Under the pieces are notes generated by a model. That model saw only the letters and a program-made list of their open reading frames with translations, was not told where the DNA came from and did not search any database. A program made the translations under genes and the position numbers. A stretch of DNA of 61,575 nucleotides. Source: a virus. Positions 1 through 61,575 of the stretch are shown here, piece after piece (the stretch's first letter is position 1; the number at the start of each line of letters is the position of its first letter). The stretch lies in IMG/VR virus record IMGVR_UViG_3300000358_000010. The stretch is one strand, 5' to 3'.

Positions 1-23
1 GGAAGCCCCATTACATTGAAGTA
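1..23. repeat. Terminal 23-bp direct repeat, left copy (GGAAGCCCCATTACATTGAAGTA). Either the att core (attL) or the DTR of a circularly assembled phage genome.
   Basis: 23/23 identity with 61553..61575. Everything between the two copies is phage. Confidence 0.9.
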
Positions 24-234
24 GCTAACAATACAATATACATACTTAATTATTAAGCAATTAACATCACGAAATAATATTCAATAAAACATTTGTAAAA
101 CAAATAACTATTTTAAAGCAAACCAAGTACTTCTCCTATTTTCTTTTGCGAATATATTGCATTACTGTTAAAAATCAAAATAATTAATAGACTACATAGA
201 TACGGTGGATATTATGATGATGAGAGGGTAATAG

Positions 235-259
235 TAAGGCAGCTTATTGGGCTGCCTTA
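235..259 (-). terminator. Hairpin downstream of the small ORF 328..552 (weak terminator candidate)
   Basis: 9-bp stem TAAGGCAGC/GCTGCCTTA with a 7-nt loop. No clear U-tract follows. Confidence 0.3.
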
Positions 260-327
260 TAAGTAATTCAAGGAATACCTGAAAGCAAAACCAAGAAAAA
301 AATTAGCTTTCTATAATTCAATTTCTA

Positions 328-552
328 CTAAAAATGGATTCTATTAGGAAATCCTGGAACAACAGCAGCAGGTAGCACAACTACATATGAATTTGTTGAC
401 TCTAAATCATAAAGAGTTGCGTTTCCAGCAGCTGCTCCAGTCAATGCTGTTGCCCCTGCAGCAGTACCCATATCAACCGTAATTGGTGGGGTCATAGTTA
501 CAACATGTCCAAAATAGGAACCACCACCGGCTATTCTAATTTCACATCTCAT
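328..552 (-). CDS. Hypothetical small Gly/Ala-rich protein (74 aa)
   Basis: ORF track. A TAtcTTTG -7-like box lies upstream on the minus strand (around 622..629). No recognisable domain and an unusual composition. Confidence 0.35.
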   Translation of the reverse strand: MRCEIRIAGGGSYFGHVVTMTPPITVDMGTAAGATALTGAAAGNATLYDLESTNSYVVVLPAAVVPGFPNRIHF

Positions 553-667
553 AATATAATAAAATTATTTCCTACTCTTTCAAAGGCTTTTCGGAACCCG
601 CCTATAAATTGACTATCTCTGTAAGCTTACGGTACAAAGATATAGGGATAGAGAACCGAGAACAATT

Positions 668-752
668 ATAAATTTTAGATAAGGGAATCAGTTTTTCGGG
701 TACAGAAAGATTTCTTTTGAATGAAAAAGCCCTGACTCTTTGGAGTCAGGGC
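668..752. repeat. Intergenic repeat, copy A (conserved segment plus terminator hairpin)
   Basis: Colinear similarity of roughly 75% by eye to 3084..3172, including the shared AATGAAAAAGCC and GGAATC blocks. Confidence 0.7.
724..752 (-). terminator. Intrinsic terminator after the lipoprotein operon
   Basis: 10-bp stem GCCCTGACTC/GAGTCAGGGC with a 4-nt loop, followed on the minus strand by TTTTT. Confidence 0.8.
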
Positions 753-792
753 AATTGATCTAAAACAATCCTATTACTAGTCTTAAAACACT

Positions 793-1362
793 CTAGTGCA
801 CCAATCCAAACCTAATCTTCAAAAGAACGCTTTTACATCCCTCCTGCGTGAGAAAGGTTTGGGTTGTCTCAAAATAGATGACTTGTTTATCCGTATTAAC
901 TATCATTTTTTCTGGATATTCAAATGTATACACACTGGCATCATCTGCTATTTTTTGCCCTTTATTCAATACATAACTGCTTGGAGTATCTGATTTAATA
1001 TCTACATAATACTGAATTGATACATTAACATAGTCGATTTTCATCCCTTCACTATAATGACAAGGTAACTCTTCAAGCAATTTTTGCTGATTGATTAAAG
1101 GCTCCGGCCATAAAAGATCAACAGAAGGATATTTATTGCCATAGAGAAATAAAGCACATGTGTTTAATGAACCGATCTCCTTTTTTAGATCAGTATGTTT
1201 AACCCCATCGAAATTAATATCGACAGGTTCGTTAGCTTCTATCTCCATCAATGTATACTTACCCCAAGTAATAGGCCTATCTTCAATCTCCTTTTTGTTG
1301 CAAGAAAAGAAAGCAAACACAGAAAACAGTAGCAGTACTTTTAATATATTTATCATAATCAA
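793..1362 (-). CDS. Lipoprotein (189 aa), function unknown
   Basis: Signal peptide plus lipobox (LLLFSVFAFFSC-NKKEIED). Overlaps the upstream gene by 4 nt (ATGA), consistent with an operon. Confidence 0.75.
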   Translation of the reverse strand: MIMINILKVLLLFSVFAFFSCNKKEIEDRPITWGKYTLMEIEANEPVDINFDGVKHTDLKKEIGSLNTCALFLYGNKYPSVDLLWPEPLINQQKLLEELPCHYSEGMKIDYVNVSIQYYVDIKSDTPSSYVLNKGQKIADDASVYTFEYPEKMIVNTDKQVIYFETTQTFLTQEGCKSVLLKIRFGLVH

Positions 1363-2921
1363 TAGATTTTCTTAGGAATTAAAGTCATTTCTACCATTGG
1401 ATTTTTAGCACTATAATAATTCTCGATATCCCTCGATGAACGATTATTTTTAAGTATCGGATCATAAAAATTAACCTCGAGTGTTCCCAAATGGTCAGAA
1501 CCCTTATTCATAACTTTTGTAAACGTATTCTCTTTTACTTTCTTGGCAGAACCTCCAAAGTTTAATCCAACTTTCTTTCCTATACCGACATTAAGTCCGA
1601 CATTACCAGCAAATTCTGTTGAAACTTTCTCCTGCGTAGTAAATACTTCCTGTTCATCAACTTCATATATATCAAACTTCCACGAAACAGAATTACTTTC
1701 TAAATCCCATCCAATTAAATCTATATCAGGATTATAACTATACGGTACTGATCCCGTGACTTTAAAGACCCACATATCTAAAATACGGTCTTTAACACTC
1801 GGTCTTGGCATAGGAATACCATCCCATGTAAGATGAAATAATTTCCATGGCTCTACTGAGAAATATTTTGTAATAACACTGCCAAGTCCAGAAGTATTTC
1901 CAATCAAAACGTCTATTTTAAATTCAAACCTACCTTCTCCCCAAAATGACCTATCTTTAGGAGAGGACTTCTCAAATCTTCTACTCCAATGTAGATCTTG
2001 ATAAAATTTAGGATCATTTGTTTGATCCGCAATCTTATACAATGCCTGTGTACTAAAATGCAAACATGCGATATTTTCTATTATATTTCTTTTTATTTCT
2101 CCTTCAGTGTTATTCCTATTTAATCCATAATAAATATTATCCCGCTGCCATAACCCATCATTTACCCCCATTTCTTTATAAGCTAAACGGATATGCTCTG
2201 TGGAGTAATTGTATTTCCATAACATAGCCTTTTCATCCTCTGAAGCCCTTGTAACCGCAACCTCACGCTTATTGATTCCGTCAAAAGCGCTATCAACAAA
2301 AGAGTAATCTCCATTTATTATATTAGGATTATTGCTTCTTGTAGTATTTGTTGTTTTAACAATACGCTCATTATTCTTTAGTACTAAGACAGGAAATCCA
2401 GGCACTAAATCAGATTCTAATTTAAAATGAAGATCGCCCCCAAAATAGAAAGAAATAGAATCATTCTCTACTAAGTTAGTACAAACATAAGGAGAATCAC
2501 CGAAAGAATTCCAATTTTCAGCATTAAACCCAGAGGGAAGCTCCGGAATATATATGGTCAATAGAGGTAATCTTTCTTCTACAGCGTCTAAACTATTATT
2601 AAAATCATAATCTTTAAGAACTTCTTTAAATGTTTTATCAGCTGTAACCTTTTTATTCTTAACTAACGGATAAAAAACGTCATAGTCATTATCTGTCATT
2701 TTTAAAGCTTCTTCTTTAATAAAGGCTCTGAGATCACTGTTATTAGAAACAGCTTTAGATAAAATCTTAGAAAAAGTATCAAAATCACTGAGAACAGATC
2801 CAGATTGAGGATGAATGTTGGTACTTTCTATTCCATCCCAAACGTCATCATTTGTACAAGAATAAATTAGAGTAAGAAACAGCAATCCATAGAATAAATT
2901 AGTTTTCATAATTAATGTCAT
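1359..2921 (-). CDS. Large lipoprotein (about 516-520 aa), function unknown
   Basis: MKTNLFYGLLFLTLIYSC-TNDD lipobox with acidic residues after the Cys. The alternative start at 2909 (MKTN) is more likely than 2921. Confidence 0.8.
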   Translation of the reverse strand: MTLIMKTNLFYGLLFLTLIYSCTNDDVWDGIESTNIHPQSGSVLSDFDTFSKILSKAVSNNSDLRAFIKEEALKMTDNDYDVFYPLVKNKKVTADKTFKEVLKDYDFNNSLDAVEERLPLLTIYIPELPSGFNAENWNSFGDSPYVCTNLVENDSISFYFGGDLHFKLESDLVPGFPVLVLKNNERIVKTTNTTRSNNPNIINGDYSFVDSAFDGINKREVAVTRASEDEKAMLWKYNYSTEHIRLAYKEMGVNDGLWQRDNIYYGLNRNNTEGEIKRNIIENIACLHFSTQALYKIADQTNDPKFYQDLHWSRRFEKSSPKDRSFWGEGRFEFKIDVLIGNTSGLGSVITKYFSVEPWKLFHLTWDGIPMPRPSVKDRILDMWVFKVTGSVPYSYNPDIDLIGWDLESNSVSWKFDIYEVDEQEVFTTQEKVSTEFAGNVGLNVGIGKKVGLNFGGSAKKVKENTFTKVMNKGSDHLGTLEVNFYDPILKNNRSSRDIENYYSAKNPMVEMTLIPKKIY

Positions 2922-3083
2922 TTAAAGGTTATTATACAAAAGAAAACAAGGTTAAATAAATTAATGTTTTCTGCATTACAATACATTAACAAATTGCAAA
3001 TACAAAGACCATAAAATCAAATTTTAAGCATACTCCCCTCATTTATATTAAAGTCTATAAATATAAAAGAATCAGGAGCGATC

Positions 3084-3172
3084 ATAAATTTGCGAGATAA
3101 TGGAATCGACCTTTCACGGATACAAGAAGACTTCTGTTAAATGAAAAAGCCTCGACTCCCAAGAATCGAGGC
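3084..3172. repeat. Intergenic repeat, copy B (conserved segment plus terminator hairpin)
   Basis: See copy A (668..752). Same order of blocks and same position relative to a terminator. Confidence 0.7.
3144..3172 (-). terminator. Intrinsic terminator after the ATPase-TIR gene
   Basis: 7-bp stem GCCTCGA/TCGAGGC followed by TTTTT on the minus strand. Confidence 0.7.
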
Positions 3173-3285
3173 CAGCAACTTAATGATAAGATGCTTCTAC
3201 AGTGCAAGAAAAATATATCTTTCCGATATGGGATAAAAACAGCCTAAACTAGAAAGATAAAACATTAGCAAACAAGAAGAATATG

Positions 3286-4779
3286 TTAATCTATTTTCAG
3301 CATTCGCTTGTCATTCAATTTCTCGTAAAGTAACTTAGCAAATAATTCTAATTGTTCATTCATGTCTTTTTGATGGTCATACATTAAATTACCTATTGAG
3401 AATAATGGATCAAATTGTGTCGGTTCACAACCTTTGAACAAGATAGGGATAACAGCATGTTCTCCAAATCGTTCCTTAAATCTATCTGATTCAAAATTTG
3501 TCCAAAGTTTTTTAGGATAGTTCTTATCGACCAAAACTATTATATAATCTGCATCTGATTTATATATAGGCTCAAAATACTCGCTTAAATCTTCTCCTAA
3601 AATTCGATGCTGCTCATTATAATCATAAAAAACACTACAAGAGTACTTAAATTCCAATATATCGACTAATTTAGCCGCAATAGTCCGTACTTCTCCAGCA
3701 AAAGAGATTGCGAAATCATAGTTTTTTACAAAATCAACATTACTAAAACCTATTTTACTTGCAAATGTATCCCAGTTAATGTTTTGTAAATAGAAAATAA
3801 ACTTAGGATCCTCCACTGTTAAGGTTTTTGAATTATCATCATAATGAATAACAGATTGTATGTTATCATTAGAGCTAATCAATTTTACCAGATAGCCTTT
3901 TTCTACTACTTGAGAAATACTAGCCTTATGAGTTGGATGGGATAAATAAACATCACTCATTCGGATAGACCATTCTTGGGAATCAGAAAGCCACTTTAAA
4001 AGATGAAAATATGGTGCTCTTCCTCCACTGCGTAATCTGGTTCCAACAGCAAAATCTTTTGCTTTATCATCAAAAACCCGACTTAAATCTTTCATCAAGC
4101 CTTGAATTACATAATTAATATCAACATTAAGAGTTTTTAAAGAGTCCAGAGAGTTTAAAACCCCTTCTTGTATACATAATTCTTTGCAAATCATTTGTGC
4201 TATATGAAAGCTTCCATTAGCTTTCTTTACAATTTGTTGTTTACAAGAAATATCTACATTTAAGACTTTTTCTCCCTTAGATATTAAGTCCATTATCTTA
4301 TTTTCTGGATTTACCTCAAATTTAACGGTAGTTACTCGATTATTTAAATCTGGAGATATTTTTATTAAACTATCTCCTGCCCTGTTAATGCCGATCAGAA
4401 CCAACTTCATATCATCCCTTTCTTCATCAGCAATAACCTTCATTAAACTCGCTAATTTCTCTTTAGTTTCATTGGGCAATAAATGAAAATCATCTATGAT
4501 TGCTATATTATTGCAAGCATTATCATTTATAATATTATCAATTCGACTCCTATCGTTTAGTTTTCTTGCAGATAATAGTTCAACATTATCTTTATCAAAA
4601 TGCAACGACTCTAAAACTTTCAATACACATGTAGTTTTCCCAATTCCAGATGGACCTTCAACTATAAGGCATCTTCCTCTTGTTCTCAATGAAACAACAA
4701 TTTTTGAGTATTCATTGGGTTCAACAAATGTATATGTTGGTATCCCAGAATCTTTAAAAACTTCCTCTAAATTGACCAT
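3286..4779 (-). CDS. P-loop NTPase with a C-terminal TIR domain (497 aa); candidate defence effector
   Basis: Track ORF 3286..4914 trimmed to the internal ATG at 4779, because the upstream 45 codons read through an AT-rich promoter. Walker A is GPSGIGKTT and Walker B-like is IAIIDDFH. The C-terminal 130 aa or so fit the bacterial TIR pattern (YDFAISFAGE..VFYD..IIVLVD..WTNFE). Confidence 0.8.
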   Translation of the reverse strand: MVNLEEVFKDSGIPTYTFVEPNEYSKIVVSLRTRGRCLIVEGPSGIGKTTCVLKVLESLHFDKDNVELLSARKLNDRSRIDNIINDNACNNIAIIDDFHLLPNETKEKLASLMKVIADEERDDMKLVLIGINRAGDSLIKISPDLNNRVTTVKFEVNPENKIMDLISKGEKVLNVDISCKQQIVKKANGSFHIAQMICKELCIQEGVLNSLDSLKTLNVDINYVIQGLMKDLSRVFDDKAKDFAVGTRLRSGGRAPYFHLLKWLSDSQEWSIRMSDVYLSHPTHKASISQVVEKGYLVKLISSNDNIQSVIHYDDNSKTLTVEDPKFIFYLQNINWDTFASKIGFSNVDFVKNYDFAISFAGEVRTIAAKLVDILEFKYSCSVFYDYNEQHRILGEDLSEYFEPIYKSDADYIIVLVDKNYPKKLWTNFESDRFKERFGEHAVIPILFKGCEPTQFDPLFSIGNLMYDHQKDMNEQLELFAKLLYEKLNDKRMLKID

Positions 4780-4806
4780 AATCCAAAAATACAAATGGTA
4801 TATTAA

Positions 4807-4822
4807 TATATTTGCAAATATA
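4807..4822 (-). promoter_or_regulatory. Perfect 16-nt palindrome TATATTTGCAAATATA carrying a -7 box (TAnnTTTG) on both strands; probable ATPase-TIR promoter
   Basis: The minus-strand TATATTTG lies 36 nt upstream of the ATG at 4779. Confidence 0.6.
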
Positions 4823-4990
4823 AATAAATTATGATATATAACAAATAAATTTTTAATTAAAATTTTATCGTCAAGAATTAACAAAAAATAGCTTACTCCT
4901 TTTTTATACATCAATTGTCATGTAATTATCCTTTCACTAACATAGCCAATGCCGGACAATCCATTAAAGAAATATGGTTTTATTGTTTCT

Positions 4991-5455
4991 TCACCACTCA
5001 AACAAATTACAACTCACCCCAACCCCAATATAGAGACTTGCCTTATTCCCGGAAAAACCGTATCCAGCCTGCACACCCAGCCCGAACCGTTTCCGCTTTG
5101 CCCGTTCTCTGATAAATACAGTCCTCGTTTTACTGTACACCTCTATACTATCCAGCTTTGCCCGGTAGCCTGACACATAAGCCGTATAAAGGCTGTCTTT
5201 GTAGATTTTCTGCGTAATAGGCAAATACACTGTATCCCGGACTGTATCGCCCGGCACTGGGACGGGAACAACGAACGGGAACGAATCTACAACGCTTTCA
5301 TAAACCGGAACGGGTATTGTATCCCGAACCGTATCAATACGATTTGTAATGATCGTGTCTCTGACTACTTCACCCGGTGCGTGTTCCACCCTTGCCGGGC
5401 GAAACACGATAAACAGGATAAGAACAATTATGATAATGTAAGGCAAATATTTCAT
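4991..5455 (-). CDS. Membrane-anchored lysis-cassette protein (spanin-like) with repeated TVRDT motifs
   Basis: N-terminal TM segment (YIIIIVLILFIVF). Motifs VVRDTI, DTVRDTI and DTVRDTV. Overlaps the amidase stop by 4 nt. Assignment is by position in the lysis cassette. Confidence 0.6.
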   Translation of the reverse strand: MKYLPYIIIIVLILFIVFRPARVEHAPGEVVRDTIITNRIDTVRDTIPVPVYESVVDSFPFVVPVPVPGDTVRDTVYLPITQKIYKDSLYTAYVSGYRAKLDSIEVYSKTRTVFIRERAKRKRFGLGVQAGYGFSGNKASLYIGVGVSCNLFEW

Positions 5456-5946
5456 GGACGTATGATTACAGGTTTCATAAAATTAGAGAACTCCTTCCGC
5501 ACATCAAAGCATGGGCAAACCTTGATATACTCAAACGGTTCTACCTCACCGTCATCATTCAGGTCAGGCGATGTATCCCGGTGTCCGAGCACTTCGATGA
5601 TAGGATACTCTTTACAAAGCTTTGCAACCAGATTACGAAGTGAAACTTTCTGCCAGTCAGTCCGGGTATCAGCTGGTTTCCCGTTGGCATCCAGACCACC
5701 AATATAGCAGATGCCAATGCTATGTTTGTTATACGAAAAATCTGAGAACCCTTTCGTATTACAGTGTGCACCATCGATGCTTAACGGACGTCCATTCTCG
5801 ACAGTACCGTCAAGGTCTACTACAAAATTGTACCCGATCTGGTTAAAACCTCTCTGGTTATGTATCCGGTCAATGTCTTTTGCACGCAGATCCTGTCCGG
5901 CACGTGTGGCCGAACAGTGAATAATGATTGAATCAATTGTTTTCAT
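5452..5946 (-). CDS. N-acetylmuramoyl-L-alanine amidase (endolysin, T7-lysozyme/PGRP type)
   Basis: IIIHCSAT..., GAHC..., SIGICYIGG and GHRD motifs. Adjacent to the holin. Confidence 0.85.
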   Translation of the reverse strand: MKTIDSIIIHCSATRAGQDLRAKDIDRIHNQRGFNQIGYNFVVDLDGTVENGRPLSIDGAHCNTKGFSDFSYNKHSIGICYIGGLDANGKPADTRTDWQKVSLRNLVAKLCKEYPIIEVLGHRDTSPDLNDDGEVEPFEYIKVCPCFDVRKEFSNFMKPVIIRP

Positions 5947-6395
5947 TTCTGTACCTCCTTTATTTTATTGATTAACTCCAACGCATCTTTCTCAGATGCA
6001 CATTTGATGATATTAGCTATTACACTGGGAAGCTCCGCAGCATGACTGCGTTTCCGTCTGTTATGTTCTATCAAACTACGGAACTCGATATAAAGCACAC
6101 CGGCAGTGATCAGCAAAGTAATGTATGGCAAAACATACCATGCAAACATCAATCCCAGTGTATCAAACATCAATCCAAACAGCATCAAGCGCCAGTAGTC
6201 ACCGGCCTTGGCCACAGTCTTTCTAAGCCCCTTGCTCTGTATAGGCTCTTTCAGCGCCTTTGCAGTCTGAATACCATCCCACATGTCTATAAGCGTGGAC
6301 AAAAACATAAGTAACCAGCATAGAAGAGTCACACAAGCATGTCGGTAAAGATTTGAAAAGTCTAACGCAGACACAAAATTCAAAATTTCATTCAT
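5943..6395 (-). CDS. Holin (150 aa, multi-TM)
   Basis: Hydrophobic helices (VTLLCWLLMFLSTLI; LMLFGLMFDTLGLMFAWYVLPYITLLITAGVLYI) and a charged C-terminus. Overlaps the lysin start. Confidence 0.7.
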   Translation of the reverse strand: MNEILNFVSALDFSNLYRHACVTLLCWLLMFLSTLIDMWDGIQTAKALKEPIQSKGLRKTVAKAGDYWRLMLFGLMFDTLGLMFAWYVLPYITLLITAGVLYIEFRSLIEHNRRKRSHAAELPSVIANIIKCASEKDALELINKIKEVQK

Positions 6396-6423
6396 CTATC
6401 CATTTATTTATAATATTGTTATT

Positions 6424-9400
6424 TCATATTTCATACAGTTTAGTAGGCATGTATCCGTTATATTCGGATAACGGGAAAATAATGGAAGCATAACCGGATA
6501 TTACACTGGATTTATAATCGCTTACAGCTGTATCAGGAACATATATGGCGACTACATTACCTAATCCGGCATACTCCAAGGTCGTAGGTGGAGTCGTAGA
6601 TTTAAAAATGACCGTCACAGAATTGCATCCGTTAAACATACGCGATCCTATAATATCAAGATTCCCCTCAAACACAACGGTCCTTATCTTTTTGCAGTTA
6701 GCGTAAGACTGAGAACCGGACTTTATTATGTTTACGGGAACACATGAAGCCGCTATCGGGGTATTCTGAAACATTTCATACGAAGTGCTGTTAACATAAC
6801 CTTTCAGTTCACCGAAATCACACTCTTCCAACGACACACAGTTTGAGAAAGAAAGTAAATTAAAGATTGTTGTCATTGAATCTTCCCCATATTCGAAAGA
6901 GTTGCACTTGAACCTTTTCAGTTTCGAACAATCGGAAAACCCTTTATTCATCGTATAGTGCCTTTCGGGAGGTATGATAAAGTCTTTCATCGTAAACTCC
7001 TCAAGCTCGGAACAATTATAAAAAGGCATATAATCACTCCCTCCTCCGGAAGATAAGAATGTGCAGGAATCCGGAAGATTCACTTTCTTTATCTTAGTTC
7101 CCATAAATGCACGTTGGTAGATCTGTTTAAGATTAGGGGGAAAGACAGCTGTTTCCAAATTGGTATTCTCAAAAGCCCCATATCCGATCTCCGTACAATT
7201 ACTCAGACTCTCAAACCCGACCAAGGAAGTGATATTCTTATAATTTTCATTTTTATCACCTGACAGAAAGTATCTTGGTATCGATGTAATCAAGTCGGCT
7301 TCATCCCGGGTTATTCCACCGTCACCGTTGACATCCCATAGCTCAAAGACTCTTTGAGCGACTATCTTATCGGTAAAACGAATAAAATACTTACCGATCA
7401 CATTCAGCTCTAACCTTTTAAAAGTTCCCCTCAAAGCCTGAATCGAATCCTCGTACGCATTCGCATACACATTTAAAGTACCGTCCAGCACCGGGTATTC
7501 ATCCTCACCGGCCACACCTTCGCTGTCAAGACCTACATACGAGCCATCCGCCAAAGCGGCCAGCTTATCCAGCATGTCGGAAGTGTTATACGTTTCATCA
7601 AAACCGACAGCACGGACACGCTTCAACGAATGTCCGGCGCCTTGTCCCTGCTGTGCGTCCATGATCTGTGTCAGGAGCTTGATAGGCTGCATAAGCGGGC
7701 AGTCTGAAATGAAAAAGTCAGTGATTACGGCTGCGCATTCATCTATCAAGACACCACTGTTCTTCATTAACGGATAGTTCTTAAGAACGAGGTAACGGGA
7801 CAAGGCGTTAAACTCTACCAGCTCCAATCCGCCGCCTGCCGGAAGACGAAGCTGGGTGATGGAAGTCCCGTCGATGTACACCTCCTTCAGGTGGCTGCAG
7901 GCGGTAAGGTTCAGAGTGCCCGCCAGCGTGGATATGCGTGAGAGCACAAGCTTCTGCAAGCTGACACAGTTGGAAAGTGTAAGCGACGAAATGGAAATCA
8001 CAATGCCGGCAGTCTTATGCCCAAGCCGGATCTCGCGTAGCATCTTACCCTGTACGATCATGGAACCGGTGACGTTCTTGTCGTGCCAGTCCCCGATATC
8101 CTGCAGGTAGCTTGCCGCCTGAATGGCGTTCTGCTGGTCACCCGTACCTCCCAATTCGATTTCCATATGACAGACCTCACCGGCTTTCGTCCGGGAGCCA
8201 CGGATGATACTCGTACCGTTGGCAATGGCAGGGTACATATCCATGGCCGGGGTGATGTCATAACCGATCGAGTTCCCGGCGGCACGTACTACGATGGTAT
8301 CCGTTCCATTGGCACTGAACAGGCCGAAACTATACTTCGACATCATGTACAGTATCCTCTTTGTTATCCACCGCTGTTCGGCGAGATAGTGATCTCCCAG
8401 TGATTGCGTGATAGGATCGGTATCGTTCGTGTACCGCCCGTCATTGTAAGCTATCTTACCGTTTTCGTAGCAATACTTCGCATCTGCGTTATAGGCGTTC
8501 TGAGGGAAGTATTCCTGCGCTACATCAAAGTAATACTTCTGGTAGAAAGCGTACAGTTTCTGTAAGTCGTTACCGGACTTCAACCCGCCTAATGTCTGCA
8601 TGGCTGTCATGGAACTTCGCATAGAAGCAATTTTCTCGTCCGGGAAAGCCAGTTCCATCAGGTTAAAGAAGTTATTTGTCTCACCGTTCCAGATAGCCGC
8701 CCCTGTTTCGTCCTTGTCATGTACCTCGACGCTGTATGACTTATCAGGCAATCCGCGGTTGGTGGTGTCGAAACGGGTGTCGGCATCATCCACACGCCAA
8801 CGCCATCGGCTGGTATCCGTTCCGAAGCTGTAGGGATAGGTATTTTTGGCACGTTCATCGGTACCGGCATTGAACTCGACGTTGTTCATGAAGAACAGAC
8901 AATCATTGATTTCCCAGTATTGCGGAGCGTCATTTCTGAACTTAGCTATACGGGAATTGATAAACAGTTCATTCAACTGGTCTGCCGTAAATGCGGACAG
9001 GTTTCCGGTATCCATGTAACCGGCCAGTTGCGTTTTCAAGTTTATGGTACCGTTCCCGATATCGGAAGCTATGAACTGACCGACGGAAGACTCGTAATAG
9101 TAGACATTATATTGGTTCACATCCCCGGCTTTCGCTATCCAGAACTCGTAGGGTTCGTTCTTGTAGGCGGAGGCCTGTCCGTTCAGTTCGGTCAACGTAC
9201 CGATGAACGGCTTCAACCGTGGAGAGCACTGGTAGACGCAATTGTATGCCGGGATGAACTTGGATATATTCTCCACTTCGCCTTCACCCAAATCGAAACA
9301 GTTCTGCCCGTTGTACTGATACGCCTCTTCGTCTTCATTGTAGGCTATCAATCCCCGTGCCGGATTCCAGGGGACACGGAACAGGGTGAGCAGCGGTGAG

Positions 9401-12021
9401 TTGTCAGAACCTTCAATGCTCAACAGGTTAGGATAAGTATCCGTATCATACCCGAACGTATCGGCATCCCCCTTATCAGGACCGAATGTGTACAGTCCGC
9501 GGAAAACGTATAGCGTTTCACCTTCCTCGTTGATCTGTTTTTCAAAACATACAAAAGGAGCTTCCCAAACTGAGACACGCACTTTCCCGTCGGCTTGCAT
9601 GGCTTCGTTCAGGATGCCAACCTCACGGATAAGGTCGGTATAGGAATTGACCGCACCGATCTTGTGGGATTGCATGGATGAAGCGTAGTTTTTCTTCGCT
9701 GTGAATTTACGCCCGGCAGGAAGATGGGGTGTCATCGCCCACTTCGCCCCCGCTGCGGAAGTTGTACCGTCCGCATAAGTGATGACAGACAGCTTCTTGT
9801 CGAGCTGGTAACGGGTATTCCAGATCCAGTATTTCATGGATGACGTACCTTGCCCCTTGGCCGTAACGTTATCGATAGATACGTTCCATTCAGGGTGCTC
9901 GTACCAGAACACCTCCAGCGTGCCTAACCGCTGAGTCTGGTCGGACATGGATGGGATGGTGTTGTCATACACCATCACATTCATCTGGTCTACGGTGTTG
10001 GCAAAGTCGATTTCCGAACCGTTGGAGTCAAGGATGTCATTGTAGGCTTTGGCAATCGCCTTGTCGGCACGCTCCACCAGCCAGTTGATGTAGTTTGTAA
10101 GTACACCGGCAGAGGTCAGACCGCTGTCATAGATGCGGATACCGTATACGTCAACGTCAGCATAGTCCGAGCCGATGGTTATCTTCCCGTCCTGCGCGAA
10201 GTAATCGTTGTTCTCATACGTGAACTCCCGGTTCTTAACGCCATTTACGTACAAGACGCACAGGTTGAAATCCTGATTCCCGTAAGCGTCCGGAATGATT
10301 GTCAATGTGAGCTTGGTACGCTTCTCCTCAAAAGTATGCAAACTCTGTACTTCATCATTGCGCTGCACTTGCGAGTGCATGATGATTTCGTCCGCATAGA
10401 TATTCAGGCCAATGAAATTGTCGCCGTTCGGAACGGACATGGTGATAAGCGGCTCCGTGTAATCAGTGACATTTGAAATCAAATAGTCAACCTCTATTGT
10501 CTTGCCTTTACGGGCCGCCTCCTTTTCAAATGGTTTGTAATCCACCGTCAGCAAACCGCCCGCCATGATACGAAGAACCTTGTTCCCGGCGCTGTCCGCT
10601 GTCCAGGCGTCATTGCCCCAGTTCATGCCTTCCCATGTACAGGGGATAGCCGTACCGGTTATCTCGTTGATGACAGACTGCCGGTTGGACTGCCCGTTGC
10701 TTCGGGTCTTCGGATTCATATAGAAAACCGCGCCGGCAACGGCGGAATAACCCAACGAGTTGTCCACCGGGATGACTACCGTACTGCCCAGTTGGCTGTA
10801 ACCGTCCATCACGGACACCTCGATGTTAAACTCCGAATTGTCCAAAGTGTCGATTTCCATCGGAATGGAAAAAGTATGTTTGGCCTGCGTGGTGATATTG
10901 TCCTCTTCAGAGGAATAGACCTGTTTCCCGTCCTTGTTCACGATAAATTCGGCGGAGGTATTTACTTCGTCACCGTTGTAGATCGAGTAATCAAACAGGG
11001 CATTCTCAGTCCAGTTTATAGCCTTTGACGTAACGTTGTTGATAGCGATCATCTTGACCGCTTCACCGGTAACGGCACACATCACATTAAAGGATACGAC
11101 TTTGGTGGCCACGCTGCCATCAACGGTACTGACGTATGCGGTAACCTTGAAAACACCCGTCTTTCCCGGATGGGGGATGGAATAGTTATAAGCGGTTTCG
11201 GTATAGATCTGCGTACCGATATTCTCATCGTATTCCCGGTTATATCCACTGCCAACCACTGTAACGTGCAATACTTTGTTCACATTACCACCTATGTAGA
11301 GCGGAAGCGTGATTGCCCCGGTATAGGCGGTCCACCACCGGAAGTTGCTCGCGTTGATGGTCAACGAGGTCAGGGTCACGGTCCATACGAACGCAGGGGT
11401 GGTGACTTCGGTCACTTCCCCGGTCACTTTTACCATGACGTTATTAGCACCCGATGTGAGGAACTCGGTCACGTCAACGGAAGTAATGCCGGTGGAGTTG
11501 ATATACATTTGCTTCTGAACAACATAGTCCCCATCACCGTTCTTTACCGAGACCTCACATAAGCCACGCTCGTTGGTGTTTTCGTAAGGGTCCAGTGCCG
11601 AGTAACGTTCCTGCGAGATGAACTTAAACTTGATGATACAAGGTTCGTCCTTGCTGGCCGAAAGTGTCTTCCCGTCCATTTCATTGACTACACGCACATA
11701 CCGCTGTACCACAGTCTGACCGCCGGTCGTGTTAAGCGGACCGCTGACTATCTCACCGTTCGCTTCCGCATACAGGTCAGTGCCCTCGATGAAGATATTG
11801 TCGATCTTCCGCGCCATTTCATCTTCCATTAGGCTCAAGGAACGCTTGAATGCGGTGATGGACTGGTTGATCTTCGTAATCTTATCCTGCAAGTCCTCCT
11901 CCCCGGAGGTGTCGTTCACCCCGTCCACCAGTTCGTTGATCTTGCTGACCATCTGGTTCAGTTCCGCCGCCTTCAACGAGTCGCCGGACGTGAACGTCTT
12001 TCTTAATTCGCTTACTGCCAT
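6424..12021 (-). CDS. Giant tail fibre / receptor-binding protein (1865 aa) with C-terminal BspA-type leucine-rich repeats
   Basis: N-terminal coiled coil and a beta-rich middle. CotH-like stretch (GQGTSSMKYW...SSMQSHK, tentative). Ca-loop WDVNGDGGITRDEA. C-terminal LRR_5-like repeats (SLSNCTEIGYGAFENTNLETAVFP...). Confidence 0.8.
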   Translation of the reverse strand: MAVSELRKTFTSGDSLKAAELNQMVSKINELVDGVNDTSGEEDLQDKITKINQSITAFKRSLSLMEDEMARKIDNIFIEGTDLYAEANGEIVSGPLNTTGGQTVVQRYVRVVNEMDGKTLSASKDEPCIIKFKFISQERYSALDPYENTNERGLCEVSVKNGDGDYVVQKQMYINSTGITSVDVTEFLTSGANNVMVKVTGEVTEVTTPAFVWTVTLTSLTINASNFRWWTAYTGAITLPLYIGGNVNKVLHVTVVGSGYNREYDENIGTQIYTETAYNYSIPHPGKTGVFKVTAYVSTVDGSVATKVVSFNVMCAVTGEAVKMIAINNVTSKAINWTENALFDYSIYNGDEVNTSAEFIVNKDGKQVYSSEEDNITTQAKHTFSIPMEIDTLDNSEFNIEVSVMDGYSQLGSTVVIPVDNSLGYSAVAGAVFYMNPKTRSNGQSNRQSVINEITGTAIPCTWEGMNWGNDAWTADSAGNKVLRIMAGGLLTVDYKPFEKEAARKGKTIEVDYLISNVTDYTEPLITMSVPNGDNFIGLNIYADEIIMHSQVQRNDEVQSLHTFEEKRTKLTLTIIPDAYGNQDFNLCVLYVNGVKNREFTYENNDYFAQDGKITIGSDYADVDVYGIRIYDSGLTSAGVLTNYINWLVERADKAIAKAYNDILDSNGSEIDFANTVDQMNVMVYDNTIPSMSDQTQRLGTLEVFWYEHPEWNVSIDNVTAKGQGTSSMKYWIWNTRYQLDKKLSVITYADGTTSAAGAKWAMTPHLPAGRKFTAKKNYASSMQSHKIGAVNSYTDLIREVGILNEAMQADGKVRVSVWEAPFVCFEKQINEEGETLYVFRGLYTFGPDKGDADTFGYDTDTYPNLLSIEGSDNSPLLTLFRVPWNPARGLIAYNEDEEAYQYNGQNCFDLGEGEVENISKFIPAYNCVYQCSPRLKPFIGTLTELNGQASAYKNEPYEFWIAKAGDVNQYNVYYYESSVGQFIASDIGNGTINLKTQLAGYMDTGNLSAFTADQLNELFINSRIAKFRNDAPQYWEINDCLFFMNNVEFNAGTDERAKNTYPYSFGTDTSRWRWRVDDADTRFDTTNRGLPDKSYSVEVHDKDETGAAIWNGETNNFFNLMELAFPDEKIASMRSSMTAMQTLGGLKSGNDLQKLYAFYQKYYFDVAQEYFPQNAYNADAKYCYENGKIAYNDGRYTNDTDPITQSLGDHYLAEQRWITKRILYMMSKYSFGLFSANGTDTIVVRAAGNSIGYDITPAMDMYPAIANGTSIIRGSRTKAGEVCHMEIELGGTGDQQNAIQAASYLQDIGDWHDKNVTGSMIVQGKMLREIRLGHKTAGIVISISSLTLSNCVSLQKLVLSRISTLAGTLNLTACSHLKEVYIDGTSITQLRLPAGGGLELVEFNALSRYLVLKNYPLMKNSGVLIDECAAVITDFFISDCPLMQPIKLLTQIMDAQQGQGAGHSLKRVRAVGFDETYNTSDMLDKLAALADGSYVGLDSEGVAGEDEYPVLDGTLNVYANAYEDSIQALRGTFKRLELNVIGKYFIRFTDKIVAQRVFELWDVNGDGGITRDEADLITSIPRYFLSGDKNENYKNITSLVGFESLSNCTEIGYGAFENTNLETAVFPPNLKQIYQRAFMGTKIKKVNLPDSCTFLSSGGGSDYMPFYNCSELEEFTMKDFIIPPERHYTMNKGFSDCSKLKRFKCNSFEYGEDSMTTIFNLLSFSNCVSLEECDFGELKGYVNSTSYEMFQNTPIAASCVPVNIIKSGSQSYANCKKIRTVVFEGNLDIIGSRMFNGCNSVTVIFKSTTPPTTLEYAGLGNVVAIYVPDTAVSDYKSSVISGYASIIFPLSEYNGYMPTKLYEI

Positions 12022-12024
12022 AAT

Positions 12025-12243
12025 CTACCCTAAATAATTAGCACTGTCCAGTGCGCTGTAATCCAACGTGAATACCGTTATCACTTCCACCTTTCCGCCC
12101 TTAGCCGAAAGTGCGTGCATGATCAGGTTCGTTTCAAGCGTACCCGTGCCCGGTAAGTCGCTTTCGATGCGGCAGATACGGGCGTTGGTAGTGTTACCAT
12201 GATCATCCGTGGTACGCCTGAGCACAAACTTGATATAACCCAT
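12025..12243 (-). CDS. Small tail-associated protein (72 aa)
   Basis: ORF track. Tightly packed between Tal and the fibre. Confidence 0.55.
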   Translation of the reverse strand: MGYIKFVLRRTTDDHGNTTNARICRIESDLPGTGTLETNLIMHALSAKGGKVEVITVFTLDYSALDSANYLG

Positions 12244-12247
12244 TACC

Positions 12248-12502
12248 CTATGCGTTTAATTGTTCGATGTCCGCCAAGATCTGTTCAGTTACTGACTTCT
12301 GTTCCTCCCAAGTCAGCGCGTCACTGTTGAAAGAGATACCCATCTCACCGTCTTTCTTCCAGTTCATATAGCAGACCGTCTCTTCGTCACGCACACACAT
12401 GCCGGACACTTCCTTTTTACCATTCTTTTCCGTAATGGTGTACTTGATTGTTACATCGCCCACCTTGCTGGTGGCGGATGTACTTACATTCTTCACTTCC
12501 AT
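12248..12502 (-). CDS. Small tail-associated protein (84 aa)
   Basis: ORF track. Tightly packed with a 2-nt gap to its neighbours. Confidence 0.55.
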   Translation of the reverse strand: MEVKNVSTSATSKVGDVTIKYTITEKNGKKEVSGMCVRDEETVCYMNWKKDGEMGISFNSDALTWEEQKSVTEQILADIEQLNA

Positions 12503-12504
12503 AA

Positions 12505-12789
12505 TTATTCCTTTCCTTCAATTAAGTCACATACCTGGCCATATCCGCCGGCTACTAAAAATTCGGCGCATACGTCCTTTACCAATGTTGCCTCTTCGGT
12601 GGAGATTTCCACTTCGGACGGGCTTTCGCTAATTCTCTTGCATACCTTATAGGCACTGTACTTCCTGTCATTTCCGACTTTCGATTCCGAGCCCAGCACA
12701 TACAACGCTTCGGACACCTTGTCAGCAATGATTTCATTTGTTTCCTGACCCTTGTAATTTTTAAAGGGAACATTAAAATTCACTTTCAT
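12505..12789 (-). CDS. Small tail-associated protein (94 aa)
   Basis: ORF track. First gene of the three-gene set upstream of the fibre. Confidence 0.55.
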   Translation of the reverse strand: MKVNFNVPFKNYKGQETNEIIADKVSEALYVLGSESKVGNDRKYSAYKVCKRISESPSEVEISTEEATLVKDVCAEFLVAGGYGQVCDLIEGKE

Positions 12790-12932
12790 AATCTATTTAT
12801 TTGAGTTTACTTAATATTTTACAATTATGTCCTCTATCTTAACTTATAAAGCAAATGATATTTACATACATCTCCCTATTTGTCAACACCTTCAATATTT
12901 CTAAATAAATTTTCATGTTATAATATTTTAAA

Positions 12933-15900
12933 TTACAATGATATCTTATTATAGGACCATGACTTGCCACCCCATACACAGATAGCAAGGTGATTGTCCT
13001 CTTTTAACAGGTCCGATGTTGCACCACCATTCAATGTACTTCCGTTTGCATGAACAATAGGACCACGTCCTGTACCCGGCCATCTTTTGATTAAGTATAC
13101 TTTGCCGACCGGCGGATCTTTTGGTAGGTATACATTTTGATCACTTCCGGTGAAGCTGCATGATACAAAACAGTCTTCCAAGGTCAGATATCCTCCTGAT
13201 GCTATTGAACGTAATTTAACCGCAAATCCGGAGATACACCCGGTTAAAGCAAGCGCGATGTTATTTTCTTTCTCGGAGGCTCCGGTAGCGGAAAAACGAG
13301 CGGCAATACATTTATCCGCTGAACTGTTATTATTAATCCACAACGGGACATTCAACCCTAAAGCGGCAGGTGCGGTATTAATACCTAAACCGGCAGTAAT
13401 GCCATCCCCAGAAAACTGAATATTCTGGGTTGATATAGTCATTGGACCGGAAGCTAAAGAAGTACCGGATATTTTAAAGCCACCAATCATGGACTCTCCG
13501 GTAACTGTAAGGTAATTAGCTGTAATTCTATCAGCCGCCAAAGCATTTGCGACGATAGTTTGGGCATCAATCAAGTCCGTCCGGATATACCCGCCATTGA
13601 TGAGCGTGGTTCCCAGCATGGCCTTCTCAACCGCACTCTTATACGCCAAACTTCCTAATGTATTTGACAGGGCATCCACCTTTGATTGCGCTGTGGAAGC
13701 GGCACTGTTTATCGCGTCGGTCTTTGCCGTGTCAACATAGCCTGTCGTTGCTTTTCCGTTGATGGTACCTTGCAGGTCAGCGTTGAAGGAGTTGAAGGTG
13801 ACAGCCCCGGTTATATCCAGGTATTTGGACGCTATCTTTACAGAAGTTCCTTCAAACACCACCTTATCGGCTCTGATTGAGGCGTTGGAAATCAGATTAC
13901 CGGCCTGATCGGCCGTGATGAAAGTACTGATGTCAGCCTGCTTGACTATCTTTCCGTCAACGACCGCATTGGCGAACAGCGTGGCAAATGTTCCGTTCCC
14001 CGTTACCAGACCGGACGTGTTCTTCAACGTGCCGTCAGAGTTGAACCTTCCTGCCACCACAGAGATGCTGTCCCTGTTTTGCTTGATAGCCGTAGCATTT
14101 GTCTCACCGGTTGCCTTTGCGGCATCGGCTGTGACACCCGCAGCGTCAGCGGCTTTCTGGGCGACACTTATCAAACGCTTTGCTTCCGTATCGTTCGCTC
14201 CGACCGTCAACAGGATACTATCGCCAAGGTTTTTTATGTAAGCGGTTGTAGCATTACTGGCAGGGGTCCAGTGAGAAATTGAAAACGCTGCTCCGACTGC
14301 CTTGGCGGTCACGCATCTCAAGGTATCATTTGAATAGTTTACACCGCTACCCGAGTAGGTGGCGTTCACCCATAAATCGCCAATGTCATAAGCTTTCTCG
14401 TTCGTTGGTTGGGCTACGAATACCCTACGTTTTCCGTCTGCGGTGTCCTGGGCTTTGGCGGCATCTTCCAACGCCTTGACGGTCTGCTGGTCCGTTATAC
14501 TGTTCCAGCTATACGCCCCGTTCGCATTCTTTTCGAAACGGTAGGCCAGTCCGGAAGCCCGGTTGTAAAACATATCCTGCTCGTGTAGAGCCTTTAAAGC
14601 GTCCGTAGTCCATTCTACCGCCGGGATGTTGCTCAAAGTCGGTGCGTACTCAAAGAACCAGATTGTAAACTCTCTGTCCACCTGATCCTTAACGATGTCA
14701 AAGTCAGCCTTAAGGTCGGAAAACATATCATCATAGCTCTTGCCTGTAGCCTCAGAGATAAACTGACCGAGAAACTTGTTAAGGGTTGGCGACAGGATGG
14801 TTACCTCTTTATTACGTAGCGTGTACCCGTTGATACCCTTGTACTGCTTGATCGAAGGCGCGTCATCGCCCACAGTGGAGAGGATGATCGCGTTCTGACG
14901 TGTCGTGTCGGTTCGATTACCGATCTGCACGATTTCGTCACCGGCAGACGGTTCCATGCTGCCGATGTCACAGTCGGCTTTACTCAAGTCTATGTAATCA
15001 TCACCGACAGCCGTTACCAGTCTCCAGTAATAGATATTGGAAACATTATGTGACGTACCTTCCTGAACATTGAATGTTCTGCGACATGCCTGATCGCCTG
15101 CCACAAACTCTTGCCGGATGGACCTTTCCCCGTCATTTTGCTTAAAGTAACAGCGGTACACGTCAGCAAGTTCCTCTACTTTCGTACATTCCATGCTTGC
15201 CGGGGTAAGAATAATTTCACCGCCTACATGACGAAGCTGTTTGATGATAAGTTCTATGAAATAAGCCACTTTTCGAACAAGTAAATCATCCACTTCAAGG
15301 TAACTCCGTCCAGTCTTCTGATCATATTTCAATACGTATCCGTTACCCAGATCTCCACTCACGAAATCGGGAGACACGATACTGAAGACATTCTTCAGTT
15401 CGTCAAAGACGGCCGTTACCGCACCACTGTCACTGACACTGATGCCATGACCTTTTTTGCCGATAAGGAGACCTTTGAGGAAGGTGATTATTTCTTTCGC
15501 AGTGTCGACCTGATCCTTGCGAAGAAACATGGCCAGTAACCGCAAGGCAGAGAATGTATTACTATCCGTTGCGGGTGTAGAATCATTCCTTCTGATAAGA
15601 TACACACCGTTGCCAACCCCACCGGTATAAGTCTGCCCAGCAAGCGTTACGCTGTCTATCTTTTCTTCCAGTTCTCCGATGCGGGAATAAGCGGCTGTCT
15701 CACCTACGGTATATTCAGGTGAATCAAAAGGATAGTCAAGGTTGAACTCGAAACCTATGATACGTGATTGTCTTCCGTTCTCAAAGTAGGCCTTGTTGAT
15801 AAGGTTCACCTTCTGTCCCATGCCGTAAAGGTTATGAATACCATCTTCACGATATGCGTCATCGGACATCATCTTGCAGTTGTAGGTATTCGGGTCTATC

Positions 15901-17156
15901 TTGGACTTGGTAACGCACTTCTCGGCCTTGGTCTTCAATTCCTGCTCTGCGACAGACACTAATCCAAGCTCTGTTATCTTTGTGCTGTCCCATCCCGATA
16001 ATACATACTTATCCCCGTTGACAGGGGCGAGTACTCCATCGGGCAAGGGTCTACCGTAGTCCTCGTTACGTACAATCTCCCAAAGCTGTTCATCCTTGCC
16101 ATCGGGGTCAAAGGTGACAGCGAACATCATACCGTTTAATTTTCCCGATTGGAAGGTAATTTTCAGTTCCTCACCAGGAAGAACATAATCCTTTGAGAAA
16201 GTGATACCTGTGTCCTTGAAACGGTAGGCGTTCCATTTCTTTTCGGTAGTCGTTCCATCAGCATTCTCGATGGTTTCGGTGTACTCTTTAGTGGTAATGT
16301 CCGACATCGTTCCAACTCTCCGTGGATAGACCTCATCGAAGATAACAACCTGTTCGATGGCTTCCTCGGTAGTCATATTAGGGTATGCGTCAATGTAGGG
16401 AATACCCTCGGGCAGCATTAATCTTTTCTGAACCACACCATTCACCACCACCGTTTCGTCAACGGGGCGGTAGTTAGTGGGAATATTCCTTGTCGAACCG
16501 AAAGCATAGATACGGGTAGCGTATGTTGACTGGGATTCGGAACGTGTCATTTCATCCACGTTCTTTGCTATCTCGAAGTCAACAGCCGTGCCAAACTCAC
16601 ATCTGCCGAAATGGATGATATTCTCTGTCACCCAACACTCACAATCCCATTTCTTCGCCATTTCAAAGCAAGCGTCAAGAATATTGATGTTGTTGTAAGA
16701 CATCAACTGAGCTTTGTTTTCAACCGTGCTGTCAATGGAAAAAACAAAATCCTGTCCTTTGTATGTGTAACCAAGAGCTTTCAAGTTTCTAAGGACTATA
16801 CCGGCTTGAACGTCAAGTGTGGCGGTCAGATTCCAGGACGCTTCCTGTCCGGCTGACTCGGGGGTATATTTGAAGATTTTGTTTTTCCATTTCCAGTAAT
16901 AGGCATCAAGTCTTAATTCGTAATCATAGCCTGCGGTACCGGTGTTAAATGTAGGCTTCTGCAAGTCGCACACCTCGAACAGCCCGAAATCGCATTCCAC
17001 ATAGTCGCCCAGCTTGAAGTGTACGGGATCATCCAAAGAGAATTTCAACAGAATGCAATCTTCTTTCTGAAGCGTGAACTTACGCTTGCAACCTTCGTTG
17101 ATTGGGGTTGTAAGGAGAATACTGCCAGATATGTCTTTGATGTCTACTCTTTCCAT
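12933..17156 (-). CDS. Tail-associated lysin-like / tip protein (Tal, 1407 aa)
   Basis: Lies after Dit. The N-terminal 350 aa or so resemble the siphovirus Tal/gp27-like domain. The long C-terminal region is beta-rich and fibre-like. Confidence 0.75.
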   Translation of the reverse strand: MERVDIKDISGSILLTTPINEGCKRKFTLQKEDCILLKFSLDDPVHFKLGDYVECDFGLFEVCDLQKPTFNTGTAGYDYELRLDAYYWKWKNKIFKYTPESAGQEASWNLTATLDVQAGIVLRNLKALGYTYKGQDFVFSIDSTVENKAQLMSYNNINILDACFEMAKKWDCECWVTENIIHFGRCEFGTAVDFEIAKNVDEMTRSESQSTYATRIYAFGSTRNIPTNYRPVDETVVVNGVVQKRLMLPEGIPYIDAYPNMTTEEAIEQVVIFDEVYPRRVGTMSDITTKEYTETIENADGTTTEKKWNAYRFKDTGITFSKDYVLPGEELKITFQSGKLNGMMFAVTFDPDGKDEQLWEIVRNEDYGRPLPDGVLAPVNGDKYVLSGWDSTKITELGLVSVAEQELKTKAEKCVTKSKIDPNTYNCKMMSDDAYREDGIHNLYGMGQKVNLINKAYFENGRQSRIIGFEFNLDYPFDSPEYTVGETAAYSRIGELEEKIDSVTLAGQTYTGGVGNGVYLIRRNDSTPATDSNTFSALRLLAMFLRKDQVDTAKEIITFLKGLLIGKKGHGISVSDSGAVTAVFDELKNVFSIVSPDFVSGDLGNGYVLKYDQKTGRSYLEVDDLLVRKVAYFIELIIKQLRHVGGEIILTPASMECTKVEELADVYRCYFKQNDGERSIRQEFVAGDQACRRTFNVQEGTSHNVSNIYYWRLVTAVGDDYIDLSKADCDIGSMEPSAGDEIVQIGNRTDTTRQNAIILSTVGDDAPSIKQYKGINGYTLRNKEVTILSPTLNKFLGQFISEATGKSYDDMFSDLKADFDIVKDQVDREFTIWFFEYAPTLSNIPAVEWTTDALKALHEQDMFYNRASGLAYRFEKNANGAYSWNSITDQQTVKALEDAAKAQDTADGKRRVFVAQPTNEKAYDIGDLWVNATYSGSGVNYSNDTLRCVTAKAVGAAFSISHWTPASNATTAYIKNLGDSILLTVGANDTEAKRLISVAQKAADAAGVTADAAKATGETNATAIKQNRDSISVVAGRFNSDGTLKNTSGLVTGNGTFATLFANAVVDGKIVKQADISTFITADQAGNLISNASIRADKVVFEGTSVKIASKYLDITGAVTFNSFNADLQGTINGKATTGYVDTAKTDAINSAASTAQSKVDALSNTLGSLAYKSAVEKAMLGTTLINGGYIRTDLIDAQTIVANALAADRITANYLTVTGESMIGGFKISGTSLASGPMTISTQNIQFSGDGITAGLGINTAPAALGLNVPLWINNNSSADKCIAARFSATGASEKENNIALALTGCISGFAVKLRSIASGGYLTLEDCFVSCSFTGSDQNVYLPKDPPVGKVYLIKRWPGTGRGPIVHANGSTLNGGATSDLLKEDNHLAICVWGGKSWSYNKISL

Positions 17157-17177
17157 AACACATCAAAGGTCGGAGAT

Positions 17178-17208
17178 AAAAAAAAGAAGCCCTAAAAATT
17201 CGGGCTTC
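17178..17208 (-). terminator. Intrinsic terminator-like hairpin between Dit and Tal
   Basis: 7-bp stem GAAGCCC/GGGCTTC with a 9-nt loop, followed on the minus strand by T8. Confidence 0.65.
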
Positions 17209-17238
17209 CTGTTGTGACATCAGAAATAAGGTCACAAA

Positions 17239-17655
17239 TTAAGTTCTATTTGCTGGATTAGGCTCCGAAAATTTACTTGAAATCTTACCAAATGTCCGGT
17301 CTATACTTTGCGCATAGGAAACACTTTTACCAAGATAGATTAGATGGTAGACTTCGTTACTATTAGCTGGAATCTTAATATCAATTACACCTCTGTACAA
17401 TTCCTCGAAGAAAGCTTTTTTCTTTGATTGATAATCAGATTGGGAACTGCCCTCAATAGTAAATGAAAGCGTTATTTCCCGTTCATCCACTTTGGGGTTA
17501 TTTATTATCACTCTCTTCCCATGTTCCAAACGGGATTTATTCTCGATGAACTCTTTCATAGGAGCAGGCGTTCCGATTACATCAAGAAAACTTTCTCCCA
17601 TTCTCACACCCCATGTGGCGTATGCGTCTTTATTGTTTATAAGTAAATCTGGCAT
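17239..17655 (-). CDS. Distal tail protein (Dit-like, 138 aa)
   Basis: Positioned between the tape measure and Tal. Size and beta-rich sequence fit. Confidence 0.6.
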   Translation of the reverse strand: MPDLLINNKDAYATWGVRMGESFLDVIGTPAPMKEFIENKSRLEHGKRVIINNPKVDEREITLSFTIEGSSQSDYQSKKKAFFEELYRGVIDIKIPANSNEVYHLIYLGKSVSYAQSIDRTFGKISSKFSEPNPANRT

Positions 17656-17673
17656 AAACTGTATTTTTATTGT

Positions 17674-17681
17674 TATATTTG
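17674..17681 (+). promoter_or_regulatory. -7 box TATATTTG for the plus-strand moron ORF
   Basis: Lies 24 nt upstream of the ATG at 17705. Confidence 0.6.
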
Positions 17682-17704
17682 CACATAATTCAAATTTATA
17701 TAAT

Positions 17705-17908
17705 ATGGAGGAAAAGCATATCTTAAAACTTAATTTTGGAGGAGAAGTAATTGAACATGATTTCAGTTATATGAAGATTCTCGAATTTACTAAACCCAAT
17801 GTTGTGTTCCATAGGAATAATAAGTCGTATTCATTGGATAAAACAGAAATATTTTTCGAGGATAATGATACAACAATCATAACAAAACTTTCCTTCAAAG
17901 AAATCTAA
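17705..17908 (+). CDS. Moron ORF (67 aa, MEEKHILKLNFGG...), function unknown
   Basis: Track ORF 17492..17908 trimmed to the ATG at 17705. Has its own promoter and terminator. Opposite strand to the tail operon. Confidence 0.6.
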   Translation: MEEKHILKLNFGGEVIEHDFSYMKILEFTKPNVVFHRNNKSYSLDKTEIFFEDNDTTIITKLSFKEI

Positions 17909-17911
17909 GCA

Positions 17912-17931
17912 AGGCAGGAAAATTCCTGCCT
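17912..17931. terminator. Hairpin terminator (AGGCAGGA/TCCTGCCT) shared by the moron and the tape-measure gene end
   Basis: 8-bp stem with a 4-nt loop, followed by TCTTCTTTT on the plus strand. Confidence 0.7.
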
Positions 17932-17938
17932 TCTTCTT

Positions 17939-20900
17939 TTAGGGAGCTAAGCCTACGATATTCTTTTTAACTTCTGCTATATCTTTCTGCATTTGTTGAA
18001 TAGGCTTCACTATAGCTCCAGTATTCTCCGAAATTTGCATCAGTTCAAGATAAGAATTAGCAATTAAATTCCTCGTATCATCCGCAATATTCCTTACCTC
18101 TGTATTCACAGAAAGAATTGTATCAGCCTTTGCCGTCAGCAGATTGAGCGCTTGGGATTGGACTACGCTCTGATTCTTGATCTCTTCCCCAGTTATCTGT
18201 AAAGCAGTAAAACGTCCGTTTAGTTCTTCTCCAGTATCTTGAGACATGGCCTCAAATCCTCTTTTTGTAGAATCCTGAGAGGAAGATTCGGATGTCCAGC
18301 CAAGCAACTCTTTCAATTTATCCCGCTCTTTAACCGCGTCGGTAACAATGTCGTTCCATTGCTCCTGCAACTTTTTATAATTTTCCTCAGAAATACCTGT
18401 TTTATTATCGTTAGCAGCAGCAAAAGCATCATACCATTTTTGTAGTTCGGCTTTATACTTATTACCAAGCATAGTGGTAAGCATAGCCTTCTGCATATAC
18501 CTCTCAAAATTATTAGCAAAGTCTTTTGCCGAACTATCCATATCCATCAAGGTATCGACAAAGTTATCAAATACACTATCAAATGAAACTTGGGTAAGCT
18601 GTTCTTTTACTTGGTTCTGTATATCCTCTAATTTCTCAGAGCCATTGACAATATCCTGTATGTATTTTACAAAGTCACCGTTTACAGTATTAAGGACAGA
18701 TACCAGTTTAGGATCGGCAAGCACTTCTTTTAGTTGTTCTGCAGAAAGATTAAGCAATGACTCTGCATTCGTGACAGATTCACCGACAGCACCGGATATC
18801 CTATCCCAATCCTTTTTACTAAGTCTTTTTTCTATTCGTTTGCCTAAAGAACTTGATCCAATACTTGAGCCGCTTTGCCTTAATTCATTCAGAAGTTCAT
18901 AATATCTTTGGGTTTGTTGCTTTATCAGGCTTTCGGCCTCTTTCCCTACTTTATAGGCTTCATCCCCATAGGATATTTTAATATACTCTTTCTTCTTGTC
19001 TATTAAAGTGTCCCACACGGAATTGAGTGCTTCATATTGAGACTTCATCTCATTGTATCGGGAATAATCAGCGCCAAACAAACCATCCAAGGCCTTTACA
19101 ACTGATGAAATACCGGAAACAGCACTCATGGCACCACCTACAATATCACCGGACATTATCTGGCCAACTCCCATGGCTGTTTGGCCAACTCCACCTAACG
19201 CATCAGAAATACCAGCTATTTTATTACCAAGATCGTCGTTGCCAAATATTGTACCAAGATCCTGACCAAACTGAGATATAGCAGGAGTAAATTGAACAAT
19301 AGCACTTCCGATCCCTGCAATCCCTCGAGCAATATTTTCCTGACCTCCTTTCGCTATTTCACCTGCCGCTTCTTTTACTTGCTTTTTGAAAAGCGCAAAA
19401 GGACTCTTTGCTCCCAATTCCTCTTTTAAACGACCAATAGCATTTCTTAGTGCCTCTGTTTGCTCGGTTGAAAGTTCTAAATTTTGAAGGGTATTGTCAC
19501 TTATCCCAAGACCTAAAATATCCTTCTTTGAAACTGTCTTTCCACCGATTTGAGCATTTCCCTGTTCATCCTTAATGGCAGCGAGGTATTGCATCAATAA
19601 TTCGGCTTTTTCAATGATGCCCTGAATCTCGTTCACACTCTTTTGGGAAGCATCAACAAAAAGCTGTCCCATTAAAGTCGTACTATTCTTTACGGAGTTG
19701 TCAAAATCATCAAGTGCATTAGCTTTCTCTTTCATCAAGATAGCTGCATCGCCTGCCGTTTCGGCCTCCTTTATGGCCTTATCATATTTCTCAATAATGG
19801 CCAGCCTTTTCTGTTGATAGTTGCCAAACTTGATAAGATATTCGTTCCAAGACGCCTCTTGATCGCGTATCTTATCATCAAGTTGCTTTTTGGACGTATT
19901 TTCTATAATGGTATCCCAGATAGAGCTAATCTTCCCTGTATCCACCTTAGAAGAATCAAAAGTTTTTTTCTGGTAATTATTATTTTCTTTAGCCTTCAAC
20001 TCTTCCTGAGCATCAAAAATCTCTTTCTCAGCTTGAATTACAGCCTGAATCATATCTTCTTTTTGTCTTTCCAGTGATTGGATCTCTTTCCGGTTATCCA
20101 ATTCCCTCTGCATACGCTTCTTCTCAGCTCCTTCAGTCATGGCATCGATCTCAGACTGTGAGATTTCCATTTCCATATCTTCAGCCTGCCTTTTACGCTG
20201 GATTGCCTGTTTGCGTTCTATTTCAGAGATCTTATCATTCTGGGAACGAATGCCTTCTTGCTGTTTGCGAAGCTTGTTAGCAGCAGATTCTTGCTTGGAA
20301 GAGGTGTCATAAACCTTTAATTCTTTTTCGGCTTCTTTCAGCTTCTTGACATTATCCTTGTAACTCTTTACAACAGCAGCATCTATACCTTTGAAGTTAC
20401 CAGCATCCATTAATTTCTTTTGAGAAGACGCAATAGATTCTAAGTTTTTTTCAGCTTCTTTCTTTTGATTAGTCCAATAAGATTTATTTTTTGTTTCCGT
20501 TTTAGAATTACGTGAATTTAATTCTGATTCAAGTACATCTATTCTGTTTTGTAACTCAGATTCAGTCGTAGCACCTTTCAATGAACCAACACCAACATTC
20601 AAGGAATACCACTTATTATTCTTCCTTGCTTGTTGAAGGCGTTTCATTTCATTCAGTTCTGATTTTATCTGAACATCAGTATTTTTCTTTAAATCAAGTT
20701 GCCATTGAGCGAGTTCATCAGAACGGACTTCTTTTTGATAATTTCTGAGGACATTTCTTTCTTCATCCAATTTTGATTTCAAAGTAGATAAAGTTTCATT
20801 CTTATATTTATCAGCAAGTTGCTTTTCTGATTCATTCAAACTATTTTTATGAAAATTCGGGTCTTCTCCAAACCTTTTCCATAATCCGATAACTTGTTCG

Positions 20901-22852
20901 TACTCACTAATTAATTTTTGAGAGTTGCTGTAATTGGATTTGTTTTCTTTTACCTTTTCTTTACCAACCTCTTCATTGTATTCTTTCCATAAAGCTATCA
21001 AATCCCTAATATGACCTTTTTCATCGATGTATTTTTGAAATAGAACTGGGTATTCATCTTTTATAGCTTTCATAGCCTTTACTCTATCCATAGAAGAGGT
21101 ATATTCGTTTTGAATAGCGGAAACCAGTTCTTCAAGTCTTTGTTTATGCTCTTGCTCTTTTTTTACAGACTGTTCCTTTTGTTCGTCAAATCTTTTTTGA
21201 GCTTTCTCGGCAGCAGACGTATGATCTGCAAGAATCCACATAGCAGCAGAAGCACCCACAATTAAAGTAGTAACTAAGACATACGGATTAGCAAGCATTG
21301 TTTTATTTAATAATGCCTGTTGCACAGTCATAGCTTTAGTTGCTGCAATATTTTTTATTGTTGCTGCAAATTGTAATTCTTTAGTGGCTATATCATAAAC
21401 GCCATAGGTTTTAGAAATTGCATAGTAAGCAATAGTTGCAGCACGGTATGCGCCATAAGTACCGATTAACCCAATTAAGATACGCCCGATTTCTTCATAG
21501 TGTTCTACAGCTATTGTAGCCATAGAAATGGTTTTAGATGAGAGGCTTTGAGTGTCTTCTCCTATTGAATTTAACATCCCATCCCACGCATCACCAAGAT
21601 TACTAATTTGCCCAGATAAAGTTTCAGATTGTTTCTGCATTAAATTGTAGAACTGCCCCCCTTCATCAGTCATTTTCTTAATAACTTTCTCTACTTCCGG
21701 GAAACCTATCTGCCCCGCAGTCACCATCTTGTTTATTTCTTGTTCGGTTTTACCAAGCATGGATGCGAGTTCCTTTACAAGAGGAATACCACGCCCCATG
21801 AACTGACGAACATCTTGAGTGAATAAACGCCCTTGCGTCTGAGTTGTGCCGTAGAGGTAAACCATATCGCCCAAAGGAATAGATAAACCAGATGCAATAT
21901 TACCAAGACGCACAAGAGTATCATTTACATCTTTGGCTTCTGTTCCATAAGCAAGTAGCTGTTTTGCACCATCCGCAACACCTTGAAGGTCAAACGGTGT
22001 TTTGGCAGCAGTTTGCACCATTTGAGACATTAAAGTATCTGCCTTCTCTTTACTTCCCAGCATGGTTTCAAAGGCAACTTGTGTTTTTTGAAATTCACCA
22101 CGAATCCGAATGACATCAGAGGCAAACTTTTGCAACGTGGCTATGCCTCCTATGCGCAAAAGTGATTTTTCAAAATGATCCATGACAAGAGTGGCTTCTT
22201 GTTGTGCACCAGCGGTCTTTCCCACAACCTTTTCATAATTGCGAGTTTCATCGGAAAGTCCCTTTACCGCAAGTTTTGCGCGTTCTTGTTCAGCTTTTAA
22301 CGCATTCAAAGTAACCCGTTGTTGTTCAAGTTCCTTTTGCTTTGAGGTTATCTGAGTTCGAATACCAACCTTATCACCTTTATCAGCATTCCTATATTCA
22401 GCATTCAATGAACGCACTTCCGATTGCAGATTGGCAACTACTTGCTTTTGTTTGATAAATCTTTCTGTTACTTCATCTGTAACCTTTTGAGCCTTTCCAA
22501 GAGTAGTAACTAAATTATCACAAGCCTTTCCGAATTTATTACTCAATGCAACAGTATCATCAATCAGAGCATCACGTTCTTTTGACGACTTAGAAAGTTG
22601 CGTATTTAATGAATCAAATTTATTTTTCTCCCAAATAGGATTAACTGTAAGGATATCCTTTTTAATACTATCAATCTGCGCACGCTTCTTCTCTAATTCA
22701 GTTTTTAATCGCTCAAATTCTTTCACCCAATGGTCGAAACTAAAGTTTTCGCCTTTGATACGAACCATAGTTTTTTCAATCTGTTCAATCTCTGTTCTGA
22801 ACTTTTTCACAGGGGATGTGTCGGCATCAACACGAAATACTAGTTTGGGCAT
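17939..22852 (-). CDS. Tail tape measure protein (1637 aa)
   Basis: Long coiled coils plus a TP901-type core (GLSIPLGDMVYLYGTTQTQGRLFTQDVRQFMGRGIPL) and TM-like segments. Confidence 0.9.
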   Translation of the reverse strand: MPKLVFRVDADTSPVKKFRTEIEQIEKTMVRIKGENFSFDHWVKEFERLKTELEKKRAQIDSIKKDILTVNPIWEKNKFDSLNTQLSKSSKERDALIDDTVALSNKFGKACDNLVTTLGKAQKVTDEVTERFIKQKQVVANLQSEVRSLNAEYRNADKGDKVGIRTQITSKQKELEQQRVTLNALKAEQERAKLAVKGLSDETRNYEKVVGKTAGAQQEATLVMDHFEKSLLRIGGIATLQKFASDVIRIRGEFQKTQVAFETMLGSKEKADTLMSQMVQTAAKTPFDLQGVADGAKQLLAYGTEAKDVNDTLVRLGNIASGLSIPLGDMVYLYGTTQTQGRLFTQDVRQFMGRGIPLVKELASMLGKTEQEINKMVTAGQIGFPEVEKVIKKMTDEGGQFYNLMQKQSETLSGQISNLGDAWDGMLNSIGEDTQSLSSKTISMATIAVEHYEEIGRILIGLIGTYGAYRAATIAYYAISKTYGVYDIATKELQFAATIKNIAATKAMTVQQALLNKTMLANPYVLVTTLIVGASAAMWILADHTSAAEKAQKRFDEQKEQSVKKEQEHKQRLEELVSAIQNEYTSSMDRVKAMKAIKDEYPVLFQKYIDEKGHIRDLIALWKEYNEEVGKEKVKENKSNYSNSQKLISEYEQVIGLWKRFGEDPNFHKNSLNESEKQLADKYKNETLSTLKSKLDEERNVLRNYQKEVRSDELAQWQLDLKKNTDVQIKSELNEMKRLQQARKNNKWYSLNVGVGSLKGATTESELQNRIDVLESELNSRNSKTETKNKSYWTNQKKEAEKNLESIASSQKKLMDAGNFKGIDAAVVKSYKDNVKKLKEAEKELKVYDTSSKQESAANKLRKQQEGIRSQNDKISEIERKQAIQRKRQAEDMEMEISQSEIDAMTEGAEKKRMQRELDNRKEIQSLERQKEDMIQAVIQAEKEIFDAQEELKAKENNNYQKKTFDSSKVDTGKISSIWDTIIENTSKKQLDDKIRDQEASWNEYLIKFGNYQQKRLAIIEKYDKAIKEAETAGDAAILMKEKANALDDFDNSVKNSTTLMGQLFVDASQKSVNEIQGIIEKAELLMQYLAAIKDEQGNAQIGGKTVSKKDILGLGISDNTLQNLELSTEQTEALRNAIGRLKEELGAKSPFALFKKQVKEAAGEIAKGGQENIARGIAGIGSAIVQFTPAISQFGQDLGTIFGNDDLGNKIAGISDALGGVGQTAMGVGQIMSGDIVGGAMSAVSGISSVVKALDGLFGADYSRYNEMKSQYEALNSVWDTLIDKKKEYIKISYGDEAYKVGKEAESLIKQQTQRYYELLNELRQSGSSIGSSSLGKRIEKRLSKKDWDRISGAVGESVTNAESLLNLSAEQLKEVLADPKLVSVLNTVNGDFVKYIQDIVNGSEKLEDIQNQVKEQLTQVSFDSVFDNFVDTLMDMDSSAKDFANNFERYMQKAMLTTMLGNKYKAELQKWYDAFAAANDNKTGISEENYKKLQEQWNDIVTDAVKERDKLKELLGWTSESSSQDSTKRGFEAMSQDTGEELNGRFTALQITGEEIKNQSVVQSQALNLLTAKADTILSVNTEVRNIADDTRNLIANSYLELMQISENTGAIVKPIQQMQKDIAEVKKNIVGLAP

Positions 22853-23064
22853 ATCTTCCGATTTTAAATAAGTTAATACTCAAAGTTACGACACGCCTAA
22901 TCTTTATAGCGACTTTTTTCAGTCAAATACGAAACAATCAGGCTGTTGTCACGAAATAAATGTGAAAGTAGATATTGGAAGATTATTTTGCTATTTCTAA
23001 GATAGCAAATCCACGACATTAGAATAATTGTCGTAAAATAATTGGGAGTGATTGGATTTCTTGG

Positions 23065-23072
23065 TAATTTTG
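23065..23072 (+). promoter_or_regulatory. -7 box TAATTTTG
   Basis: Lies 29 nt upstream of the ATG at 23101. Confidence 0.55.
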
Positions 23073-23100
23073 CGTATTGTTTAACTAAAAATATATTATT

Positions 23101-23436
23101 ATGGAAGGTATGTTCAACTTTGTAGGAATTATTATTATAGTGTTTGGTGTTCTCCAAATTATCTTATTTTTTAAAATATGGGGAATGACTGATGATATTA
23201 GATCCATCAAAAATAAATACATAGATAATATAGCAAAATCAACTATTTCTACTTCATCTAACAGGCTTCAATATAGAGTCGGTGACTTAGTTGTGAGCGT
23301 AAAAAATGACAAGCAAATGCGAATAAAAGAAATAAAAGGTGAAAAATATAGTTGCTATTCAAATAATGGCATGACTTATGAAGGAGATTTTTTTGAATCT
23401 GAAATAAGACTTTTTAATTCACTTTCAAGTATCTAA
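23101..23436 (+). CDS. Membrane-anchored protein (111 aa); N-terminus paralogous to 59221..59640
   Basis: N-terminal TM segment IIIIVFGVLQIILFFKIWGMTDDI compared with ILLIFGVLQIILFFKVWGMTNDV in the other gene. Confidence 0.65.
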   Translation: MEGMFNFVGIIIIVFGVLQIILFFKIWGMTDDIRSIKNKYIDNIAKSTISTSSNRLQYRVGDLVVSVKNDKQMRIKEIKGEKYSCYSNNGMTYEGDFFESEIRLFNSLSSI

Positions 23437-23458
23437 AATAAAGGGTGATTGTGATTAC

Positions 23459-23749
23459 TCACCCTTCCAAATTCTTCCTTATTAGTTCAATTGCATCACA
23501 TAGTTGCTCAACCTTCACATTCTCAATCTCTGTTTGAGCAAGCTCTTGCCCTACTTCAAGGGCTTTCTCTTCATCACCATCAAAAATGGCAGTTAGAATA
23601 AAGAGAATAGCATCACCAACATCCGTCTTGCCTTCTGAATCCAGATCAAGTATTGTTAGTCCTTTAATTTTTTCTGTAAGCACTTCTAATGTACTTGGAG
23701 GGATTGTTCCTAAAAGGAAAGGCCTATTGCCGATATAAATTTTATCCAT
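23459..23749 (-). CDS. Hypothetical acidic protein (96 aa)
   Basis: ORF track. No motif recognised. Confidence 0.5.
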   Translation of the reverse strand: MDKIYIGNRPFLLGTIPPSTLEVLTEKIKGLTILDLDSEGKTDVGDAILFILTAIFDGDEEKALEVGQELAQTEIENVKVEQLCDAIELIRKNLEG

Positions 23750-23828
23750 GAGTTTTTTGTTTTAAAGATACAAAGTTTTATGAAGATATATAATAGCGCA
23801 CGCCAACTTAATGACGTGCGCATTTATT

Positions 23829-24602
23829 TTAAGCCGCATCTTTACCCAAGAACTTTTCCACAAAGTAAATCTGCCCTTTACCTGTCACTTTGGTAGTGGT
23901 AGTTACCAATACAGAACCGTCCGGCTTGGTGATTGAGGTCTGTTTCAACTCAAACAATCCCAATTCCATAGCTTTTTGCGTTGGTTGATTGTAATACTGT
24001 CCTTTCTGACAGAGATAACCATTTTCACGCATCCAAGTAAACAAGCGGTTCTGACCGATATTAACCCCATTTTGCTGCAATATCTTCGCCAGTTCGGCAA
24101 CCAAACATGAGCGTTGAGAAGTTGAAACAGCGTCAGCAAAAAGAACTTTGGGCGCATCTTTCTGAATCTTCTGTTCTGCTTCGATACGTTTTTGCTTTTC
24201 TTCTTTCAGATTGGTCGCAAGTTGAATGAGAAAATCCGGTGAGGTGAGAGCCTTTTCAAGCGTTTCGTTCGTCATGTATGCACCATACTTACGAATGGAT
24301 GGCAGTACTTCATCGCATACCCAATCTTGAAATTTTTCAGCATCAGGCAAATTACTTCTCATTATCAAACGATATACATCTTTTTCTGGAATATATACCA
24401 TATTAATACCTCCAGCACTATTTTCGTGTGGGTGATATACCTTTTTGCCTGATTTACAATGCCTTTGAATGGCATCTGCTGTATCTATATATCCAAGTGC
24501 ATTAGCTACATCCTTTGCGCAAAACAAAGGTTCATCACTCTCATTCATCGCAATTCTCACTTTTCCGAACTGCTCATTTTGGAAAATCTGAATATTATTC
24601 AT
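23829..24602 (-). CDS. Antirepressor-type protein (Bro-N plus KilA-C/ANT-like)
   Basis: N-terminus FGKVRIAMNESDEPLFCAKDVANALGY is Bro-N-like. The C-terminal region is ANT/KilAC-like (LFTWMRENGYL). Confidence 0.75.
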   Translation of the reverse strand: MNNIQIFQNEQFGKVRIAMNESDEPLFCAKDVANALGYIDTADAIQRHCKSGKKVYHPHENSAGGINMVYIPEKDVYRLIMRSNLPDAEKFQDWVCDEVLPSIRKYGAYMTNETLEKALTSPDFLIQLATNLKEEKQKRIEAEQKIQKDAPKVLFADAVSTSQRSCLVAELAKILQQNGVNIGQNRLFTWMRENGYLCQKGQYYNQPTQKAMELGLFELKQTSITKPDGSVLVTTTTKVTGKGQIYFVEKFLGKDAA

Positions 24603-24908
24603 ACTTTTACACAGTTTTAAAAATTAGACCCCACCAAAGGCAAGCTCCTCACTTCTTACCAATGGCGGGGTTTATACTTTTCAGCCGTGAGGATAGCTGC
24701 GTTATTTCTGTTTGCGAATTTACCACTAACCGATTGCGTGACCTAAAAAGTGTCGTGCGTAGTCACGACAACCAATCCATTGTCGTAAATTCATTGCAAA
24801 CTTATCTTATAATCGTGTAAGAGAAGAATTTTCATCCACTTGGCTTGTGACATCAGAGCTATTGTCACAAAATAATTGGCGGTTCTCTAATTCTATGCTG
24901 TTTCATAC

Positions 24909-25160
24909 TCATTTCTTTAATACTTCATCAATCATATTACGAAGTTCTTTCAACTCTTCTTCGGTCAAGCCGTACACATTACCCAATGCAGAAGGTTTCT
25001 CTATTTTAAGAGCGTATTTTCCCCCCCCTATTGCTTTTATATTGGTATGATACCGATACTAAATCGTTTACTCATTTCTTGTTACTTTTAAGTTTATTAC
25101 TATGTTTCCAATCTCTGATTTGGTAGCTCGGTTTGGTGGTGGTCTGATATTAAGGTTCAT
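24909..25160 (-). pseudogene. Degenerate or frameshifted small-gene remnant containing a C8/G8 homopolymer
   Basis: Three short frames: a 30-aa ORF, a 12-aa ORF, and a start-less segment ...KAIGGGKYALKIEKPSALGNVYGLTEEELKELRNMIDEVLKK*. The run of 8 C lies at 25021..25028. Confidence 0.3.
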
Positions 25161-25162
25161 AA

Positions 25163-25411
25163 TCATTTCGTTAAAGTTTCAACCCTGCCACTCATTGTTG
25201 TGCCGATAATATACGCCACATCATTGGCACAGTTATTCAATCTGCCTACCGTTTCATCCATACAGTCCCATTGCCCGGCATCCCTCAGTTCTTTTTCATC
25301 CATTGCCGATTGTACGATATTACGAGCTTGATTGATAAGACACATCGCTTTCAGTAATTCAGAGTGAACAGCTTTGTTCTTTATCTCTTCAATGTTTATT
25401 TCTGGTATCAT
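25163..25411 (-). CDS. Hypothetical protein (82 aa), divergent from the HTH gene
   Basis: ORF track. ACGATTATG start context. Promoter box at 25470..25477. Confidence 0.6.
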   Translation of the reverse strand: MIPEINIEEIKNKAVHSELLKAMCLINQARNIVQSAMDEKELRDAGQWDCMDETVGRLNNCANDVAYIIGTTMSGRVETLTK

Positions 25412-25448
25412 AATCGTTATATTTTATGTGTTAGTATTCTATTTTATC

Positions 25449-25485
25449 TTATGTGATAATTTTACAATGCAAATATATCACATAA
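25449..25485. promoter_or_regulatory. Operator-like 10-bp inverted repeat (TTATGTGATA / TATCACATAA) bracketing a minus-strand -7 box (25470..25477)
   Basis: Exact inverted repeat with a 17-nt spacer containing CAAATATA (reverse complement TATATTTG). Lies in the divergent intergenic region. Confidence 0.6.
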
Positions 25486-25583
25486 AGCAAATATAAACCA
25501 AATAAAAGAATAGTTATTTTTATCCCAAATGATATTTTTAACAATTAATCATATCATATATAGCAATTATTGGATTTTATATG

Positions 25584-25591
25584 TATATTTG
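25584..25591 (+). promoter_or_regulatory. -7 box TATATTTG for the HTH gene
   Basis: Lies 26 nt upstream of the ATG at 25617. Confidence 0.6.
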
Positions 25592-25616
25592 CATCATCAT
25601 AATTAATATATCATAT

Positions 25617-25901
25617 ATGAAATATAGAATTAAGGAGCTTTGCAAGGAAAAAGGCATTACATTGGAGTCTTTAGCCTTAGGAATTGGAACATCTCAAGCA
25701 AGTATTAGCCGAATCATTACGGGTAATGGAAATCCTACAATGGACAGTTTAGAAAGAATAGCTAAATTTCTCAATGTTGAAGTACCTGAATTATTCGTCA
25801 ATGACGGTGTGATGGGATTTATTAAAGCTAAAGGACAATTATTTGAAATAAATTCAATATCGGATATTGAAACTACATTAGAGACAATAAAACTATTGTA
25901 A
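25617..25901 (+). CDS. XRE-family HTH regulator (94 aa)
   Basis: Track ORF trimmed to MKYRIKELCKEKGITLESLALGIGTSQASISRIITG (HTH_3 pattern). Confidence 0.8.
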   Translation: MKYRIKELCKEKGITLESLALGIGTSQASISRIITGNGNPTMDSLERIAKFLNVEVPELFVNDGVMGFIKAKGQLFEINSISDIETTLETIKLL

Positions 25902-26054
25902 CTGTTTGCCCCATTTTCGGTACTAAATTCAAACTAAAGTAAAAAGAGGACTAAAAGCGGATGAATTTGAGTACAAAGGAGTAGTTTACACGATAAAATC
26001 ACGTTCTGACTTGGAAAATTTACTAAAAATAGTTGGTTAGTTAAAAATAGTATA

Positions 26055-26062
26055 TACTTTTG
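26055..26062 (+). promoter_or_regulatory. -7 box TACTTTTG
   Basis: Lies 31 nt upstream of the ATG at 26093. Confidence 0.55.
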
Positions 26063-26092
26063 CAATTTGTTTAATATTAAAAATACACGATT

Positions 26093-26779
26093 ATGAAGAA
26101 AATTTTATTCTTAGTGATTGCCTTATGTTGTTATACTTCTATTAATGCTCAAGTAATGAGGGCAGAAGAGTTAGAAGAATATGCCAAAGAGAGATATGGA
26201 GATAAGTGGACTGAAGCAGCAGCAACGTTAGGTTCTCAACTTGCTCTTGACAAGAACAATTCTCTGACTTATACCCAAATAATAGAATGCGGAGAATCGA
26301 ATAAAGAGCAGTTATATGTAACATTGAACTATTGGTTTACTGCTACATTCAATGACGCAAATTCCGTTATAAAATTAAATGATAAGGACACAGGAGTTAT
26401 AATAGCCGAAGGATACGTATCGGATATTGCCGGTCATGTAGGGGGAATGAACGCTTATAATATTAGTATTCGTCCAATTATAAAAGTGGATATAAAAGAT
26501 AAAAAAATACGCATTACTTACACAGTACAATATTATGATGTAATAAAGTCTTCAGGTGGTGGTATTATGGGAGCAATAGGAGGAACCATACCTGTAAATG
26601 GAAATGAGAAATGGGCCCTTGAGAGTTGCTATCCTTTTGTTGAAAAGGATCAGCATAAAGCTAAGAAAACATCATCAAAAGCACTTGTTATGACACATGC
26701 TTACTCTAATGTCATAATGGACAAAATTGAAGAAGCTGTAAAAAATGGAATTGTCGGAAATGAAAACGATAATTGGTAA
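26093..26779 (+). CDS. Secreted protein (228 aa), DUF4468-like (tentative)
   Basis: Signal peptide MKKILFLVIALCCYTSINA-Q. The N-terminal domain pattern is typical of Bacteroides DUF4468 proteins, recalled from memory. ACGATTATG start context. Confidence 0.7.
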   Translation: MKKILFLVIALCCYTSINAQVMRAEELEEYAKERYGDKWTEAAATLGSQLALDKNNSLTYTQIIECGESNKEQLYVTLNYWFTATFNDANSVIKLNDKDTGVIIAEGYVSDIAGHVGGMNAYNISIRPIIKVDIKDKKIRITYTVQYYDVIKSSGGGIMGAIGGTIPVNGNEKWALESCYPFVEKDQHKAKKTSSKALVMTHAYSNVIMDKIEEAVKNGIVGNENDNW

Positions 26780-26802
26780 TTTGCAATAACATATAAGGTT
26801 TC

Positions 26803-26832
26803 GCCCCGTTCCTTCTGATTCGGGGCTTTTTT
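26803..26832 (+). terminator. Intrinsic terminator
   Basis: Stem GCCCCG/CGGGGC followed by TTTTTT. Confidence 0.8.
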
Positions 26833-26918
26833 ATTGTTCACATAACTAAGTGCCGGTCCAATCTCAACTCTCAGAAAGCGTATAAATAGGATATGTCCCT
26901 TCACATGATTTTATAGCC

Positions 26919-26958
26919 GGTTCACATAAGAAACGCGCCGGTACTTCTTGTGTGAACC
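26919..26958. other. Strong 14-bp hairpin / inverted repeat, function unknown
   Basis: GGTTCACATAAGAA, a 12-nt GC-rich loop, then TTCTTGTGTGAACC. The single mismatch is a G-U pair in RNA. Confidence 0.6.
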
Positions 26959-27053
26959 TTCCTCTTATTAATTCTGTTTTATATGATAATAGATGTGATT
27001 TAGCTGATAGTCATGTTGATATTGGTTAAAAAGCTCGTTTTGAAAGTGCTATC

Positions 27054-27188
27054 ATGAGTAAGCCACCGGAAGAGATACAAAAGTATGGAAAAAGGATTAG
27101 TAAAACGACATTGCAATCTTTGTTTACCATTATTTCGACATTGATAGTCACATTTGTTTTTGTACTACAATTACTAAAGCTAACATAA
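27054..27188 (+). CDS. Small tail-anchored membrane peptide (44 aa), not in the ORF track
   Basis: MSKPPEEIQKYGKRISKTTLQSLFTIISTLIVTFVFVLQLLKLT*, followed directly by a terminator. Confidence 0.45.
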   Translation: MSKPPEEIQKYGKRISKTTLQSLFTIISTLIVTFVFVLQLLKLT

Positions 27189-27192
27189 TAAA

Positions 27193-27215
27193 AGCCGGAT
27201 TTCTCCGGCTTTTTC
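27193..27215. terminator. Bidirectional intrinsic terminator
   Basis: Stem AGCCGGA/TCCGGCT with a 4-nt loop. T-runs on both strands. Confidence 0.75.
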
Positions 27216-27220
27216 TTTAC

Positions 27221-27502
27221 CTATCTCTTTTTTCTACGATTTGCCAATTCCTTACCACTGATTTTCCTTACCTTTTGACCACTATATACTGCGTGTAACT
27301 TATCTCGTTGCATCATCAACAGATTTCTATAAGGGATAACCTCAAACACTTCTGTATAACTCAGATGAAGCGTATCAACCAAATGGGCTATCTGCCCGAA
27401 GAACGTTGTGTTTCCTACTGTTTCGGTCTTGCAGCCAGCATCGACACGTTCCTCATCGAGCTGACACACTGAAAAGCCGAAATATCCACCATAGAGAAAC
27501 AC
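27221..27502 (-). CDS. ORF overlapping the tail assembly chaperone; possible frameshift extension (T-like part)
   Basis: Overlaps 27415..27801 by 88 nt in the -1 frame. This is the classic G/GT position, but no canonical slippery heptamer was found. Confidence 0.45.
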   Translation of the reverse strand: MFLYGGYFGFSVCQLDEERVDAGCKTETVGNTTFFGQIAHLVDTLHLSYTEVFEVIPYRNLLMMQRDKLHAVYSGQKVRKISGKELANRRKKR

Positions 27503-27801
27503 ACCTCCAAAGCGTCCTTTACTTCTTCAAAAGTTCCATTTTCCAAGGCCTTAGCCAGCTTCTCGTTACCACAGATGAAACACGATAACCCATTCAATAG
27601 ACCTTCAGTTAGTTCCGGTATCTCTTTCATGGCTTCTACTATATTCTCTCCCTTCATATCGACAGTAGAGAAGTGACGTATGGCCCGGCAGATAATTTTA
27701 ATCGTTGGCGGCTTGATAGTGTAGACCACATCGCCGATTACCACATTCTTGAAATCTAATCCTAACAGGGAATCAGATACTATTTTTGCTGCTTGATTCA
27801 T
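27415..27801 (-). CDS. Tail assembly chaperone (128 aa)
   Basis: Lies directly after the major tail gene. Acidic, helical protein. Confidence 0.6.
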   Translation of the reverse strand: MNQAAKIVSDSLLGLDFKNVVIGDVVYTIKPPTIKIICRAIRHFSTVDMKGENIVEAMKEIPELTEGLLNGLSCFICGNEKLAKALENGTFEEVKDALEVCFSMVDISAFQCVSSMRNVSMLAARPKQ

Positions 27802-27872
27802 TCGATTAAATTAAAAAAAGGAGAAGGTGACAAATACCACCTCCTCCCTTTCAATTACACAATCTTTTTACC

Positions 27873-28415
27873 TTATCCCGCCGAAACCACAACTTCAGAT
27901 TCATCGAACCATTTCTCGGAAGCCAAACCATCCACACCTGTAGTCAGCGGAGATGCAGATACGGCCAAACCAATAGCCTTATCCGTATTGGCACCACGTC
28001 CATTTATAGCCGCCTTCGGAAATACAACATATACACCGTCCTTAGTTTTACCAATTACACATTTATGGATAGGTTTGTATTTACCTCTTTCCCAAGATTT
28101 ATCAGTAGATTTACCACCTTGCAAATCAGCTTTAGTAGCGTAATCATACTCGCCGATAGTGAAGTTAAGTTTCACTTCTCCCGGTTCTGATGTCTCTCTA
28201 TAATACTCACCAGTCAAGGCATTCTTATACCGGGTAGTACTCGCCTCTGACTCCTCGTATTGGAATGTATCACCATGCACATTTTTCACTTGCTTTGTAG
28301 CCGCATTTTTCAGGATAGCAGCAACTTCCGCACCTGACAAACCTGTTGCTTTATTGGTAACCGATGCTATTGGTTCTGCATAATACAGTTCATCTATTTC
28401 TACTGCTGTAATCAT
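27873..28415 (-). CDS. Major tail protein (180 aa)
   Basis: Position, size and beta-rich sequence. Confidence 0.65.
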   Translation of the reverse strand: MITAVEIDELYYAEPIASVTNKATGLSGAEVAAILKNAATKQVKNVHGDTFQYEESEASTTRYKNALTGEYYRETSEPGEVKLNFTIGEYDYATKADLQGGKSTDKSWERGKYKPIHKCVIGKTKDGVYVVFPKAAINGRGANTDKAIGLAVSASPLTTGVDGLASEKWFDESEVVVSAG

Positions 28416-28417
28416 AA

Positions 28418-28810
28418 CTATTTTATATTTAACACATTAAACAAAATTCTCACATTCACATAATGACACTTCAAAGCTGCATCCGCTTCCGTGCCGATCG
28501 AATCAATCGAGTAACGATAGGTTGTGCCGTCATAGGTGCTTACCACATCATCAAATCGTTTGTTTGCTTCTCTTTCAAGCTCATTCAGACGGATGGTGTT
28601 CGCTTCATTCTCGCTTAAATCGGGCACGCAAAGATTCACTTCAGCAAAAGACTTCTTCCAATAGGTGCCTGGCTGTTGCTTCTTTGCGTGGATGACAATT
28701 CTTTCGGAAGTCAATTCACCGACCAGTTTTTCACCAGAGGGTACTATGTCTATTCCGAAAGCCTTGCAATCCCGGTAGATAATGTTTCCTATGTCGGTAG
28801 TTACTATCAT
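28418..28810 (-). CDS. Tail completion / terminator protein (130 aa)
   Basis: Position in the neck module. Confidence 0.5.
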   Translation of the reverse strand: MIVTTDIGNIIYRDCKAFGIDIVPSGEKLVGELTSERIVIHAKKQQPGTYWKKSFAEVNLCVPDLSENEANTIRLNELEREANKRFDDVVSTYDGTTYRYSIDSIGTEADAALKCHYVNVRILFNVLNIK

Positions 28811-29103
28811 TCAAATTCTTCTTTTAATCGTTTCTCCGCAAATAAAGCGGCACTACTTAAAACATCATATCCCTTAGATTCCACGAATGAAGCATATTCC
28901 GCTTCGTTTTTCAGAGTTAAACCGTCTTTATCAACATCGTAATCATTGGATGTTCTCAAAGCGAGTGTGTGGTCTTGATAATCGCCATGTTCCTCCGCGT
29001 ACTTCACGGCTTCATCACCGACATCTATCATTTTCTTCTCGACTTCCCATTCTCCTTCATCGAAGAAAGCATCGACATCAGAGAAATCAAAGTCTACATC
29101 CAT
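28807..29103 (-). CDS. HK97 gp10-like neck protein (98 aa)
   Basis: Position, plus the DHTLALRTS motif resembling gp10-family TGxLRxS. Confidence 0.5.
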   Translation of the reverse strand: MDVDFDFSDVDAFFDEGEWEVEKKMIDVGDEAVKYAEEHGDYQDHTLALRTSNDYDVDKDGLTLKNEAEYASFVESKGYDVLSSAALFAEKRLKEEFE

Positions 29104-29417
29104 AATTCCGAGTAATTAAAGTAGTTCGTACTCTTCACTGTGTAAACCTTGCCTTGCCCTCTCACGTTGTCGCCATCCATGCAACGAACCTCCTGCCCTA
29201 CTTTGATAGTTATTCTTTTCTCACACACTACATGGAAATTAGGACGATATACAGAGCCATTGTCAGAAGAAAACTCTTTCGTAGTGTTATCATCACATCG
29301 GCACTTGCATACATCTTGCCAGCTTTCACCACCTGTTCCGGAAATAGGCCGGCCGAACTCATCCTTTTCCATCGGGGTGATAACCTTTACCTGCAACATG
29401 TGTGGAGCGAATATCAT
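29094..29417 (-). CDS. Head closure / head-tail adaptor (107 aa)
   Basis: Position and size. Confidence 0.5.
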   Translation of the reverse strand: MIFAPHMLQVKVITPMEKDEFGRPISGTGGESWQDVCKCRCDDNTTKEFSSDNGSVYRPNFHVVCEKRITIKVGQEVRCMDGDNVRGQGKVYTVKSTNYFNYSELWM

Positions 29418-29728
29418 AAGAATGTCACTTTAGGTTTGTTACTCAGTTCGTCTTTCAATCCGTACTGTTTACACAGAAGTGAATAGTAGTCCTTAATACC
29501 TTGAATGTTCCAAGACATAGAGAAACCGCTTTCACTGATTGAAGTGGCACGAAGCAATAGAGAGGGGATGAACTTCGCAATTGCCACAGAAACACGACTG
29601 TAGTAACCCTCGTTCATTTCATCCCCTCTGCTAACCTTCGCATTCAGATACATATCCAAAAGGTCAGCCTCCGACAACTGGATGCCGAAAGTCTGAAACT
29701 TTTGCTGTATGTATTCATTTACCGTCAT
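29414..29728 (-). CDS. Head-tail connector (104 aa)
   Basis: Lies immediately after the capsid gene. Confidence 0.5.
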   Translation of the reverse strand: MTVNEYIQQKFQTFGIQLSEADLLDMYLNAKVSRGDEMNEGYYSRVSVAIAKFIPSLLLRATSISESGFSMSWNIQGIKDYYSLLCKQYGLKDELSNKPKVTFL

Positions 29729-30804
29729 GCGTTCATCGTTGAAAGATCAAAGTTCACAATCTTATTCGGAGAGATAAATTCAGGAATCCACTCAGCGGTG
29801 TATTCCATGTATCGACCTTCTTCGTCACGATAGTTGCAAACCGACATCTGACCTTCAGCAGTATTGTAAGAACGTCCCGGAACAGGGTCCGTCATTACAT
29901 ACGGCTTATGGTGACGCATCTTCATCACCTTGTCCGTCTGCAACAGGGTGATACGGTTGTCGGCGTAAATCTGCACGTTCTCGCCCGCCTGATTCTCTAC
30001 GTAGTCCTCTTTGATCTCAATTGCAGGAAGCCCGATTCCAGTAAATACGCTGGATGCCATCTGGTCAGTCACCAACCCTGCATTAACCATGAACTCACGC
30101 TCACCAAGAATCATCTTGAATTTATCACCGAACTCAGAAGCCCCTACAATGTTCTTCATAAACGTACCACGAGACATAATCATTTTGGAGAATACACCGT
30201 ATTTGGCTTTCAATTTCTGAATCTCCTGCTGCAAGTAAGAGATAAATACATTCTTTGCTGAAGCGTCAGGAGTAAGGAAGTGGAACGGTAGCTCGATGTC
30301 CAACAATTCGATGTTTTCCTTATTATCGGCCAAATGAACCTGCGCCTTACCAGTCATCAACAATTCAGGAACGATAATATCCATACGCTTGTGCGGAGCA
30401 AGCAGAATCTGACGGTAATCATCAACTATAAAATCGATAATCTCCTGCAAGATTGTACGTTGATCAGCTGTATTGGCTGCATTGAACTTGTCAATGATAT
30501 CCTGTAACTGTGACAGGCGCTCAATATCCATTTGATAACGGTCGCCCAAGTAAGCAATTTCAGTATAACCACTTCCAAGGCTACGTCTTTCACGAATAGG
30601 CTTCTGATCATTCTTACCCAGAATGGAACCGGCAACAACACCCGTTACTGTCCCAAGATAAGTCTTAAAAACACGGGTTTTAGTTTCCAAGAAATCTCCG
30701 TATTGCTTCCAGTAGATTGTGTCCAGTCTCAACTGGAGGACACGGTCAATAATCGCCTGAACGATATTGGGATCTGTAAATAAAGTTTGTATGGTCAAAT
30801 TCAT
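29725..30804 (-). CDS. Major capsid protein (359 aa)
   Basis: Size and position after the scaffold. Resembles the capsid-protein-E-like family (tentative). Confidence 0.7.
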   Translation of the reverse strand: MNLTIQTLFTDPNIVQAIIDRVLQLRLDTIYWKQYGDFLETKTRVFKTYLGTVTGVVAGSILGKNDQKPIRERRSLGSGYTEIAYLGDRYQMDIERLSQLQDIIDKFNAANTADQRTILQEIIDFIVDDYRQILLAPHKRMDIIVPELLMTGKAQVHLADNKENIELLDIELPFHFLTPDASAKNVFISYLQQEIQKLKAKYGVFSKMIMSRGTFMKNIVGASEFGDKFKMILGEREFMVNAGLVTDQMASSVFTGIGLPAIEIKEDYVENQAGENVQIYADNRITLLQTDKVMKMRHHKPYVMTDPVPGRSYNTAEGQMSVCNYRDEEGRYMEYTAEWIPEFISPNKIVNFDLSTMNA

Positions 30805-30821
30805 ATCTAAACTTTTAATGA

Positions 30822-31421
30822 TTAATACTCAAACTGGAAACGGCTTGTCAATCCCACCTTATCCAGCTCATGGATCGGAAGAACCAACTTGCTTTCCTTT
30901 ACCTCATAGGCTTGCATTAAGAGAGTGCAGAGAACCGCTCCATCGCTCTCAACTTTCTTCGCATCATAAAGAACGAAGTTTGCAGTGTTCTTCTTCACTG
31001 TTCCACCCACTGCGGTAGCTTCGAAAAGAACCGTATCCTTAGCGATATTTTCTCCGAAAGCCGCTTTGATGGTTAATACATCATAATCCTTGGTTGACTT
31101 GTCGATAGATGCTACCTCTGCGCCTTTCTTTCCGCTTCCGATGAACATACCCTGATAAGCCAAAGAATCTTTTGCCACCTTGATGGTGAGATTAGAGTCT
31201 CCTGTGGTATAAGCTTCAACCACTTTCACATTGCGGACGGGAACGAGTGTCCGTTTCTTCAAGTCCGCTTGTACAGGTGTGAATACAGGAAGAACAGAGC
31301 CTACTACAAGGTTGGTAATATCCAACTTCCACGGTCCGCTCTTTCTGACACCCGTCTCAACACGGTAGAACTCTTCCGGTTTGTATTCCGGGGTCAAGTT
31401 ATACTTAGTACCTGCTGCCAT
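30822..31421 (-). CDS. Head decoration / auxiliary capsid protein (199 aa)
   Basis: Lies between the scaffold and the capsid gene. Beta-rich. Confidence 0.5.
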   Translation of the reverse strand: MAAGTKYNLTPEYKPEEFYRVETGVRKSGPWKLDITNLVVGSVLPVFTPVQADLKKRTLVPVRNVKVVEAYTTGDSNLTIKVAKDSLAYQGMFIGSGKKGAEVASIDKSTKDYDVLTIKAAFGENIAKDTVLFEATAVGGTVKKNTANFVLYDAKKVESDGAVLCTLLMQAYEVKESKLVLPIHELDKVGLTSRFQFEY

Positions 31422-31426
31422 AAATT

Positions 31427-32062
31427 TTACTTTTTAGATTCAACAATAGTTTTTGTTCCTTCCGAAATCATATTCGCAATAGATTCAGCTTCCTTCTCCA
31501 TCTTTGTTTCCGCTGATTCAGGAGGAGTCACACCACTAAAGCCGATATTGGCAAGTTCCTGTTTAGCGTCCTTGAAATAAATGTCTAAGTCTGCATCATC
31601 AGGAATCGCATAACGCTTTGCGAATGTTTCGGGAATACCATACTCCTTTGCCTTTGCCAAAATCTGCTCTTGTCGGGTAGCCTGTGACTTCTCAGCCTTA
31701 AACTGAGCGAGTTCATCGGAAAGAGGCTGAACAGCAGCACTCACCGCATTCGCAATGATGGTAGCCATGTCATCTTTCTTATCTTCCGGCTTTGGATTTG
31801 GGTTAGGATTGGGATTAGGGTTCTCGATTTTATTTTTCAATTCGTCCAATTGTTTTTGCAGACCCGATTTTTCGTTTCTAACAGTATCAATGTCTCCTTG
31901 AAAAGCTTTTAAAAGTCCTTCGACCCCACTAATAGCAGTTTCTATTTGACTTTCTTCAGTAACGGTTTTAGATAAGTAGTCAGCCACCCCGTCAAATGCT
32001 TTATCACCAAACCCAAAGGTTTTATACTTCGTTTTTAGTGCTACTAAGATTTTTCCTTTCAT
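31427..32062 (-). CDS. Scaffolding protein (211 aa) with an (NP)5 repeat
   Basis: Trimmed to the ATG at 32062 (MKGKILVALKTKY). Coiled coil. The NPNPNPNPNPKPEDKK linker is encoded by a GGATTTGGGTTAGGATTGGGATTAGGG repeat at about 31794..31823. Confidence 0.65.
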   Translation of the reverse strand: MKGKILVALKTKYKTFGFGDKAFDGVADYLSKTVTEESQIETAISGVEGLLKAFQGDIDTVRNEKSGLQKQLDELKNKIENPNPNPNPNPKPEDKKDDMATIIANAVSAAVQPLSDELAQFKAEKSQATRQEQILAKAKEYGIPETFAKRYAIPDDADLDIYFKDAKQELANIGFSGVTPPESAETKMEKEAESIANMISEGTKTIVESKK

Positions 32063-32266
32063 ACCGTATGAATTATTAAATTTGAAATTCAATTTGCGGA
32101 AGTAAAAATACCACCAATACGGATGATTAATAAATATTTGAACTTCTGATTCGTGACCTTCGCTTTGATGTCACAAATGCGGTATAAAAGTAGTGAGTAA
32201 GTAGGTGGAAGGGAAATAATTAGGAAGTTAGAAAACCACAATTAGAGAATTGTGGAAAACGAGTAT

Positions 32267-32297
32267 AAAAAAAGCGTGATTCCACTTGGTCTCACGC
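32267..32297 (-). terminator. Intrinsic terminator after the DUF4062-like gene
   Basis: Stem GCGTGA/TCACGC followed by T7 on the minus strand. Confidence 0.7.
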
Positions 32298-32323
32298 CTA
32301 TAATAAATCATCTTTAGATATTT

Positions 32324-33325
32324 TTATTTCTTTATAGCCTTCAATTTAACCATCTCTGCACGTCCATACGGAGTTAAAGTACAGTAGGTATATACACCAT
32401 TCTCTATAACCTTATCAGTTTCTATAAGTCCTAAAGCTAAAAGCTGTATTTCAATTACCTCCTGATTCTTTTCATCAATAATATAATCCAGCTCACTAAT
32501 TCCCAATAATTTGTGTATAGGTTTAAATAAATAGTTTTGAATCTCAGTATAAGGAACAGGATTAAATAGCCCAGGAGCTATTGATAAAAATATTTCATTC
32601 CATGAAACATCCCTCTGAATATCATCTTTTTCTTCATATTCTTTATCATCCCCCCACGGAAAAGATGGACGTTTATGGAAAATTATATTATATGTATCAT
32701 TCCCCTGTTGAAAGTTCTCAGAACCAATAGGCGCTCGTAATGAAAGTCGATTAACTTGCTCTAGCAATTTCTCATTTTCCTTTTTCAGAAACAATATTTC
32801 CTTATTTGCTTCAGCCGAAGATATTGCATCTGCTTTCACCCAACCCACACGAGGAGAATTTTCAAATAAATAATCTAAACTTCTACTAACTTTGAACGCT
32901 AATTCATAAGGTTCCTTCCATGAATCACATAATTTTTCTTGAACATTTTTTAAAAATTCCCCTAGTTTTTGTTTTCCCACTTCCGTTGATTCAACTCTTT
33001 CTGCAGGCAATTTACTTGGTTCTGCATGATAAAATGAAGCAACAGGAATACCCCTGCTTATAGCATATTCAAATTCCAGTTGAGTGTAACTCTTCCCTGA
33101 CTTAGGTTCTATTGAGCCATAACGTCCTCCAATAATTAAAATATAATAATCACATCTATCTATTAATTTCTTGATAACTGTAAATTGGTCCTCATTAGCC
33201 GCAGGGAAATACTCCATTCCAACAGGAAAACAATTTTTGCCCAATAATGCTTCAATAACCTTTTGCCGTTCTTCAATTAAATCTTGATATGTTGAACTAA
33301 CAAATACTTGATATTTCTTTTCCAT
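32324..33325 (-). CDS. DUF4062-like (TIR / deoxyribosyltransferase-like fold) protein with an unknown C-terminal domain (333 aa)
   Basis: N-terminus YQVFVSSTYQDLIEERQKVIEAL...CDYYILIIGGRYGS...YTQLEFEYA matches the DUF4062 signature as I remember it. A coiled coil lies at about aa 170-195. Confidence 0.75.
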   Translation of the reverse strand: MEKKYQVFVSSTYQDLIEERQKVIEALLGKNCFPVGMEYFPAANEDQFTVIKKLIDRCDYYILIIGGRYGSIEPKSGKSYTQLEFEYAISRGIPVASFYHAEPSKLPAERVESTEVGKQKLGEFLKNVQEKLCDSWKEPYELAFKVSRSLDYLFENSPRVGWVKADAISSAEANKEILFLKKENEKLLEQVNRLSLRAPIGSENFQQGNDTYNIIFHKRPSFPWGDDKEYEEKDDIQRDVSWNEIFLSIAPGLFNPVPYTEIQNYLFKPIHKLLGISELDYIIDEKNQEVIEIQLLALGLIETDKVIENGVYTYCTLTPYGRAEMVKLKAIKK

Positions 33326-33343
33326 AGTAGTTTATCGCATTAT

Positions 33344-33736
33344 TTATAAAAGATTAATAGCAGCCAACTCTTTAGTCAAAGACTGAATACCTTTCTGAAT
33401 CTTCTCCAACTGCTGTTTGCGCGGTTTATGTACTCCGGCAGCATAATGCCATAACTGACGCTCATTGATTCCTGTAATCCGACTCAGAGCAGCTTTAGTA
33501 AAAATGTTGCTGTAGTAGTTGATAAAGGTAGCAGCATCAATTTTGAACTTTAATTCAAATTCCCCAGACAACACCTCGCAAGGATTAGTATTATCTTCCA
33601 GATACAACTCGATTGCTTCCTTCATATTATCTTCTAACTCTTTCATATCATTACCAACTGTAATGACGGGAGCACCTTCAATATAAGCACTCAGGTTCTT
33701 TCCTGCGTGTTCAACGATAACTTCTACTGTTTTCAT
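33344..33736 (-). CDS. hicB: HicB-family antitoxin (130 aa)
   Basis: HicB-like N-terminal fold pattern (VIVEHAGKNLSAYIEGAPVITVGNDMKELEDNMKEAIELYLED) plus a C-terminal HTH. Lies downstream of hicA. Confidence 0.8.
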   Translation of the reverse strand: MKTVEVIVEHAGKNLSAYIEGAPVITVGNDMKELEDNMKEAIELYLEDNTNPCEVLSGEFELKFKIDAATFINYYSNIFTKAALSRITGINERQLWHYAAGVHKPRKQQLEKIQKGIQSLTKELAAINLL

Positions 33737-33769
33737 ATTACCTCCTTTTAAATTAAGAGAACAAGGGGG

Positions 33770-33958
33770 CTACTTTAGCCCCGCTTGCCTCAAAATGCTG
33801 TAATAAGTGCCTTTCTCAACGCCTTTGCTGTTATGATTCGGTACGATAACTACTTTACCGTCTTTTTCAAACTTCATGTGGCTACCTCTCTGACTCTTTA
33901 GAACAAAGCCGTTTTCTTGCAACATAGTTACAACGTCTTTTACTGATTTGTAACTCAT
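33770..33958 (-). CDS. hicA: HicA-family mRNA interferase toxin (62 aa)
   Basis: LQENGFVLKSQRGSHMKF... is the typical HicA/YcfA pattern. Confidence 0.85.
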   Translation of the reverse strand: MSYKSVKDVVTMLQENGFVLKSQRGSHMKFEKDGKVVIVPNHNSKGVEKGTYYSILRQAGLK

Positions 33959-33982
33959 AACGCTTTGGACTTAATTACCATG

Positions 33983-33990
33983 CAAATATA
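33983..33990 (-). promoter_or_regulatory. -7 box (reverse complement TATATTTG) for the hicA operon
   Basis: Lies 25 nt upstream of the hicA ATG. Confidence 0.6.
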
Positions 33991-34126
33991 GTAATAATAT
34001 GAATACTAACAAATAATTTATTCATTATTTTACTATGAATAAAAAAATAGCGGCAACTCTGAAGAATCACCGCTAAAGGTCCTATTTTTCATGTACCCGA
34101 ATTATAAGCCCCATATTTTTTCTGAC

Positions 34127-35623
34127 TTAAGAAGCGTTTTTCTGTTCTTTATTTCCGATTTGCTTATTCTTAGCTTCTTGTTCTTCCTTGATTTCAGTAA
34201 GCTCTTCTTCGATGCGGTCAATATTTCCAGCAAACATTACCCCATGTCGTTGCGACCATACACCACCTGACACAGCTTTTACAGCTACATTGACCTTATC
34301 TTCTAAATTGTCAAGGCGATACGGAACAACTTCTGTACCAATATCTATCGTTTCAGATGCTTTGTTAAATTCAGATGGATTTATAGAGCCTAAAGCAGAC
34401 ACAATGAAGTTTACACGTCTTTGCAAGAACTCACCTATCACCTCGGCATGATTTTGAACTTGCAAATGTGTCGAAAGGAACACGTAATCGAAAGCCACTC
34501 CCGACAAGGCATTTCCAGCACCGCTCAACTTTTCAAAACTGATTTGCGGTGTATTCGTCATAGAATATGCTTTCTCAAAGAGGGTTTCTACCTCAAATTT
34601 CACGGTGTCATTTGCCTGGTTCCACGTCAGATATTGGGCATCAGCACCTTCTCCTATAAGTTTGACCATTCTATCCTTAACCTTACCCATGAAGCCCTCT
34701 ACATCTCCAATTAGCTTCAGCAGTGGGAAGAAATGATAGTCAATGCAATCGGCATAGTTGGATAGTAGTTTCTCCAAGCGGACCCGGAAGGTCTTAATCT
34801 TCTTGCAATAAGGTTCGGGACGGTAGGCATAGAGAACCGGCAGTTTGGGAAAGCCATGAGCGAAAGAAGTTCTTTCTTCATACCCTTTAGACAGATCCCA
34901 TTGATAGACCATTCTGTCTGTAATAGTCATAAAGCAGGTAATTTCCGAATCGTCCATGAGTTTTTTCTTATACTCACGGGAGAAAGCAATCATCTTACCT
35001 TCATCGTTGAAGAACGGATAAAGTTTATCCCCTCTGAATGGTGACCACAATACACTTTTCAGCTTCTTGGTTGGCTTCACCTTACCTCCGAAGGTAGTCT
35101 TCACCTTCTTCCAAAACTTCGCCCAGAACGAATCATCATCGGTCGCATACCAATACTCGGCAACTTCCTGCTCAGAAAGCCAAGCGCGGACTATCTTCTT
35201 GTTCTGATACTTGATTTTGTTGGATTTGAATACAGCCTTGACAGCATCCAACAGCTTCTTTTCGTCATCATCCGCAGGAGTACAATCCATTGACGGTTCA
35301 GTGCCGACAGTAAAAGCCGTTTGAATGTTCACTATATCTTGTTCCAAAGGAATAGAGATACGGTTTACCGGTTCGGTCTTATACTGAGCTTCGATTTCGT
35401 AGGTCTTGCCGGTCTTTTCATCGAAAACCTTCTCCGCTTCCTTTTCAAGCACTTTTCTATCCGGATACTTCTCTTTATCCACCATGATTTCATGGCGTCC
35501 CGGATTCCAATCGTCCCAAAGTTTACAACGGTCGGGAAGTTCGGTTTTCCTACCTTTCTTCAGGTAGCTTATCTTCTGCCCAATATCGGGCAATACTAAT
35601 ATTTCTTCTAAACTCAATGGCAT
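34127..35623 (-). CDS. Portal protein (498 aa)
   Basis: Lies directly after the terminase large subunit. Size and SPP1 gp6-like character. Confidence 0.8.
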   Translation of the reverse strand: MPLSLEEILVLPDIGQKISYLKKGRKTELPDRCKLWDDWNPGRHEIMVDKEKYPDRKVLEKEAEKVFDEKTGKTYEIEAQYKTEPVNRISIPLEQDIVNIQTAFTVGTEPSMDCTPADDDEKKLLDAVKAVFKSNKIKYQNKKIVRAWLSEQEVAEYWYATDDDSFWAKFWKKVKTTFGGKVKPTKKLKSVLWSPFRGDKLYPFFNDEGKMIAFSREYKKKLMDDSEITCFMTITDRMVYQWDLSKGYEERTSFAHGFPKLPVLYAYRPEPYCKKIKTFRVRLEKLLSNYADCIDYHFFPLLKLIGDVEGFMGKVKDRMVKLIGEGADAQYLTWNQANDTVKFEVETLFEKAYSMTNTPQISFEKLSGAGNALSGVAFDYVFLSTHLQVQNHAEVIGEFLQRRVNFIVSALGSINPSEFNKASETIDIGTEVVPYRLDNLEDKVNVAVKAVSGGVWSQRHGVMFAGNIDRIEEELTEIKEEQEAKNKQIGNKEQKNAS

Positions 35624-35634
35624 AGCTTATATTT

Positions 35635-36903
35635 TTAGTGTGTGAATATTCCAGTTAAATCTTTCGGCTTCTGAATCTTTCCCAGAAGCTCACCCAAAAC
35701 ATAATAACGGGCAGCATCTATCCCGTGGTTGTCATGGTCTTCGGGTTCATTGATATACTTTCCATCCTTGTCTTTCGCCCACACATACTTTCGGAACTCG
35801 CTTTGCAAGTCATACGAATGCTTGGTTATGTATATCTCCATGTCCTGCATCTTATCAATACCTGCGCTAATGGAGCCTGCACCTTTTTCCACCGCATATA
35901 TCTTAATACCTCCGTTATGTATTTCTTGAATCAAACGAGGGTCTGCGCTATCGGCAATAACCTTCAATCCCCATGGTCGAAGCGTTTTGATAATGTCGGA
36001 AGAAAGAAGTCCGGTCCGGTAATCTACTTCGTCCAGATAAAGAGCGTTACCTACAATACCGCACCGAATGGAAGCGGACGGGTCGTGTGTGTAGCCAAAG
36101 TCTTGCCCGATAGCCACCTTCTTAGCCCAAGCCGGGAATTCATCAACAATTCCCCACTTCTTGAATACAGCACCTTCCGCAACGTCAGCCCACCGACCGA
36201 TAACCACGTGAGCATACTTTTTGGGATTATTCGCCTTCATATCCTCAACCTCCTTCAGAAACTCTGGAGAAAGATTCTCCAAGTTATCAAGATAGGTAGT
36301 ATGGATATGAAGTACATTCGGGTGCGTGGAGATTTGGACTTGCACCCCATCAATCTCTACGAGTTTATGGGTATTTTCGATGTACTTTTTGTAAATGAAG
36401 TGATTGGAATCACAAGGATTCATTATGATGATTATCCGGTTCTGAATCCCTTTCTTACGGATGGAGAGCATAATCTTGTCAAACTCTTCTTCATTCGTCC
36501 ACTCTTCCGCTTCATCACAGACGAAAGTGGTTATACCCTGAATAGATTTCAGTTTCGCCGTCTGATTACCTGAAGAAGTCTTGATGCCCCGAAACATGAT
36601 ACGACTCTTAGTCATTTTGTTGACTATATCTGTCTTGGTGGTCTTGAAATACTTTGTAGTTCCGTCAAGGTCTATCTTCTCCATCATTTCCGGAATGATA
36701 GACATACCGGCAGAAACCATCGTGTAACGGGTATAGAGAATCTGATGCACAATCTTCTCTACCGGGGTCATTTCAAAAGTCAGACGCTCTATAAAGGTGG
36801 AAGCGTTAAAAGACTTTCCCGAACCACGTCCACCGGTGATAAGAATTATGAACTTTTCCTTATCCTCGTACAATGGATGATATATAATCTGAGGTACTAT
36901 CAT
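35635..36903 (-). CDS. terL: Terminase large subunit (422 aa)
   Basis: Walker A ILITGGRGSGKS and Walker B FVCDEAEEW. The C-terminal region is nuclease-like. Confidence 0.9.
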   Translation of the reverse strand: MIVPQIIYHPLYEDKEKFIILITGGRGSGKSFNASTFIERLTFEMTPVEKIVHQILYTRYTMVSAGMSIIPEMMEKIDLDGTTKYFKTTKTDIVNKMTKSRIMFRGIKTSSGNQTAKLKSIQGITTFVCDEAEEWTNEEEFDKIMLSIRKKGIQNRIIIIMNPCDSNHFIYKKYIENTHKLVEIDGVQVQISTHPNVLHIHTTYLDNLENLSPEFLKEVEDMKANNPKKYAHVVIGRWADVAEGAVFKKWGIVDEFPAWAKKVAIGQDFGYTHDPSASIRCGIVGNALYLDEVDYRTGLLSSDIIKTLRPWGLKVIADSADPRLIQEIHNGGIKIYAVEKGAGSISAGIDKMQDMEIYITKHSYDLQSEFRKYVWAKDKDGKYINEPEDHDNHGIDAARYYVLGELLGKIQKPKDLTGIFTH

Positions 36904-37313
36904 TTCAGCTTGTCTTTAATCCAAGAATCAATGTTGATGCCATGCTCTATGTCTGTTGGAATATCGGCATCTTCAGATTCTTCTCCAAAGCCTTCGTTTC
37001 TTCCTAATGTAGAAAGGATATAACGAATCATATTCCCGTCTGGACGTTCACGCCAACCTACGAAATTCCCATTTTCATCTTTTTCAGGAATACCTAAAGC
37101 AAGTATACGAGCGGAAACTAAACATTCATCAACCAAAGAACCACGTTCATCAGATATTGCCTCTTTAAACCCTGTATCTTCCTTTGCCCACTGGTATATG
37201 GTTTTCCGAGCCACCTTAAATGTAGCGGCTACTTTAGTCAGATTTCCTCCAGATTTACGAACTATCTTCCTAAACTCTTCTATATCGGGTTTCTTTGCCA
37301 TATCCTTGCGCAC
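36900..37313 (-). CDS. terS: Terminase small subunit (about 133-137 aa)
   Basis: HTH (LTKVAATFKVARKTIYQWAKED). Overlaps the terL start. Confidence 0.7.
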   Translation of the reverse strand: MRKDMAKKPDIEEFRKIVRKSGGNLTKVAATFKVARKTIYQWAKEDTGFKEAISDERGSLVDECLVSARILALGIPEKDENGNFVGWRERPDGNMIRYILSTLGRNEGFGEESEDADIPTDIEHGINIDSWIKDKLK

Positions 37314-37325
37314 GGGCGCGTGCGC
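37308..37325. other. GC-rich hairpin GCGCACG-GGCG-CGTGCGC at the terS start
   Basis: 7-bp all-G/C-rich stem in an AT-rich context, overlapping the terS start codon. Confidence 0.5.
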
Positions 37326-37343
37326 GTGTACTTGTTACTTTCG

Positions 37344-38072
37344 TTACTTAATCAATCTCAAAACATCTTCCCCTTTGACAAACTTATCATCTGTACTAAT
37401 GCCAAGTAAGTCGCAAAAGTCATCTTTAGCTTCATGGGAAGAAAAAGATAATGTTATAAAGGCTTCTTCGTTCTGTTGCCTTTCTATTGCGGATTCTTTT
37501 ACCTGCTGTTTGATAAATTTCATGTGTTCTTTTTTAGCTTCGTATGTCTTTTCATCCATTACAGGAGTTTCTATTTCATCGAACGATGATACAGGAGATA
37601 ATAAATCATCCAAAGAATCTGAGAAAGAAGGAATAGCTGTATTTATAGAAAGGATATCGTTGAGCTCCCCAATATCCAATCCAACATCCGTATAATCTAT
37701 ATCAGAGATATAGCCAGCTATAAGGTCTATATCCGGCTTCGTGTTTCCTACCGCCATGTATGTAAGCTGTTCCTTTTCTGCTTTATCGTCTAAATTCACG
37801 ACTTCAACCTTTACGTCATAATCAGTGCTTGGAGTACCATTATACTTGTAATGCAAATCCATTGCCTTTATTCTACGATGACCGTCTATTAGATTTCCTG
37901 ATTTTTCATTCCATACAATACCACCGAGAAAACCAATTTTCTGCAAATTTTTCTTTTGCAGCTTCACCTTTTCATCCGAATGTCTTTTAGGATTAATCGG
38001 ATTAAGGTTTATTTGGGAGCGTTTTATGACCCTTGTCTCACTTTGCTTTAGCTCTTTCATAATCGTATTCAA
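37344..38072 (-). CDS. ParB N-terminal-domain (ParB-like nuclease) protein (242 aa)
   Basis: NPINPKRHSDEKVKLQKKNLQKIGFLGGIVWNEKSGNLIDGHRRIKAM fits the ParBc pattern. Confidence 0.75.
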   Translation of the reverse strand: MNTIMKELKQSETRVIKRSQINLNPINPKRHSDEKVKLQKKNLQKIGFLGGIVWNEKSGNLIDGHRRIKAMDLHYKYNGTPSTDYDVKVEVVNLDDKAEKEQLTYMAVGNTKPDIDLIAGYISDIDYTDVGLDIGELNDILSINTAIPSFSDSLDDLLSPVSSFDEIETPVMDEKTYEAKKEHMKFIKQQVKESAIERQQNEEAFITLSFSSHEAKDDFCDLLGISTDDKFVKGEDVLRLIK

Positions 38073-38727
38073 ATAGTTTTCGTTCTACCAACGGATATTC
38101 GTTTATAACTCTTCCTAAATCTTTTGGGAAATTGTTACGAAGGAATAACAAGTAATTAATATCGGTAATATCTGTTCCGGATGATTGATGTTTTAAATCG
38201 TACGACTCCGGCTTTATTAAATTTTTCCGGCTGATATATTCTAATACATCCTTATTCTTGTATTCGGATAATGGATAACACTTCTTTTGCTCCTCATTAA
38301 TTCCATTCATGCCGTATGTACGTAGCATCAAACGCCTATTCATTGAATCAGACTGCTTGAACCCGAAGAAAGCCCATTCAATATTATATTTCTCCCGTAC
38401 TATATCGGTAAGTTGAGCCATATTGTACAGTTTCTGCTTCTCGTTCTTAACACAGCCTAAGTAACCAATACGCCTAAATGAATAAACAGAAAAATGTGGT
38501 ATCTGAATGTATTTCACATTCAGGTATTTGTTGCAGGTATAGTTGATATATCGATTAATGTGAGATAAGTCTTTGACAACATACATATAAACACATACAA
38601 TTTCTTTGAAATAGGGTGATATAAGGTCTAAAAGGGCTATACTGTCCTTACCCGATGCCGAGTGAAACAATATAACCCTGTCAGTCTTTTTTGCGACAGC
38701 TTTAATTATATCTATCGCTTTCTTCAT
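38038..38727 (-). CDS. PAPS-reductase-like / PP-loop ATP pyrophosphatase family protein (229 aa)
   Basis: VILFHSASGKDSIALLDL PP-loop motif. Paired with the ParB-like gene. Confidence 0.7.
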   Translation of the reverse strand: MKKAIDIIKAVAKKTDRVILFHSASGKDSIALLDLISPYFKEIVCVYMYVVKDLSHINRYINYTCNKYLNVKYIQIPHFSVYSFRRIGYLGCVKNEKQKLYNMAQLTDIVREKYNIEWAFFGFKQSDSMNRRLMLRTYGMNGINEEQKKCYPLSEYKNKDVLEYISRKNLIKPESYDLKHQSSGTDITDINYLLFLRNNFPKDLGRVINEYPLVERKLFEYDYERAKAK

Positions 38728-38870
38728 TAGACAACTCTACCTCCTATACGGCGGTTAATTCTCGCTCTTTGAGCGGCATTTCTACCGGTAGATTGAAAAC
38801 GACCTGCTTCATAATCTTTTCGACTTCGGTATTTTCTACCACTCGCATCAGTAGCATAAACTTCTGGCAT
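38727..38870 (-). CDS. Small Arg-rich ORF (47 aa), not in the track
   Basis: MPEVYATDASGRKYRSRKDYEAGRFQSTGRNAAQRARINRRIGGRVV*. Its stop overlaps the next ATG (TAATG). Confidence 0.4.
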   Translation of the reverse strand: MPEVYATDASGRKYRSRKDYEAGRFQSTGRNAAQRARINRRIGGRVV

Positions 38871-38932
38871 AATCCCTTTTTTTAGTTAAACAATCTTTTT
38901 ACCTACAAATGGAGCCACCTAAGCGGCTCGTA

Positions 38933-39385
38933 TTATTTCAATCCCGAATGGCTGATAATTTCACAAATATGCAAATAATAGAATAATGGCAACTCTTTAG
39001 GCGGGTTCTTTTTAAACGCTTCTAATTGTTTGTCGAAATCGTGAAAATCAAATTCGTCGTGCATGAATTTTATGCCTTCTTCTGTTATTTCGCCTATACC
39101 AATTTCATCAATGGCGACATCAAGTATCCATGGTGCACCAGTACTATAAAAATGAATAGCTTCTATATCAGTCCTCAAAATAGGTTGACATTCTTGCTCG
39201 CGTCCAGCTTTTCTCAATTCCTCATTTTCGTCAACTTGCGCAAAGTCCGTGAACATCTTCTCATATTTGGCACTAAGCATACGTGTTTCTATGCTCTTTT
39301 TGCCATTCAAAATATCTAAAGCGTTTTCTTTTGTCATTATGAGCGAATACGCTTCTATCTCTTGACCATTATAATTAATCTTCAT
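38933..39385 (-). CDS. ASCH-domain-like protein (150 aa)
   Basis: ALDILNGKKSIETR resembles the ASCH G-x-K-x-x-E-x-R motif (tentative). Confidence 0.5.
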   Translation of the reverse strand: MKINYNGQEIEAYSLIMTKENALDILNGKKSIETRMLSAKYEKMFTDFAQVDENEELRKAGREQECQPILRTDIEAIHFYSTGAPWILDVAIDEIGIGEITEEGIKFMHDEFDFHDFDKQLEAFKKNPPKELPLFYYLHICEIISHSGLK

Positions 39386-39497
39386 ATCACTATATCGTTA
39401 TAAAATTTATACTATAAAAGATAGTACCCCAAAGATACTACCACAACCAAAGATAACGAAATATCTTCAAATTCTATCTGTGACAATCAGTTTTAAG

Positions 39498-39704
39498 TCA
39501 CAAAATCTTTTTCAACCAGGCATCTCTTTTCTCTCTGCACGCCCCTAAAGTCGATGCACAACAGCTAAACAATTCACCACTTTCAATACGATAGTCATAC
39601 TGGTACATTCTCACTTTCTTACCTTTCAACCTAGTGTTGTAGGTGCAATAGTTTTCTTTACCAGGTTGGCATACGCTGTAACCGTTTTTGTTTATTGAGT
39701 TCAT
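39498..39704 (-). CDS. DUF3873-like small protein (68 aa)
   Basis: The YQYDYR..GELFSCCASTL..CREKRDAWL pattern, recalled from memory. Confidence 0.55.
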   Translation of the reverse strand: MNSINKNGYSVCQPGKENYCTYNTRLKGKKVRMYQYDYRIESGELFSCCASTLGACREKRDAWLKKIL

Positions 39705-40318
39705 CTTGATAATGGATTTAATTTGTTATATGTCCAACCGGCTTGTTTTAGCTTCTCTAAACCATCGGGTGATATTGCATAGTCTACTGGATGGGCAGAG
39801 CTATCACCAAAACCGCCAGAATAGAAAGTATCCATATGAAGAACACCAAGCGACTTAACTTCTTTTACTTTAGATTCTGTGTTACGCCAAAGGTGTTCTC
39901 TGTACTTCGAATTGCTCTCTTTATCTATTTTGACAAAATAGCCTTGCACGCCATAATAATCAAATTCAGAGATATGGATATACTTTGCCTTATCAACAAT
40001 CTGCTTCTGCAACCATTCTTCAGTTCTGAAATTATATTCAGGTGAAAGATATACCTGTTCAATACCCAATCCAAGATTCTTACTTTTTATTCTGTCAGTG
40101 TCTTTAAACTTCACGCCAGACATTGTACGATAAACAACTTTATCCTTATACGACCACTGGTTATCAATGTGGAATAACTTCGGATTATCAAGTATAAACA
40201 GCATCAAATCAGTTTTACTTACCTTCAGTTCTTTTGCCAGTTCGGGTATAAGGCAGTATTTTGAATTGTTTGCCATCTTAAGCAAATCTACTCTTCTTTT
40301 GATTTCTGCTATATCCAT
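39701..40318 (-). CDS. Hypothetical early protein (205 aa)
   Basis: ORF track. Overlapping stop/start with its neighbours. Confidence 0.6.
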   Translation of the reverse strand: MDIAEIKRRVDLLKMANNSKYCLIPELAKELKVSKTDLMLFILDNPKLFHIDNQWSYKDKVVYRTMSGVKFKDTDRIKSKNLGLGIEQVYLSPEYNFRTEEWLQKQIVDKAKYIHISEFDYYGVQGYFVKIDKESNSKYREHLWRNTESKVKEVKSLGVLHMDTFYSGGFGDSSAHPVDYAISPDGLEKLKQAGWTYNKLNPLSR

Positions 40319-40320
40319 AA

Positions 40321-40521
40321 TTATTCAGTTCTATAAGTTTTACCACAAAACTTTTCATCACCATCTACCAATATATGATAACCGATATAAGGCTTGTTCT
40401 CTTTATCGTTATGCTCTTTGCATTTAACCCTTGCTTCTTCGATTGTATCACATTTACACATGGTGTATTCGGGATAACCATCGAAGTATCTTACAACTCT
40501 ATATACCTTACTCATAATCAT
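40321..40521 (-). CDS. Hypothetical (66 aa)
   Basis: ORF track; tightly packed. Confidence 0.5.
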   Translation of the reverse strand: MIMSKVYRVVRYFDGYPEYTMCKCDTIEEARVKCKEHNDKENKPYIGYHILVDGDEKFCGKTYRTE

Positions 40522-40579
40522 TTATATTGCGGTAGCCCGAAGGCTATCGGGTTAAACCTTAATTAATTCTTTCTAATCT

Positions 40580-40771
40580 TTAAAAAAAACTCAAAGGTCT
40601 GCCATCATATATACCGCAATCATTTTCAACGAAACCACTTATTGCAATATTGTTGGCTACCATTCTATATTCTGCTACAATTTCACCGTCATATCTTTCG
40701 TACGTCCTTAATATTGTATATACAATCTCGATGCGACCGGGTAAAACTACTTCTTTATATTTTTCATTCAT
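40580..40771 (-). CDS. Hypothetical (63 aa)
   Basis: ORF track. Confidence 0.45.
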   Translation of the reverse strand: MNEKYKEVVLPGRIEIVYTILRTYERYDGEIVAEYRMVANNIAISGFVENDCGIYDGRPLSFF

Positions 40772-40795
40772 CGTAGTGTACGTTATGCAAGGCTT

Positions 40796-41002
40796 TCACC
40801 CTGCCAGTTCAACTTGTGCTATGTTTAATCTCTTGCCTCTCATTGCATTCAGTTCTGCTGCCATCTTATTTGCTGCTTCTTCTGTCACTTCTAAAGATGC
40901 CATGCTATTATCATATCCATCTATTACCAGATAATAGCCTCTTAACTTCTTTACATAGAACTCATTTGATTTATGCTTTTTCATATAACTCGTTACTTTC
41001 AT
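40796..41002 (-). CDS. Hypothetical (68 aa)
   Basis: ORF track. ACACGATTATG start context. Confidence 0.55.
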   Translation of the reverse strand: MKVTSYMKKHKSNEFYVKKLRGYYLVIDGYDNSMASLEVTEEAANKMAAELNAMRGKRLNIAQVELAG

Positions 41003-41014
41003 AATCGTGTGTAT

Positions 41015-41197
41015 TTAAGCGTTAATACCAATTGCTTTTCTCATAAAGTCACTTGCTTGCTCTACTGACATATTCAGCTTCTTTTGAATCAGGATAAGCA
41101 TACAGCTTACTTGTTCTTCTGTATCTAAGTTACCTTGTACAAACTCTGACATGATGAACTTTTCTATTGTTCTTTGCTTAATCACTGATGCTGCCAT
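41015..41197 (-). CDS. Hypothetical (60 aa)
   Basis: ORF track. ACGATTATG start context. Confidence 0.5.
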   Translation of the reverse strand: MAASVIKQRTIEKFIMSEFVQGNLDTEEQVSCMLILIQKKLNMSVEQASDFMRKAIGINA

Positions 41198-41227
41198 AAT
41201 CGTATATTTTTTAATTGTTATTCAAAC

Positions 41228-41389
41228 TTATGCTTCTCTATACCCCCTTGCATTCAACCAAGCTATTGCACCTTTGAGAGTTTTGAATCTTTTACTACTT
41301 TCTACTGCCGTACAAGCTGAATAGTTCTTTTCATCATGAATAAACAATGCACCTTCATTCTCACCTTTCTTATAAGAAATAATATTCAT
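41228..41389 (-). CDS. Small ORF (53 aa), not in the track
   Basis: MNIISYKKGENEGALFIHDEKNYSACTAVESSKRFKTLKGAIAWLNARGYREA*. Promoter box at 41431..41438. Confidence 0.4.
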   Translation of the reverse strand: MNIISYKKGENEGALFIHDEKNYSACTAVESSKRFKTLKGAIAWLNARGYREA

Positions 41390-41430
41390 ATCTTTAAGTT
41401 TTAATTGTTATTACTTCGTTTCTGATGATG

Positions 41431-41438
41431 CAAATATA
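41431..41438 (-). promoter_or_regulatory. -7 box (reverse complement TATATTTG) for the leftward early small-gene operon
   Basis: Lies 42 nt upstream of the ATG at 41389. Divergent from the promoter at 41606. Confidence 0.55.
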
Positions 41439-41605
41439 ATGATTAAAATCATACACACAATAAATAAGCGTATTGTTTGTATGGTTATTATCATACATTA
41501 ACAAAAAACAGCACAAGTATGACTATAATCTAAACATATTTTAAAATAAATGACTATATTCAATCAAAACAATAACAATTCATTTGTATATCCAGATTTT
41601 ACTAC

Positions 41606-41613
41606 TATATTTG
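41606..41613 (+). promoter_or_regulatory. -7 box TATATTTG for the HTH/TM pair
   Basis: Lies 24 nt upstream of the ATG at 41637. Confidence 0.6.
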
Positions 41614-41636
41614 CAACTGATTAAAATCATACATGT

Positions 41637-41891
41637 ATGGAAGTAAAGACAATAATCAAGCAGAAAGGCTTCACAATGGAAGCCGTTGCAAAAAAAATGG
41701 GAATAACAAGGGTTACACTTGCTCAAAACCTTAGTAGAAATCCGACAGTAGGAACATTGCAGAAAATAGCGGATGTTATCGGATGTAAGGTTGGTGACTT
41801 CTTTATCGATGATATGGATATTAAAGAGGATGAGAACACCATTATCTGCCCTCACTGTGGAAAGAAAATTAAAATAGAAAAAGGAGAATAG
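41637..41891 (+). CDS. XRE-family HTH protein (84 aa) with a C-terminal CxxC
   Basis: KQKGFTMEAVAKKMGITRVTLAQNLSRNPTVGTLQKIADVIG, and ICPHCGKKIKIE at the C-terminus. Confidence 0.8.
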   Translation: MEVKTIIKQKGFTMEAVAKKMGITRVTLAQNLSRNPTVGTLQKIADVIGCKVGDFFIDDMDIKEDENTIICPHCGKKIKIEKGE

Positions 41892-41893
41892 CT

Positions 41894-42571
41894 GTGGATG
41901 TTAATACAATTATCAATATTGTTGCTATTATCTTAGCAGTAGGCAACTTTATATGCCTTTATAGCATATCTCGAAAGAAAGCTTACAATGAAGAGAAAGG
42001 AAAGAATCTTGCCACTAAAGAAGATATAGGTAATATTACCAATGAGATAAAATCTGTTGAAAGTAAATTCACAATACTTACAAATCTGCATTCTGGAATA
42101 TTATCTGAAGAAAGAAATACAATTATCGAGTTCAATGAAAAATATTCTTTATGGGTTGGAAGTTATATGATTAATTGGAGGCTCAATAGCAATAATAATA
42201 TTGATGTTGATGAATTCTCAAGAATATTAGAAAAAAATCAAGAATTATGTTATATATCCCTTTCTAAATTTGAACTTTTCATAGAAGACGAGGAATTAAA
42301 TCGCTTAGCTCAAGAATTAATTATTAAGGCGGCACAATTAGAAGGATTAAGGAGTATTATTGAAGAGATACGTCCTTTAAATATCTTGTTAAATTCTGCT
42401 GAAGCGCAAGAAAGAAAAATCCAAGAAGAGCTAATAAAAAGAAAAGTGGAATTCCTTAAATCATACAATAATCAATATACATCATTATATAGAGAAATAC
42501 CTGCAATCTTAAATGTCTTTCAACAGAAATGCCGAGACAGAATTTATAAATTATTAAAGCCGGAGCATTAA
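41894..42571 (+). CDS. Membrane-anchored coiled-coil protein (225 aa), function unknown
   Basis: GTG start 2 nt after the HTH stop. N-terminal TM segment IINIVAIILAVGNFICLYSI. The rest is helical. Confidence 0.65.
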   Translation: MDVNTIINIVAIILAVGNFICLYSISRKKAYNEEKGKNLATKEDIGNITNEIKSVESKFTILTNLHSGILSEERNTIIEFNEKYSLWVGSYMINWRLNSNNNIDVDEFSRILEKNQELCYISLSKFELFIEDEELNRLAQELIIKAAQLEGLRSIIEEIRPLNILLNSAEAQERKIQEELIKRKVEFLKSYNNQYTSLYREIPAILNVFQQKCRDRIYKLLKPEH

Positions 42572-42581
42572 ACTCCGGCTT

Positions 42582-43019
42582 TCAATTGATTAGTCCTTTG
42601 AATCTTAACCGATTAATAATCTCGGTATAAAGATAGTCTATATCTGCACGATAATCCTTATAATTGTTATAGTAAAACATGACATCAACGCAAAGGTTAG
42701 AAATTCCTGTCGGAGCTTTAAAGCCCAATATACCGGCAAGTATATCACGAATCCCCTTTGCAATCTTACCACCAGCCAATGTACTGGGGGAATAAAGAAA
42801 CAGAATAATGAAAATGAATTTCTGGCGGAAGCTGGCACCGGCCCTTCTTTCGGGTAATCCGCAATTCCCCACAACCTCACAGTACCATTTGTATATTACA
42901 GGAATAATATTAAGATCCGATAAAATAGGTTTGATCAGTTCTTGCTCTCTCTCCGAGAGTCTTGATTTCTGCTCTCTGATAAATTTAAGCTCCGATATTG
43001 CTGAAAATTCTCTCACCAT
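42582..43019 (-). CDS. Hypothetical protein (145 aa)
   Basis: ORF track. Convergent with the TM gene. Confidence 0.6.
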   Translation of the reverse strand: MVREFSAISELKFIREQKSRLSEREQELIKPILSDLNIIPVIYKWYCEVVGNCGLPERRAGASFRQKFIFIILFLYSPSTLAGGKIAKGIRDILAGILGFKAPTGISNLCVDVMFYYNNYKDYRADIDYLYTEIINRLRFKGLIN

Positions 43020-43020
43020 A

Positions 43021-43067
43021 ACACGATTATTTTAAAAGTAAATAGTATATTTGCATCATAATCGTGT
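43021..43067. promoter_or_regulatory. 10-bp inverted repeat ACACGATTAT / ATAATCGTGT flanking a plus-strand -7 box (43046..43053)
   Basis: Exact inverted repeat with a 27-nt spacer containing TATATTTG. Confidence 0.55.
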
Positions 43068-43070
43068 AAG

Positions 43071-43113
43071 AGAGGAAGAATCTTGATTGGTCGTGCGGTC
43101 TGGTTCTTCCTCT
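43071..43113. terminator. 10-bp-stem hairpin AGAGGAAGAA / TTCTTCCTCT (23-nt loop)
   Basis: Lies about 20 nt downstream of the predicted plus-strand start. Also sits directly after the minus-strand ORF at 43115. Confidence 0.5.
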
Positions 43114-43114
43114 T

Positions 43115-43291
43115 CTATTTTAAAGACTTATCTCTTTCCTGAATAATCTTGTTTCTTTCATCAATATTCCTCCCCCAGATTGCAGCCGAGTAAAGTGCTC
43201 TAGAATACAAAAAAAGTTCCTTACTTGACGAAAGGAACTCAACTTTCAAAGCAGACTTTATTGAGTCTGTCAATAAATCATTGTCTATCAT
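43115..43291 (-). CDS. Small ORF (58 aa), not in the track
   Basis: MIDNDLLTDSIKSALKVEFLSSSKELFLYSRALYSAAIWGRNIDERNKIIQERDKSLK*. Confidence 0.3.
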   Translation of the reverse strand: MIDNDLLTDSIKSALKVEFLSSSKELFLYSRALYSAAIWGRNIDERNKIIQERDKSLK

Positions 43292-43311
43292 AATTATTGA
43301 GTTAATTTTTA

Positions 43312-43485
43312 TTTTCTGAAAAACATATCTCCACTGATCGCTCGTGCGGTATCATCTCCTGTAAGACGTATGTACCGGAAGAAGTTATGCTCACTCCGGT
43401 GCCCAGTGAGTTTCATAATCTCCAGTGTTTTCATCCGGCCGGTGAGATACATGTTAGTGGCGGCTGATCTCCTGCCAGAAGTGAT
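43312..43485 (-). pseudogene. Remnant of a tyrosine recombinase C-terminus (catalytic box II region)
   Basis: Minus-strand translation SGRRSAATNMYLTGRMKTLEIMKLTGHRSEHNFFRYIRLTGDD... fits the Bacteroidetes integrase motif RRSxATN..Y......iM..TGH......Y. Bounded by a stop upstream. No N-terminal part is present. Confidence 0.7.
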
Positions 43486-43606
43486 TTATATAGTCCTTTC
43501 TCGCTTGGCGGGACTGGACCGGTTGTGATAATTGTAATGCTTTGATCATATCATTTAAAAGGTTATTAACTATTTAATTCTTTATCGGGCTATTTTTTTA
43601 TTGAAA

Positions 43607-43786
43607 TCAAGCCCAATATTTTCCAAAACGATTGCATTTTATTATTTCATCTAATTTCAATTGTTTCCGACGGAACTTATTTATAGCCCGTTTCTCAAAC
43701 TTTCTTTTTTTAGAACTGCAATGCTTCTTATCCATTCGACATTGGCGGCAATGGCATATCCCAATGCCTGTATGTGATTCCTTCAT
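43607..43786 (-). CDS. Small basic Cys-rich protein (59 aa), not in the track
   Basis: MKESHTGIGICHCRQCRMDKKHCSSKKRKFEKRAINKFRRKQLKLDEIIKCNRFGKYWA*. Starts 4 nt after the upstream stop. Confidence 0.45.
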   Translation of the reverse strand: MKESHTGIGICHCRQCRMDKKHCSSKKRKFEKRAINKFRRKQLKLDEIIKCNRFGKYWA

Positions 43787-43790
43787 ATCT

Positions 43791-44267
43791 TTATTGTTGA
43801 ATTATTCTACAAATACACTCAACTAATAGAACGAAAAAAGTAATGATAAAAAGAGATTTCCAAAACCTTATTCTCTTTTTATTTCTTTCTTCTAATTCCC
43901 TGTAAATTTTGTCAAATATCTTTTGGCAATCGTCTTTATAATGCTTAAATTTCTCTTCAACATAACCTGCGATGTCATCAACAATAGCATACTTTATCTT
44001 TTCCGGAACAGACATAGGGTATTCCCTTTCACTATAATTTAGTTCGGATACAACAGAATGCCCCCTTAGCTCATCCACGCCTCTTATTTTAAACTCCAGT
44101 TTGATAGGATTCATACCATTATTAAGATAAGCTCTGAATTTCTTTTCAGCAAGCTTCTCTATTTTCTCACCATTAATTTTTGCCATACGTTCTATTTCAA
44201 GAAAATATTTCTCATCTACAACATAGGCGGTTGAATTAAATTTATATCTAAACTTTATCTCACTCAT
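43791..44267 (-). CDS. Hypothetical protein with a C-terminal TM anchor (158 aa)
   Basis: ORF track. C-terminal segment FWKSLFIITFFVLLVECICRII. Confidence 0.6.
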   Translation of the reverse strand: MSEIKFRYKFNSTAYVVDEKYFLEIERMAKINGEKIEKLAEKKFRAYLNNGMNPIKLEFKIRGVDELRGHSVVSELNYSEREYPMSVPEKIKYAIVDDIAGYVEEKFKHYKDDCQKIFDKIYRELEERNKKRIRFWKSLFIITFFVLLVECICRIIQQ

Positions 44268-44277
44268 TTCTGTTTAG

Positions 44278-44472
44278 TTAGAAATTAATATACTCACGTC
44301 CTTTGTTGGTGGGACGATAAACAACATCACCGAACGGTCCAGCCTCTTTTGTCAATAAGCCGTTTTCTACCATTTCATCTAATTCATCAAACGGTTTACT
44401 ATAACCACCCCATCCTTTTTTACAGATGTTTCCTAAATGGATTATCTGCATTTTACTTAATTTTATATTCAT
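44278..44472 (-). CDS. Hypothetical (64 aa)
   Basis: ORF track. Confidence 0.5.
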   Translation of the reverse strand: MNIKLSKMQIIHLGNICKKGWGGYSKPFDELDEMVENGLLTKEAGPFGDVVYRPTNKGREYINF

Positions 44473-44502
44473 AATATCCCTTTCTATTTGGTTATACGTT
44501 AT

Positions 44503-44664
44503 TTACTTCTTCTCGCCCTCATACACCAACAGAATCCTATCACAAAGCATCAATCTGTGTAATTTCTTGCGGGTTTGTTCAATACTGTCGGTCTCGATAT
44601 TTACGTTGTGAATATCACGGACTGCGCCAGTGACATACTCAACTTTAGCTATTAGGTGTTTCAT
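44503..44664 (-). CDS. Small ORF (53 aa), not in the track
   Basis: MKHLIAKVEYVTGAVRDIHNVNIETDSIEQTRKKLHRLMLCDRILLVYEGEKK*. Heads the leftward operon, divergent from the HNH gene. Confidence 0.4.
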   Translation of the reverse strand: MKHLIAKVEYVTGAVRDIHNVNIETDSIEQTRKKLHRLMLCDRILLVYEGEKK

Positions 44665-44712
44665 TGGAATAATTATTTTTCTATTTTAATTTATATACTC
44701 GAAGAAAACTTA

Positions 44713-44720
44713 TATATTTG
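44713..44720 (+). promoter_or_regulatory. -7 box TATATTTG for the HNH gene
   Basis: Lies 26 nt upstream of the ATG at 44746. Confidence 0.6.
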
Positions 44721-44745
44721 TTCTCAAACTAAAAGAGTTAATACT

Positions 44746-45522
44746 ATGTACGCTATCATAACCGAGAATGACTTATCACAATGGAAAGACAAGACTGGGG
44801 AATTATATCATCATCCCAAACGGCATTTGAAATCTCTTGTACCTGGAACTAAGGTTATTTATTATAAAGGTAATCTTACAGATAAACAATATGAGAAACA
44901 TCGCTTGACATCGAAAGCTCATTATTTTGGAATTGGAGAGATTGGCAAACAATATCCTGATCCTAATTCTACTAAGAATGATTATTTCTCTGAGATAATA
45001 AATTTCCAAGCATTTGATAGTCCAATTTTTATAAAGGATAAAGATGGTCATTATTTAGAGACCATTCCAACTTCACGCCAAACAAACTATTGGCGAGATG
45101 GGACAAGACCTATAACCAAGGAAGTCTATGAAAAAATACTTTCTCAATCTTGTATTTCAATTGCAATAGATCAAAATGAAGAATTAACATCCAATGTAAC
45201 AGAGGGAAAGCAAAAAAAGACTTACTCAACTACATATGAAAGAAAACCTAAACTACGTCAACAGGCACTAAACATCCATGGTTATACATGTATGGTATGT
45301 GGATTTAATTTTCTCGAATCTTATGGAGAAGTCGGTCGTGGTTTTATTCATATCCACCATATAAAACCTCTTTCTGAAACTGGAGAACAAATTGTTGATC
45401 CCCAAACTGATCTAATGCCTGTATGTCCTAATTGCCATTGTATGATTCACCGAGGAAAAGACCGCGTTTTAGCAATTGAAGAACTAAAACAGATGTTGAA
45501 AAAGAATAAACTCACTCCATAA
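44746..45522 (+). CDS. HNH endonuclease with an N-terminal beta-rich reader-like domain (258 aa); candidate type IV or type II restriction nuclease
   Basis: Trimmed to the ATG at 44746. C-terminal HNH: CMVCGFNF...IHIHHIKPLSETG...PVCPNCHCMIH. The PUA/EVE-like assignment of the N-terminal 150 aa or so (WKDKTGELYHHP...GTKVIYYKG...YFGIGEIG) is tentative. Confidence 0.75.
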   Translation: MYAIITENDLSQWKDKTGELYHHPKRHLKSLVPGTKVIYYKGNLTDKQYEKHRLTSKAHYFGIGEIGKQYPDPNSTKNDYFSEIINFQAFDSPIFIKDKDGHYLETIPTSRQTNYWRDGTRPITKEVYEKILSQSCISIAIDQNEELTSNVTEGKQKKTYSTTYERKPKLRQQALNIHGYTCMVCGFNFLESYGEVGRGFIHIHHIKPLSETGEQIVDPQTDLMPVCPNCHCMIHRGKDRVLAIEELKQMLKKNKLTP

Positions 45523-45575
45523 TACATCTTGAATCTACTGATATGTCTGATTTATTATGAACATAATATTATAAT

Positions 45576-45806
45576 ATGAAAAATATACAGTTTTTTTTAA
45601 AGAGACTAAATCGCTACATACAATACCATTATCCGTCTGATCGGGATTATATTTTAAAGATACTGAAACCTTGGATTGCTATTGGATTAATAATCACAAT
45701 TTGCTATTTAGCTTTTTGCTTTGGAATAGATTGGGTTCTTAGTAGAATAGCTTTTTGGGGAATCATTGGCACTCTTGTATGGTGGGGAAATTTGGGAAGC
45801 AAATAA
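45576..45806 (+). CDS. Small two-TM membrane protein (76 aa)
   Basis: ORF track. Hydrophobic segments WIAIGLIITICYLAFCFGI and IAFWGIIGTLVWW. Confidence 0.5.
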   Translation: MKNIQFFLKRLNRYIQYHYPSDRDYILKILKPWIAIGLIITICYLAFCFGIDWVLSRIAFWGIIGTLVWWGNLGSK

Positions 45807-45835
45807 ATTCACCTCTTTATTGGTTTGGAGATTTA

Positions 45836-46516
45836 TTAGAAAGTTTGTTGTATGCGGGATAACACAAATTTATTCGCATCAGCATAAAAATTCTTCTTGA
45901 TTTCAAATCCATATGCTTTGCGTCCTACTTGAACTGCTGCGAGTAAGGTGGAACCACTACCAGCGCATGGATCAATTACGACATCGCCTTTATCGGTAAA
46001 TATCTCTATCAACCTTCGAAGAAGCGGAACAGGCTTTTGTGTCGGGTGAATTTTGGGAGTTTCATTATCTACCACCCAATCGAAGCAGTTGAAAATCATT
46101 CGCCCATCATTATTGAATTTGGGAAGTTTTTCACGGTACAAGAGCAAACCATACTCACAGTTACCAACTACTTTCATATTTGCCTTGAGAACCTGAGCGG
46201 AGAAATTCTTTCTGAATACAAGGTTGATATAGTTGTTCAGCCCGTATCGTTTACCGAGTTCGATGTATCTGAACTGGTCTTCAAATTCACAGAAGATAAT
46301 CATACATGGAGCTTTACCTTTTTCTTTCGGCTCCTTTACAAGCATCTGACTGCAAAAGTACATGAACTCGGCAGGTCGAAAATCTTTATCAGTATCAAAG
46401 AACTCTTTACCGGCTTTATCACTTTCTCCGTTTTTGTTATTACCATCCACATACCATAAAGGGTTAGAAGCATAAGCATTATTCCCTAAATTATAGGGAA
46501 CATCGGCAATTATCAA
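45836..46516 (-). CDS. DNA methyltransferase, beta class (N6-adenine or N4-cytosine)
   Basis: Motif IV-like ADVPYN sits at the N-terminus and motif I VIDPCAGSGSTLLAA near the C-terminus. Only a TTG start is available, and the frame stays open for 28 more codons upstream without a start codon. Confidence 0.8.
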   Translation of the reverse strand: MIIADVPYNLGNNAYASNPLWYVDGNNKNGESDKAGKEFFDTDKDFRPAEFMYFCSQMLVKEPKEKGKAPCMIIFCEFEDQFRYIELGKRYGLNNYINLVFRKNFSAQVLKANMKVVGNCEYGLLLYREKLPKFNNDGRMIFNCFDWVVDNETPKIHPTQKPVPLLRRLIEIFTDKGDVVIDPCAGSGSTLLAAVQVGRKAYGFEIKKNFYADANKFVLSRIQQTF

Positions 46517-46562
46517 TTGAGCTTTGGGGATACCGTAAACCTTATAGTTTGGGAAATGATCG

Positions 46563-46775
46563 TTAAATTGTGGATAATTGCGTTTTGTCGACGTCCTGTT
46601 TCAATTTACGGATGGCGGAAATCGCAGTGTTGAAATTACGTTTCGCGTCGTAACATAATTCATAGCCTTGTTTTCCCATTTCACTTCTCAAATCGTAGAG
46701 AAGCGTTTCTACGATATCGGTCAACACATAGGTTAGGTTGAGCGTCGTATTAAGATTTGTTGTTCCTACTAACAT
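46563..46775 (-). CDS. Hypothetical (70 aa)
   Basis: ORF track. Confidence 0.45.
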   Translation of the reverse strand: MLVGTTNLNTTLNLTYVLTDIVETLLYDLRSEMGKQGYELCYDAKRNFNTAISAIRKLKQDVDKTQLSTI

Positions 46776-46779
46776 GATT

Positions 46780-46965
46780 TTATTTATTTCTTAAGCTTAT
46801 AAAGCCTCGTTTAACCAACTCTATCAGATCCGACATATTTTCTTCACTTATTTCTGCCTGAGTCTCACCATTTACAGACATATAGTGAGGAATGCCAAAT
46901 CGATCACGGATTCTCTTACGGATAACAGGAGTAGACTTATTCTCCCAGTAGATAGTTACTTTCAT
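46780..46965 (-). CDS. Hypothetical (61 aa)
   Basis: ORF track. Overlaps the upstream stop. Confidence 0.5.
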   Translation of the reverse strand: MKVTIYWENKSTPVIRKRIRDRFGIPHYMSVNGETQAEISEENMSDLIELVKRGFISLRNK

Positions 46966-47555
46966 TTTCGTAAGCTTTCTCCCTTAAACTTTACCCTCGT
47001 AGTAATGGCTACCAACCTGTCCATGGTACGTTCTCCATATTTTTGAGAAATTTCGTCAAGTGATAGATTGGTAGTCAGCATAAGAAGCTTCCCCCTCTTT
47101 TCTGCTTCATCAACAATTTCACAGAAAGCAAGTCTTTTTTCTCCAAATTTCACGCTTAAATTTTCTGTACCGATATCATCAATGTAAATGATATGTTTTG
47201 CCTTCACAGCGTCTATATCTGCGTTCATTTGTTGTGCATCATAACATGCTACTATCTTTCTGCAATAGTGGTTAAGCAACAGAGGAATGATTTTCCAACA
47301 GATAAGTGACTTTCCACGTCCACAATTACCATGACATAAAAGTCCACGCCCATTATTTCCGGAAAGCCATGCAGCTATTTCTTCGTACTCCGGCAACCAT
47401 TCAGCATTTCTCGTGAAATAATTCAGTCCCCTCAAAAGTACATCCTTTGAATCTGGTATAGCTATGTCCACAAGATTGGGCATAGGATTAAACCCAGTTC
47501 CTTTGAGACTATCAATTGTTTTTTTGAAGTCTATTTGTTCCATCTTTCCTCCCAT
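46962..47555 (-). CDS. DnaC/IstB-like helicase loader ATPase (197 aa)
   Basis: Walker A HGNCGRGKS and Walker B IIYIDDIGTE. Confidence 0.8.
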   Translation of the reverse strand: MGGKMEQIDFKKTIDSLKGTGFNPMPNLVDIAIPDSKDVLLRGLNYFTRNAEWLPEYEEIAAWLSGNNGRGLLCHGNCGRGKSLICWKIIPLLLNHYCRKIVACYDAQQMNADIDAVKAKHIIYIDDIGTENLSVKFGEKRLAFCEIVDEAEKRGKLLMLTTNLSLDEISQKYGERTMDRLVAITTRVKFKGESLRK

Positions 47556-48340
47556 TTCCTTTCTCGTGGTGAATCATATTTATTCGGAGTATTATCATTG
47601 AGAACTACTCCAATATCAATGACCGATTTAGAAGACATTTTTTCGCGGTTTGCCCATGTTGCCAGCCTTTTAGAAAGCTCCCAAGTTTTCTCAAGTTCAT
47701 AACGCATCTTAGTTTCTGATTTATTCAGCTCTGACCAATAATCGAAGAAAGCCCTTATCATGTCTTTCGGGTATTTACCAACATAGGGAACTAAGGACTG
47801 ATAGAAAGAATCTTTTCGAGTGAGAGTAGCGGCTTTAGCCGCGTCCCTGTCTTTGGGTTTCTTTTTCTCTACGATAGTAGAGTTTTCTTTATTTTCTTCT
47901 AATTCTTTCTCTTTATTATCTTTATTTATTTTGTTTCCCTGCTGTTTCCAAGGTGTTTCCTCACTGTTTCCCTGCTGTTTCTTTTGCGTTTCCAGCTCTT
48001 GTAATACGAAGTTGTATTTATCGTAATTACAGATAGTTACAACGGTCTGTCCTGTTTCCTTTGGTGTTTCTTTTATAATCATATTGTCCTGTATCAGTAA
48101 GTCGAGGAAAGAATTTACTTTCTTGGTTGACCACTGCCAACGACCAGCTAAAAACCGCAATGAAACAAGTATCTGCCCGCGCTTAACTTCTATGAACCTA
48201 TTACCAATAAGTTGCTTCGTGTCTTCAAATCGTGCGCTACGAACTAAATCAAGCCATGCTTCAAACCTCGAAAATACGCGCTCTTCGCACCAAAATGGGT
48301 GCTCAAATAGCCGTCTGCTAATAGGTATGTAATATTTCAT
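47531..48340 (-). CDS. Replication initiator / replisome organiser (269 aa)
   Basis: N-terminal winged-helix-like region, a low-complexity linker carrying the iterons, and a C-terminal domain. Lies upstream of the loader. Confidence 0.7.
   Translation of the reverse strand: MKYYIPISRRLFEHPFWCEERVFSRFEAWLDLVRSARFEDTKQLIGNRFIEVKRGQILVSLRFLAGRWQWSTKKVNSFLDLLIQDNMIIKETPKETGQTVVTICNYDKYNFVLQELETQKKQQGNSEETPWKQQGNKINKDNKEKELEENKENSTIVEKKKPKDRDAAKAATLTRKDSFYQSLVPYVGKYPKDMIRAFFDYWSELNKSETKMRYELEKTWELSKRLATWANREKMSSKSVIDIGVVLNDNTPNKYDSPRERKWEERWNK
47932..47992. repeat. Iteron array: six (T/C)GTTTC(C) repeats at exact 11-bp spacing (candidate ori)
   Basis: Copies start at 47932, 47943, 47954, 47965, 47976 and 47987. 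Includes a 17-nt exact duplicate TGTTTCCCTGCTGTTTC. An AT-rich tract lies at 47881..47930. Confidence 0.75.
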
Positions 48341-48343
48341 AAA

Positions 48344-49516
48344 TCAAAACCTCACATTAGTTAATTGTCTTCCCTTAGAGAATACAGCCCATTTCCCATT
48401 GCCGCTATCAAATAACCGCAAATCCGACACCTCTCCGAAACGTTTGATGTTACCACATAAATCAACAATCCACCCACACTCTTTCTGAGGATGTGGACGA
48501 ATAGCCCGACCAACTATCTGATACCACATAGCAAGTGACATCGTAGGACGGGCCATAACAACCGTATCAAGCTCGGGATAATCAAAACCAGTAGTCAGAA
48601 CTCCGACATTGGCAACGACCGGGATTTCACCAGATTTGAACGCAGCAAGGATTCTTTCACGAGTAGATTTGGGAGTATCACCCGAAACAATAGCGCATCC
48701 GGGAATGGACCACGTAAGCTGTTCGGCTTCTTTCAAGAACCGGGTAAATACCAGTATTCCCTTTCGTTTACCTCCAGCTTTTGGATTCATCAGCCTTTGG
48801 ACGATATGGACGAGATAACTGTAAAAGTCGATTCGTTCATATTCCTTTTGGATTGATTTATCCGTATAGTCGGCACCAGTAGTGTTCACCCGTAAGTTGA
48901 GTTCATTCCATCCCGAAGGATTCATCGGATAGTAATTCAACTTTGCCAAATATCCCATATCTAAGAGAGTTGATACCTGTACATGGTAAATGACCTCTGA
49001 AAAGACATGAGGCTTTGTCCGGGTGATGAATTTCAGCATGGATCCGAAGTCACGTGAGGAAGACAATCTATAAGGAGTTGCCGTCAAGCCAAGAACCTTG
49101 CACTTCACTGCATCAAAAAAATCCTTGTACATTCCCTCTTTGGGGTTAACAAGGTGGCATTCGTCCACGATGATGTTCTTGAAGTGGATGAACAGTTCGG
49201 GATGATTCTTTACCGATCCGATTGTTGCGAATGTTATCCGGCTTATTTCCTTTGAGTTGAAAGAAGCCGAATAAATGCTACAGTCAAGAATACCATACGA
49301 GCAGAGCTTTTTAAAATTTTGTTCGACAATCTCTTTTGAAGGCTGGAACACTAAAGTATGTCCGTCAAGTCTTGCGGCTATATCCGCTATGATAAGGCTC
49401 TTTCCGCTTCCGGTCGGTAACACCATAATGGCATTTGTTTTCTTCGCCTTATTGTTAAAGAAAGAAACGGCAGCATCAGAGGCTTTCTGTTGATAATCTC
49501 GTAATACATAACTCAT
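48344..49516 (-). CDS. SF2 DEAD/DEAH-box DNA helicase (390 aa)
   Basis: VLPTGSGKS, IIVDECH, LGLTATP and QIVGRAIR motifs. Confidence 0.85.
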   Translation of the reverse strand: MSYVLRDYQQKASDAAVSFFNNKAKKTNAIMVLPTGSGKSLIIADIAARLDGHTLVFQPSKEIVEQNFKKLCSYGILDCSIYSASFNSKEISRITFATIGSVKNHPELFIHFKNIIVDECHLVNPKEGMYKDFFDAVKCKVLGLTATPYRLSSSRDFGSMLKFITRTKPHVFSEVIYHVQVSTLLDMGYLAKLNYYPMNPSGWNELNLRVNTTGADYTDKSIQKEYERIDFYSYLVHIVQRLMNPKAGGKRKGILVFTRFLKEAEQLTWSIPGCAIVSGDTPKSTRERILAAFKSGEIPVVANVGVLTTGFDYPELDTVVMARPTMSLAMWYQIVGRAIRPHPQKECGWIVDLCGNIKRFGEVSDLRLFDSGNGKWAVFSKGRQLTNVRF

Positions 49517-49992
49517 AAACCTTTCTCCTTTCGTAACTTCTTATTAAGTGCTTTGTAATACTTGATTAGTTGCTCATACTCAAAATCTGACATCTTAGTA
49601 TTTGATGCAGCTTTCACTTTTAGCAAGTCAAAATGCTGTTGTCCGATTTTGGCTATCAAATTCTCACGGTAGCCTTCAAGGTGGTCGGCACGGAAACGGT
49701 TGCACGCACGGCATTCGGCATGGCAATTGTTCTCATCAAATCGGGTAGCCAGATGCGTGCGGCTGAAATAGTGACCACAGTCGGCTTGCCCGAACGGTTT
49801 TATCTGTCCACATGATATACATCGGAAGAAACCGTTTGGCATACAATCACGAAGCCGGATGAAAAGGGAAAACTCTTTATCGAGCTTAGCTTTCAAATCC
49901 GGCTTCTTCTTTACTGTTACCCCTGCTTTATCAAACAGAGGTAAAGGATTGTCTTTTTTCTTAGCCTTGGTTCGTTTTATGTAGTATGGCAT
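49513..49992 (-). CDS. ninG: NinG/Rap-like recombination endonuclease (159 aa)
   Basis: CISCGQ...CGHYFSR...RFDENNCHAECRACN pattern of the NinG family. Confidence 0.7.
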   Translation of the reverse strand: MPYYIKRTKAKKKDNPLPLFDKAGVTVKKKPDLKAKLDKEFSLFIRLRDCMPNGFFRCISCGQIKPFGQADCGHYFSRTHLATRFDENNCHAECRACNRFRADHLEGYRENLIAKIGQQHFDLLKVKAASNTKMSDFEYEQLIKYYKALNKKLRKEKGL

Positions 49993-50396
49993 TCTACTAT
50001 TGGTTTACACAATTCAACAACTCGTTTACAATCCTCCACATCAAACATTCCTATGTGGCAAACTTCATATGGTATTCCTAATTGAATGGATAACCACAAA
50101 TAAGCTTTATTTCTATTTGAAGTGTTGGGGATATGTTTCTTCCAAATTTTATTGATAAGATTGGTCTTAGCTATTTGGTCAAAGTAGAAGTGGGCTTCCT
50201 TCTTGGCTTCTCTTAGCTCAGCATTTGCCAAACGTCCTAATGCTTGGTCTGTACCTTTATGCACACCTACATAAGCCCTGCAATCATGACACAGATAAAT
50301 CATACCGTAGGAACGTCCGTAGATTATGGAGCTATCCACGTATTCAGTAGGCTTACCGCAATAAGGGCAAATCTTTCCAGTTAATATTTCATTCAT
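49977..50396 (-). CDS. Zinc-ribbon protein (139 aa)
   Basis: CPYCGKPT...CHDCRAYV. Confidence 0.6.
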   Translation of the reverse strand: MNEILTGKICPYCGKPTEYVDSSIIYGRSYGMIYLCHDCRAYVGVHKGTDQALGRLANAELREAKKEAHFYFDQIAKTNLINKIWKKHIPNTSNRNKAYLWLSIQLGIPYEVCHIGMFDVEDCKRVVELCKPIVECHTT

Positions 50397-50400
50397 AATT

Positions 50401-50436
50401 TTTTAATTAAAAGCCCCGAAGCATATTCTCCGGGGC
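50401..50436 (-). terminator. Intrinsic terminator
   Basis: Stem GCCCCG/CGGGGC (12-nt loop) followed by TTTTAATTAAAA on the minus strand. Confidence 0.7.
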
Positions 50437-50688
50437 ACAACCATTATTTATTAACCCATGCCATTGATGTGTGGCTCACATTATTCCATCGGGAACACTA
50501 TCTGTATGCGCATTACAGAAATATCCATTTGCAACTGAATACTTTCATGTTCCCTTTCCAACACAAGTTTGTGGACGGGACCGGTAACGATCCGGCATAC
50601 ACACTTCCGGCTGTGCGCAGTGCATTCCATACGCCCGCCCATGTTTGCCTGCTATATCTTCACAGACCTTGCAGGCAGGTTAACAAAG

Positions 50689-51561
50689 TTATTCCATATA
50701 AGCCATTGAGAACTCTTTCGGAATAAACCGCCCGACTGGGATAGGTTTAGCAGATTCAATAGCCGTGTGAATTTCTCTCTTTCTGAACTCATGTCCCTTT
50801 TCTTTGGCTTGTTTCTCACATTCTTCCTCTTTGTTTTTGAGATAGTGGGTAATAAGCATCATCGCTCTATCAACATTGAAGGTATTCACGACAAAGGTTT
50901 GGACTCTTTCGTCTTCGTTATCTCCTTCCGTAAAGGTGATTTTCGTCTCAATTTGATAGAATTTCTTTTCATTCGGTTTAGATTCTTCGTCACGATCTTC
51001 AGTCTCATCGTCCATCTTATCAACGTATTCTGCCATAGTGATTTCATTTTTAAGATAGGCAAGCGAAGCATCGTCAACCTTGCGTTCTTTCAAGTTGTCA
51101 GTAAGAATCACGCAGGAATCGAACTCCTTTATCATTGTCGGGGTGAATCCGAACTGGTAATTGAGTTCAATGTAGTCTTTCAATATGATGCAAGCGTTCT
51201 GTATTCCGGTGGCATATAGCAAGAACTTATGTTTCTTGTCACCTATTTGCGCTTGAGCGATGTACGGATACAGATAATTGTTCTCATTCTCGAACGCCAA
51301 GCGGTTCTGGTTACTGACTTCCACTTCCTTGATACCGTCTGCTTCCATACTGAAACGAATTTTCGCCAAAGTGTCTTGGTCTATCAGCGTACCACGGTCG
51401 AAAAGAATTTCATTCCGTTCGATGATTACTGTTTCACCGGTATCTTCATCAATGAAAGATTCCTCCCATGTTTTGAGGACACGTTTTGCAAGGTACATGT
51501 TAAGCATCTTTTTCGGGTCAGATGTCACATACCGGATTTCTGTTTTTCTTGTTTCTATCAT
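50689..51561 (-). CDS. Hypothetical early protein (290 aa)
   Basis: ORF track. Acidic central region. No motif recognised. Confidence 0.65.
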   Translation of the reverse strand: MIETRKTEIRYVTSDPKKMLNMYLAKRVLKTWEESFIDEDTGETVIIERNEILFDRGTLIDQDTLAKIRFSMEADGIKEVEVSNQNRLAFENENNYLYPYIAQAQIGDKKHKFLLYATGIQNACIILKDYIELNYQFGFTPTMIKEFDSCVILTDNLKERKVDDASLAYLKNEITMAEYVDKMDDETEDRDEESKPNEKKFYQIETKITFTEGDNEDERVQTFVVNTFNVDRAMMLITHYLKNKEEECEKQAKEKGHEFRKREIHTAIESAKPIPVGRFIPKEFSMAYME

Positions 51562-51563
51562 AA

Positions 51564-52001
51564 CTAAATAAATTCTTGATTTCTTTGTATTTCCTGCTGG
51601 GCGTAAATCAGCATTTGATGTTCATTCGCAGCAGGCAGGTAAATTCCAGCTTGTGCCGCGCTCCAATTACGGAAGCGGTCAATACTCAGGGTCATTTCAC
51701 CTGTTGTCAGTTCGGCTGAACTGCGCAAGTAGATTACTTCCTTGCCCTTCTTGTTGACCGTTTTACGTTCAAATAAATCACGGTTGCAAGTCCTCTTATA
51801 GAAGTCTATTTTGGCTTCGTCAAGGCTGCAACCATACTCACTACCGAAATACCCTAAAAGAAGATGTAAATAGCTGTTTTGGGCAAGCGTGCGGTTAGGT
51901 AGTTTCTTTTTCACTTCCACCACCGCACGTTCACTAAACAGCTTGTTTACATACTCCTTGAACTTGGGTATTTGATATTCATTCTTCAAGTCGAACAGCA
52001 T
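51564..52001 (-). CDS. NinB/Orf-like recombination mediator (145 aa, tentative)
   Basis: RTLAQNSYLHLLLGYF resembles the NinB xxQNxxxH motif. Lies next to the SSB and exonuclease genes. Confidence 0.45.
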   Translation of the reverse strand: MLFDLKNEYQIPKFKEYVNKLFSERAVVEVKKKLPNRTLAQNSYLHLLLGYFGSEYGCSLDEAKIDFYKRTCNRDLFERKTVNKKGKEVIYLRSSAELTTGEMTLSIDRFRNWSAAQAGIYLPAANEHQMLIYAQQEIQRNQEFI

Positions 52002-52004
52002 ACG

Positions 52005-52469
52005 CTAAAAAGGCAAATCGTCCTTTACATTGCCATTAGCATCAATCGGAGGCGGAAAGTTCTGCGGCTGTTGCTGATAAGTCGGCTGCGGTGTAGGTTG
52101 TTGAATTGGTTGCTGTGCCAGTGTAGCTTGTGGGGATTGCGACACACCGCCACGCGCATCTATTTTGTAACACCGAATAGATGCCATACGTTTGAGTTCT
52201 CCGTCCTGATTCGTCCAAGAACGCCCTTGTAAGACAAATGATACAGTAACAACATCACCGGTTTTAAAGCGGTCCAGTTCGGTGCATTTATCGCCTGAGA
52301 ACTCTAAGGGAATAATATTTTCATACTCGCTACGCTCACCCGTATAAGGGTCATAAGTGGTAGCATCTAAAATAAATTCCCGTTTAGTAAATGGGGAACC
52401 ACCACTTTTAGATGGAATTTGGACGATCTGACCGATTTCGATTATCCGTCCGGTTATCTGATTTGCCAT
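52005..52469 (-). CDS. ssb: Single-stranded DNA-binding protein (DUF3127-type OB fold, 154 aa)
   Basis: OB-fold N-terminus, a Q/P-rich linker and an acidic tail ending DDLPF. Confidence 0.75.
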   Translation of the reverse strand: MANQITGRIIEIGQIVQIPSKSGGSPFTKREFILDATTYDPYTGERSEYENIIPLEFSGDKCTELDRFKTGDVVTVSFVLQGRSWTNQDGELKRMASIRCYKIDARGGVSQSPQATLAQQPIQQPTPQPTYQQQPQNFPPPIDANGNVKDDLPF

Positions 52470-53251
52470 TAATTTTCTCCTCCAAATATCTTTTTATCGG
52501 TGATTAATTCTCTGTTTTCTTCCAAGAACCGGATAAATTCCTCACAATGATTAGTGAGAATAGGTATATCACGTTCCGGGTTGAAAACGTATGTCTCAGT
52601 ATAGGTGTCCACCATATAACCGCCTTTGTTGAACTCTACGATATTGTATTCAAACGTCCGCACATCCGAACCGTTCTGCATAAGAGCGTATGGATAAACC
52701 AGATGTTGGTGATGGTCTTTGAACTTTCCTACAGTATAACTGCCAGTTGTCTTGATGTCATGAACACTGGTCGGCATCAATTCGTCTATCAGACCGTATA
52801 CCAATACGTCACCGAAAGCAGTATGCAGGATTGCTTCTACCCTCTGTTGGGTCAATGCGCCTTTAAAGTAATCGGCAAACTCACGGCAAAGAGAAATAGG
52901 GAAAACAAATGTACGGTTGTTATAAACAACTGTATAACAAGTATTTTCTGTATTCCTTTCTACATACATCTCGTTTGGCTTGCGATTTTCGATTAGAGCA
53001 TCTACCAATTCATTAAAGGCTGTGCCCTTATCAGCAGCTTCACTATCAAAAGGCTTGCGATTGATACGGTCTATTAGTTCGTGAAACTGTTGTTCGTGAA
53101 ATTCTTCGGGAGTGTGGGGTGGATTTTCTGACCACCCCCAATACTTATCCCAAATCACATCACTATTCAGATATCCCCAAAAGGCATCAAGAATCGTGGC
53201 GTAAAAACGATATTTAGGCTGCATCTGAATAAGTTTTTGTTTCTTTATCAA
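52469..53251 (-). CDS. PD-(D/E)XK exonuclease (RecB/Cas4-like, 260 aa)
   Basis: GLIDEL...VHDIKTTGSY...QHLVYPY, matching the D..ExK and QxxxY motifs. Confidence 0.7.
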   Translation of the reverse strand: MIKKQKLIQMQPKYRFYATILDAFWGYLNSDVIWDKYWGWSENPPHTPEEFHEQQFHELIDRINRKPFDSEAADKGTAFNELVDALIENRKPNEMYVERNTENTCYTVVYNNRTFVFPISLCREFADYFKGALTQQRVEAILHTAFGDVLVYGLIDELMPTSVHDIKTTGSYTVGKFKDHHQHLVYPYALMQNGSDVRTFEYNIVEFNKGGYMVDTYTETYVFNPERDIPILTNHCEEFIRFLEENRELITDKKIFGGEN

Positions 53252-54152
53252 ATACTAACCCCAAAGAGTTCACTTTGGCGGCAAACAAACTTCTCGCTTT
53301 CATCAAAGAACTACCAACGTGTTCAAATTCATTAATGTGAGAAGCAAATTCATTAGCAGAATTGGCATCGGTGATAAATTCAATACTCTCTTTGATTTCT
53401 TCTATCACCTTATCGTATTTCTCTTGTGCTTCTTTCTTGGCGGCAAGCATACCCAAATACGAATTGATTATTCTGGTAGTGATAAAGTCGTTTTTGGCAG
53501 TCGGATTGCCATTCTTGTCAAGGATGGTAGGAACCTCCATCACTGAAGGAAGATTGCAAGTGTTCTTACCGTCATTTCTTGAAGTAGGATCAAAAGTTAT
53601 AGTGCGTCTCTGTATGCCTCTCTCGCTCTTCATTTCGAGATAACCGAGCAAATCCAGTTCAGTAACGATGGAGTTGTAGGACTTCTCACGCAAAGCAGGG
53701 ATAAACACAGTGTCGTCACCCTCTTTTCTCGTGTCACGGTGGGCGACAAAAATAATATGCTTATTCAGACTTGAGAGTGTTCTTGCCATCCATGAAAACT
53801 CAGCATTAATACCACTCCAATCCCTGATAGACGGTTGCCGGCTGCCACATTTATAAGTAATAATGAAATCCATCATCTTCCCAATGGTATCTACTACCAT
53901 TGTCTGATAATCCGATAAATCTTCTTGCAAAACCTGTTGAACATCATTCCATGAAGTGACCTGTACGGTATCTATGTTTTCCAGATGCGCCATATTCATG
54001 CGTTTAACACCATTATCAAAGTCTAATAACAAAGGCTTCGGAGCACTCAATGCTACTGTACTCTTTCCCATACCTGCTTGACCGTAAATCATCATCTTTA
54101 CGGTGGTGGGGATTACTAATTCATTCGATTTCTTAATTAAGGACATAATCAT
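53214..54152 (-). CDS. AAA_24-type phage ATPase (Sak4/RecA-like, 312 aa)
   Basis: VKMMIYGQAGMGKSTVALSAPKPLLLDFDNG. Confidence 0.75.
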   Translation of the reverse strand: MIMSLIKKSNELVIPTTVKMMIYGQAGMGKSTVALSAPKPLLLDFDNGVKRMNMAHLENIDTVQVTSWNDVQQVLQEDLSDYQTMVVDTIGKMMDFIITYKCGSRQPSIRDWSGINAEFSWMARTLSSLNKHIIFVAHRDTRKEGDDTVFIPALREKSYNSIVTELDLLGYLEMKSERGIQRRTITFDPTSRNDGKNTCNLPSVMEVPTILDKNGNPTAKNDFITTRIINSYLGMLAAKKEAQEKYDKVIEEIKESIEFITDANSANEFASHINEFEHVGSSLMKARSLFAAKVNSLGLVFDKETKTYSDAA

Positions 54153-54165
54153 AAAATTTAAAGGG

Positions 54166-54486
54166 TTATTTACTAATTTCTTTCATTTCAGCTTTCGCCA
54201 GTGGAGACAACGTTTTCATATAATTACACTTGAAAGCTGCCGCATCCAGTTCAACTACATTGTATCGAACACCTGAGCGAACCTTTCCATCGGCATCCTT
54301 GTACCTCTTTACAATGCCTTCTTTGACCCATTTTGCAACATTCCCCTTTCCATAAGAAATGTGAGCTTGATTTTGGGTTATAAATTTGGGCTCTTTGAAC
54401 GAATCAATGCGTTCTTCCTTTCTACCTAATCCCTTAGCGTAGTCCACCAGTTTAAATAAAACTTCCTCCGGCATCTGTATTATCAT
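54166..54486 (-). CDS. Hypothetical (106 aa)
   Basis: ORF track. Confidence 0.55.
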   Translation of the reverse strand: MIIQMPEEVLFKLVDYAKGLGRKEERIDSFKEPKFITQNQAHISYGKGNVAKWVKEGIVKRYKDADGKVRSGVRYNVVELDAAAFKCNYMKTLSPLAKAEMKEISK

Positions 54487-54844
54487 AAGACCTCCTTATT
54501 CTTTCTGTTCGTTCCACTCTCGTTCTTCTTCCTTTTCTCATATCGCCTTGTTCGTGATAAAGCGAAAAAGAAAACACACATAATAGACAGCAGGCAACCA
54601 CCGTACGGCTAATGGGTGAAAAGTTCATCGTTAAACTTATACCCGATATTCTCTCAAACACAAGCGTTGCAAGCTCTCTCCCGTTCCTTAATTGAAGAAC
54701 CTCAAATGCTTTTTGTAGTTGGTTGTTTATCGTGCTAACCGCCCGGCATTTGAGATCAGCAATTTCTTTCTTTTCATACCCTTGTGCATACATCCGTGCT
54801 GTAATCTCGCATTCGGGTGTTAGTTCAGTTAATACTCTTTCCAT
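54452..54844 (-). CDS. LuxR/GerE-type HTH regulator with a C-terminal TM segment (130 aa)
   Basis: LTPECEITARMYAQGYEKKEIADLKCRAVSTINNQLQKAF, then VVACCLLCVFSFSLY. ACACGATTATG start context. Confidence 0.7.
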   Translation of the reverse strand: MERVLTELTPECEITARMYAQGYEKKEIADLKCRAVSTINNQLQKAFEVLQLRNGRELATLVFERISGISLTMNFSPISRTVVACCLLCVFSFSLYHEQGDMRKGRRTRVERTERIRRSYDNTDAGGSFI

Positions 54845-54863
54845 AATCGTGTAAATTAGACCA

Positions 54864-55085
54864 CTACTTAGTCATGTTATTGACGATATACATAGAATTG
54901 GTGTACTTATTCTTCGAAATGGTATATACATTCTTACCACCCGGAGCTACAACACCTTTTTCTCTCAATTCCTTGTTTATCTCATGGGCCTCTTGCCTGT
55001 AGCCAGTTACCTCAACTTCTGATAGCGGGATAATCTTCTGTTTTCCCGGCTTTACTTTTAAAATCGTTTCTCTGATTGTTGCCAT
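54864..55085 (-). CDS. Hypothetical (73 aa)
   Basis: ORF track. Confidence 0.55.
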   Translation of the reverse strand: MATIRETILKVKPGKQKIIPLSEVEVTGYRQEAHEINKELREKGVVAPGGKNVYTISKNKYTNSMYIVNNMTK

Positions 55086-55112
55086 AAAACTTATTGTTTA
55101 ATTAATGATTTG

Positions 55113-55194
55113 TGGATGGTAGAGGAGTCGAACCTCTCTCAATCATGCCAATTGGTTGCGCAACACGAAGCTCTAACCGATAAGCTAACCATCC
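55113..55194 (-). tRNA. tRNA-like gene with canonical acceptor, D and T arms but a 16-nt anticodon loop (non-canonical or pseudo-tRNA)
   Basis: Minus strand: GGATGGT-TA-GCTT/ATCGGTTA/GAGC-T-TCGTG[TTGCGCAACCAATTGG]CATGA-TTGAG-AGAGG/TTCGACT/CCTCT-ACCATCC-A. No 5-bp stem with a 7-nt loop can be drawn. Confidence 0.5.
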
Positions 55195-55272
55195 GGAATA
55201 AGAAAGGTGTACTATTCTCACGAACGGCACACCCAGTACAAACACAAAATAAAACACGACAAACAAAACATC

Positions 55273-55372
55273 TAAACGTCTGCCTGTACGGTATTTCCTT
55301 GCTATCGGCCGGATAGTAGGTCGCTAAGCATACAGAGTTCAAGCTCAAAGACTACCAGCCCTCAGACGTTTA
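55273..55372 (-). other. Long hairpin: 10-bp stem TAAACGTCTG/CAGACGTTTA enclosing 80 nt with an inner CTATC/GATAG hairpin, then a T-rich tract
   Basis: Exact inverted repeat at 55273..55282 and 55363..55372. Starts at the stop codon of the 59-aa ORF. Confidence 0.6.
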
Positions 55373-55549
55373 ATTTGTTCTTAATTCCCTGAATGCAAGT
55401 ATCACAAACGAAACGCATCCAATAAAAATGATACTCATTATTGTAATAGAGAATGTTTTCATAGGACTGTAAGTAGTAATAGCCCCATATAGCATACCAA
55501 TAGCACATATTGTCACCAGTATAGCTAAGATAAATTGAATTAGTTTCAT
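55370..55549 (-). CDS. Small two-TM membrane protein (59 aa), not in the track
   Basis: MKLIQFILAILVTICAIGMLYGAITTYSPMKTFSITIMSIIFIGCVSFVILAFRELRTN*. More plausible than the overlapping 84-aa Tyr/Trp/Asn-rich track ORF in another frame. Confidence 0.55.
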   Translation of the reverse strand: MKLIQFILAILVTICAIGMLYGAITTYSPMKTFSITIMSIIFIGCVSFVILAFRELRTN

Positions 55550-55920
55550 AATTATGTATATTAGTTAGTGCCTGTACCCCCATTGAAGAAAAGCTGTTAT
55601 GCTTGGTAGAACTCATATTTCAAGTTCAGTACAGGCTATATGTTCGAAAACAGTACGGACGCCCAACCCGTTTTCTTACTGCTCTGGGACGATTCTTTGC
55701 GGTGTTTTCTATTAATTGTTATACATTGTACAGCTCGCAAGCTCCAACTTGCTTATGTACGTTCGTTATCTTTGGTCAACCTTGTACAGCTTATAGTATT
55801 ACACCGTAAAGGTTTTCACAATCTTGTCAAAGAGCTTAATCAATAGCGCCCTACCCGATTCTCGCTATCGGTTGCCGTTCAATCCGTCAGTAGGGCTGTC
55901 GTGCGTTGCATAACCGTGTA

Positions 55921-56166
55921 TTATGCGTATCGGCTCAAACCTTGAACCTCACAAAGAGCATCGTAATCCATACCGCTATCTTCACCTGAGTCAGAACCTA
56001 AAAGAATAGTTTCATAAGTCTCAATCTCTTCTTTTATCACCTCAATAATATCAGCCTTACAATCTACGTTGTAAACTCTACAAGCAGTTTCTTCGTCCAT
56101 GCCCTCAACTGCTACCAAGTCCCTGCGAAGAGCATTTAAACCTTGTTCTAATTCATAAGTAGTCAT
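55921..56166 (-). CDS. Hypothetical acidic protein (81 aa)
   Basis: ORF track. ACGATTATG start context. Confidence 0.55.
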   Translation of the reverse strand: MTTYELEQGLNALRRDLVAVEGMDEETACRVYNVDCKADIIEVIKEEIETYETILLGSDSGEDSGMDYDALCEVQGLSRYA

Positions 56167-56177
56167 AATCGTAAGTA

Positions 56178-56504
56178 TTAAGCAATTGATAATAAATTAG
56201 CTTTTTTATAGCACCTGAACTCGCCACGCTCTGTATCATAGTAAGTCTGGACGGTATCATTCTTCGCTCTCTTGTCATTGCCTGTTATGGCGGGCATCAA
56301 CTTTTCATTGAGTGTACCATACGCCTCTCTTACAGAACCGTCTACTTTTTTGAAATAAAACTTGACGATCTTCTTTTTCATCTCAGCTTTCAATTTCATG
56401 TTTACCCAAGCAGACCTTAGAGCTTCAGACATTGAAAAGCCATTCTTTCTTACGAACTGCCAAGCCAATGACATTACTTCGTGTAAAAATTCTCTTGTTT
56501 TCAT
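56178..56504 (-). CDS. First rightmost early gene (108 aa), DUF2693/SH3-like (tentative)
   Basis: The KFYFKKVDGSVREAYGTL...YYDTERGEFRCYK pattern. Divergent from the repressor. ACGATTATG start context. Confidence 0.55.
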   Translation of the reverse strand: MKTREFLHEVMSLAWQFVRKNGFSMSEALRSAWVNMKLKAEMKKKIVKFYFKKVDGSVREAYGTLNEKLMPAITGNDKRAKNDTVQTYYDTERGEFRCYKKANLLSIA

Positions 56505-56597
56505 AATCGTGCGTTTTTAATATGTTTATACTATTGCTTATAAGAAGCAAAATTCGTTTCTTTGCAAAAGTGATTAGGTTATCACTGTTTGATGATG

Positions 56598-56605
56598 CAA
56601 ATATA
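56598..56605 (-). promoter_or_regulatory. -7 box (reverse complement TATATTTG) of the leftward early promoter
   Basis: Lies in the divergent region between the repressor and the early genes. Confidence 0.55.
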
Positions 56606-56620
56606 CTATCTTATTGCAAT

Positions 56621-56694
56621 ATATCGCTAAATATCGCAATAAAATATTGCTATATTGACAATATTTAACATTATGAATAAGATTAATATCGCAA
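56621..56694. promoter_or_regulatory. Operator candidates: three ATATCGC copies, including a 2x AATATCGCAA direct repeat
   Basis: ATATCGC at 56621, 56631 and 56686. AATATCGCAA at 56630..56639 and 56685..56694. The third site lies inside the repressor's 5' end. Confidence 0.5.
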
Positions 56695-57371
56695 GTTTAA
56701 GGAAGTCTCTGAGACTAAGGCAAAAGGATTTTGGTGAAAAAATTGGTATCAAACAAGCCTATTTGTCAGAAATAGAAAGTGGCAAAAAGCCTCTTACAGA
56801 GGAATTATATAATAATATTATAGAAGTATTTGGCATGGATAAAGTTTCTGAACACTTTATCAGCACGAATGATAGCGATATTATCGCAAATAAAAATACA
56901 AACGAAGCAGTACCTTTAAATCAGAACTTTATAATAAATGTACCTCTCGTGAACCAATACGCACAAGCCGGATATATATGCGGCTTCCAAGATGCTGCAT
57001 ACATAGCTACACTACCTACTATACCATTCATTATTGACCATGAAGCAAAAGGAAACTATGTAGCCTTTGAGGTCAGAGGAGACAGTATGAATGATGGAAC
57101 AGAAGAAAGCTATCTTGAAGGAGATAGGCTTCTTTGTAGAGAAATAGCTCCCTATCTATGGGCAGAGTCTAAATTGCATATTCGGAAATGGGATTTCGTT
57201 ATTGTACATGAAGGCGGAATTTTGGTAAAACGAATAATAGATCATAATGTAGAAAATCATACTATCACAATACACTCTTTGAATGACATGTATCCTGACA
57301 GAGTTATTGATTTGGCAGAAGTTAAACAAATCTTCAATGTGATAGAATTGCAAAGGCCAAGAAGGAGGTAG
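56673..57371 (+). CDS. cI/LexA-like repressor (XRE HTH plus S24 peptidase, 232 aa)
   Basis: Trimmed to the ATG at 56673. HTH is LRQKDFGEKIGIKQAYLSEIESGKK. S24 motifs are RGDSMNDG and ILVKRII. Confidence 0.85.
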   Translation: MNKINIASLRKSLRLRQKDFGEKIGIKQAYLSEIESGKKPLTEELYNNIIEVFGMDKVSEHFISTNDSDIIANKNTNEAVPLNQNFIINVPLVNQYAQAGYICGFQDAAYIATLPTIPFIIDHEAKGNYVAFEVRGDSMNDGTEESYLEGDRLLCREIAPYLWAESKLHIRKWDFVIVHEGGILVKRIIDHNVENHTITIHSLNDMYPDRVIDLAEVKQIFNVIELQRPRRR

Positions 57372-57455
57372 TTTAAAAGTTTAATATACAAACTATTAAA
57401 ACTGATGCTATGAAATTCAATCAATACACATGGAACTTATAAACAATAGAATATT

Positions 57456-58496
57456 ATGGAAGATATAACTTCAGAACTCAATGAGCAAAAAAGAAAAGTA
57501 GATTTTAATTCTTACGATATGAGTGTAAAGGAATTAATATCTATGGTAAATGATGGACTTATTGACATAGCCCCTGAATACCAAAGACAATTCAGATGGG
57601 ACACATTTAGGCAATCAACTCTTATTGAGTCTATTTTCTTGGGTATTCCAGTGCCTTCTTTGTTCATGGCAACCAATCCAGACGGCACATGGGAAGTGAT
57701 AGATGGGGTACAAAGACTTAGTTCCATCATTAATTTCGCTGCAGAAAAAGACTCTTCAGCAAGAAAGAAAATTAAAAAAGAAACTCCATTACAACTTTGC
57801 GAACTGAAGAAAATGAAGTCTTTTAATGGAAAGGATTTCAAAAGCTTACCGCGTTCATTACAAATTGACTTTTTGCTAAAACCGTTAAAAATAACAACAT
57901 TAAGTGACAAAAGTGACAAATCCATAAGATTTGACCTATTTGAAAGATTAAACACCGGAGGCATAAAATTATCAGACCAAGAGATTAGAAGCTGTATTTT
58001 CAGAGGTCAATTTAATGATTTTTTAAAAAGACTATCCTTAAATAACAATTTCAGAAAGGTTGTAAAACTTTCTAAAGGTGCAGAAAATGATGGGACAAGA
58101 GAAGAACTGATTCTTCGTTTCTTTTCATGTTTGAATAATAAAAGTTCCTTTGATCATAGTGTTGTTGACTTTCTGAACGATTACATGAATGATTCTTGCA
58201 GGAATTTTAATTATGAAATAAATGAGCGTATATTTAATAATGTGTTTACTCAATTATCCGGTTTAAGCCATGGCATAGTAAAAAGCAGAACAAGCACCAT
58301 AACTTCAGTTGTTCTTTTTGAAGCTGTTTCTGTTGGAGCCGCAGAGGCTTTGAAAGAAAAAGACTCCATTAACATTTCAGCCTTTTACGATTGGGTAACA
58401 GATAAAGACTTTAATAAATTAATCACTGGAGCTACAAACTCAAAACCTAAACTCCTTGCAAGAATAAAATTTTGTAGAAGCAAATTTTTAGAATAA
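57456..58496 (+). CDS. DUF262 (ParB/GmrSD N-terminal-like) protein (346 aa)
   Basis: DIAPEYQRQFRWDTFRQSTLIESIFLGIPVPSLF...VIDGVQRLSSI fits the DUF262 pattern. No DUF1524/HNH tail is present. Confidence 0.8.
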   Translation: MEDITSELNEQKRKVDFNSYDMSVKELISMVNDGLIDIAPEYQRQFRWDTFRQSTLIESIFLGIPVPSLFMATNPDGTWEVIDGVQRLSSIINFAAEKDSSARKKIKKETPLQLCELKKMKSFNGKDFKSLPRSLQIDFLLKPLKITTLSDKSDKSIRFDLFERLNTGGIKLSDQEIRSCIFRGQFNDFLKRLSLNNNFRKVVKLSKGAENDGTREELILRFFSCLNNKSSFDHSVVDFLNDYMNDSCRNFNYEINERIFNNVFTQLSGLSHGIVKSRTSTITSVVLFEAVSVGAAEALKEKDSINISAFYDWVTDKDFNKLITGATNSKPKLLARIKFCRSKFLE

Positions 58497-59143
58497 TGTT
58501 CGAAGATGTAAATGCTGAAGTCAATAGACGGTTAAAGGAGGTGAAATCATTTTATTCCCTAATAAAAGCCAACCCTGAAACTGAAGTTTTCGACATGAAG
58601 GTGTTCAAAGGTACATGTTTTGTAATACTGTATGGCGTTTTAGAATACACAATAACTGCTTCAGTTCAAAAATGCTTATCTATTATTAATCAAAAAAAGT
58701 ATGATATAATACATCTTAAACCGACATTGTATTCAATGGTTTTCAATGATGAATGTAATGCTATGATGGAAGCAAGAGACAAAAAATGGATGAAAAGACA
58801 TGATTTATTTTCCCAAATAAATTGCAGTCAAGTTTGTCATATAGAAGATAACTTATTTCCTGCAGGTTCAGGGAATATAAAATACCAACAAATAGAATCT
58901 ATATGGAAAATTTTTGGTATATCCGCTCCTGCAGTAAATGAAGACAAAATGAAAGGGCGTTTATCGACATTGGCAGATAATAGAAACGCAATAGCCCATG
59001 GACGGGAATTGGCTTCAGTTATAGGAGGAAGATATACTATAAGCGAAATAGAAAATATATATAATGACATTAGTACATACTGCAGCTATATAACTTCAGC
59101 ATTTGAAGAATACATTAATAATGAGGATTGTTTAATCCACTAA
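58496..59143 (+). CDS. HEPN-domain protein (MAE_28990/MAE_18760-like, 215 aa)
   Basis: Rx4H motif LADNRNAIAHGRE near the C-terminal third. All-helical. The start overlaps the DUF262 stop (TAATG). Confidence 0.7.
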   Translation: MFEDVNAEVNRRLKEVKSFYSLIKANPETEVFDMKVFKGTCFVILYGVLEYTITASVQKCLSIINQKKYDIIHLKPTLYSMVFNDECNAMMEARDKKWMKRHDLFSQINCSQVCHIEDNLFPAGSGNIKYQQIESIWKIFGISAPAVNEDKMKGRLSTLADNRNAIAHGRELASVIGGRYTISEIENIYNDISTYCSYITSAFEEYINNEDCLIH

Positions 59144-59220
59144 AATTATTAGAACAAGTCTTTTCAACTGGAGTGAATTAGAGAACCCCAATTTATTTAA
59201 AAAATTAAACAACTAAAATT

Positions 59221-59640
59221 ATGATTGACTTTTTAACTATCATACTTCTTATATTCGGAGTACTACAAATTATCCTCTTTTTTAAAGTGTGGGGAATGAC
59301 GAATGACGTAAACAACATTAAGCAAAAGCTGGAAACCAAGCCGGAAGATTTGCTAATTACCGAAGCTCAAACAAAAGCCCTGAACGGAAATAAAATGGAA
59401 GCTTTTGAGTTATACCAAAAGGCGTTCTACAAAAGTGTGATAGAACTCTTCAATAAGACTATCAAAGAATATGGGGACGAAGATAATTTAGATTATAAAG
59501 AAAGAAATGAATATTACCGCTCAGAGTACAATAAAGTAGTTAAATACTTTTCAAAAAGGACAAAAAAATTAGACATGGAATTACATTCTGAGAAATTAGA
59601 TTCATACGATAAGGTATATTCTATTATATGTAAATCATAA
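59221..59640 (+). CDS. Membrane-anchored helical protein (139 aa); N-terminus paralogous to 23101..23436
   Basis: N-terminus MIDFLTIILLIFGVLQIILFFKVWGMTNDV. Confidence 0.65.
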   Translation: MIDFLTIILLIFGVLQIILFFKVWGMTNDVNNIKQKLETKPEDLLITEAQTKALNGNKMEAFELYQKAFYKSVIELFNKTIKEYGDEDNLDYKERNEYYRSEYNKVVKYFSKRTKKLDMELHSEKLDSYDKVYSIICKS

Positions 59641-59753
59641 TATTAACACTTCGCCCTCACCATAAAAAAAATTATAAGTAAGTATAGTTATAACTTTATT
59701 TGAAAGCCCTATTATATTCAACCGATAAAAACAATCTAAACTTTTAATATACA

Positions 59754-60092
59754 ATGAAAAAGTATTTATTCGCATTAACATTATTACTGCCCCTCCTCCT
59801 TGGTGGGTGTTCCAGTGACGATCAATCAGATGACAACAACTCTCCGTTAATCGGATCTTGGATATCCATAGATGATGATGTCGAGATTTTCTATCTTGAC
59901 CTCAAAAAAGACGGGACAGGGAAATGGACCGGAACCTACGCCGGAGAAGTGGAAAATGTACTAAGGCTCACTTGGAGTGCAACCGAAACCACTTACCATG
60001 TCAAATATGAAAACGGCAATTCTGAAACAAAACAGTATAGAATAGAAGGAAACCGCCTCTATTTAGGAGATGTGATATATACCAGGAAGTAA
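59754..60092 (+). CDS. Lipoprotein (112 aa), probably surface-exposed
   Basis: LLLPLLLGGC-SSDDQSDDNN: a lipobox followed by an acidic, export-signal-like stretch. Confidence 0.75.
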   Translation: MKKYLFALTLLLPLLLGGCSSDDQSDDNNSPLIGSWISIDDDVEIFYLDLKKDGTGKWTGTYAGEVENVLRLTWSATETTYHVKYENGNSETKQYRIEGNRLYLGDVIYTRK

Positions 60093-60096
60093 AGCC

Positions 60097-60118
60097 AGCC
60101 GGGGATCACTCCCCGGCT
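60097..60118 (+). terminator. Intrinsic terminator embedded in the integrase 3' coding end
   Basis: Stem AGCCGGGGA/TCCCCGGCT with a 4-nt loop, followed by TTTTT. Confidence 0.75.
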
Positions 60119-61380
60119 TTTTCTTCGTCCTTCTTTTTTGGATGGAACACAAAATCAATTACCTTCCGATTTGCCTTATCAATCCTGCTCCAGTCCTTTT
60201 TAACATAAGTATCTGTGACATTATACCCAGACTTATGATTCAATGACATTGCTACATCATCCATCGAAATACCGCAGTCGTTCCTTGCTATTGTAGCCCA
60301 AGAGTGGCGCGCAGCATAAAGAGTTAAATCGGGAATACCTAAAGCAATCCCTATCTTTTTCAGATTAAGATTCACCTTATGCACAAATTGCTTATGGCTC
60401 GCATATCTTATAAAGAAATTAAACGCTCTATCCCCTACTGAATCCTTATATCTTTCCAAATAAGGCTCAAGCTCCGGTTCTACTTTAATGGAAATAAAAG
60501 CCCTATCATCCCGCCTGGTTCTTGTCTTCCTCCGCTCGTACTCAAATCTATCATCAACAGGAGGATTCAAATAAAACATATCAACGGTATTCATTCCAAC
60601 CATAAAGAACGACATCAGAAACACATCTCTGGCAATAATGACACCCAACATATTTTCCGGTATTCGATACTCTTTTATAGCTCTTATCTGTTCATCCGTT
60701 AAAGAACGCTTTCTTGTAATCGGTTGCTTTGGAATTTTGTATTTAGCAAAGGGATTATTGGAAATGCGGATTATTCCGACATCTTCATCGTTATATTCAA
60801 GCTTTGCCCGATTAAATAACGCTTGTATCTTCGACATATAAAGCCGAACCCCAGAATCAGAAATATTTCCAATACCACATTTTGACCGTTGACTCTTTAA
60901 ATCTTCTTCGAATTTAATTAAGAGAGAAGATGTGATATCCGAGAAACATAAATTTCGATTTCCCACGAATGCCTCAAACTTGCTAATAGCAATTCGATAA
61001 TTTTCCCCTATCCGCCTACCTTCTTTCAAAACCTTATCCGCATAAGCATAACCAAAGTCGAAGAAGTTAATTCCTTCAGGCTTATTAGAAAGTTTATCTT
61101 TCATCAGTTCACATAATCCTTTAGCAGAATACAAATCAATAGAGTGACCCAATTTTGAAAGTTCGGCTCTAATTTTAAGAACATCGAGCATTACTTGGTC
61201 ATAAATCGGATTATTCCTTTCTTTTAGCTCAAAAGTCTTCTTGTTTATCAACTCACTTCCCACATAGTGAGTGGTCGCAATATATGAAGATTGACGTTCG
61301 TGCGTAATCCGTATCTTCACATTCCAGGTATTATCTTCTCGCCTTTGATGCTTGAGGATGATTATTTTAACTGTAGCCAT
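60106..61380 (-). CDS. int: Tyrosine integrase (425 aa)
   Basis: Trimmed to the ATG at 61380 (MATVKIIILKHQRRED). C-terminal motifs are AARHSWAT and LNHKSGYNVTDTYV. Confidence 0.9.
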   Translation of the reverse strand: MATVKIIILKHQRREDNTWNVKIRITHERQSSYIATTHYVGSELINKKTFELKERNNPIYDQVMLDVLKIRAELSKLGHSIDLYSAKGLCELMKDKLSNKPEGINFFDFGYAYADKVLKEGRRIGENYRIAISKFEAFVGNRNLCFSDITSSLLIKFEEDLKSQRSKCGIGNISDSGVRLYMSKIQALFNRAKLEYNDEDVGIIRISNNPFAKYKIPKQPITRKRSLTDEQIRAIKEYRIPENMLGVIIARDVFLMSFFMVGMNTVDMFYLNPPVDDRFEYERRKTRTRRDDRAFISIKVEPELEPYLERYKDSVGDRAFNFFIRYASHKQFVHKVNLNLKKIGIALGIPDLTLYAARHSWATIARNDCGISMDDVAMSLNHKSGYNVTDTYVKKDWSRIDKANRKVIDFVFHPKKKDEEKAGE

Positions 61381-61435
61381 CGTTGTAAAACATTTAATCG
61401 TGCATTCCTGTTTTTCGTAAAACGTTCGTAAAACA

Positions 61436-61481
61436 ATTGCGCAAAGATAGCAAATTAATTTAGATATGCTATCTTTGCGCA
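61436..61481. promoter_or_regulatory. Perfect 16-bp inverted repeat TTGCGCAAAGATAGCA / TGCTATCTTTGCGCAA with a -7 box (TATCTTTG) on each strand; integrase promoter/operator
   Basis: Arms at 61436..61451 and 61466..61481 with a 14-nt AT spacer. The minus-strand box lies about 60 nt upstream of the int ATG. Confidence 0.65.
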
Positions 61482-61552
61482 ATACAAAGAGAAACAGTTA
61501 ATTACATCTAAAAAGCTATAGCTTAAGTAGTTCTCTATACAGTTTTTGCACC

Positions 61553-61575
61553 GGAAGCCCCATTACATTGAAGTA
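61553..61575. repeat. Terminal 23-bp direct repeat, right copy (attR core or DTR)
   Basis: Identical to 1..23. The integrase start lies 173 bp inside it. Confidence 0.9.

Follow-up and report, generated by a model that had tools for sequence, protein, structure and literature searches.

A predicted single-gene AAA+ ATPase-TIR defence protein carried as cargo by a Bacteroides fragilis prophage

A validated single-gene TIR-STAND system, TIR-NLR (Rst_TIR-NLR; Rousset et al. 2022, PMC9122126), is encoded on a phage-related mobile element. Like the TIR-bearing Avs and bNACHT proteins, it has an N-terminal TIR, a central STAND NTPase and a C-terminal TPR sensor, and is expected to act by oligomerisation, TIR activation and abortive infection. 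Thoeris, also a TIR-based defence, pairs the TIR protein ThsB with ThsA. In other TIR enzymes (AbTir, BtTir, BtpA/TcpB, TIR-STING, TIR-SAVED and SPARTA), activity follows forced ordered assembly, which is driven by a coiled coil, STING, SAVED or Argonaute. Finally, PDC-S59 is a PADLOC phage defence candidate that is embedded in RM, BREX and DISARM loci (Payne et al. 2024 preprint, 10.1101/2024.01.29.577857).

Here we analyse a 497-residue protein in which an AAA+ ATPase and a winged-helix-like domain precede a C-terminal TIR domain, and which is encoded by a prophage of Bacteroides fragilis. Taken together, the sequence and the structural models make it rather likely that the gene is a single-gene anti-phage cargo of this temperate phage, acting by superinfection exclusion or abortive infection. 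An initial annotation of the DNA had placed the protein in no named system, and this holds: PADLOC-DB v2 gives only partial matches, to the candidates PDC-S59 and PDC-S66, and the matching PHROG family has no assigned function. A literature search, which did not extend to the 589 clades of a STAND census preprint, found no description of the AAA+ ATPase-TIR family.

The gene and its place in the prophage

The prophage (61.5 kb) fills the entire window, by which we mean the whole stretch of DNA analysed (61,575 nucleotides), and carries 23-bp att repeats at both ends. The left one, attL (1..23, GGAAGCCCCATTACATTGAAGTA), is a direct repeat with an exact copy at 61553-61575; this copy, attR (61553..61575), lies within the 3' end of the host maf gene. 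Moreover, the empty site, made of the left flank, the 23 bp and the right flank, was recovered from six gut metagenome contigs. Since the repeats bound the window and the empty site exists, the AAA+-TIR gene is true prophage cargo, and a location in host DNA outside the prophage is ruled out. The prophage is absent from INPHARED: positions 1-9000 of the window gave no megablast match among 50,697 phage records, and tblastn against phage records returned a single weak match, confined to the TIR part.

The coding sequence runs from 4779 to 3286 on the minus strand (3286..4779, stop codon at 3286-3288), as given by the ORF list and its translation. The ORF itself extends further, over 3286..4914, from an upstream TTG that would give 542 residues. 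This start was rejected, since the N-terminus that follows the ATG at 4779 (MVNLEEVF...) lines up with those of 42 homologues, which start at MVNLEE. A protein identical to the 497-aa product exists in B. fragilis under the names 'TIR domain-containing protein' or 'AAA family ATPase'.

Directly upstream of the gene and on the same strand lies a lysis cassette (4991..6395, minus strand, assigned by PHROG and Pfam). It is composed of a holin-like gene (5943-6395), an amidase gene (5452-5946; PHROG amidase 2e-55, Pfam Amidase_2) and a DUF6808 gene (4991-5455, Pfam DUF6808), so the gene had been correctly seen as cargo next to the lysis module. Its other neighbours in the window are two lipoprotein-like ORFs downstream. 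The AT-rich arm that holds the gene has a GC content of about 30%, against 40-51% for the adjoining 12 kb of tail and lysis genes.

Upstream of the start codon, a putative promoter is found at 4815..4845 on the minus strand as a motif match to TTTG-N19-TAnnTTTG, the consensus of the Bacteroides promoter literature, with a -33 element TTTG at 4842-4845, a 19-nt spacer and a -7 element TAtaTTTG at 4815-4822. Seven matches to this pattern occur in the window where 1.78 are expected, and none of 100 shuffles reached seven. The -7 element overlaps a perfect 16-bp palindrome (TATATTTGCAAATATA, 4807..4822), the only one of this length in the 61.5 kb window. The initial annotation had read this site as a palindromic promoter. 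The palindrome is real and the promoter match overlaps it, but TATATTTGCAAATATA does not precede any of four homologues examined and occurs only once in the window, so that a role as operator is unsupported.

At the other end of the gene, a terminator that had been proposed at 3144..3172 was recovered by a terminator scan as an intrinsic-terminator-like hairpin of 11 pairs followed by a T-run (3144..3173, minus strand; hairpin 3148..3173, T-run to 3144). It lies 113 nt past the stop codon, and its RNA folds at -17.9 kcal/mol (z = -4.76), with none of 200 shuffles as stable. The same scan detected no terminator between the lysis genes and the AAA+-TIR gene, so that late read-through from the lysis genes is possible in the phage's lytic cycle.

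Domain architecture and conserved residues

The first 160 residues (4300..4779; this and all following domains and residues are encoded on the minus strand) form a conserved N-terminal cap and an AAA+ alpha/beta domain, as defined by Pfam, alignment of the family profile with RuvB and Foldseek. The Walker A motif is GPSGIGKTT (aa 42-50), with its lysine K48 at 4636-4638, and the Walker B motif is IAIIDDFH (aa 92-99), with D96 and D97 at 4489-4494. In the family alignment of 43 sequences, G42 to K48, T50, D96, D97 and H99 are invariant, as are the sensor-1 residue N132 at the end of strand 4 and R148 in the DLNNR motif (4336-4338), a candidate arginine finger that aligns on PLRSR of RuvB. The family profile aligns with RuvB (GPSGIGKT on GPPGLGKT, IIDDFH on FIDEIH, DLNNR on PLRSR, GSFHIA on GTPRIA), and with an E-value of only 8e-4 for this alignment the sensor-1 and arginine-finger assignments are moderately secure.

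The AAA+ lid (aa 161-245, 4045..4299) is supported by the RuvB alignment and is helical in the model. According to this alignment it lacks a sensor-2 arginine: in the place of the RuvB motif GTPR stands an invariant GSFH, ending in His192 (4204-4206). With a histidine instead of an arginine at sensor 2, the protein may hydrolyse ATP slowly or not at all. The lid is followed by a winged-helix-like domain (aa 246-345, 3745..4044), supported by the AlphaFold model, by Foldseek and by invariant columns, which include GRAPY (253-257) and EDPK (323-326); in the model it consists of helices and a beta-hairpin at 311-322. The middle of the protein, first described as a helical region, can thus be refined to an AAA+ lid and a winged helix.

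The full-length AlphaFold model (pLDDT 87.6) retrieved ORC1/Cdc6 structures (7jgr, 1w5s, 1fnn, 2qby), RFC subunits and RuvB with Foldseek, at E-values of 1e-8 to 1e-7. The alignments to Cdc6/ORC span about 400 columns, which correspond to the AAA+ base, the lid and the winged helix. Pfam AAA_22 matched with 34.6 bits (cut-off 27), and Pfam AAA was also matched, whereas NCBIfam yielded nothing but sub-threshold RuvB-, Hda- and RFC-like matches, and a single-sequence PDB search with the ATPase half was uninformative. A fold search of BFVD with the full model gave generic clamp-loader and AAA+ matches and no viral ATPase-TIR model. With the invariant Walker residues, these results bear out the AAA/ORC-like P-loop module that had been read from the sequence, and the ATPase resembles classical AAA+ proteins such as RuvB, ORC and RFC more than it does a typical Avs STAND.

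This distinction matters for one alternative, in which the protein is a miniature Avs/NLR-like receptor: a specific phage protein would bind the lid and winged-helix region and drive STAND-type oligomerisation and TIR activation. Pfam nSTAND3 is matched with 28.5 bits, barely over its cut-off of 27.2 (nSTAND_NTPase5 stays under its own), the Walker B motif has the hhhhDD form common in STANDs, TIR-NLR stands as an example of validated TIR-STAND single-gene systems, and many Avs families sense conserved phage proteins. We nevertheless consider this reading unlikely. Sequence and fold are closest to RuvB, ORC and RFC, with R148 resembling an arginine finger, and the PADLOC-DB v2 models for Avs, bNACHT and TIR-NLR, as well as those for Thoeris, gave no match at E <= 1. 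Furthermore, the AlphaFold model and Pfam show neither repeats nor a large C-terminal sensor domain, in agreement with the initial annotation; nothing but a single helix follows the TIR. Unlike typical sensors, it has no hypervariable region, the most variable internal stretch being aa 205-225 in the lid.

The TIR domain and its C-terminal helix cover aa 346-497 (3289..3744), as seen by Pfam, PDB profile search, the model and Foldseek. Pfam TIR_2 is matched at aa 356-456 with 29.9 bits, barely over its cut-off of 28. The family profile matches solved TIRs: BtTir (7uxr, 1e-8), AbTIR (8g83, 1.3e-7), BtpA (8e-4) and the RPS4 TIR (1e-3). In these alignments the motif WTNFE, which contains W426 (3502-3504) and the candidate catalytic glutamate E430 (3490-3492), falls on WTEYE of BtTir and WTNYE of AbTIR, and W426, F429 and E430 are invariant in the 43 sequences. 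A model of the TIR alone (pLDDT 83.6) gave 23 PDB matches at E <= 0.001 with Foldseek, 22 of them to TIRs or to the TIR-like SEFIR domains, at TM values of 0.5-0.65; among its relatives are BtpA, BtTir, RPS4, PdTIR, TIR-STING, AbTir and SPARTA. The TIR fold is therefore found by both profile and structure search, and the proposed C-terminal TIR with its candidate glutamate is upheld. From its nearest solved relatives (BtTir, AbTIR, BtpA) and the invariant glutamate of the WxxxE motif, the domain is predicted to be of the NAD-cleaving type.

Distribution and genomic neighbourhoods of the family

Full-length relatives with 43-67% identity are present in at least 251 species-representative genomes from more than ten phyla, one archaeon included, and their distribution is patchy, at high identity. 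The AAA+-TIR family is large, highly conserved and not rare, and its members are already annotated generically. B. fragilis prophages from the human gut commonly carry it, and as cargo it recurs in temperate phages that are unrelated to one another. Twenty-two IMG/VR viral contigs carry a relative.

Two other groups of Bacteroidota phage contigs have a homologue with 64-65% identity in this post-lysis slot, and in one group it adjoins AbiH. In P2-like phages, relatives lie between genes S and V, a known variable junction. Another relative resides in a mobilisable element together with Upx-like, Schlafen-helicase and DndD genes, and many are chromosomal, with no phage genes nearby. The module of aa 4-345 is found elsewhere fused to an N-terminal TIR, to Metallophos, to DUF4062 and NACHT, or to an N6 methylase.

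That a site beside lysis or tail genes is kept in several phages, and that the gene directly follows the lysis cassette, in the same orientation and with no terminator detected between them, could speak for a role that serves the phage itself, either as an addiction or toxin module stabilising the prophage or as a late enzyme that acts on host NAD+ or brings the cell to a halt at about the time of lysis. Such a role seems very unlikely to us, however, as many relatives sit in chromosomes away from phage genes, cargo is typically found after lysis genes and between S and V, the gene differs in GC content and has a promoter match of its own, and the effector swapping of the family is typical of conflict systems.

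The neighbourhood survey proposed in the initial annotation was carried out on 102 loci, from which 193 nearest-neighbour ORFs fell into 173 clusters with no common partner. A partner gene is ruled out by these data: no neighbour family recurs, and the two lipoprotein-like ORFs downstream of the prophage gene are missing at other loci. In cellular genomes, the immediate neighbours are mostly housekeeping or unknown genes and are defence-related in a minority only.

These neighbourhoods also bear on a Thoeris-like arrangement, in which the TIR, instead of killing the cell by using up NAD+, would make a cADPR-type or related nucleotide signal for an effector whose gene lies elsewhere in the host or prophage. 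AbTIR, BtTir and BtpA, to which the TIR is closest among solved structures, are bacterial TIRs that make cADPR isomers, and in 2 of 125 cases a neighbour is a ThsB_TIR/TIR_2 protein. Against this, no ThsA-like, SLOG, Macro, caspase or other partner is conserved across the 102 loci, no PADLOC ThsB model matches, and the gene travels as one unit from phage to phage and from phylum to phylum, all of which makes a signal generator of this kind highly improbable.

The fold similarity to RuvB, ORC and clamp loaders could in principle reflect a non-immune cellular role, for example that of a DNA-transaction AAA+ protein with a non-catalytic TIR-like interaction module. This strikes us as extremely unlikely for a family in which the TIR glutamate and its surrounding motif are invariant, which has no conserved operon partner, and which is sporadic, horizontally transferred and borne on phages and mobile elements rather than belonging to the core genome.

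Proposed mechanism and comparison with known systems

For the anti-phage role that we favour, the following mechanism can be proposed. The N-terminal 345 residues, comprising the RuvB/ORC/RFC-type AAA+, the lid and the winged helix, would constitute an ATP-dependent switch, and in the uninfected lysogen the protein would be inactive, as a monomer or low-order form. An infection cue would induce ATP-dependent oligomerisation through the inter-subunit arginine finger R148. Oligomerisation would bring the C-terminal TIR domains into the head-to-tail contacts on which TIR enzymes depend for an active site, here the one around E430, and the TIR would then cleave NAD+, causing its depletion and possibly yielding cADPR isomers as well. 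This cleavage would halt the infected cell before the incoming phage finishes its cycle. By analogy, the uniform conservation of the family and its winged helix suggest that the cue is not a phage protein that varies but something conserved, for example phage DNA or a replication intermediate; the whole basis of this DNA-sensing idea is fold analogy and the pattern of conservation.

More tentatively, the family may represent a distinct class of immune ATPase, in which a replication-initiator/RuvB-like AAA+ with a winged helix takes the place of a STAND with a repeat sensor. Such a protein might recognise a conserved nucleic-acid feature of infection, for instance the ends of phage DNA, replication forks or ssDNA, by polymerising directly on it, and its TIRs would thereby be arrayed in a filament or ring with NADase activity, while the invariant histidine at sensor 2 would tune a slow, switch-like ATPase. 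This possibility, doubtful as it is, would explain why there is no variable sensor, why identity stays above 43% between Bacteroidota and archaea, and why effectors such as TIR and metallophosphatase are exchanged freely.

If confirmed, the protein would be a compact, 497-aa single-gene TIR immune protein without sensor repeats, whose switch is a classical AAA+ and not a STAND. This would be relevant to phage-phage competition in the gut, to the design of phage therapy against Bacteroides and to the gating of TIR enzymes by ATP-driven assembly. Moreover, being small and highly conserved, it lends itself to structural and mechanistic study.

Among catalogued families, PHROG 6841 matches strongly over the full architecture (E 2e-52, 179.6 bits; aa 90-479 against profile positions 166-468 of 470), which means that the AAA+-TIR family is already recorded among phage proteins, although the catalogue gives it neither function nor name. 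PDC-S59 is matched at E 6e-20 by aa 74-332 against profile positions 138-401 of 428. PDC-S59 and the prophage protein are both single-gene candidates with the ATPase-lid-winged-helix module in common, but the first 137 profile positions of PDC-S59 are unmatched and its profile stops before any TIR, so that it is probably a TIR-less sister family; the TIR part of the prophage protein weakly matches a separate candidate, PDC-S66.

With TIR-NLR and the TIR-bearing Avs and bNACHT proteins, the prophage protein shares its coding by a single gene on a phage-related element, the joining of an NTPase switch and a TIR effector in one chain, and the way in which activation is expected to proceed. Those proteins are far larger, however, whereas the prophage protein has the order ATPase, winged helix and C-terminal TIR in 497 aa without repeats, and its ATPase aligns with RuvB/ORC/RFC-type AAA+, arginine finger included. 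Thoeris resembles it as a TIR-based defence, which is putative here, and differs in that the prophage gene has no ThsA-type partner and no ThsB HMM match, its TIR being fused to the ATPase. With RuvB, ORC/Cdc6 and RFC it has in common the AAA+ base, lid and winged helix, as well as alignable Walker A and B motifs, sensor 1 and arginine finger; it departs from them by its invariant histidine in place of the sensor-2 arginine, by the C-terminal TIR and by a context that is mobile or defence-like instead of one of replication or recombination. Finally, the TIR fold and WxxxE catalytic motif are shared with AbTir, BtTir, BtpA/TcpB, TIR-STING, TIR-SAVED and SPARTA, and the activation that we propose is likewise by ordered assembly, with an AAA+ ATPase as the putative driver in place of the coiled coil, STING, SAVED or Argonaute.

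Prophage setting and expression signals

Exact 23-bp att repeats (1-23 identical to 61553-61575), host flanks and an empty site show that the window is one integrated 61.5-kb Bacteroides fragilis prophage, the species assignment resting on names attached to database entries. Integration is at the 3' end of host maf, where the right att copy lies; the left flank includes MBOAT, PP-binding and AMP-binding genes, and the empty site is represented by six gut metagenome contigs (L121-L126) that match a 51-nt left flank-att-right flank probe. One prophage end comprises an integrase, a cI-like repressor and a GmrSD_N+HEPN pair; the other comprises, in order, tail fibre, holin-like, amidase, DUF6808 and ATPase-TIR genes and two lipoprotein-like ORFs, a layout shared by 24 of the 24 contigs read with an identical DUF6808 protein. 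This gene order within the att-bounded prophage confirms the cargo position next to the lysis module proposed in the initial annotation. GC content is about 30% in the cargo arm vs 40-51% in the adjoining 12-kb tail/lysis gene region.

The ATPase-TIR ORF spans 3286..4914 (-) at full extent, and reading from ATG 4779 recovers the 497-aa protein claimed earlier. This start matches the N-termini of 42 aligned homologues; gene calls of 541/542 aa therefore reach too far upstream. The annotated terminator is also recovered, as an intrinsic-terminator-like hairpin and T-run at 3144..3173 (-), with an RNA fold of -17.9 kcal/mol (z = -4.8). The palindromic promoter assigned to the gene holds in part. 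TTTG-N19-TAtaTTTG, a match to the Bacteroides promoter consensus, lies at 4815..4845 (-), one of 7 such matches in the window vs 1.8 expected, and the 16-bp palindrome at 4807..4822 is the sole one of that length, with no second copy in the window; but the palindrome is not conserved upstream of the homologues examined. Furthermore, late read-through from the lysis genes is possible, since the terminator scan finds no terminator between them and the ATPase-TIR gene.

The prophage contains other elements. A second defence-like cassette lies at the opposite end, with the cI-like repressor (56655-57371) on one side and the integrase on the other, where family matches identify GmrSD_N/DUF262 (346 aa, 2.8e-30) followed directly by HEPN (RiboL-PSP / MAE_28990, 215 aa) at 57456-59143 (+); related prophages L002-L004 retain both genes. 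One of these, metagenome contig L003 (1-12355), has the repressor-GmrSD-HEPN-integrase arm at the same maf att site joined to inverted tape-measure/tail genes, which suggests a relative, rearranged or deleted, that lacks the TIR arm. Between the TIR gene and attL, the ORFs of 520 and 189 aa (793-2921, -) occur in every contig that has this prophage but at none of the other homologue loci. Their signal peptides are of the lipoprotein type (...LIYSC, ...FFSC), and neither ORF matches a Pfam or PHROG family; both add to the AT-rich prophage cargo and may be surface lipoproteins. Near attL, a DUF805b cis-regulatory motif (569-604, -; Rfam 44.2 bits, over the gathering score) lies just upstream of a 74-aa ORF (328-552). 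A DUF2693-FD sRNA in the early region (55848-55896, -) reaches 77.9 bits, likewise over its gathering score. ARAGORN reports a tRNA-like gene at 55112-55194 (-), to which it assigns no amino acid and whose anticodon, unusually, has four bases (tgcg); Rfam gives no tRNA match at this place at gathering threshold. The 1865-aa tail-fibre-like protein (6424-12021, -) has an LRR_5 domain call, and its first ~1070 residues match PHROG 24896.

Domain architecture

The C-terminal TIR domain with its candidate catalytic Glu is well supported. Pfam TIR_2 covers aa 356-456 (29.9 bits, cut-off 28), and the family profile matches the solved structures of BtTir (1e-8) and AbTIR (1.3e-7) as well as the BtpA and plant RPS4 TIR domains, aligning WTNFE430 with WTEYE/WTNYE of BtTir/AbTIR. 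Moreover, a TIR-only AlphaFold model (pLDDT 83.6) retrieves nearly exclusively TIR structures in Foldseek, and W426, F429 and E430 occur without exception in the 43 sequences compared. The initial annotation had named absence of a TIR fold as one refutation; given these profile matches, retrievals and invariant residues, that refutation fails.

The proposed AAA/ORC-like P-loop module is upheld by Pfam AAA_22 (34.6 bits) and AAA (24 bits), by the confident full-length AlphaFold model (pLDDT 87.6, pTM 0.71), which in the PDB comes closest to ORC1/Cdc6, RFC subunits, RuvB and Clp ATPases, and by profile alignment with T. maritima RuvB. In this alignment GPPGLGKT pairs with GPSGIGKT of the family, FIDEIH with IIDDFH, PLRSR with DLNNR148, and the sensor-2 motif GTPRIA with GSFH192IA, an invariant His (H192) replacing the sensor-2 Arg; strand 4 ends in invariant N132. 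Sequence and model are thus consistent with a classical AAA+ base, lid and winged helix, with sensor 1 and Arg finger, which refines the "helical middle" of the initial annotation to lid plus winged helix. The marginal nSTAND3 match (28.5 bits, barely over the 27.2 cut-off) makes a STAND affinity possible. Conservation is even over all domains, variation being confined to aa 61-90, aa 205-225 and the C-terminal helix, and so the profile across homologues reveals no hypervariable sensor region.

Relatives and their genomic settings

More than 1,400 proteins match the ATPase-TIR protein. A representative library of 1.84 billion proteins holds 242 matching clusters (E < 1e-30). A scan with one genome per species gives at least 251 loci, with full-length identity of at least 43% in Bacteroidota, Acidobacteriota, Pseudomonadota, Bacillota, Actinomycetota, Cyanobacteria, Planctomycetota, Verrucomicrobiota and one Halobacteriota MAG. 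Among IMG/VR viral contigs, 22 encode a relative.

The closest homologues, at 64-65% identity, hold the same post-lysis position in other Bacteroidota phages. In related phage contigs L006-L010, AbiH (5682-6588) lies between lysis genes and homologue, followed by SRAP, Y-family polymerase (IMS), S24 peptidase and integrase, and because of this content the post-lysis slot serves as a small defence/cargo island. In P2-like phages the homologue sits between tail-completion genes R/S and baseplate genes V/W/J/I; such prophage copies, 43-44% identical, occur in L027 (5989-7515), L025, L026, L031, L033, L040 and L111, one P2-like carrier being in Erwinia tasmaniensis. One relative shares a mobilisable element with Upx-like, Schlafen-helicase and DndD genes, and another is solitary in a chromosome. 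The gene is stand-alone, because 173 of 193 nearest-neighbour ORFs are singletons on clustering and their Pfam/PADLOC content is mixed and includes a few type I RM, FRG, ThsB-TIR, PDC-S15 and mad5 genes. The aa 4-345 module (ATPase, lid and winged helix) also occurs in larger proteins with N-terminal TIR, Metallophos, DUF4062+NACHT, N6 methylase or receiver domains; effector swapping of this kind is typical for conflict systems.

Proposed function and known systems

As a whole, both the observation and the interpretation in the initial annotation stand. The ATPase-TIR gene is most likely a single-gene abortive-infection or superinfection-exclusion system. For its function, trigger and chemistry we infer an AAA+ switch whose ATP-dependent assembly would activate a TIR NADase. 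The concept is unsurprising, yet the candidate is widespread, compact and tractable.

The family would fall within already known NTPase-TIR immunity and has generic catalogue entries, without a name of its own in the literature as far as found. PHROG 6841, which has no function label in its catalogue, matches strongly. In line with the claim that no named system fits, PADLOC-DB v2 yields only two phage defence candidates (PDCs), PDC-S59, a partial match (6e-20) to the module only, and PDC-S66, which matches the TIR part, and our literature searches found no published description of the ATPase-then-TIR architecture. PDCs are 145 candidates embedded in RM, BREX and DISARM loci (10.1101/2024.01.29.577857). 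In validated TIR-NLR proteins the order is TIR, STAND, TPR (PMC9122126), with TIR first and TPR last, whereas here the ATPase comes first and the TIR last. Avs5 combines nSTAND3 with SIR2 and repeat sensors; the AAA+ half described here differs from the repeat-bearing Avs-family STANDs, and the unusual point of this candidate is its switch module.

Follow-up and report, generated by a model that had tools for sequence, protein, structure and literature searches.

HicAB toxin–antitoxin genes and a Swarozyc homologue as separate cargo modules between the portal and scaffold genes of a temperate Bacteroidales phage

Three genes lie in close order within the head operon of the viral genome analysed here (61,575 nucleotides, IMG/VR record IMGVR_UViG_3300000358_000010; hereafter, the window). 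They encode the toxin HicA, the antitoxin HicB and a 333-aa protein with a DUF4062 domain. Do these genes form a single defence system, as an earlier note on this DNA supposed when it described a HicAB module coupled to a DUF4062 protein, or are they separate modules at a shared address? The latter is considered the probable explanation of the whole: a prophage hotspot carrying two independent modules, HicAB and a Swarozyc-type, portal-triggered abortive defence.

An integrase and a CI-like repressor (S24) are encoded in the window, a temperate Bacteroidales prophage, and homologous prophages reside in chromosomes of 1.3–3.2 Mb. TerL and an SPP1-type portal are encoded upstream of the cassette; a scaffold-like protein (phrog_5824), a head-fibre-like protein and the major head protein are encoded downstream. 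All cassette features read from the minus strand (table 1), and the positions assigned earlier to promoter, hicA, hicB, third gene and terminator are borne out, including the exact 18-nt gap before the third gene. The cassette terminator was missed by an automated terminator scan because its loop is long. Together with the portal-gene terminator, it frames the cassette transcriptionally, as expected of the self-framed moron between portal and scaffold genes that had been proposed. The portal–scaffold gap is a cargo hotspot, and the window copy holds two independent modules, hicAB and the third gene, here called swz. Among portal-anchored loci of 55 related phages, a toxin–antitoxin (TA) pair is found at this site in 51 and swz in two; the locus samples include near-duplicates, and the loci are not independent events. 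When viral loci are anchored on swz instead, the gene lies directly 3' of the portal gene in approximately 45 of 54, an order that holds even where the phage portal is only 23% identical.

Table 1. Features of the hicAB–swz cassette, in order of transcription (positions are those of the window).
Feature	Position	Strand	Basis or detail
Portal-gene intrinsic terminator (upstream boundary of cassette)	34048..34075	-	12-pair stem then T-run; dG -16.1 kcal/mol, z -4.4
18-nt imperfect inverted repeat, candidate HicB (HTH) operator	33988..34036	.	arms 33988-34005 and 34019-34036, 83% complementary
Bacteroides-type promoter	33983..34013	-	-33 TTTG 34013..34010, 19-nt spacer, -7 TATATTTG 33990..33983
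hicA, 62-aa HicA mRNA-interferase toxin (predicted)	33770..33958	-	PF07927 HicA_toxin, 63.8 bits (cutoff 27); phrog_353 'toxin'
RNA hairpin across hicA stop codon, no T-run behind	33757..33791	-	dG -21.3 kcal/mol, z -4.1
hicB, 130-aa antitoxin (predicted), N-terminal HicB fold and C-terminal XRE-type HTH	33344..33736	-	profile of relatives and AF2 model
swz module (spacer, swz and terminator), indel unit	32223..33344	-	comparison with L151
hicB–swz spacer, exactly 18 nt	33326..33343	-	last ~10 nt ('gataaactact') go with swz
swz, 333-aa Swarozyc homologue (DUF4062/NIR NADase, stalk, AUX sensor; predicted)	32324..33325	-	KpSwz homology
TIR-like NADase domain, residues 1-160	32846..33325	-	PF13271; Foldseek TIR, DNPH1, BcmB
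Stalk / coiled coil, single long helix, residues 171-194	32744..32815	-	AF2 helix; collinear with KpSwz stalk
AUX sensor domain, residues 201-333	32327..32725	-	KpSwz alignment continues through residues 201-330
Hypervariable beta-hairpin, residues 212-241	32603..32692	-	W224 aligns with KpSwz W238
Cassette intrinsic terminator	32265..32299	-	hairpin 32299..32272 then U7; dG -13.5 kcal/mol, z -3.2

On profile and model evidence, hicAB is a canonical type II TA pair. HicA carries an RGSH motif with the conserved histidine at H27, in keeping with the GSH motif read earlier, and hicB follows directly after an intergenic distance of 33 nt. The HicB sequence alone matches nothing in Pfam, NCBIfam or the PDB; it misses the Pfam and NCBIfam thresholds because its subfamily is divergent. 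A profile built from 55 relatives matches solved antitoxins (HicB3 4p78, E 1.6e-5, plus 6g1c and 6g1n). Of these relatives, 22 match PF15919 (HicB_lk_antitox) and 14 match HTH_3, and close homologues are named 'antitoxin HicB' in their source annotations. The AF2 model (pLDDT 96) has an N-terminal HicB fold and an XRE-type HTH, which bears out the HTH previously assigned to this protein; its top structural neighbours are TTHA1013, 3k6q, HicB3 and the P22 c2 repressor. The window pair shows no material difference from known HicAB type II systems: it shares the order hicA then hicB, the small HicA with a catalytic histidine, the HicB fold with HTH and carriage by Bacteroidota siphovirus prophages. 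HicAB modules have been reported in Porphyromonas gingivalis prophages (PMC10367356).

The third protein, to judge from its sequence, is a full-length Swarozyc homologue across NADase domain, stalk and sensor, which supports the earlier prediction of a defence gene. Swarozyc, described in 2026 preprints, is a single-gene abortive-infection system with a sensor domain that binds the phage portal; KpSwz of Klebsiella pneumoniae alone protects E. coli (Osinski et al., bioRxiv 10.64898/2026.05.01.722283). The window protein, Swz, matches the KpSwz entries of the PDB (10wc/11cq/11cv) by phmmer with E 3.5e-55, residues 2–330 of the query aligning with 3–321 of the 326-residue chain. BLASTP gives 36% identity over 331 columns, and phrog_15411 is matched over the full length (E 1.5e-110). 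The DUF4062, TIR-like domain recognized earlier is confirmed by PF13271 at residues 6–88 (107.7 bits, cutoff 24.7) and by the Foldseek neighbours of the N-terminal domain: plant TIRs, SPARTA TIR-APAZ, SARM1, DNPH1 and BcmB. The PDB copy used by Foldseek has a cut-off of April 2026 and predates the KpSwz release; the KpSwz match comes from the sequence search of a newer PDB copy. The predicted catalytic glutamate, E84 (codon 33076..33074), aligns with the E97A position of a KpSwz construct and with E87 of Eva01. E84 and F8 are invariant across the 86 homologues compared, and W162 is kept in 84 of them. By analogy with this 36%-identical enterobacterial homologue, known from preprints, window Swz would be an active NADase.

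The C-terminal half was previously described as a coiled coil and an uncharacterised domain. The layout stands, a stalk being followed by a domain of approximately 130 aa, but the domain is homologous to the AUX domain of KpSwz, which is built on an HTH/winged-helix core. Most 10-residue blocks of AUX in the AF2 model have pLDDT values of 83–96; block 221–230 falls to 55, and three others lie at 75–77. PADLOC (2023) and NCBIfam return nothing for HicA, HicB or Swz; these libraries are older than the Swarozyc family. The genome collection contains 376 swz relatives, the best 80 of which are 34–60% identical, nearly all full length and drawn from many phyla; most family members are chromosomal genes outside phages. 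Chromosomal swz homologues are followed by a gene of 344–346 aa, for which neither Pfam nor PADLOC gives a match.

One of the closest known systems is KpSwz. The two proteins are of similar size (333 versus ~340 aa), share the same three-part organization and are collinear over residues 2–330, with the catalytic glutamate (E84 = E97), stalk helix, AUX core and a tryptophan at the position of the hairpin anchor (W224 = W238) in common. Their settings differ: KpSwz belongs to an enterobacterial defence island, whereas window swz sits in the head operon of a temperate Bacteroidales phage, directly after the carrier's own portal gene, and a TA module probably precedes it in the transcript. Eva01, encoded by a single gene on S. 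aureus pMW2-type plasmids, is likewise borne by a mobile element and often lies near TA genes (Ibarra-Chavez et al., bioRxiv 10.64898/2026.06.25.731849). Its DUF4062 core (staphylococcal plasmid protein WP_054192782) is 38% identical to Swz over residues 4–165. The essential motifs are kept (F11 = F8, E87 = E84, W162 = W162), except that the tyrosine of E87-Y88 is replaced by phenylalanine at position 85 of Swz, and the C-terminal AUX half of Eva01 has no detectable similarity to that of Swz. Since Eva01-type plasmid proteins match only residues 4–165, window swz is placed in the Swarozyc lineage. Avs2-NIR, Vulcan and Vesta bring about abortive infection via NAD+ depletion (Le Mouellic et al., bioRxiv 10.64898/2026.09.04.749371). 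They have the same NADase effector domain with its catalytic glutamate, but use STAND-TPR, HEAT-repeat or small-ligand sensors or a phosphatase partner, none of which is present here.

How is swz expressed? The Bacteroides promoter consensus is TAnnTTTG / TTTG. Only one full match to the two boxes at proper spacing occurs from 32200 to 34300 on the coding strand, and it lies upstream of hicA. The arms of an inverted repeat flank the -33 box and overlap the -7 box; this repeat is a candidate HicB operator, although its significance is uncertain because the DNA is AT-rich. The terminator scan of the cassette found no terminator between hicB and swz. The hicA promoter is probably common to swz, which may be a matter of regulatory convenience. 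A stronger proposal has the two modules working independently while swz relies on the TA promoter, so that autoregulation by HicB, HigA or an XRE protein would keep NADase levels in the lysogen low and buffered, and disappearance of the labile antitoxin under stress or infection would raise Swz. The sole promoter consensus, the repeat overlapping it and the uninterrupted path into swz all point this way, as does an HTH antitoxin or remnant placed, nearly always and at tight spacing, immediately upstream of phage-borne swz. The start of the swz indel exactly at the antitoxin stop codon is a further point in its favour. In L151, a sister phage with a 97%-identical portal, agreement with the window stops at 33345 and resumes at 32222; the 292 nt that L151 has between these points include a HigA remnant and a terminator of their own. 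The indel of the window (33344..32223) is exact and begins at the hicB stop codon. Against such reliance, the arrangement persists where no intact antitoxin adjoins swz, its place being taken by an N-terminal HigA remnant without the HTH or by an unrelated 163-aa ORF (L014, L057). Weak promoters off the strict consensus are possible, and hotspot position alone accounts for the adjacency. Dependence of swz on TA regulation is therefore kept as a tentative proposal, possible but short of an even chance.

The second question concerns what the sensor recognizes. By analogy with KpSwz, the trigger of window Swz would be a phage portal. In KpSwz, W238 and Y239 form the hairpin anchor that inserts into the portal (10.64898/2026.05.01.722283). 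The corresponding residues of window Swz are W224 and G225, so that the anchor tyrosine is replaced by glycine; the tryptophan column is itself variable (W in three of 86 sequences). This anchor lies in a beta-hairpin (residues 212–241) that is hypervariable among phage-borne alleles. Pairs of sequences share on average 24% identity here and 65% in the NADase domain; the 86 sequences contain 78 distinct hairpin versions, which vary in length. In the AF2 model, strands 211–218 and 236–241 flank a low-confidence hairpin tip. Since the family does not conserve the anchor position, the trigger may differ from that of KpSwz. The AUX domain of this Swarozyc-fold NADase might then sense a non-portal cue, such as another virion protein, a replication protein or a nucleic-acid structure. 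Precedents for other triggers exist: escapers of Eva01 map to recombination and replication genes and not to the portal (10.64898/2026.06.25.731849), Avs2 responds to terminase, and Vulcan to lambdap79, a small lambda protein. AUX alleles are also unrelated to the resident portal. In favour of a portal, AUX is homologous to that of KpSwz over its full length, including the core around W242 and residues 291–300, and an arms race with portals would be expected to make a contact loop hypervariable. A non-portal cue is judged rather unlikely.

A portal sensor encoded beside the carrier's own portal gene poses a problem of self-activation. Co-adaptation of the sensor and the self portal was examined by allele co-segregation, with a negative result: the Spearman coefficient between AUX and portal alleles is 0.17, equal to the values for TerL and scaffold. 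The alleles do not co-segregate, so nothing indicates that the sensor has been tuned against self. Comparison of the resident portal with those of coliphages, the KpSwz trigger among them, detected no similarity.

The reading with which this analysis opened would make HicA, HicB and the DUF4062 protein one three-component defence system, in which, for example, HicB or HicA would sense infection and arm the NADase, or the NADase would act through the TA pair. Its attraction lies in the common direction of the genes, the 18-nt spacer, the single promoter consensus and the continuity between hicB and swz, and in a wider regularity: at every phage-borne swz locus a TA-derived gene ends 5–63 nt upstream, except at L057 and L071, where an unannotated 163-aa ORF lies between the two. 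This regularity was itself considered as evidence of a new TA–Swz coupling and rejected on the portal-anchored control and the indel mapping. With TA genes at 51 of 55 sites regardless of swz, swz brings no TA enrichment. Three unrelated TA families share the position: phage-borne swz alleles are preceded interchangeably by HicAB, HigBA, Gp49-XRE or decayed remnants, including truncated antitoxins. TA types and swz alleles are combined independently of each other. One and the same Swz protein (P0025) can follow either HicAB or HigBA, and one locus (L011) has hicAB 100% identical while its swz is only 51% identical. The end of the spacer, 'gataaactact', accompanies swz in every TA context among the 16 loci of the junction comparison. 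Conversely, hicAB occurs without swz (L002, L151–L162), with respect to which swz is a clean indel, and in MT838647 dnaB directly follows hicAB; most swz loci lack hicAB. The upstream ORFs of 77 non-phage swz loci include no recurrent TA family, and an Alistipes homologue has no TA. KpSwz, moreover, suffices alone (10.64898/2026.05.01.722283). A three-component system is very improbable on these grounds. The linkage of hicAB with DUF4062 genes does not extend beyond their shared location, and the coupling advanced in the earlier note is not upheld. Elsewhere the three genes are largely unlinked, an outcome that the note itself had named as counting against its model. Instead, hicAB and swz are separate, independently swapped modules, and TA adjacency reflects a hotspot with near-universal TA modules.

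That swz serves the phage itself, as a portal-associated head-assembly or ejected protein (the SPP1 gp7 position) or as a host-takeover NADase, is suggested by its place after the portal gene and by the portal binding of its Swarozyc homologue, but is scarcely credible: swz is dispensable for morphogenesis, since only two of the 55 closely related phages carry it, it has its own terminator and a moron-type promoter context, its alleles do not track the portal, and its family is mostly found outside phages.

Under the preferred explanation of two independent modules, the following course of events is proposed. (i) hicAB and swz would be transcribed in the same direction, and probably together, from one Bacteroides-type promoter. 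(ii) HicA would be a ribosome-independent mRNA interferase neutralised by HicB, the HTH of which probably represses the hicA promoter. (iii) In the lysogen, where it is presumed to be expressed, Swz would wait as an autoinhibited oligomer, as homology suggests. (iv) As a superinfecting phage builds its portal ring, AUX would bind to this ring via the variable beta-hairpin. (v) The infected cell would then abort the infection, and the lysogen population would be protected.

The analysis places Swarozyc, a structurally solved and named defence protein, in gut Bacteroidales prophages, where it had no earlier report: the Swarozyc and Evangelion preprints make no mention of Bacteroid*, nor do these or the Le Mouellic et al. 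DUF4062 preprint mention HicA. It also corrects an over-reading, in that tight operonic adjacency to TA genes here denotes a TA-rich hotspot and not a multi-gene system. A broader interpretation, offered as speculation that is somewhat doubtful at present, is that temperate Bacteroidales phages wield Swarozyc against other phages. The AUX hairpin would set which foreign portals are recognized, the carrier would escape its own sensor, and the TA module would be an expression platform for defence cargo. Such escape may lie in an invisible portal surface, in the timing of a TA-controlled moron promoter or in an inhibitor, and swz-like cargo may have been grafted repeatedly, exactly at the antitoxin stop codon. 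With swz beside the carrier's portal gene, these phages provide a natural system for the study of self and non-self portal discrimination, and the natural hairpin variants on near-identical backbones provide a panel for mapping its specificity.

Three 2026 preprints describe DUF4062 as a TIR-like NADase acting in anti-phage defence (10.64898/2026.05.01.722283; 10.64898/2026.06.25.731849; 10.64898/2026.09.04.749371). Swarozyc is a single protein composed of DUF4062, a helical stalk and a C-terminal sensor domain (AUX). Binding of AUX to the phage portal ring switches on NAD+ hydrolysis, and, on its own, the Klebsiella pneumoniae protein (KpSwz) protects E. coli (10.64898/2026.05.01.722283). Evangelion joins a DUF4062 core to a variable AUX and is carried by resistance plasmids (10.64898/2026.06.25.731849); NIR, Avs2, Vulcan and Vesta are other DUF4062 systems (10.64898/2026.09.04.749371). 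The 333-aa protein matches KpSwz in a PDB sequence search (10wc, 11cq, 11cv; E 3.5e-55), residues 2–330 aligning with 3–321 of 326 at 36% identity. In this alignment E84 corresponds to the E97A mutation of the construct used for crystallography or cryo-EM, and W224 to W238, the anchor residue of the hairpin. In the AF2 model (pLDDT 83.8), an alpha/beta domain is followed by a long helix (171–194) and a mixed alpha/beta C-terminal domain. Foldseek matches the N-terminal half to TIR domains, DNPH1 and a CMP N-glycosidase, which, with the PF13271 score, confirms the DUF4062/TIR-like domain recognized in the earlier note. Staphylococcal Eva01-type proteins align only with residues 4–165; Eva01 membership is thus ruled out, and the full-length KpSwz match places the protein in the Swarozyc lineage. 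On this sequence evidence it is assigned to the Swarozyc family as a new member, and its gene is termed swz. An Eva01-type DUF4062 gene on S. aureus plasmid NZ_CP120015 (locus L231, 1179..2457) follows a type I Fst toxin gene at a distance of ~200 nt, which gives another DUF4062 defence gene adjoining a toxin–antitoxin (TA) element.

The earlier description of the cassette was accurate: promoter, hicA, hicB, 18-nt gap, 333-aa gene and terminator all lie where it put them. Its placement within the head operon also holds, since TerL and an SPP1-type portal flank it on one side and scaffold-like, head-fibre-like and major head proteins on the other. The RNA hairpin over the hicA stop codon has no T-run after it and might influence how hicA/hicB are translated or how their mRNA is processed.

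Features of the cassette and of the surrounding prophage
Feature	Position	Strand	Evidence or detail
Portal-gene terminator, just upstream of cassette	34075..34048	-	hairpin
Imperfect inverted repeat, 18 nt	33988..34036
-7 box TATATTTG	33990..33983	-	TTTG 19 nt upstream
hicA, 62 aa	33958..33770	-	PF07927, 63.8 bits
RNA hairpin over hicA stop codon	33757..33791	-	dG -21.3 kcal/mol, z -4.1
hicB, 130-aa ORF	33736..33344	-	relatives' profile and AF2 model
swz, 333-aa ORF, starts 18 nt past hicB	33325..32324	-	PF13271/DUF4062, 107.7 bits, residues 6-88
Cassette terminator	32299..32272, then U7	-	hairpin dG -13.5 kcal/mol, z -3.2
STAND/AAA NTPase with C-terminal TIR_2, 542 aa	3286..4914	-	PADLOC candidate family PDC-S59 (8e-20)
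tRNA-like call	55112..55194	-	ARAGORN; 4-base anticodon (tgcg), no amino-acid identity assigned
HTH-S24 (CI-like) repressor	56655..57371
GmrSD_N/DUF262-type protein, 346 aa	57456..58496	+	best PADLOC matches NsnA (2.9e-65), PD-T4-2_A (1.9e-50)
Integrase	60106..61482

The 130-aa ORF has no direct sequence match in Pfam, NCBIfam, PADLOC, PHROG or PDB. An exhaustive search returns 638 relatives. A profile built from 55 diverse ones matches the solved HicB antitoxins 4p78 (E 1.6e-5), 6g1c and 6g1n; PF15919 HicB_lk_antitox is present in 22 of these 55 and HTH_3 in 14, and close homologues carry the NCBI name 'antitoxin HicB'. The AF2 model (pLDDT 96) combines a beta-beta-beta-alpha-beta N-terminal domain with a helical C-terminal domain, its top structural neighbours being TTHA1013, the putative antitoxin 3k6q, HicB3 and phage repressors. 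On these data the ORF, called hicB with an HTH in the earlier note, is a HicB antitoxin whose HTH is of the XRE type.

HicAB modules are already known in Bacteroidota prophages (PMC10367356). The earlier note read hicA, hicB and the DUF4062 gene as one three-gene system. This coupling was examined in 54 swz-anchored viral loci and a portal-anchored control of 80 loci, 55 reaching the scaffold gene; both samples hold near-duplicate contigs, so counts are of loci and not of independent events. In about 45 of the 54, swz occupies the portal–scaffold gap, even where portal identity is as low as 23%, and hicAB adjoins swz in only a few. Where hicAB is missing, the immediate upstream neighbour of swz is part of a different TA pair, either HigB/HigA (PF09907 plus HTH_3) or Gp49/XRE with a truncated HigA after it; there are stacked or decayed forms as well, such as HigBA then HicB without HicA. 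At locus L011, hicAB is 100% identical to that of the window and swz 51%; one identical swz protein (P0025) follows HicAB in some contigs and HigBA in others; in MT838647, dnaB follows hicAB. In locus L151 (portal 97% identical), the match to the window breaks off at the hicB stop codon (33345) and resumes at 32222; the 292 nt that L151 has in between contain a HigA remnant and a terminator of their own. These junctions define swz and its terminator (33344..32223) as a discrete module. In the control, a TA pair occupies the gap in 51 of 55 loci and swz in two, so that a TA beside swz is what location predicts. In the genome collection 376 swz relatives were identified; the best 80 are 34–60% identical, nearly all full length, and come from many bacterial phyla and some archaea. 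No TA family recurs among the 84 nearest upstream ORFs at 77 genomic loci (PIN, RelB and HTH_3 once each), where ORF calling is crude, and no upstream TA was found for the Alistipes putredinis homologue. The three-gene system is therefore not supported, and we conclude that hicAB and swz are separately mobile modules in one hotspot; the initial interpretation is partly supported, for HicA, HicB and a DUF4062/TIR-like defence gene in the head operon. Chromosomal, non-phage homologues in Alistipes and Prevotellaceae have a 344–346 aa ORF 28–33 nt downstream (8006..9046 in L059–L062; ~33 nt in L074), which has no Pfam or PADLOC match and could be a partner gene of this sub-lineage.

A TA in the portal–scaffold gap is almost universal in this phage family (loci L151–L230 and L003–L073). 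There, HigBA, HicAB and Gp49-XRE replace one another, stack up or decay, leaving HigA N-terminal remnants or a lone HicB. In the closest cultured phage, Bacteroides phage BS-TP2 (L001, PQ571275), the gap (7557..10717) holds an HNH endonuclease, small regulators and a HigB/HTH pair, with swz not present; the site is thereby confirmed as a hotspot of variable cargo. Related prophages (L064 and L066, 13634..14279) carry a second HicA with a 134–146 aa partner just upstream of the tape-measure gene, apparently a second hotspot for TA modules in this phage family. On its coding strand the cassette has a single -7 box/TTTG pair, ahead of hicA, and no terminator separates hicB from swz. The swz insertion point is exactly the antitoxin stop codon, and ~10 nt ahead of its ATG are conserved in every TA context. 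Together these features suggest transcription of swz by readthrough from the TA promoter, which is plausible as a regulatory convenience but less likely than not. The inverted repeat, in an AT-rich region, has the -33 box of the hicA promoter between its arms and extends into the -7 box; it is a candidate HicB operator.

The integrase, the repressor and homologous elements integrated in chromosomal contigs of 1.3–3.2 Mb identify the window as a temperate prophage. Its 346-aa gene, between repressor and integrase, is a second defence-type moron, and a third defence-like gene, that of 542 aa, lies close to the tail-fibre end. Most likely, swz serves as a prophage defence by NAD+ depletion, which would operate as abortive infection or superinfection exclusion. 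The 86 homologues compared differ most in AUX: mean pairwise identity is 65% in the N-terminal NADase domain, 44% in AUX and 24% in the hairpin at residues 212–241. This hairpin, which aligns with the portal-binding hairpin of KpSwz, is variable in length and has 78 distinct versions in the 86 sequences, a pattern consistent with diversifying selection acting on recognition of the trigger. If that trigger is a portal, a sensor gene next to the portal gene of its carrier would raise the problem of self-activation. In a test of co-adaptation by allele co-segregation, AUX shows no sign of tuning to the resident portal: AUX identity tracks portal identity (Spearman 0.17) no better than it tracks that of TerL (0.15) or scaffold (0.10), and 18 pairs combine portals at least 95% identical with AUX less than 60% identical. 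No similarity is detectable between the resident and coliphage portals.

Absent from the three DUF4062 preprints are a Bacteroidales-phage swz inside the head operon beside the portal gene, a TA-swapping hotspot, and a hypervariable hairpin among natural swz alleles. Without amounting to a new kind of system, the head-operon location, the TA hotspot and the hairpin variation are useful leads.

Follow-up and report, generated by a model that had tools for sequence, protein, structure and literature searches.

Analysis of the window (the whole stretch of viral DNA under study, 61,575 nucleotides, IMG/VR record IMGVR_UViG_3300000358_000010) indicated that the product of 44746..45522 is probably a solitary type IV modification-dependent endonuclease, carried as an independently transcribed accessory gene (moron) of a temperate Bacteroides-type phage. 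Its most likely activity is the cutting of invading DNA with foreign base modifications. The features of the region are as follows, with L004 denoting a locus in an independent Bacteroides MAG that belongs to a different Bacteroides prophage (pairwise alignment).

44655..46030, no strand: mosaic block with the promoter region, the nuclease gene, the 76-aa ORF and the 3' end of the methylase gene (about 97-98% identity with L004)
44713..44720, plus strand: candidate nuclease promoter, TATATTTG, a match to the Bacteroides -7 box TAnnTTTG, 25 nt 5' of the ATG (read from the sequence)
44746..45522, plus strand: HNH nuclease gene, product of 258 aa (ORF call)
44746..45150, plus strand: N-terminal PUA-superfamily (EVE/YTH/ASCH-like) beta-barrel, predicted modified-base sensor, aa 1-135 (AF2 model, Foldseek)
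45163..45228, plus strand: inter-domain linker, aa 140-161, predicted disordered (pLDDT below 50 at residues 140-157 and 159-161)
45238..45522, plus strand: C-terminal HNH (beta-beta-alpha-Me) domain with Cys4 zinc site, and stop codon (Pfam, PDB profile, PADLOC)
45576..45806, plus strand: 76-aa ORF, co-directional with the nuclease gene (ORF call; gene status uncertain)
45836..46600, minus strand: beta-class N6_N4 DNA methyltransferase, motif IV ADVPYN, motif I DPCAGSGST (Pfam N6_N4_Mtase, 2.5e-23)

The start of the nuclease gene was placed at ATG 44746 and not at GTG 44656, since homolog alignments begin at MYAIITEND. Of the 109 homologs of the nuclease, about 39 were full length, so the frame is not a chance ORF, and PHROG 8048 matched over the full length of the protein (2.4e-57). 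Megablast of the region against GenBank phages gave no match. The preliminary description, made from the sequence alone, had called a canonical C-terminal HNH, and this was borne out: all the motifs that it quoted (WKDKTGELYHHP, GTKVIYYKG, YFGIGEIG, FSEIINFQAF, C182xxC185, HIHHIKP and C227PNCH) were found in the 258-aa product, and Pfam HNH matched residues 182-236 at 3.3e-7, over the family cut-off. Pfam, NCBIfam and PADLOC recognised the HNH half alone, with PADLOC mREase_IV matching at 1.5e-7. The closest solved relative of this half was EcoKMcrA (5-methylcytosine-specific restriction enzyme A, 6ghc), which matched the nuclease profile at 3.1e-9 (positions 144-254 against chain residues 170-279), and weaker PDB sequence matches included ScoMcrA and TagI. 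Residues C182, C185, H202, H204, H205, D222, C227, N229, C230, H231 and H235 were kept in 41 of 41 homologs. Judged by its sequence, this half is intact and of the McrA-type HNH/zinc-finger nuclease kind. The same HNH subtype was joined to DUF3427 in another protein (P0058). The linker formed the gap-rich, non-conserved part of the homolog alignment (A1) and varied in both length and sequence.

The AF2 model of the N-domain alone had a pLDDT of 91.6 and a pTM of 0.85. Foldseek of the aa 1-135 model against PDB gave as best match PH1033 (1wmm/2hd9; E 1.5e-4, TM 0.55), which we take to be an EVE protein, and as second match the S. marinus McrB N-domain (6n0s; 1.7e-4), with ASCH and SRA structures after them (AF2351, ASC1, then many SRA domains at E 0.05-0.2). 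Structure matches in BFVD were ASCH- and EVE-domain proteins. The N-domain is confidently predicted, from this model, to be a PUA-superfamily barrel closest to EVE, YTH-like and ASCH structures, in agreement with the reader-like domain proposed earlier. Its invariant residues were I5, N8, D9, W13, G18, H22, P24, Y40, K41, G42, R53, Y60, F61, E105, R117 and R121. By sequence, the N-domain matched none of the curated reader families significantly. Pfam matched no model to the N-domain of the window protein, SRA families included; Pfam EVE (PF01878) gave no match to the protein even at E <= 10, and weakly matched 2 of 27 homologs (E 0.011). Searches of residues 1-140 against PDB, by single sequence and by profile, gave no match, and no significant match resulted when the N-domain profile was aligned by hhalign to one canonical EVE sequence, that of P0264 (probability 1%). 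What carries the reader assignment is thus the predicted fold (TM about 0.5, rmsd 6 A) together with the domain architecture. As a side observation that was not counted as evidence, the conserved S11, D15, H22, P24 and N114-x-W116 resemble T11, E15, W22, P24 and Q128-x-Y130 of VcaM4I in numbering.

A profile of the N-domain only collected 726 representative clusters (50% identity). Among the long relatives (n = 87), the N-domain was joined to NOV_C (PD-(D/E)XK) in 41, HNH in 28, Mrr_cat in 1 and a McrB-like AAA_5 in 1 (P0311), while a canonical EVE domain was added in 3. EVE domains, reported to confer specificity on type IV enzymes, have the same set of fusion partners (PMC7641849). Specificity modules of type IV (modification-dependent) restriction enzymes typically show such a pattern.

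The EVE-HNH enzymes TspA15I, VcaM4I and CmeDI (Lutz et al. 2019, PMC6765204; Pastor et al. 2021, PMC7897488) are similar in size and laid out in the same way, a PUA-superfamily barrel at the N-terminus being joined by a linker to an HNH at the C-terminus, and enzymes of the VcaM4I group are solitary genes without a methylase, as is the window nuclease. There was, however, no detectable sequence relationship between this group and the window nuclease, whose HNH is of the McrA subtype. VcaM4I chains were absent from the PDB sequence matches of either half and from the best 50 Foldseek matches, and VcaM4I was not matched in the PDB search with an EVE-HNH relative either. EcoKMcrA, a product of the cryptic prophage e14 in E. 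coli K-12, shares with the window protein a prophage-borne, solitary, two-domain reader-HNH type IV design, but the N-terminal readers are unrelated. The alignment of the two spans linker and HNH only, McrA residues 1-134 gave no alignment to the window protein, and McrA was absent from the N-domain Foldseek list; the McrA N-domain is said (Czapinska et al. 2018) not to be a PUA fold. The SRA-HNH enzymes (TagI 6ghs, ScoA3IV/Sco5333, ScoMcrA 5zmm) also combine a PUA-superfamily reader with HNH; their HNH domains were among the weak PDB matches, while SRA was more distant from the N-domain than EVE, YTH and ASCH. McrB homologs with YTH/EVE-like N-terminal domains (S. marinus 6n0s; T. gammatolerans) provided the second-best structural match of the N-domain. 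The T. gammatolerans McrB homolog is an m6A reader. The window protein, unlike these homologs, is an HNH enzyme made of a single chain, and it has neither GTPase nor McrC as partner.

PUA-like domains have other ligands as well, RNA or free nucleotides (modified ones among them), and the best fold matches include RNA-related ASCH and YTH-like proteins. Both points would fit an abortive-infection effector, in which infection releases a small molecule or a modified RNA or nucleotide that the PUA-like domain senses in place of modified phage DNA, unleashing non-specific HNH cleavage. Further points on this side are the PUA-Cal-HAD system, reported to sense m6-dAMP (PMC12871103), and VcaM4I, in which reader and linker autoinhibit the nuclease (PMC7897488). 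Against it, the N-domain is fused to partners (McrB-like AAA_5, Mrr_cat, NOV_C and HNH) that belong to type IV enzymes targeting DNA, and characterised PUA-HNH enzymes act directly on modified DNA (PMC6765204). We consider this reading unlikely.

The window encodes an integrase, and the nuclease gene lies in its replication and early region. In the window and in 12 non-redundant phage loci with mapped ORFs, the gene was on the strand opposite to its neighbours, so it would need a promoter of its own. Lysogeny-expressed cargo (phage morons) is usually transcribed against the phage operons. The preliminary description had given the gene its own promoter; a match to the -7 box was found upstream, and no -33 TTTG at 17-21 nt spacing from it, so the evidence for this promoter is weak. 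Sigma-70 promoter and terminator scans were uninformative here, as the genome is Bacteroides-type. There was no terminator hairpin between the convergent genes, where the candidate hairpin folded no better than shuffled sequence. Neighbours of the nuclease in phage loci included SIR2_2, AbiH and AbiEii-like genes; like the opposite strand, the integrase and the absence of the gene from a related phage, they speak for a moron. A PAPS-reductase-like gene directly adjoined the nuclease gene in five phage loci, and Mom or Dam genes were near it in others.

The 76-aa ORF had been described as a two-TM protein. One strong hydrophobic segment (residues 33-51, Kyte-Doolittle 2.4) was present as described, and the second was weaker. 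It matched no family in Pfam, PHROGs, PADLOC or NCBIfam. The ORF was found only in the near-identical L004 cassette (94.7% aa) and was absent from the other 34 genomic and 19 viral loci. A conserved partner of the nuclease (e.g. immunity or holin-like) was considered and rejected as a general feature, L004 alone sharing the ORF.

Full-length nuclease homologs were present in several bacterial phyla and in phages, with genomic loci from Bacteroidota, Gammaproteobacteria, Planctomycetota and others. In many contexts outside phages, and in different phyla, these full-length orthologs stood as single genes on the chromosome. This speaks against a selfish homing HNH, or an HNH for phage DNA processing (packaging or replication), with no part in defence. 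In its favour are the plain PHROGs label 'HNH endonuclease', the position in the replication and early region and the varying presence of the gene among related phages, one of which has an orf53 homolog and no nuclease gene. The reader and nuclease architecture, with the reader reused on PD-(D/E)XK and McrB-like effectors, also argues against it, as do the closeness of the HNH to McrA, TagI and ScoMcrA rather than to homing or terminase-associated HNH proteins, and transcription against the phage operons, as in lysogeny cargo. A homing or processing role is, in our view, very unlikely.

The convergent gene was confirmed as the DPPY-type methyltransferase of the preliminary description, by the Pfam N6_N4_Mtase match and the ADVPYN motif. 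Its limits fared less well. The ORF as listed (45836..46516) exists and begins at TTG 46514-46516, just ahead of catalytic motif IV; the frame is open to 46600, with a stop at 46601-46603, and no ATG, GTG or TTG lies between this stop and 46516 in the window. More than 8000 methylase homologs had 250-253 aa, all starting MK.IELFNDHF, a native start (MKxIEL...) that all close homologs share. The window methylase is without the native ATG and the first six codons, with its catalytic motifs intact. A frameshift fusion of a 70-aa upstream ORF to the methylase was rejected, no homolog having such an N-terminal extension. Several methylase homologs carry the source name 'adenine-specific', and the window methylase is probably adenine-specific and m6A-forming.

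Identity between the window and L004 was 65% left of 44655, 96.7-97.8% in the mosaic block and 79% over 46081-46560, and the two could not be aligned past about 46570. The 91-nt intergenic stretch 44655-44745 was 96.7% identical. A mosaic/recombination boundary is located inside the methylase gene.

The two genes had been proposed as a functional pair, and this did not hold. The 125 flanking ORFs of 32 genomic loci included no recurrent family; N6_N4_Mtase was not recurrent and there was no cognate methyltransferase, so the reading as a restriction-modification pair fails. Among the genomic loci, a methylase of the window type was beside the nuclease only in the identical L004 cassette. A distantly related N6_N4 methylase lay 1-2.5 kb downstream of the nuclease in 9 of 19 phage loci (7 of these 9 being near-identical contigs), and no relative of the window methylase was present in the other 10. 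Within phages, methylase adjacency is therefore not unique to the window, though the methylases differ: those of the phage loci belong to different families, 30-40% identical over about 60 aa. The adjacency seen here is specific to the phage lineage of the window. Methylase adjacency below 6% has been reported for PUA-nuclease fusions (PMC6765204), in agreement with the partner-less loci of this study. With more than 8000 methylase homologs against 109 nuclease homologs, the methylase mostly occurs without the nuclease, and an intact nuclease beside a methylase that has lost its start fits independence of the two genes. The best explanation is that the methylase is a common phage backbone gene, anti-restriction or orphan, and a chance neighbour of the nuclease insertion site. 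A type II-like restriction-modification pair, in which the HNH would cut unmodified DNA and the convergent methyltransferase protect phage and host genomes, has for it the convergent arrangement in the window (stated gap 30 nt) and in L004 and the presence of some N6_N4 methylase within 2.5 kb in those nine phage loci, and is nevertheless highly improbable given the partner counts, the differing methylase families, the lost start codon, the boundary inside the methylase gene and an N-domain whose predicted fold is that of a modified-base reader and not of a sequence-specific DNA binder.

The type IV reading agrees with the PUA-like fold, the McrA-type HNH, the modular reuse of the N-domain and the lack of a methylase partner, and the evidence favours modification dependence, or at least that no protective methylase is needed. 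We infer modification dependence, base flipping, a role in defence and the target base. For a solitary type IV enzyme, the PUA-like (EVE-like) N-terminal barrel would bind DNA and flip a modified base into a conserved pocket of aromatic and polar residues; this would license the C-terminal McrA-type HNH, on its flexible tether, to make a nick or cut close by. In a lysogen, incoming phage or plasmid DNA with the recognised modification would be destroyed, and the host chromosome and prophage, without that modification, would be spared. Several phage lineages carry adenine-modifying genes together with the nuclease, and for this reason a modified cytosine or a hypermodified base is favoured over m6A as target. 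The earlier picture of a temperate phage that carries nuclease and methylase, protects itself and attacks competitors is retained in part: prophage defence or superinfection exclusion is the best reading of the nuclease, and the pairing with the methylase falls away.

Modification-dependent PUA-HNH enzymes are well established, as are type IV restriction enzymes on prophages, and this picture is unchanged. With the present results, the known type IV restriction modules gain a widespread clade of reader domains, without Pfam annotation, on four kinds of effector. It is also conceivable, though rather doubtful, that the N-domain forms a distinct, uncurated PUA-superfamily clade whose pocket may read a modification outside those of the characterised type IV readers, such as a hypermodified base of gut Bacteroides phages, and that temperate gut phages use the nuclease in modification-based inter-phage warfare. 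The nuclease could become a tool for mapping DNA modifications if its specificity were determined. A gut Bacteroides prophage with a type IV enzyme as lysogeny cargo bears on phage-phage competition in the gut.

The nuclease gene and the two open reading frames beyond it were located in the window as follows, and all the sequence features previously described there were present.

44746..45522, plus strand: nuclease ORF, supported by homolog starts, Pfam HNH and PHROG 8048
45576..45806: 76-aa ORF, hydrophobic strongly in one segment and less so in a second
46514-46603, minus strand: methylase frame without a start, open upstream of the TTG to 46600, with an in-frame stop at 46601-46603

The homolog search for the nuclease produced 109 matches. 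Since all homologs began with MYAIITEND, the ATG at 44746 was taken as the start and not the upstream GTG. PHROG 8048 ("HNH endonuclease") spanned the entire nuclease (2.4e-57). The gene had been credited with its own promoter, of which a -7 box (TATATTTG, 44713-44720) was found and is the whole of the candidate; the bipartite Bacteroides consensus, expected 2.4 times in the window, occurred 8 times, none of them at this box. Of the two transmembrane segments assigned to the 76-aa ORF, one was strong and the second weaker.

The C-terminal half showed the canonical HNH expected of it (Pfam HNH, residues 182-236). Four cysteines (C182, C185, C227, and C230) together with H204/H205, N229, H231, and H235 were invariant in 41 homologs, and on this conservation the nuclease looks catalytically competent. 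In a family-profile search the best solved relative was EcoKMcrA (6ghc; E 3.1e-9, residues 144-254), with ScoMcrA and TagI ranking lower, and the PADLOC type IV model matched the same C-terminal part. The homologous protein P0058 carried DUF3427 in front of the same HNH subtype, while the gut-metagenome proteins P0040-P0042 (242-243 aa) were 70-75% identical in the HNH half and had an unrelated, unannotated N-terminal half. It seems that different reader domains are exchanged on a nuclease that stays nearly constant.

The N-terminal half was recognised by no sequence library (Pfam, PADLOC, NCBIfam, and PDB profile search). The AlphaFold2 model of residues 1-140, with 35 homologs, had a pLDDT of 91.6 and a pTM of 0.85 and predicted a beta-barrel flanked by helices; in the full-length model a disordered linker (140-161) came next. 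Foldseek against the PDB ranked PH1033 first (1wmm/2hd9; E 1.5e-4, TM 0.55), which we count among the founding EVE structures. The Staphylothermus marinus McrB N-terminal domain (6n0s, 1.7e-4) was also matched, the ASCH proteins AF2351 and ASC1 were among the first ranks, and dozens of SRA domains (E 0.05-0.2) followed below, which bears out the reader-like character suggested earlier. The whole nuclease gave the same picture, and the best named matches among viral predicted structures were ASCH- and EVE-domain proteins. Pfam EVE was weakly matched by 2 of 27 homologous N-domains (E 0.011), and hhalign found no relationship to the one canonical EVE sequence compared. Taken together, these results place the predicted domain as a PUA-superfamily barrel nearest to the EVE/YTH/ASCH corner, yet in a sequence clade of its own. 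Aromatic and polar residues were plentiful among its invariant positions (N8, D9, W13, H22, P24, Y40, Y60, F61, R117, and R121), with S11, D15, Y21, Y39, N114, Y115, and W116 nearly invariant, as would be expected of a candidate pocket for base binding.

A profile of the N-domain only, searched against 1.84 billion representatives (E <= 1e-3), found 726 clusters. Architectures were counted for the 87 proteins of at least 240 aa among the N-domain matches listed. The most frequent partner was NOV_C (a DUF3883-type PD-(D/E)XK nuclease) in 41, with the N-domain in front, followed by HNH in 28 (HNH_2 or HNH_5 also in a few). A canonical EVE stood in tandem between N-domain and HNH in 3 (P0264), while Mrr_cat, a McrB-like AAA_5 NTPase module (P0311, N-domain in front), and a ResIII/Helicase_C protein (P0284, N-domain behind the helicase) each occurred once. 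P0252/P0260 were listed with P0264, P0311, and P0284 as examples of such fusions. The same mixing with nuclease and NTPase effectors is seen for EVE, the specificity domain of type IV enzymes in EVE-HNH, EVE-PD(D/E)XK, and EVE-McrB proteins (Bell, Wolf and Koonin, PMC7641849). By analogy, this pattern is the strongest argument here for the N-domain as a putative DNA-modification sensor. An abortive-infection trigger that senses free modified nucleotides or RNA would be compatible with the fold alone and is improbable, as the fusion partners favour DNA targeting.

Full-length nuclease homologs were found in Bacteroides, Sphingobacterium, Pedobacter, Psychrobacter, Pseudomonas, Serratia, Acinetobacter, Vibrio, a Pirellulaceae MAG, Maridesulfovibrio, and Akkermansia. 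Still less probable is an HNH for homing or DNA processing, since it would leave both the reader domain and the many chromosomal solitary orthologs unexplained. Two ORFs on each side of the homolog were scanned with Pfam at 32 loci (125 proteins); no neighbour family exceeded 4 of the 125, N6_N4_Mtase was absent from the recurrent families, and type I HsdM was near the homolog at 2 loci. By tblastn, the window methylase and 76-aa ORF lay near homologs only in L004, a different Bacteroides prophage with the same cassette. PUA-nuclease fusions behave likewise, with <6% having a DNA methylase within 3 kb, which was taken as support for modification dependence (Lutz et al., PMC6765204).

The convergent gene was an N6_N4 methylase with the ADVPYN motif (Pfam), as reported; its native start was gone. 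The quoted ORF (45836..46516) begins at a TTG (46516) immediately before catalytic motif IV, with no ATG, GTG, or TTG between the stop at 46601-46603 and this codon. All close homologs start MK.IELFNDHF, and in the window unrelated sequence stood in place of the first six codons, which may make the gene a recent pseudogene or one translated poorly, its product inactive or weakly made. Homologs exceeded 8000 (E < 1e-20), nearly all of 250-253 aa, and by this measure the methylase is a backbone gene widespread in these phages, most plausibly protecting the phage against host restriction. An R-M pair of HNH nuclease and convergent methylase, as the preliminary description had proposed, is the least likely reading, since the neighbourhood analysis contradicts it, as do the mismatch in abundance between methylase and nuclease and the start-less methylase, while the reader-HNH, type IV half of that proposal was supported.

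Comparison of window 44655-46570 with L004 5910-7830 showed 96.7-97.8% identity over a stretch that starts at 44655, takes in the nuclease gene and the 76-aa ORF, and runs into the last part of the methylase, against 65% to the left of 44655 and 79% in 46081-46560, the drop falling at about 46040-46080 inside the methylase gene; past about 46570 the two were unalignable. By this identity profile, different phages have exchanged the cassette, one crossover falling within the methylase gene. The methylase C-terminus also differed by a 3-nt in-frame deletion (QQTF in the window, QQTLF in L004). A third lineage (L001 and L039-L045) had a 97%-identical nuclease beside the same small neighbour, orf53; the genes after the nuclease were different, and so was the methylase. 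In the related phage L065 (2721-4165), co-directional genes came before an orf53 homolog (64% identity) and the nuclease gene was absent, which makes the position polymorphic for its presence or absence. The nuclease gene was opposite in strand to its neighbours in all 12 non-redundant phage loci with mapped ORFs. These neighbours included SIR2_2, AbiH, and AbiEii-like genes as well as N6_N4 methylases, a Dam-class methylase, and Mom, and at five phage loci the nuclease homolog had a 270-aa ORF immediately upstream, in divergent orientation:

about 4137-4949 in L046, L048, L049, and L053, and 3859-4671 in L051, minus strand: PAPS-reductase-like ORF

The nuclease tends to occupy a cargo region for DNA modification and defence.

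The window is a temperate phage or prophage of Bacteroides type, with almost all long ORFs on the minus strand and the following modules:

60106..61482: integrase (PHROG 1)
46962..47555: DnaC-like loader, replication module, directly right of the nuclease/methylase region
47531..48340: DnaD-like protein, replication module
48344..49516: helicase, replication module, followed by NinG

The closest relatives of the region were human-gut metagenome contigs and one Bacteroides sp. MAG, with no DNA-level match among phages deposited in GenBank. The GC content was 31-51%, with 44-51% across 8001-16000 and 31-43% elsewhere; this island is within what look like tail or fibre genes, with very long minus-strand ORFs (6424..12021 and 12933..17156). 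A tRNA-like gene (55112-55194, minus strand) had an unusual four-base anticodon (tgcg), and ARAGORN assigned it no amino acid. A 47-aa ORF (43309-43452, minus strand), ending ...MKLTGHRSEHNFFRYIRLTGDD..., resembled by eye the C-terminal end of a tyrosine recombinase and had stop codons in all frames upstream; it may be an integrase remnant, the trace of an old insertion beside the cargo region. A 225-aa ORF (41894-42571, plus strand), a further plus-strand ORF amid minus-strand genes, matched nothing in Pfam or PHROG and had a full bipartite promoter match (TTTG-N19-TAnnTTTG, 41583-41613) ~280 nt upstream; this too may be a moron.

The best explanation makes the nuclease a stand-alone type IV restriction enzyme that the prophage carries as cargo. 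Its own promoter would drive expression opposite to the lytic operons, and the lysogen, and through it the prophage, would be shielded from phages or other elements with the recognised modification in their DNA. The logic is that of McrA, which E. coli K-12 carries on its e14 prophage. VcaM4I uses its EVE domain to flip 5mC or 5hmC into a hydrophobic pocket, while reader and linker restrain the HNH domain (PMC7897488); by analogy, the nuclease would probably work in the same way. Because it co-resides in several phage lineages with adenine-modifying genes (N6_N4 methylases named adenine-specific at source, Dam, and Mom), there is a lean, and only a lean, towards modified cytosine or another hypermodified base over m6A as its target, against which the structural neighbours of the N-domain include the m6A-related McrB family. 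The added value is modest and lies in the reader domain, by predicted fold a sizeable, uncurated clade of the PUA superfamily.
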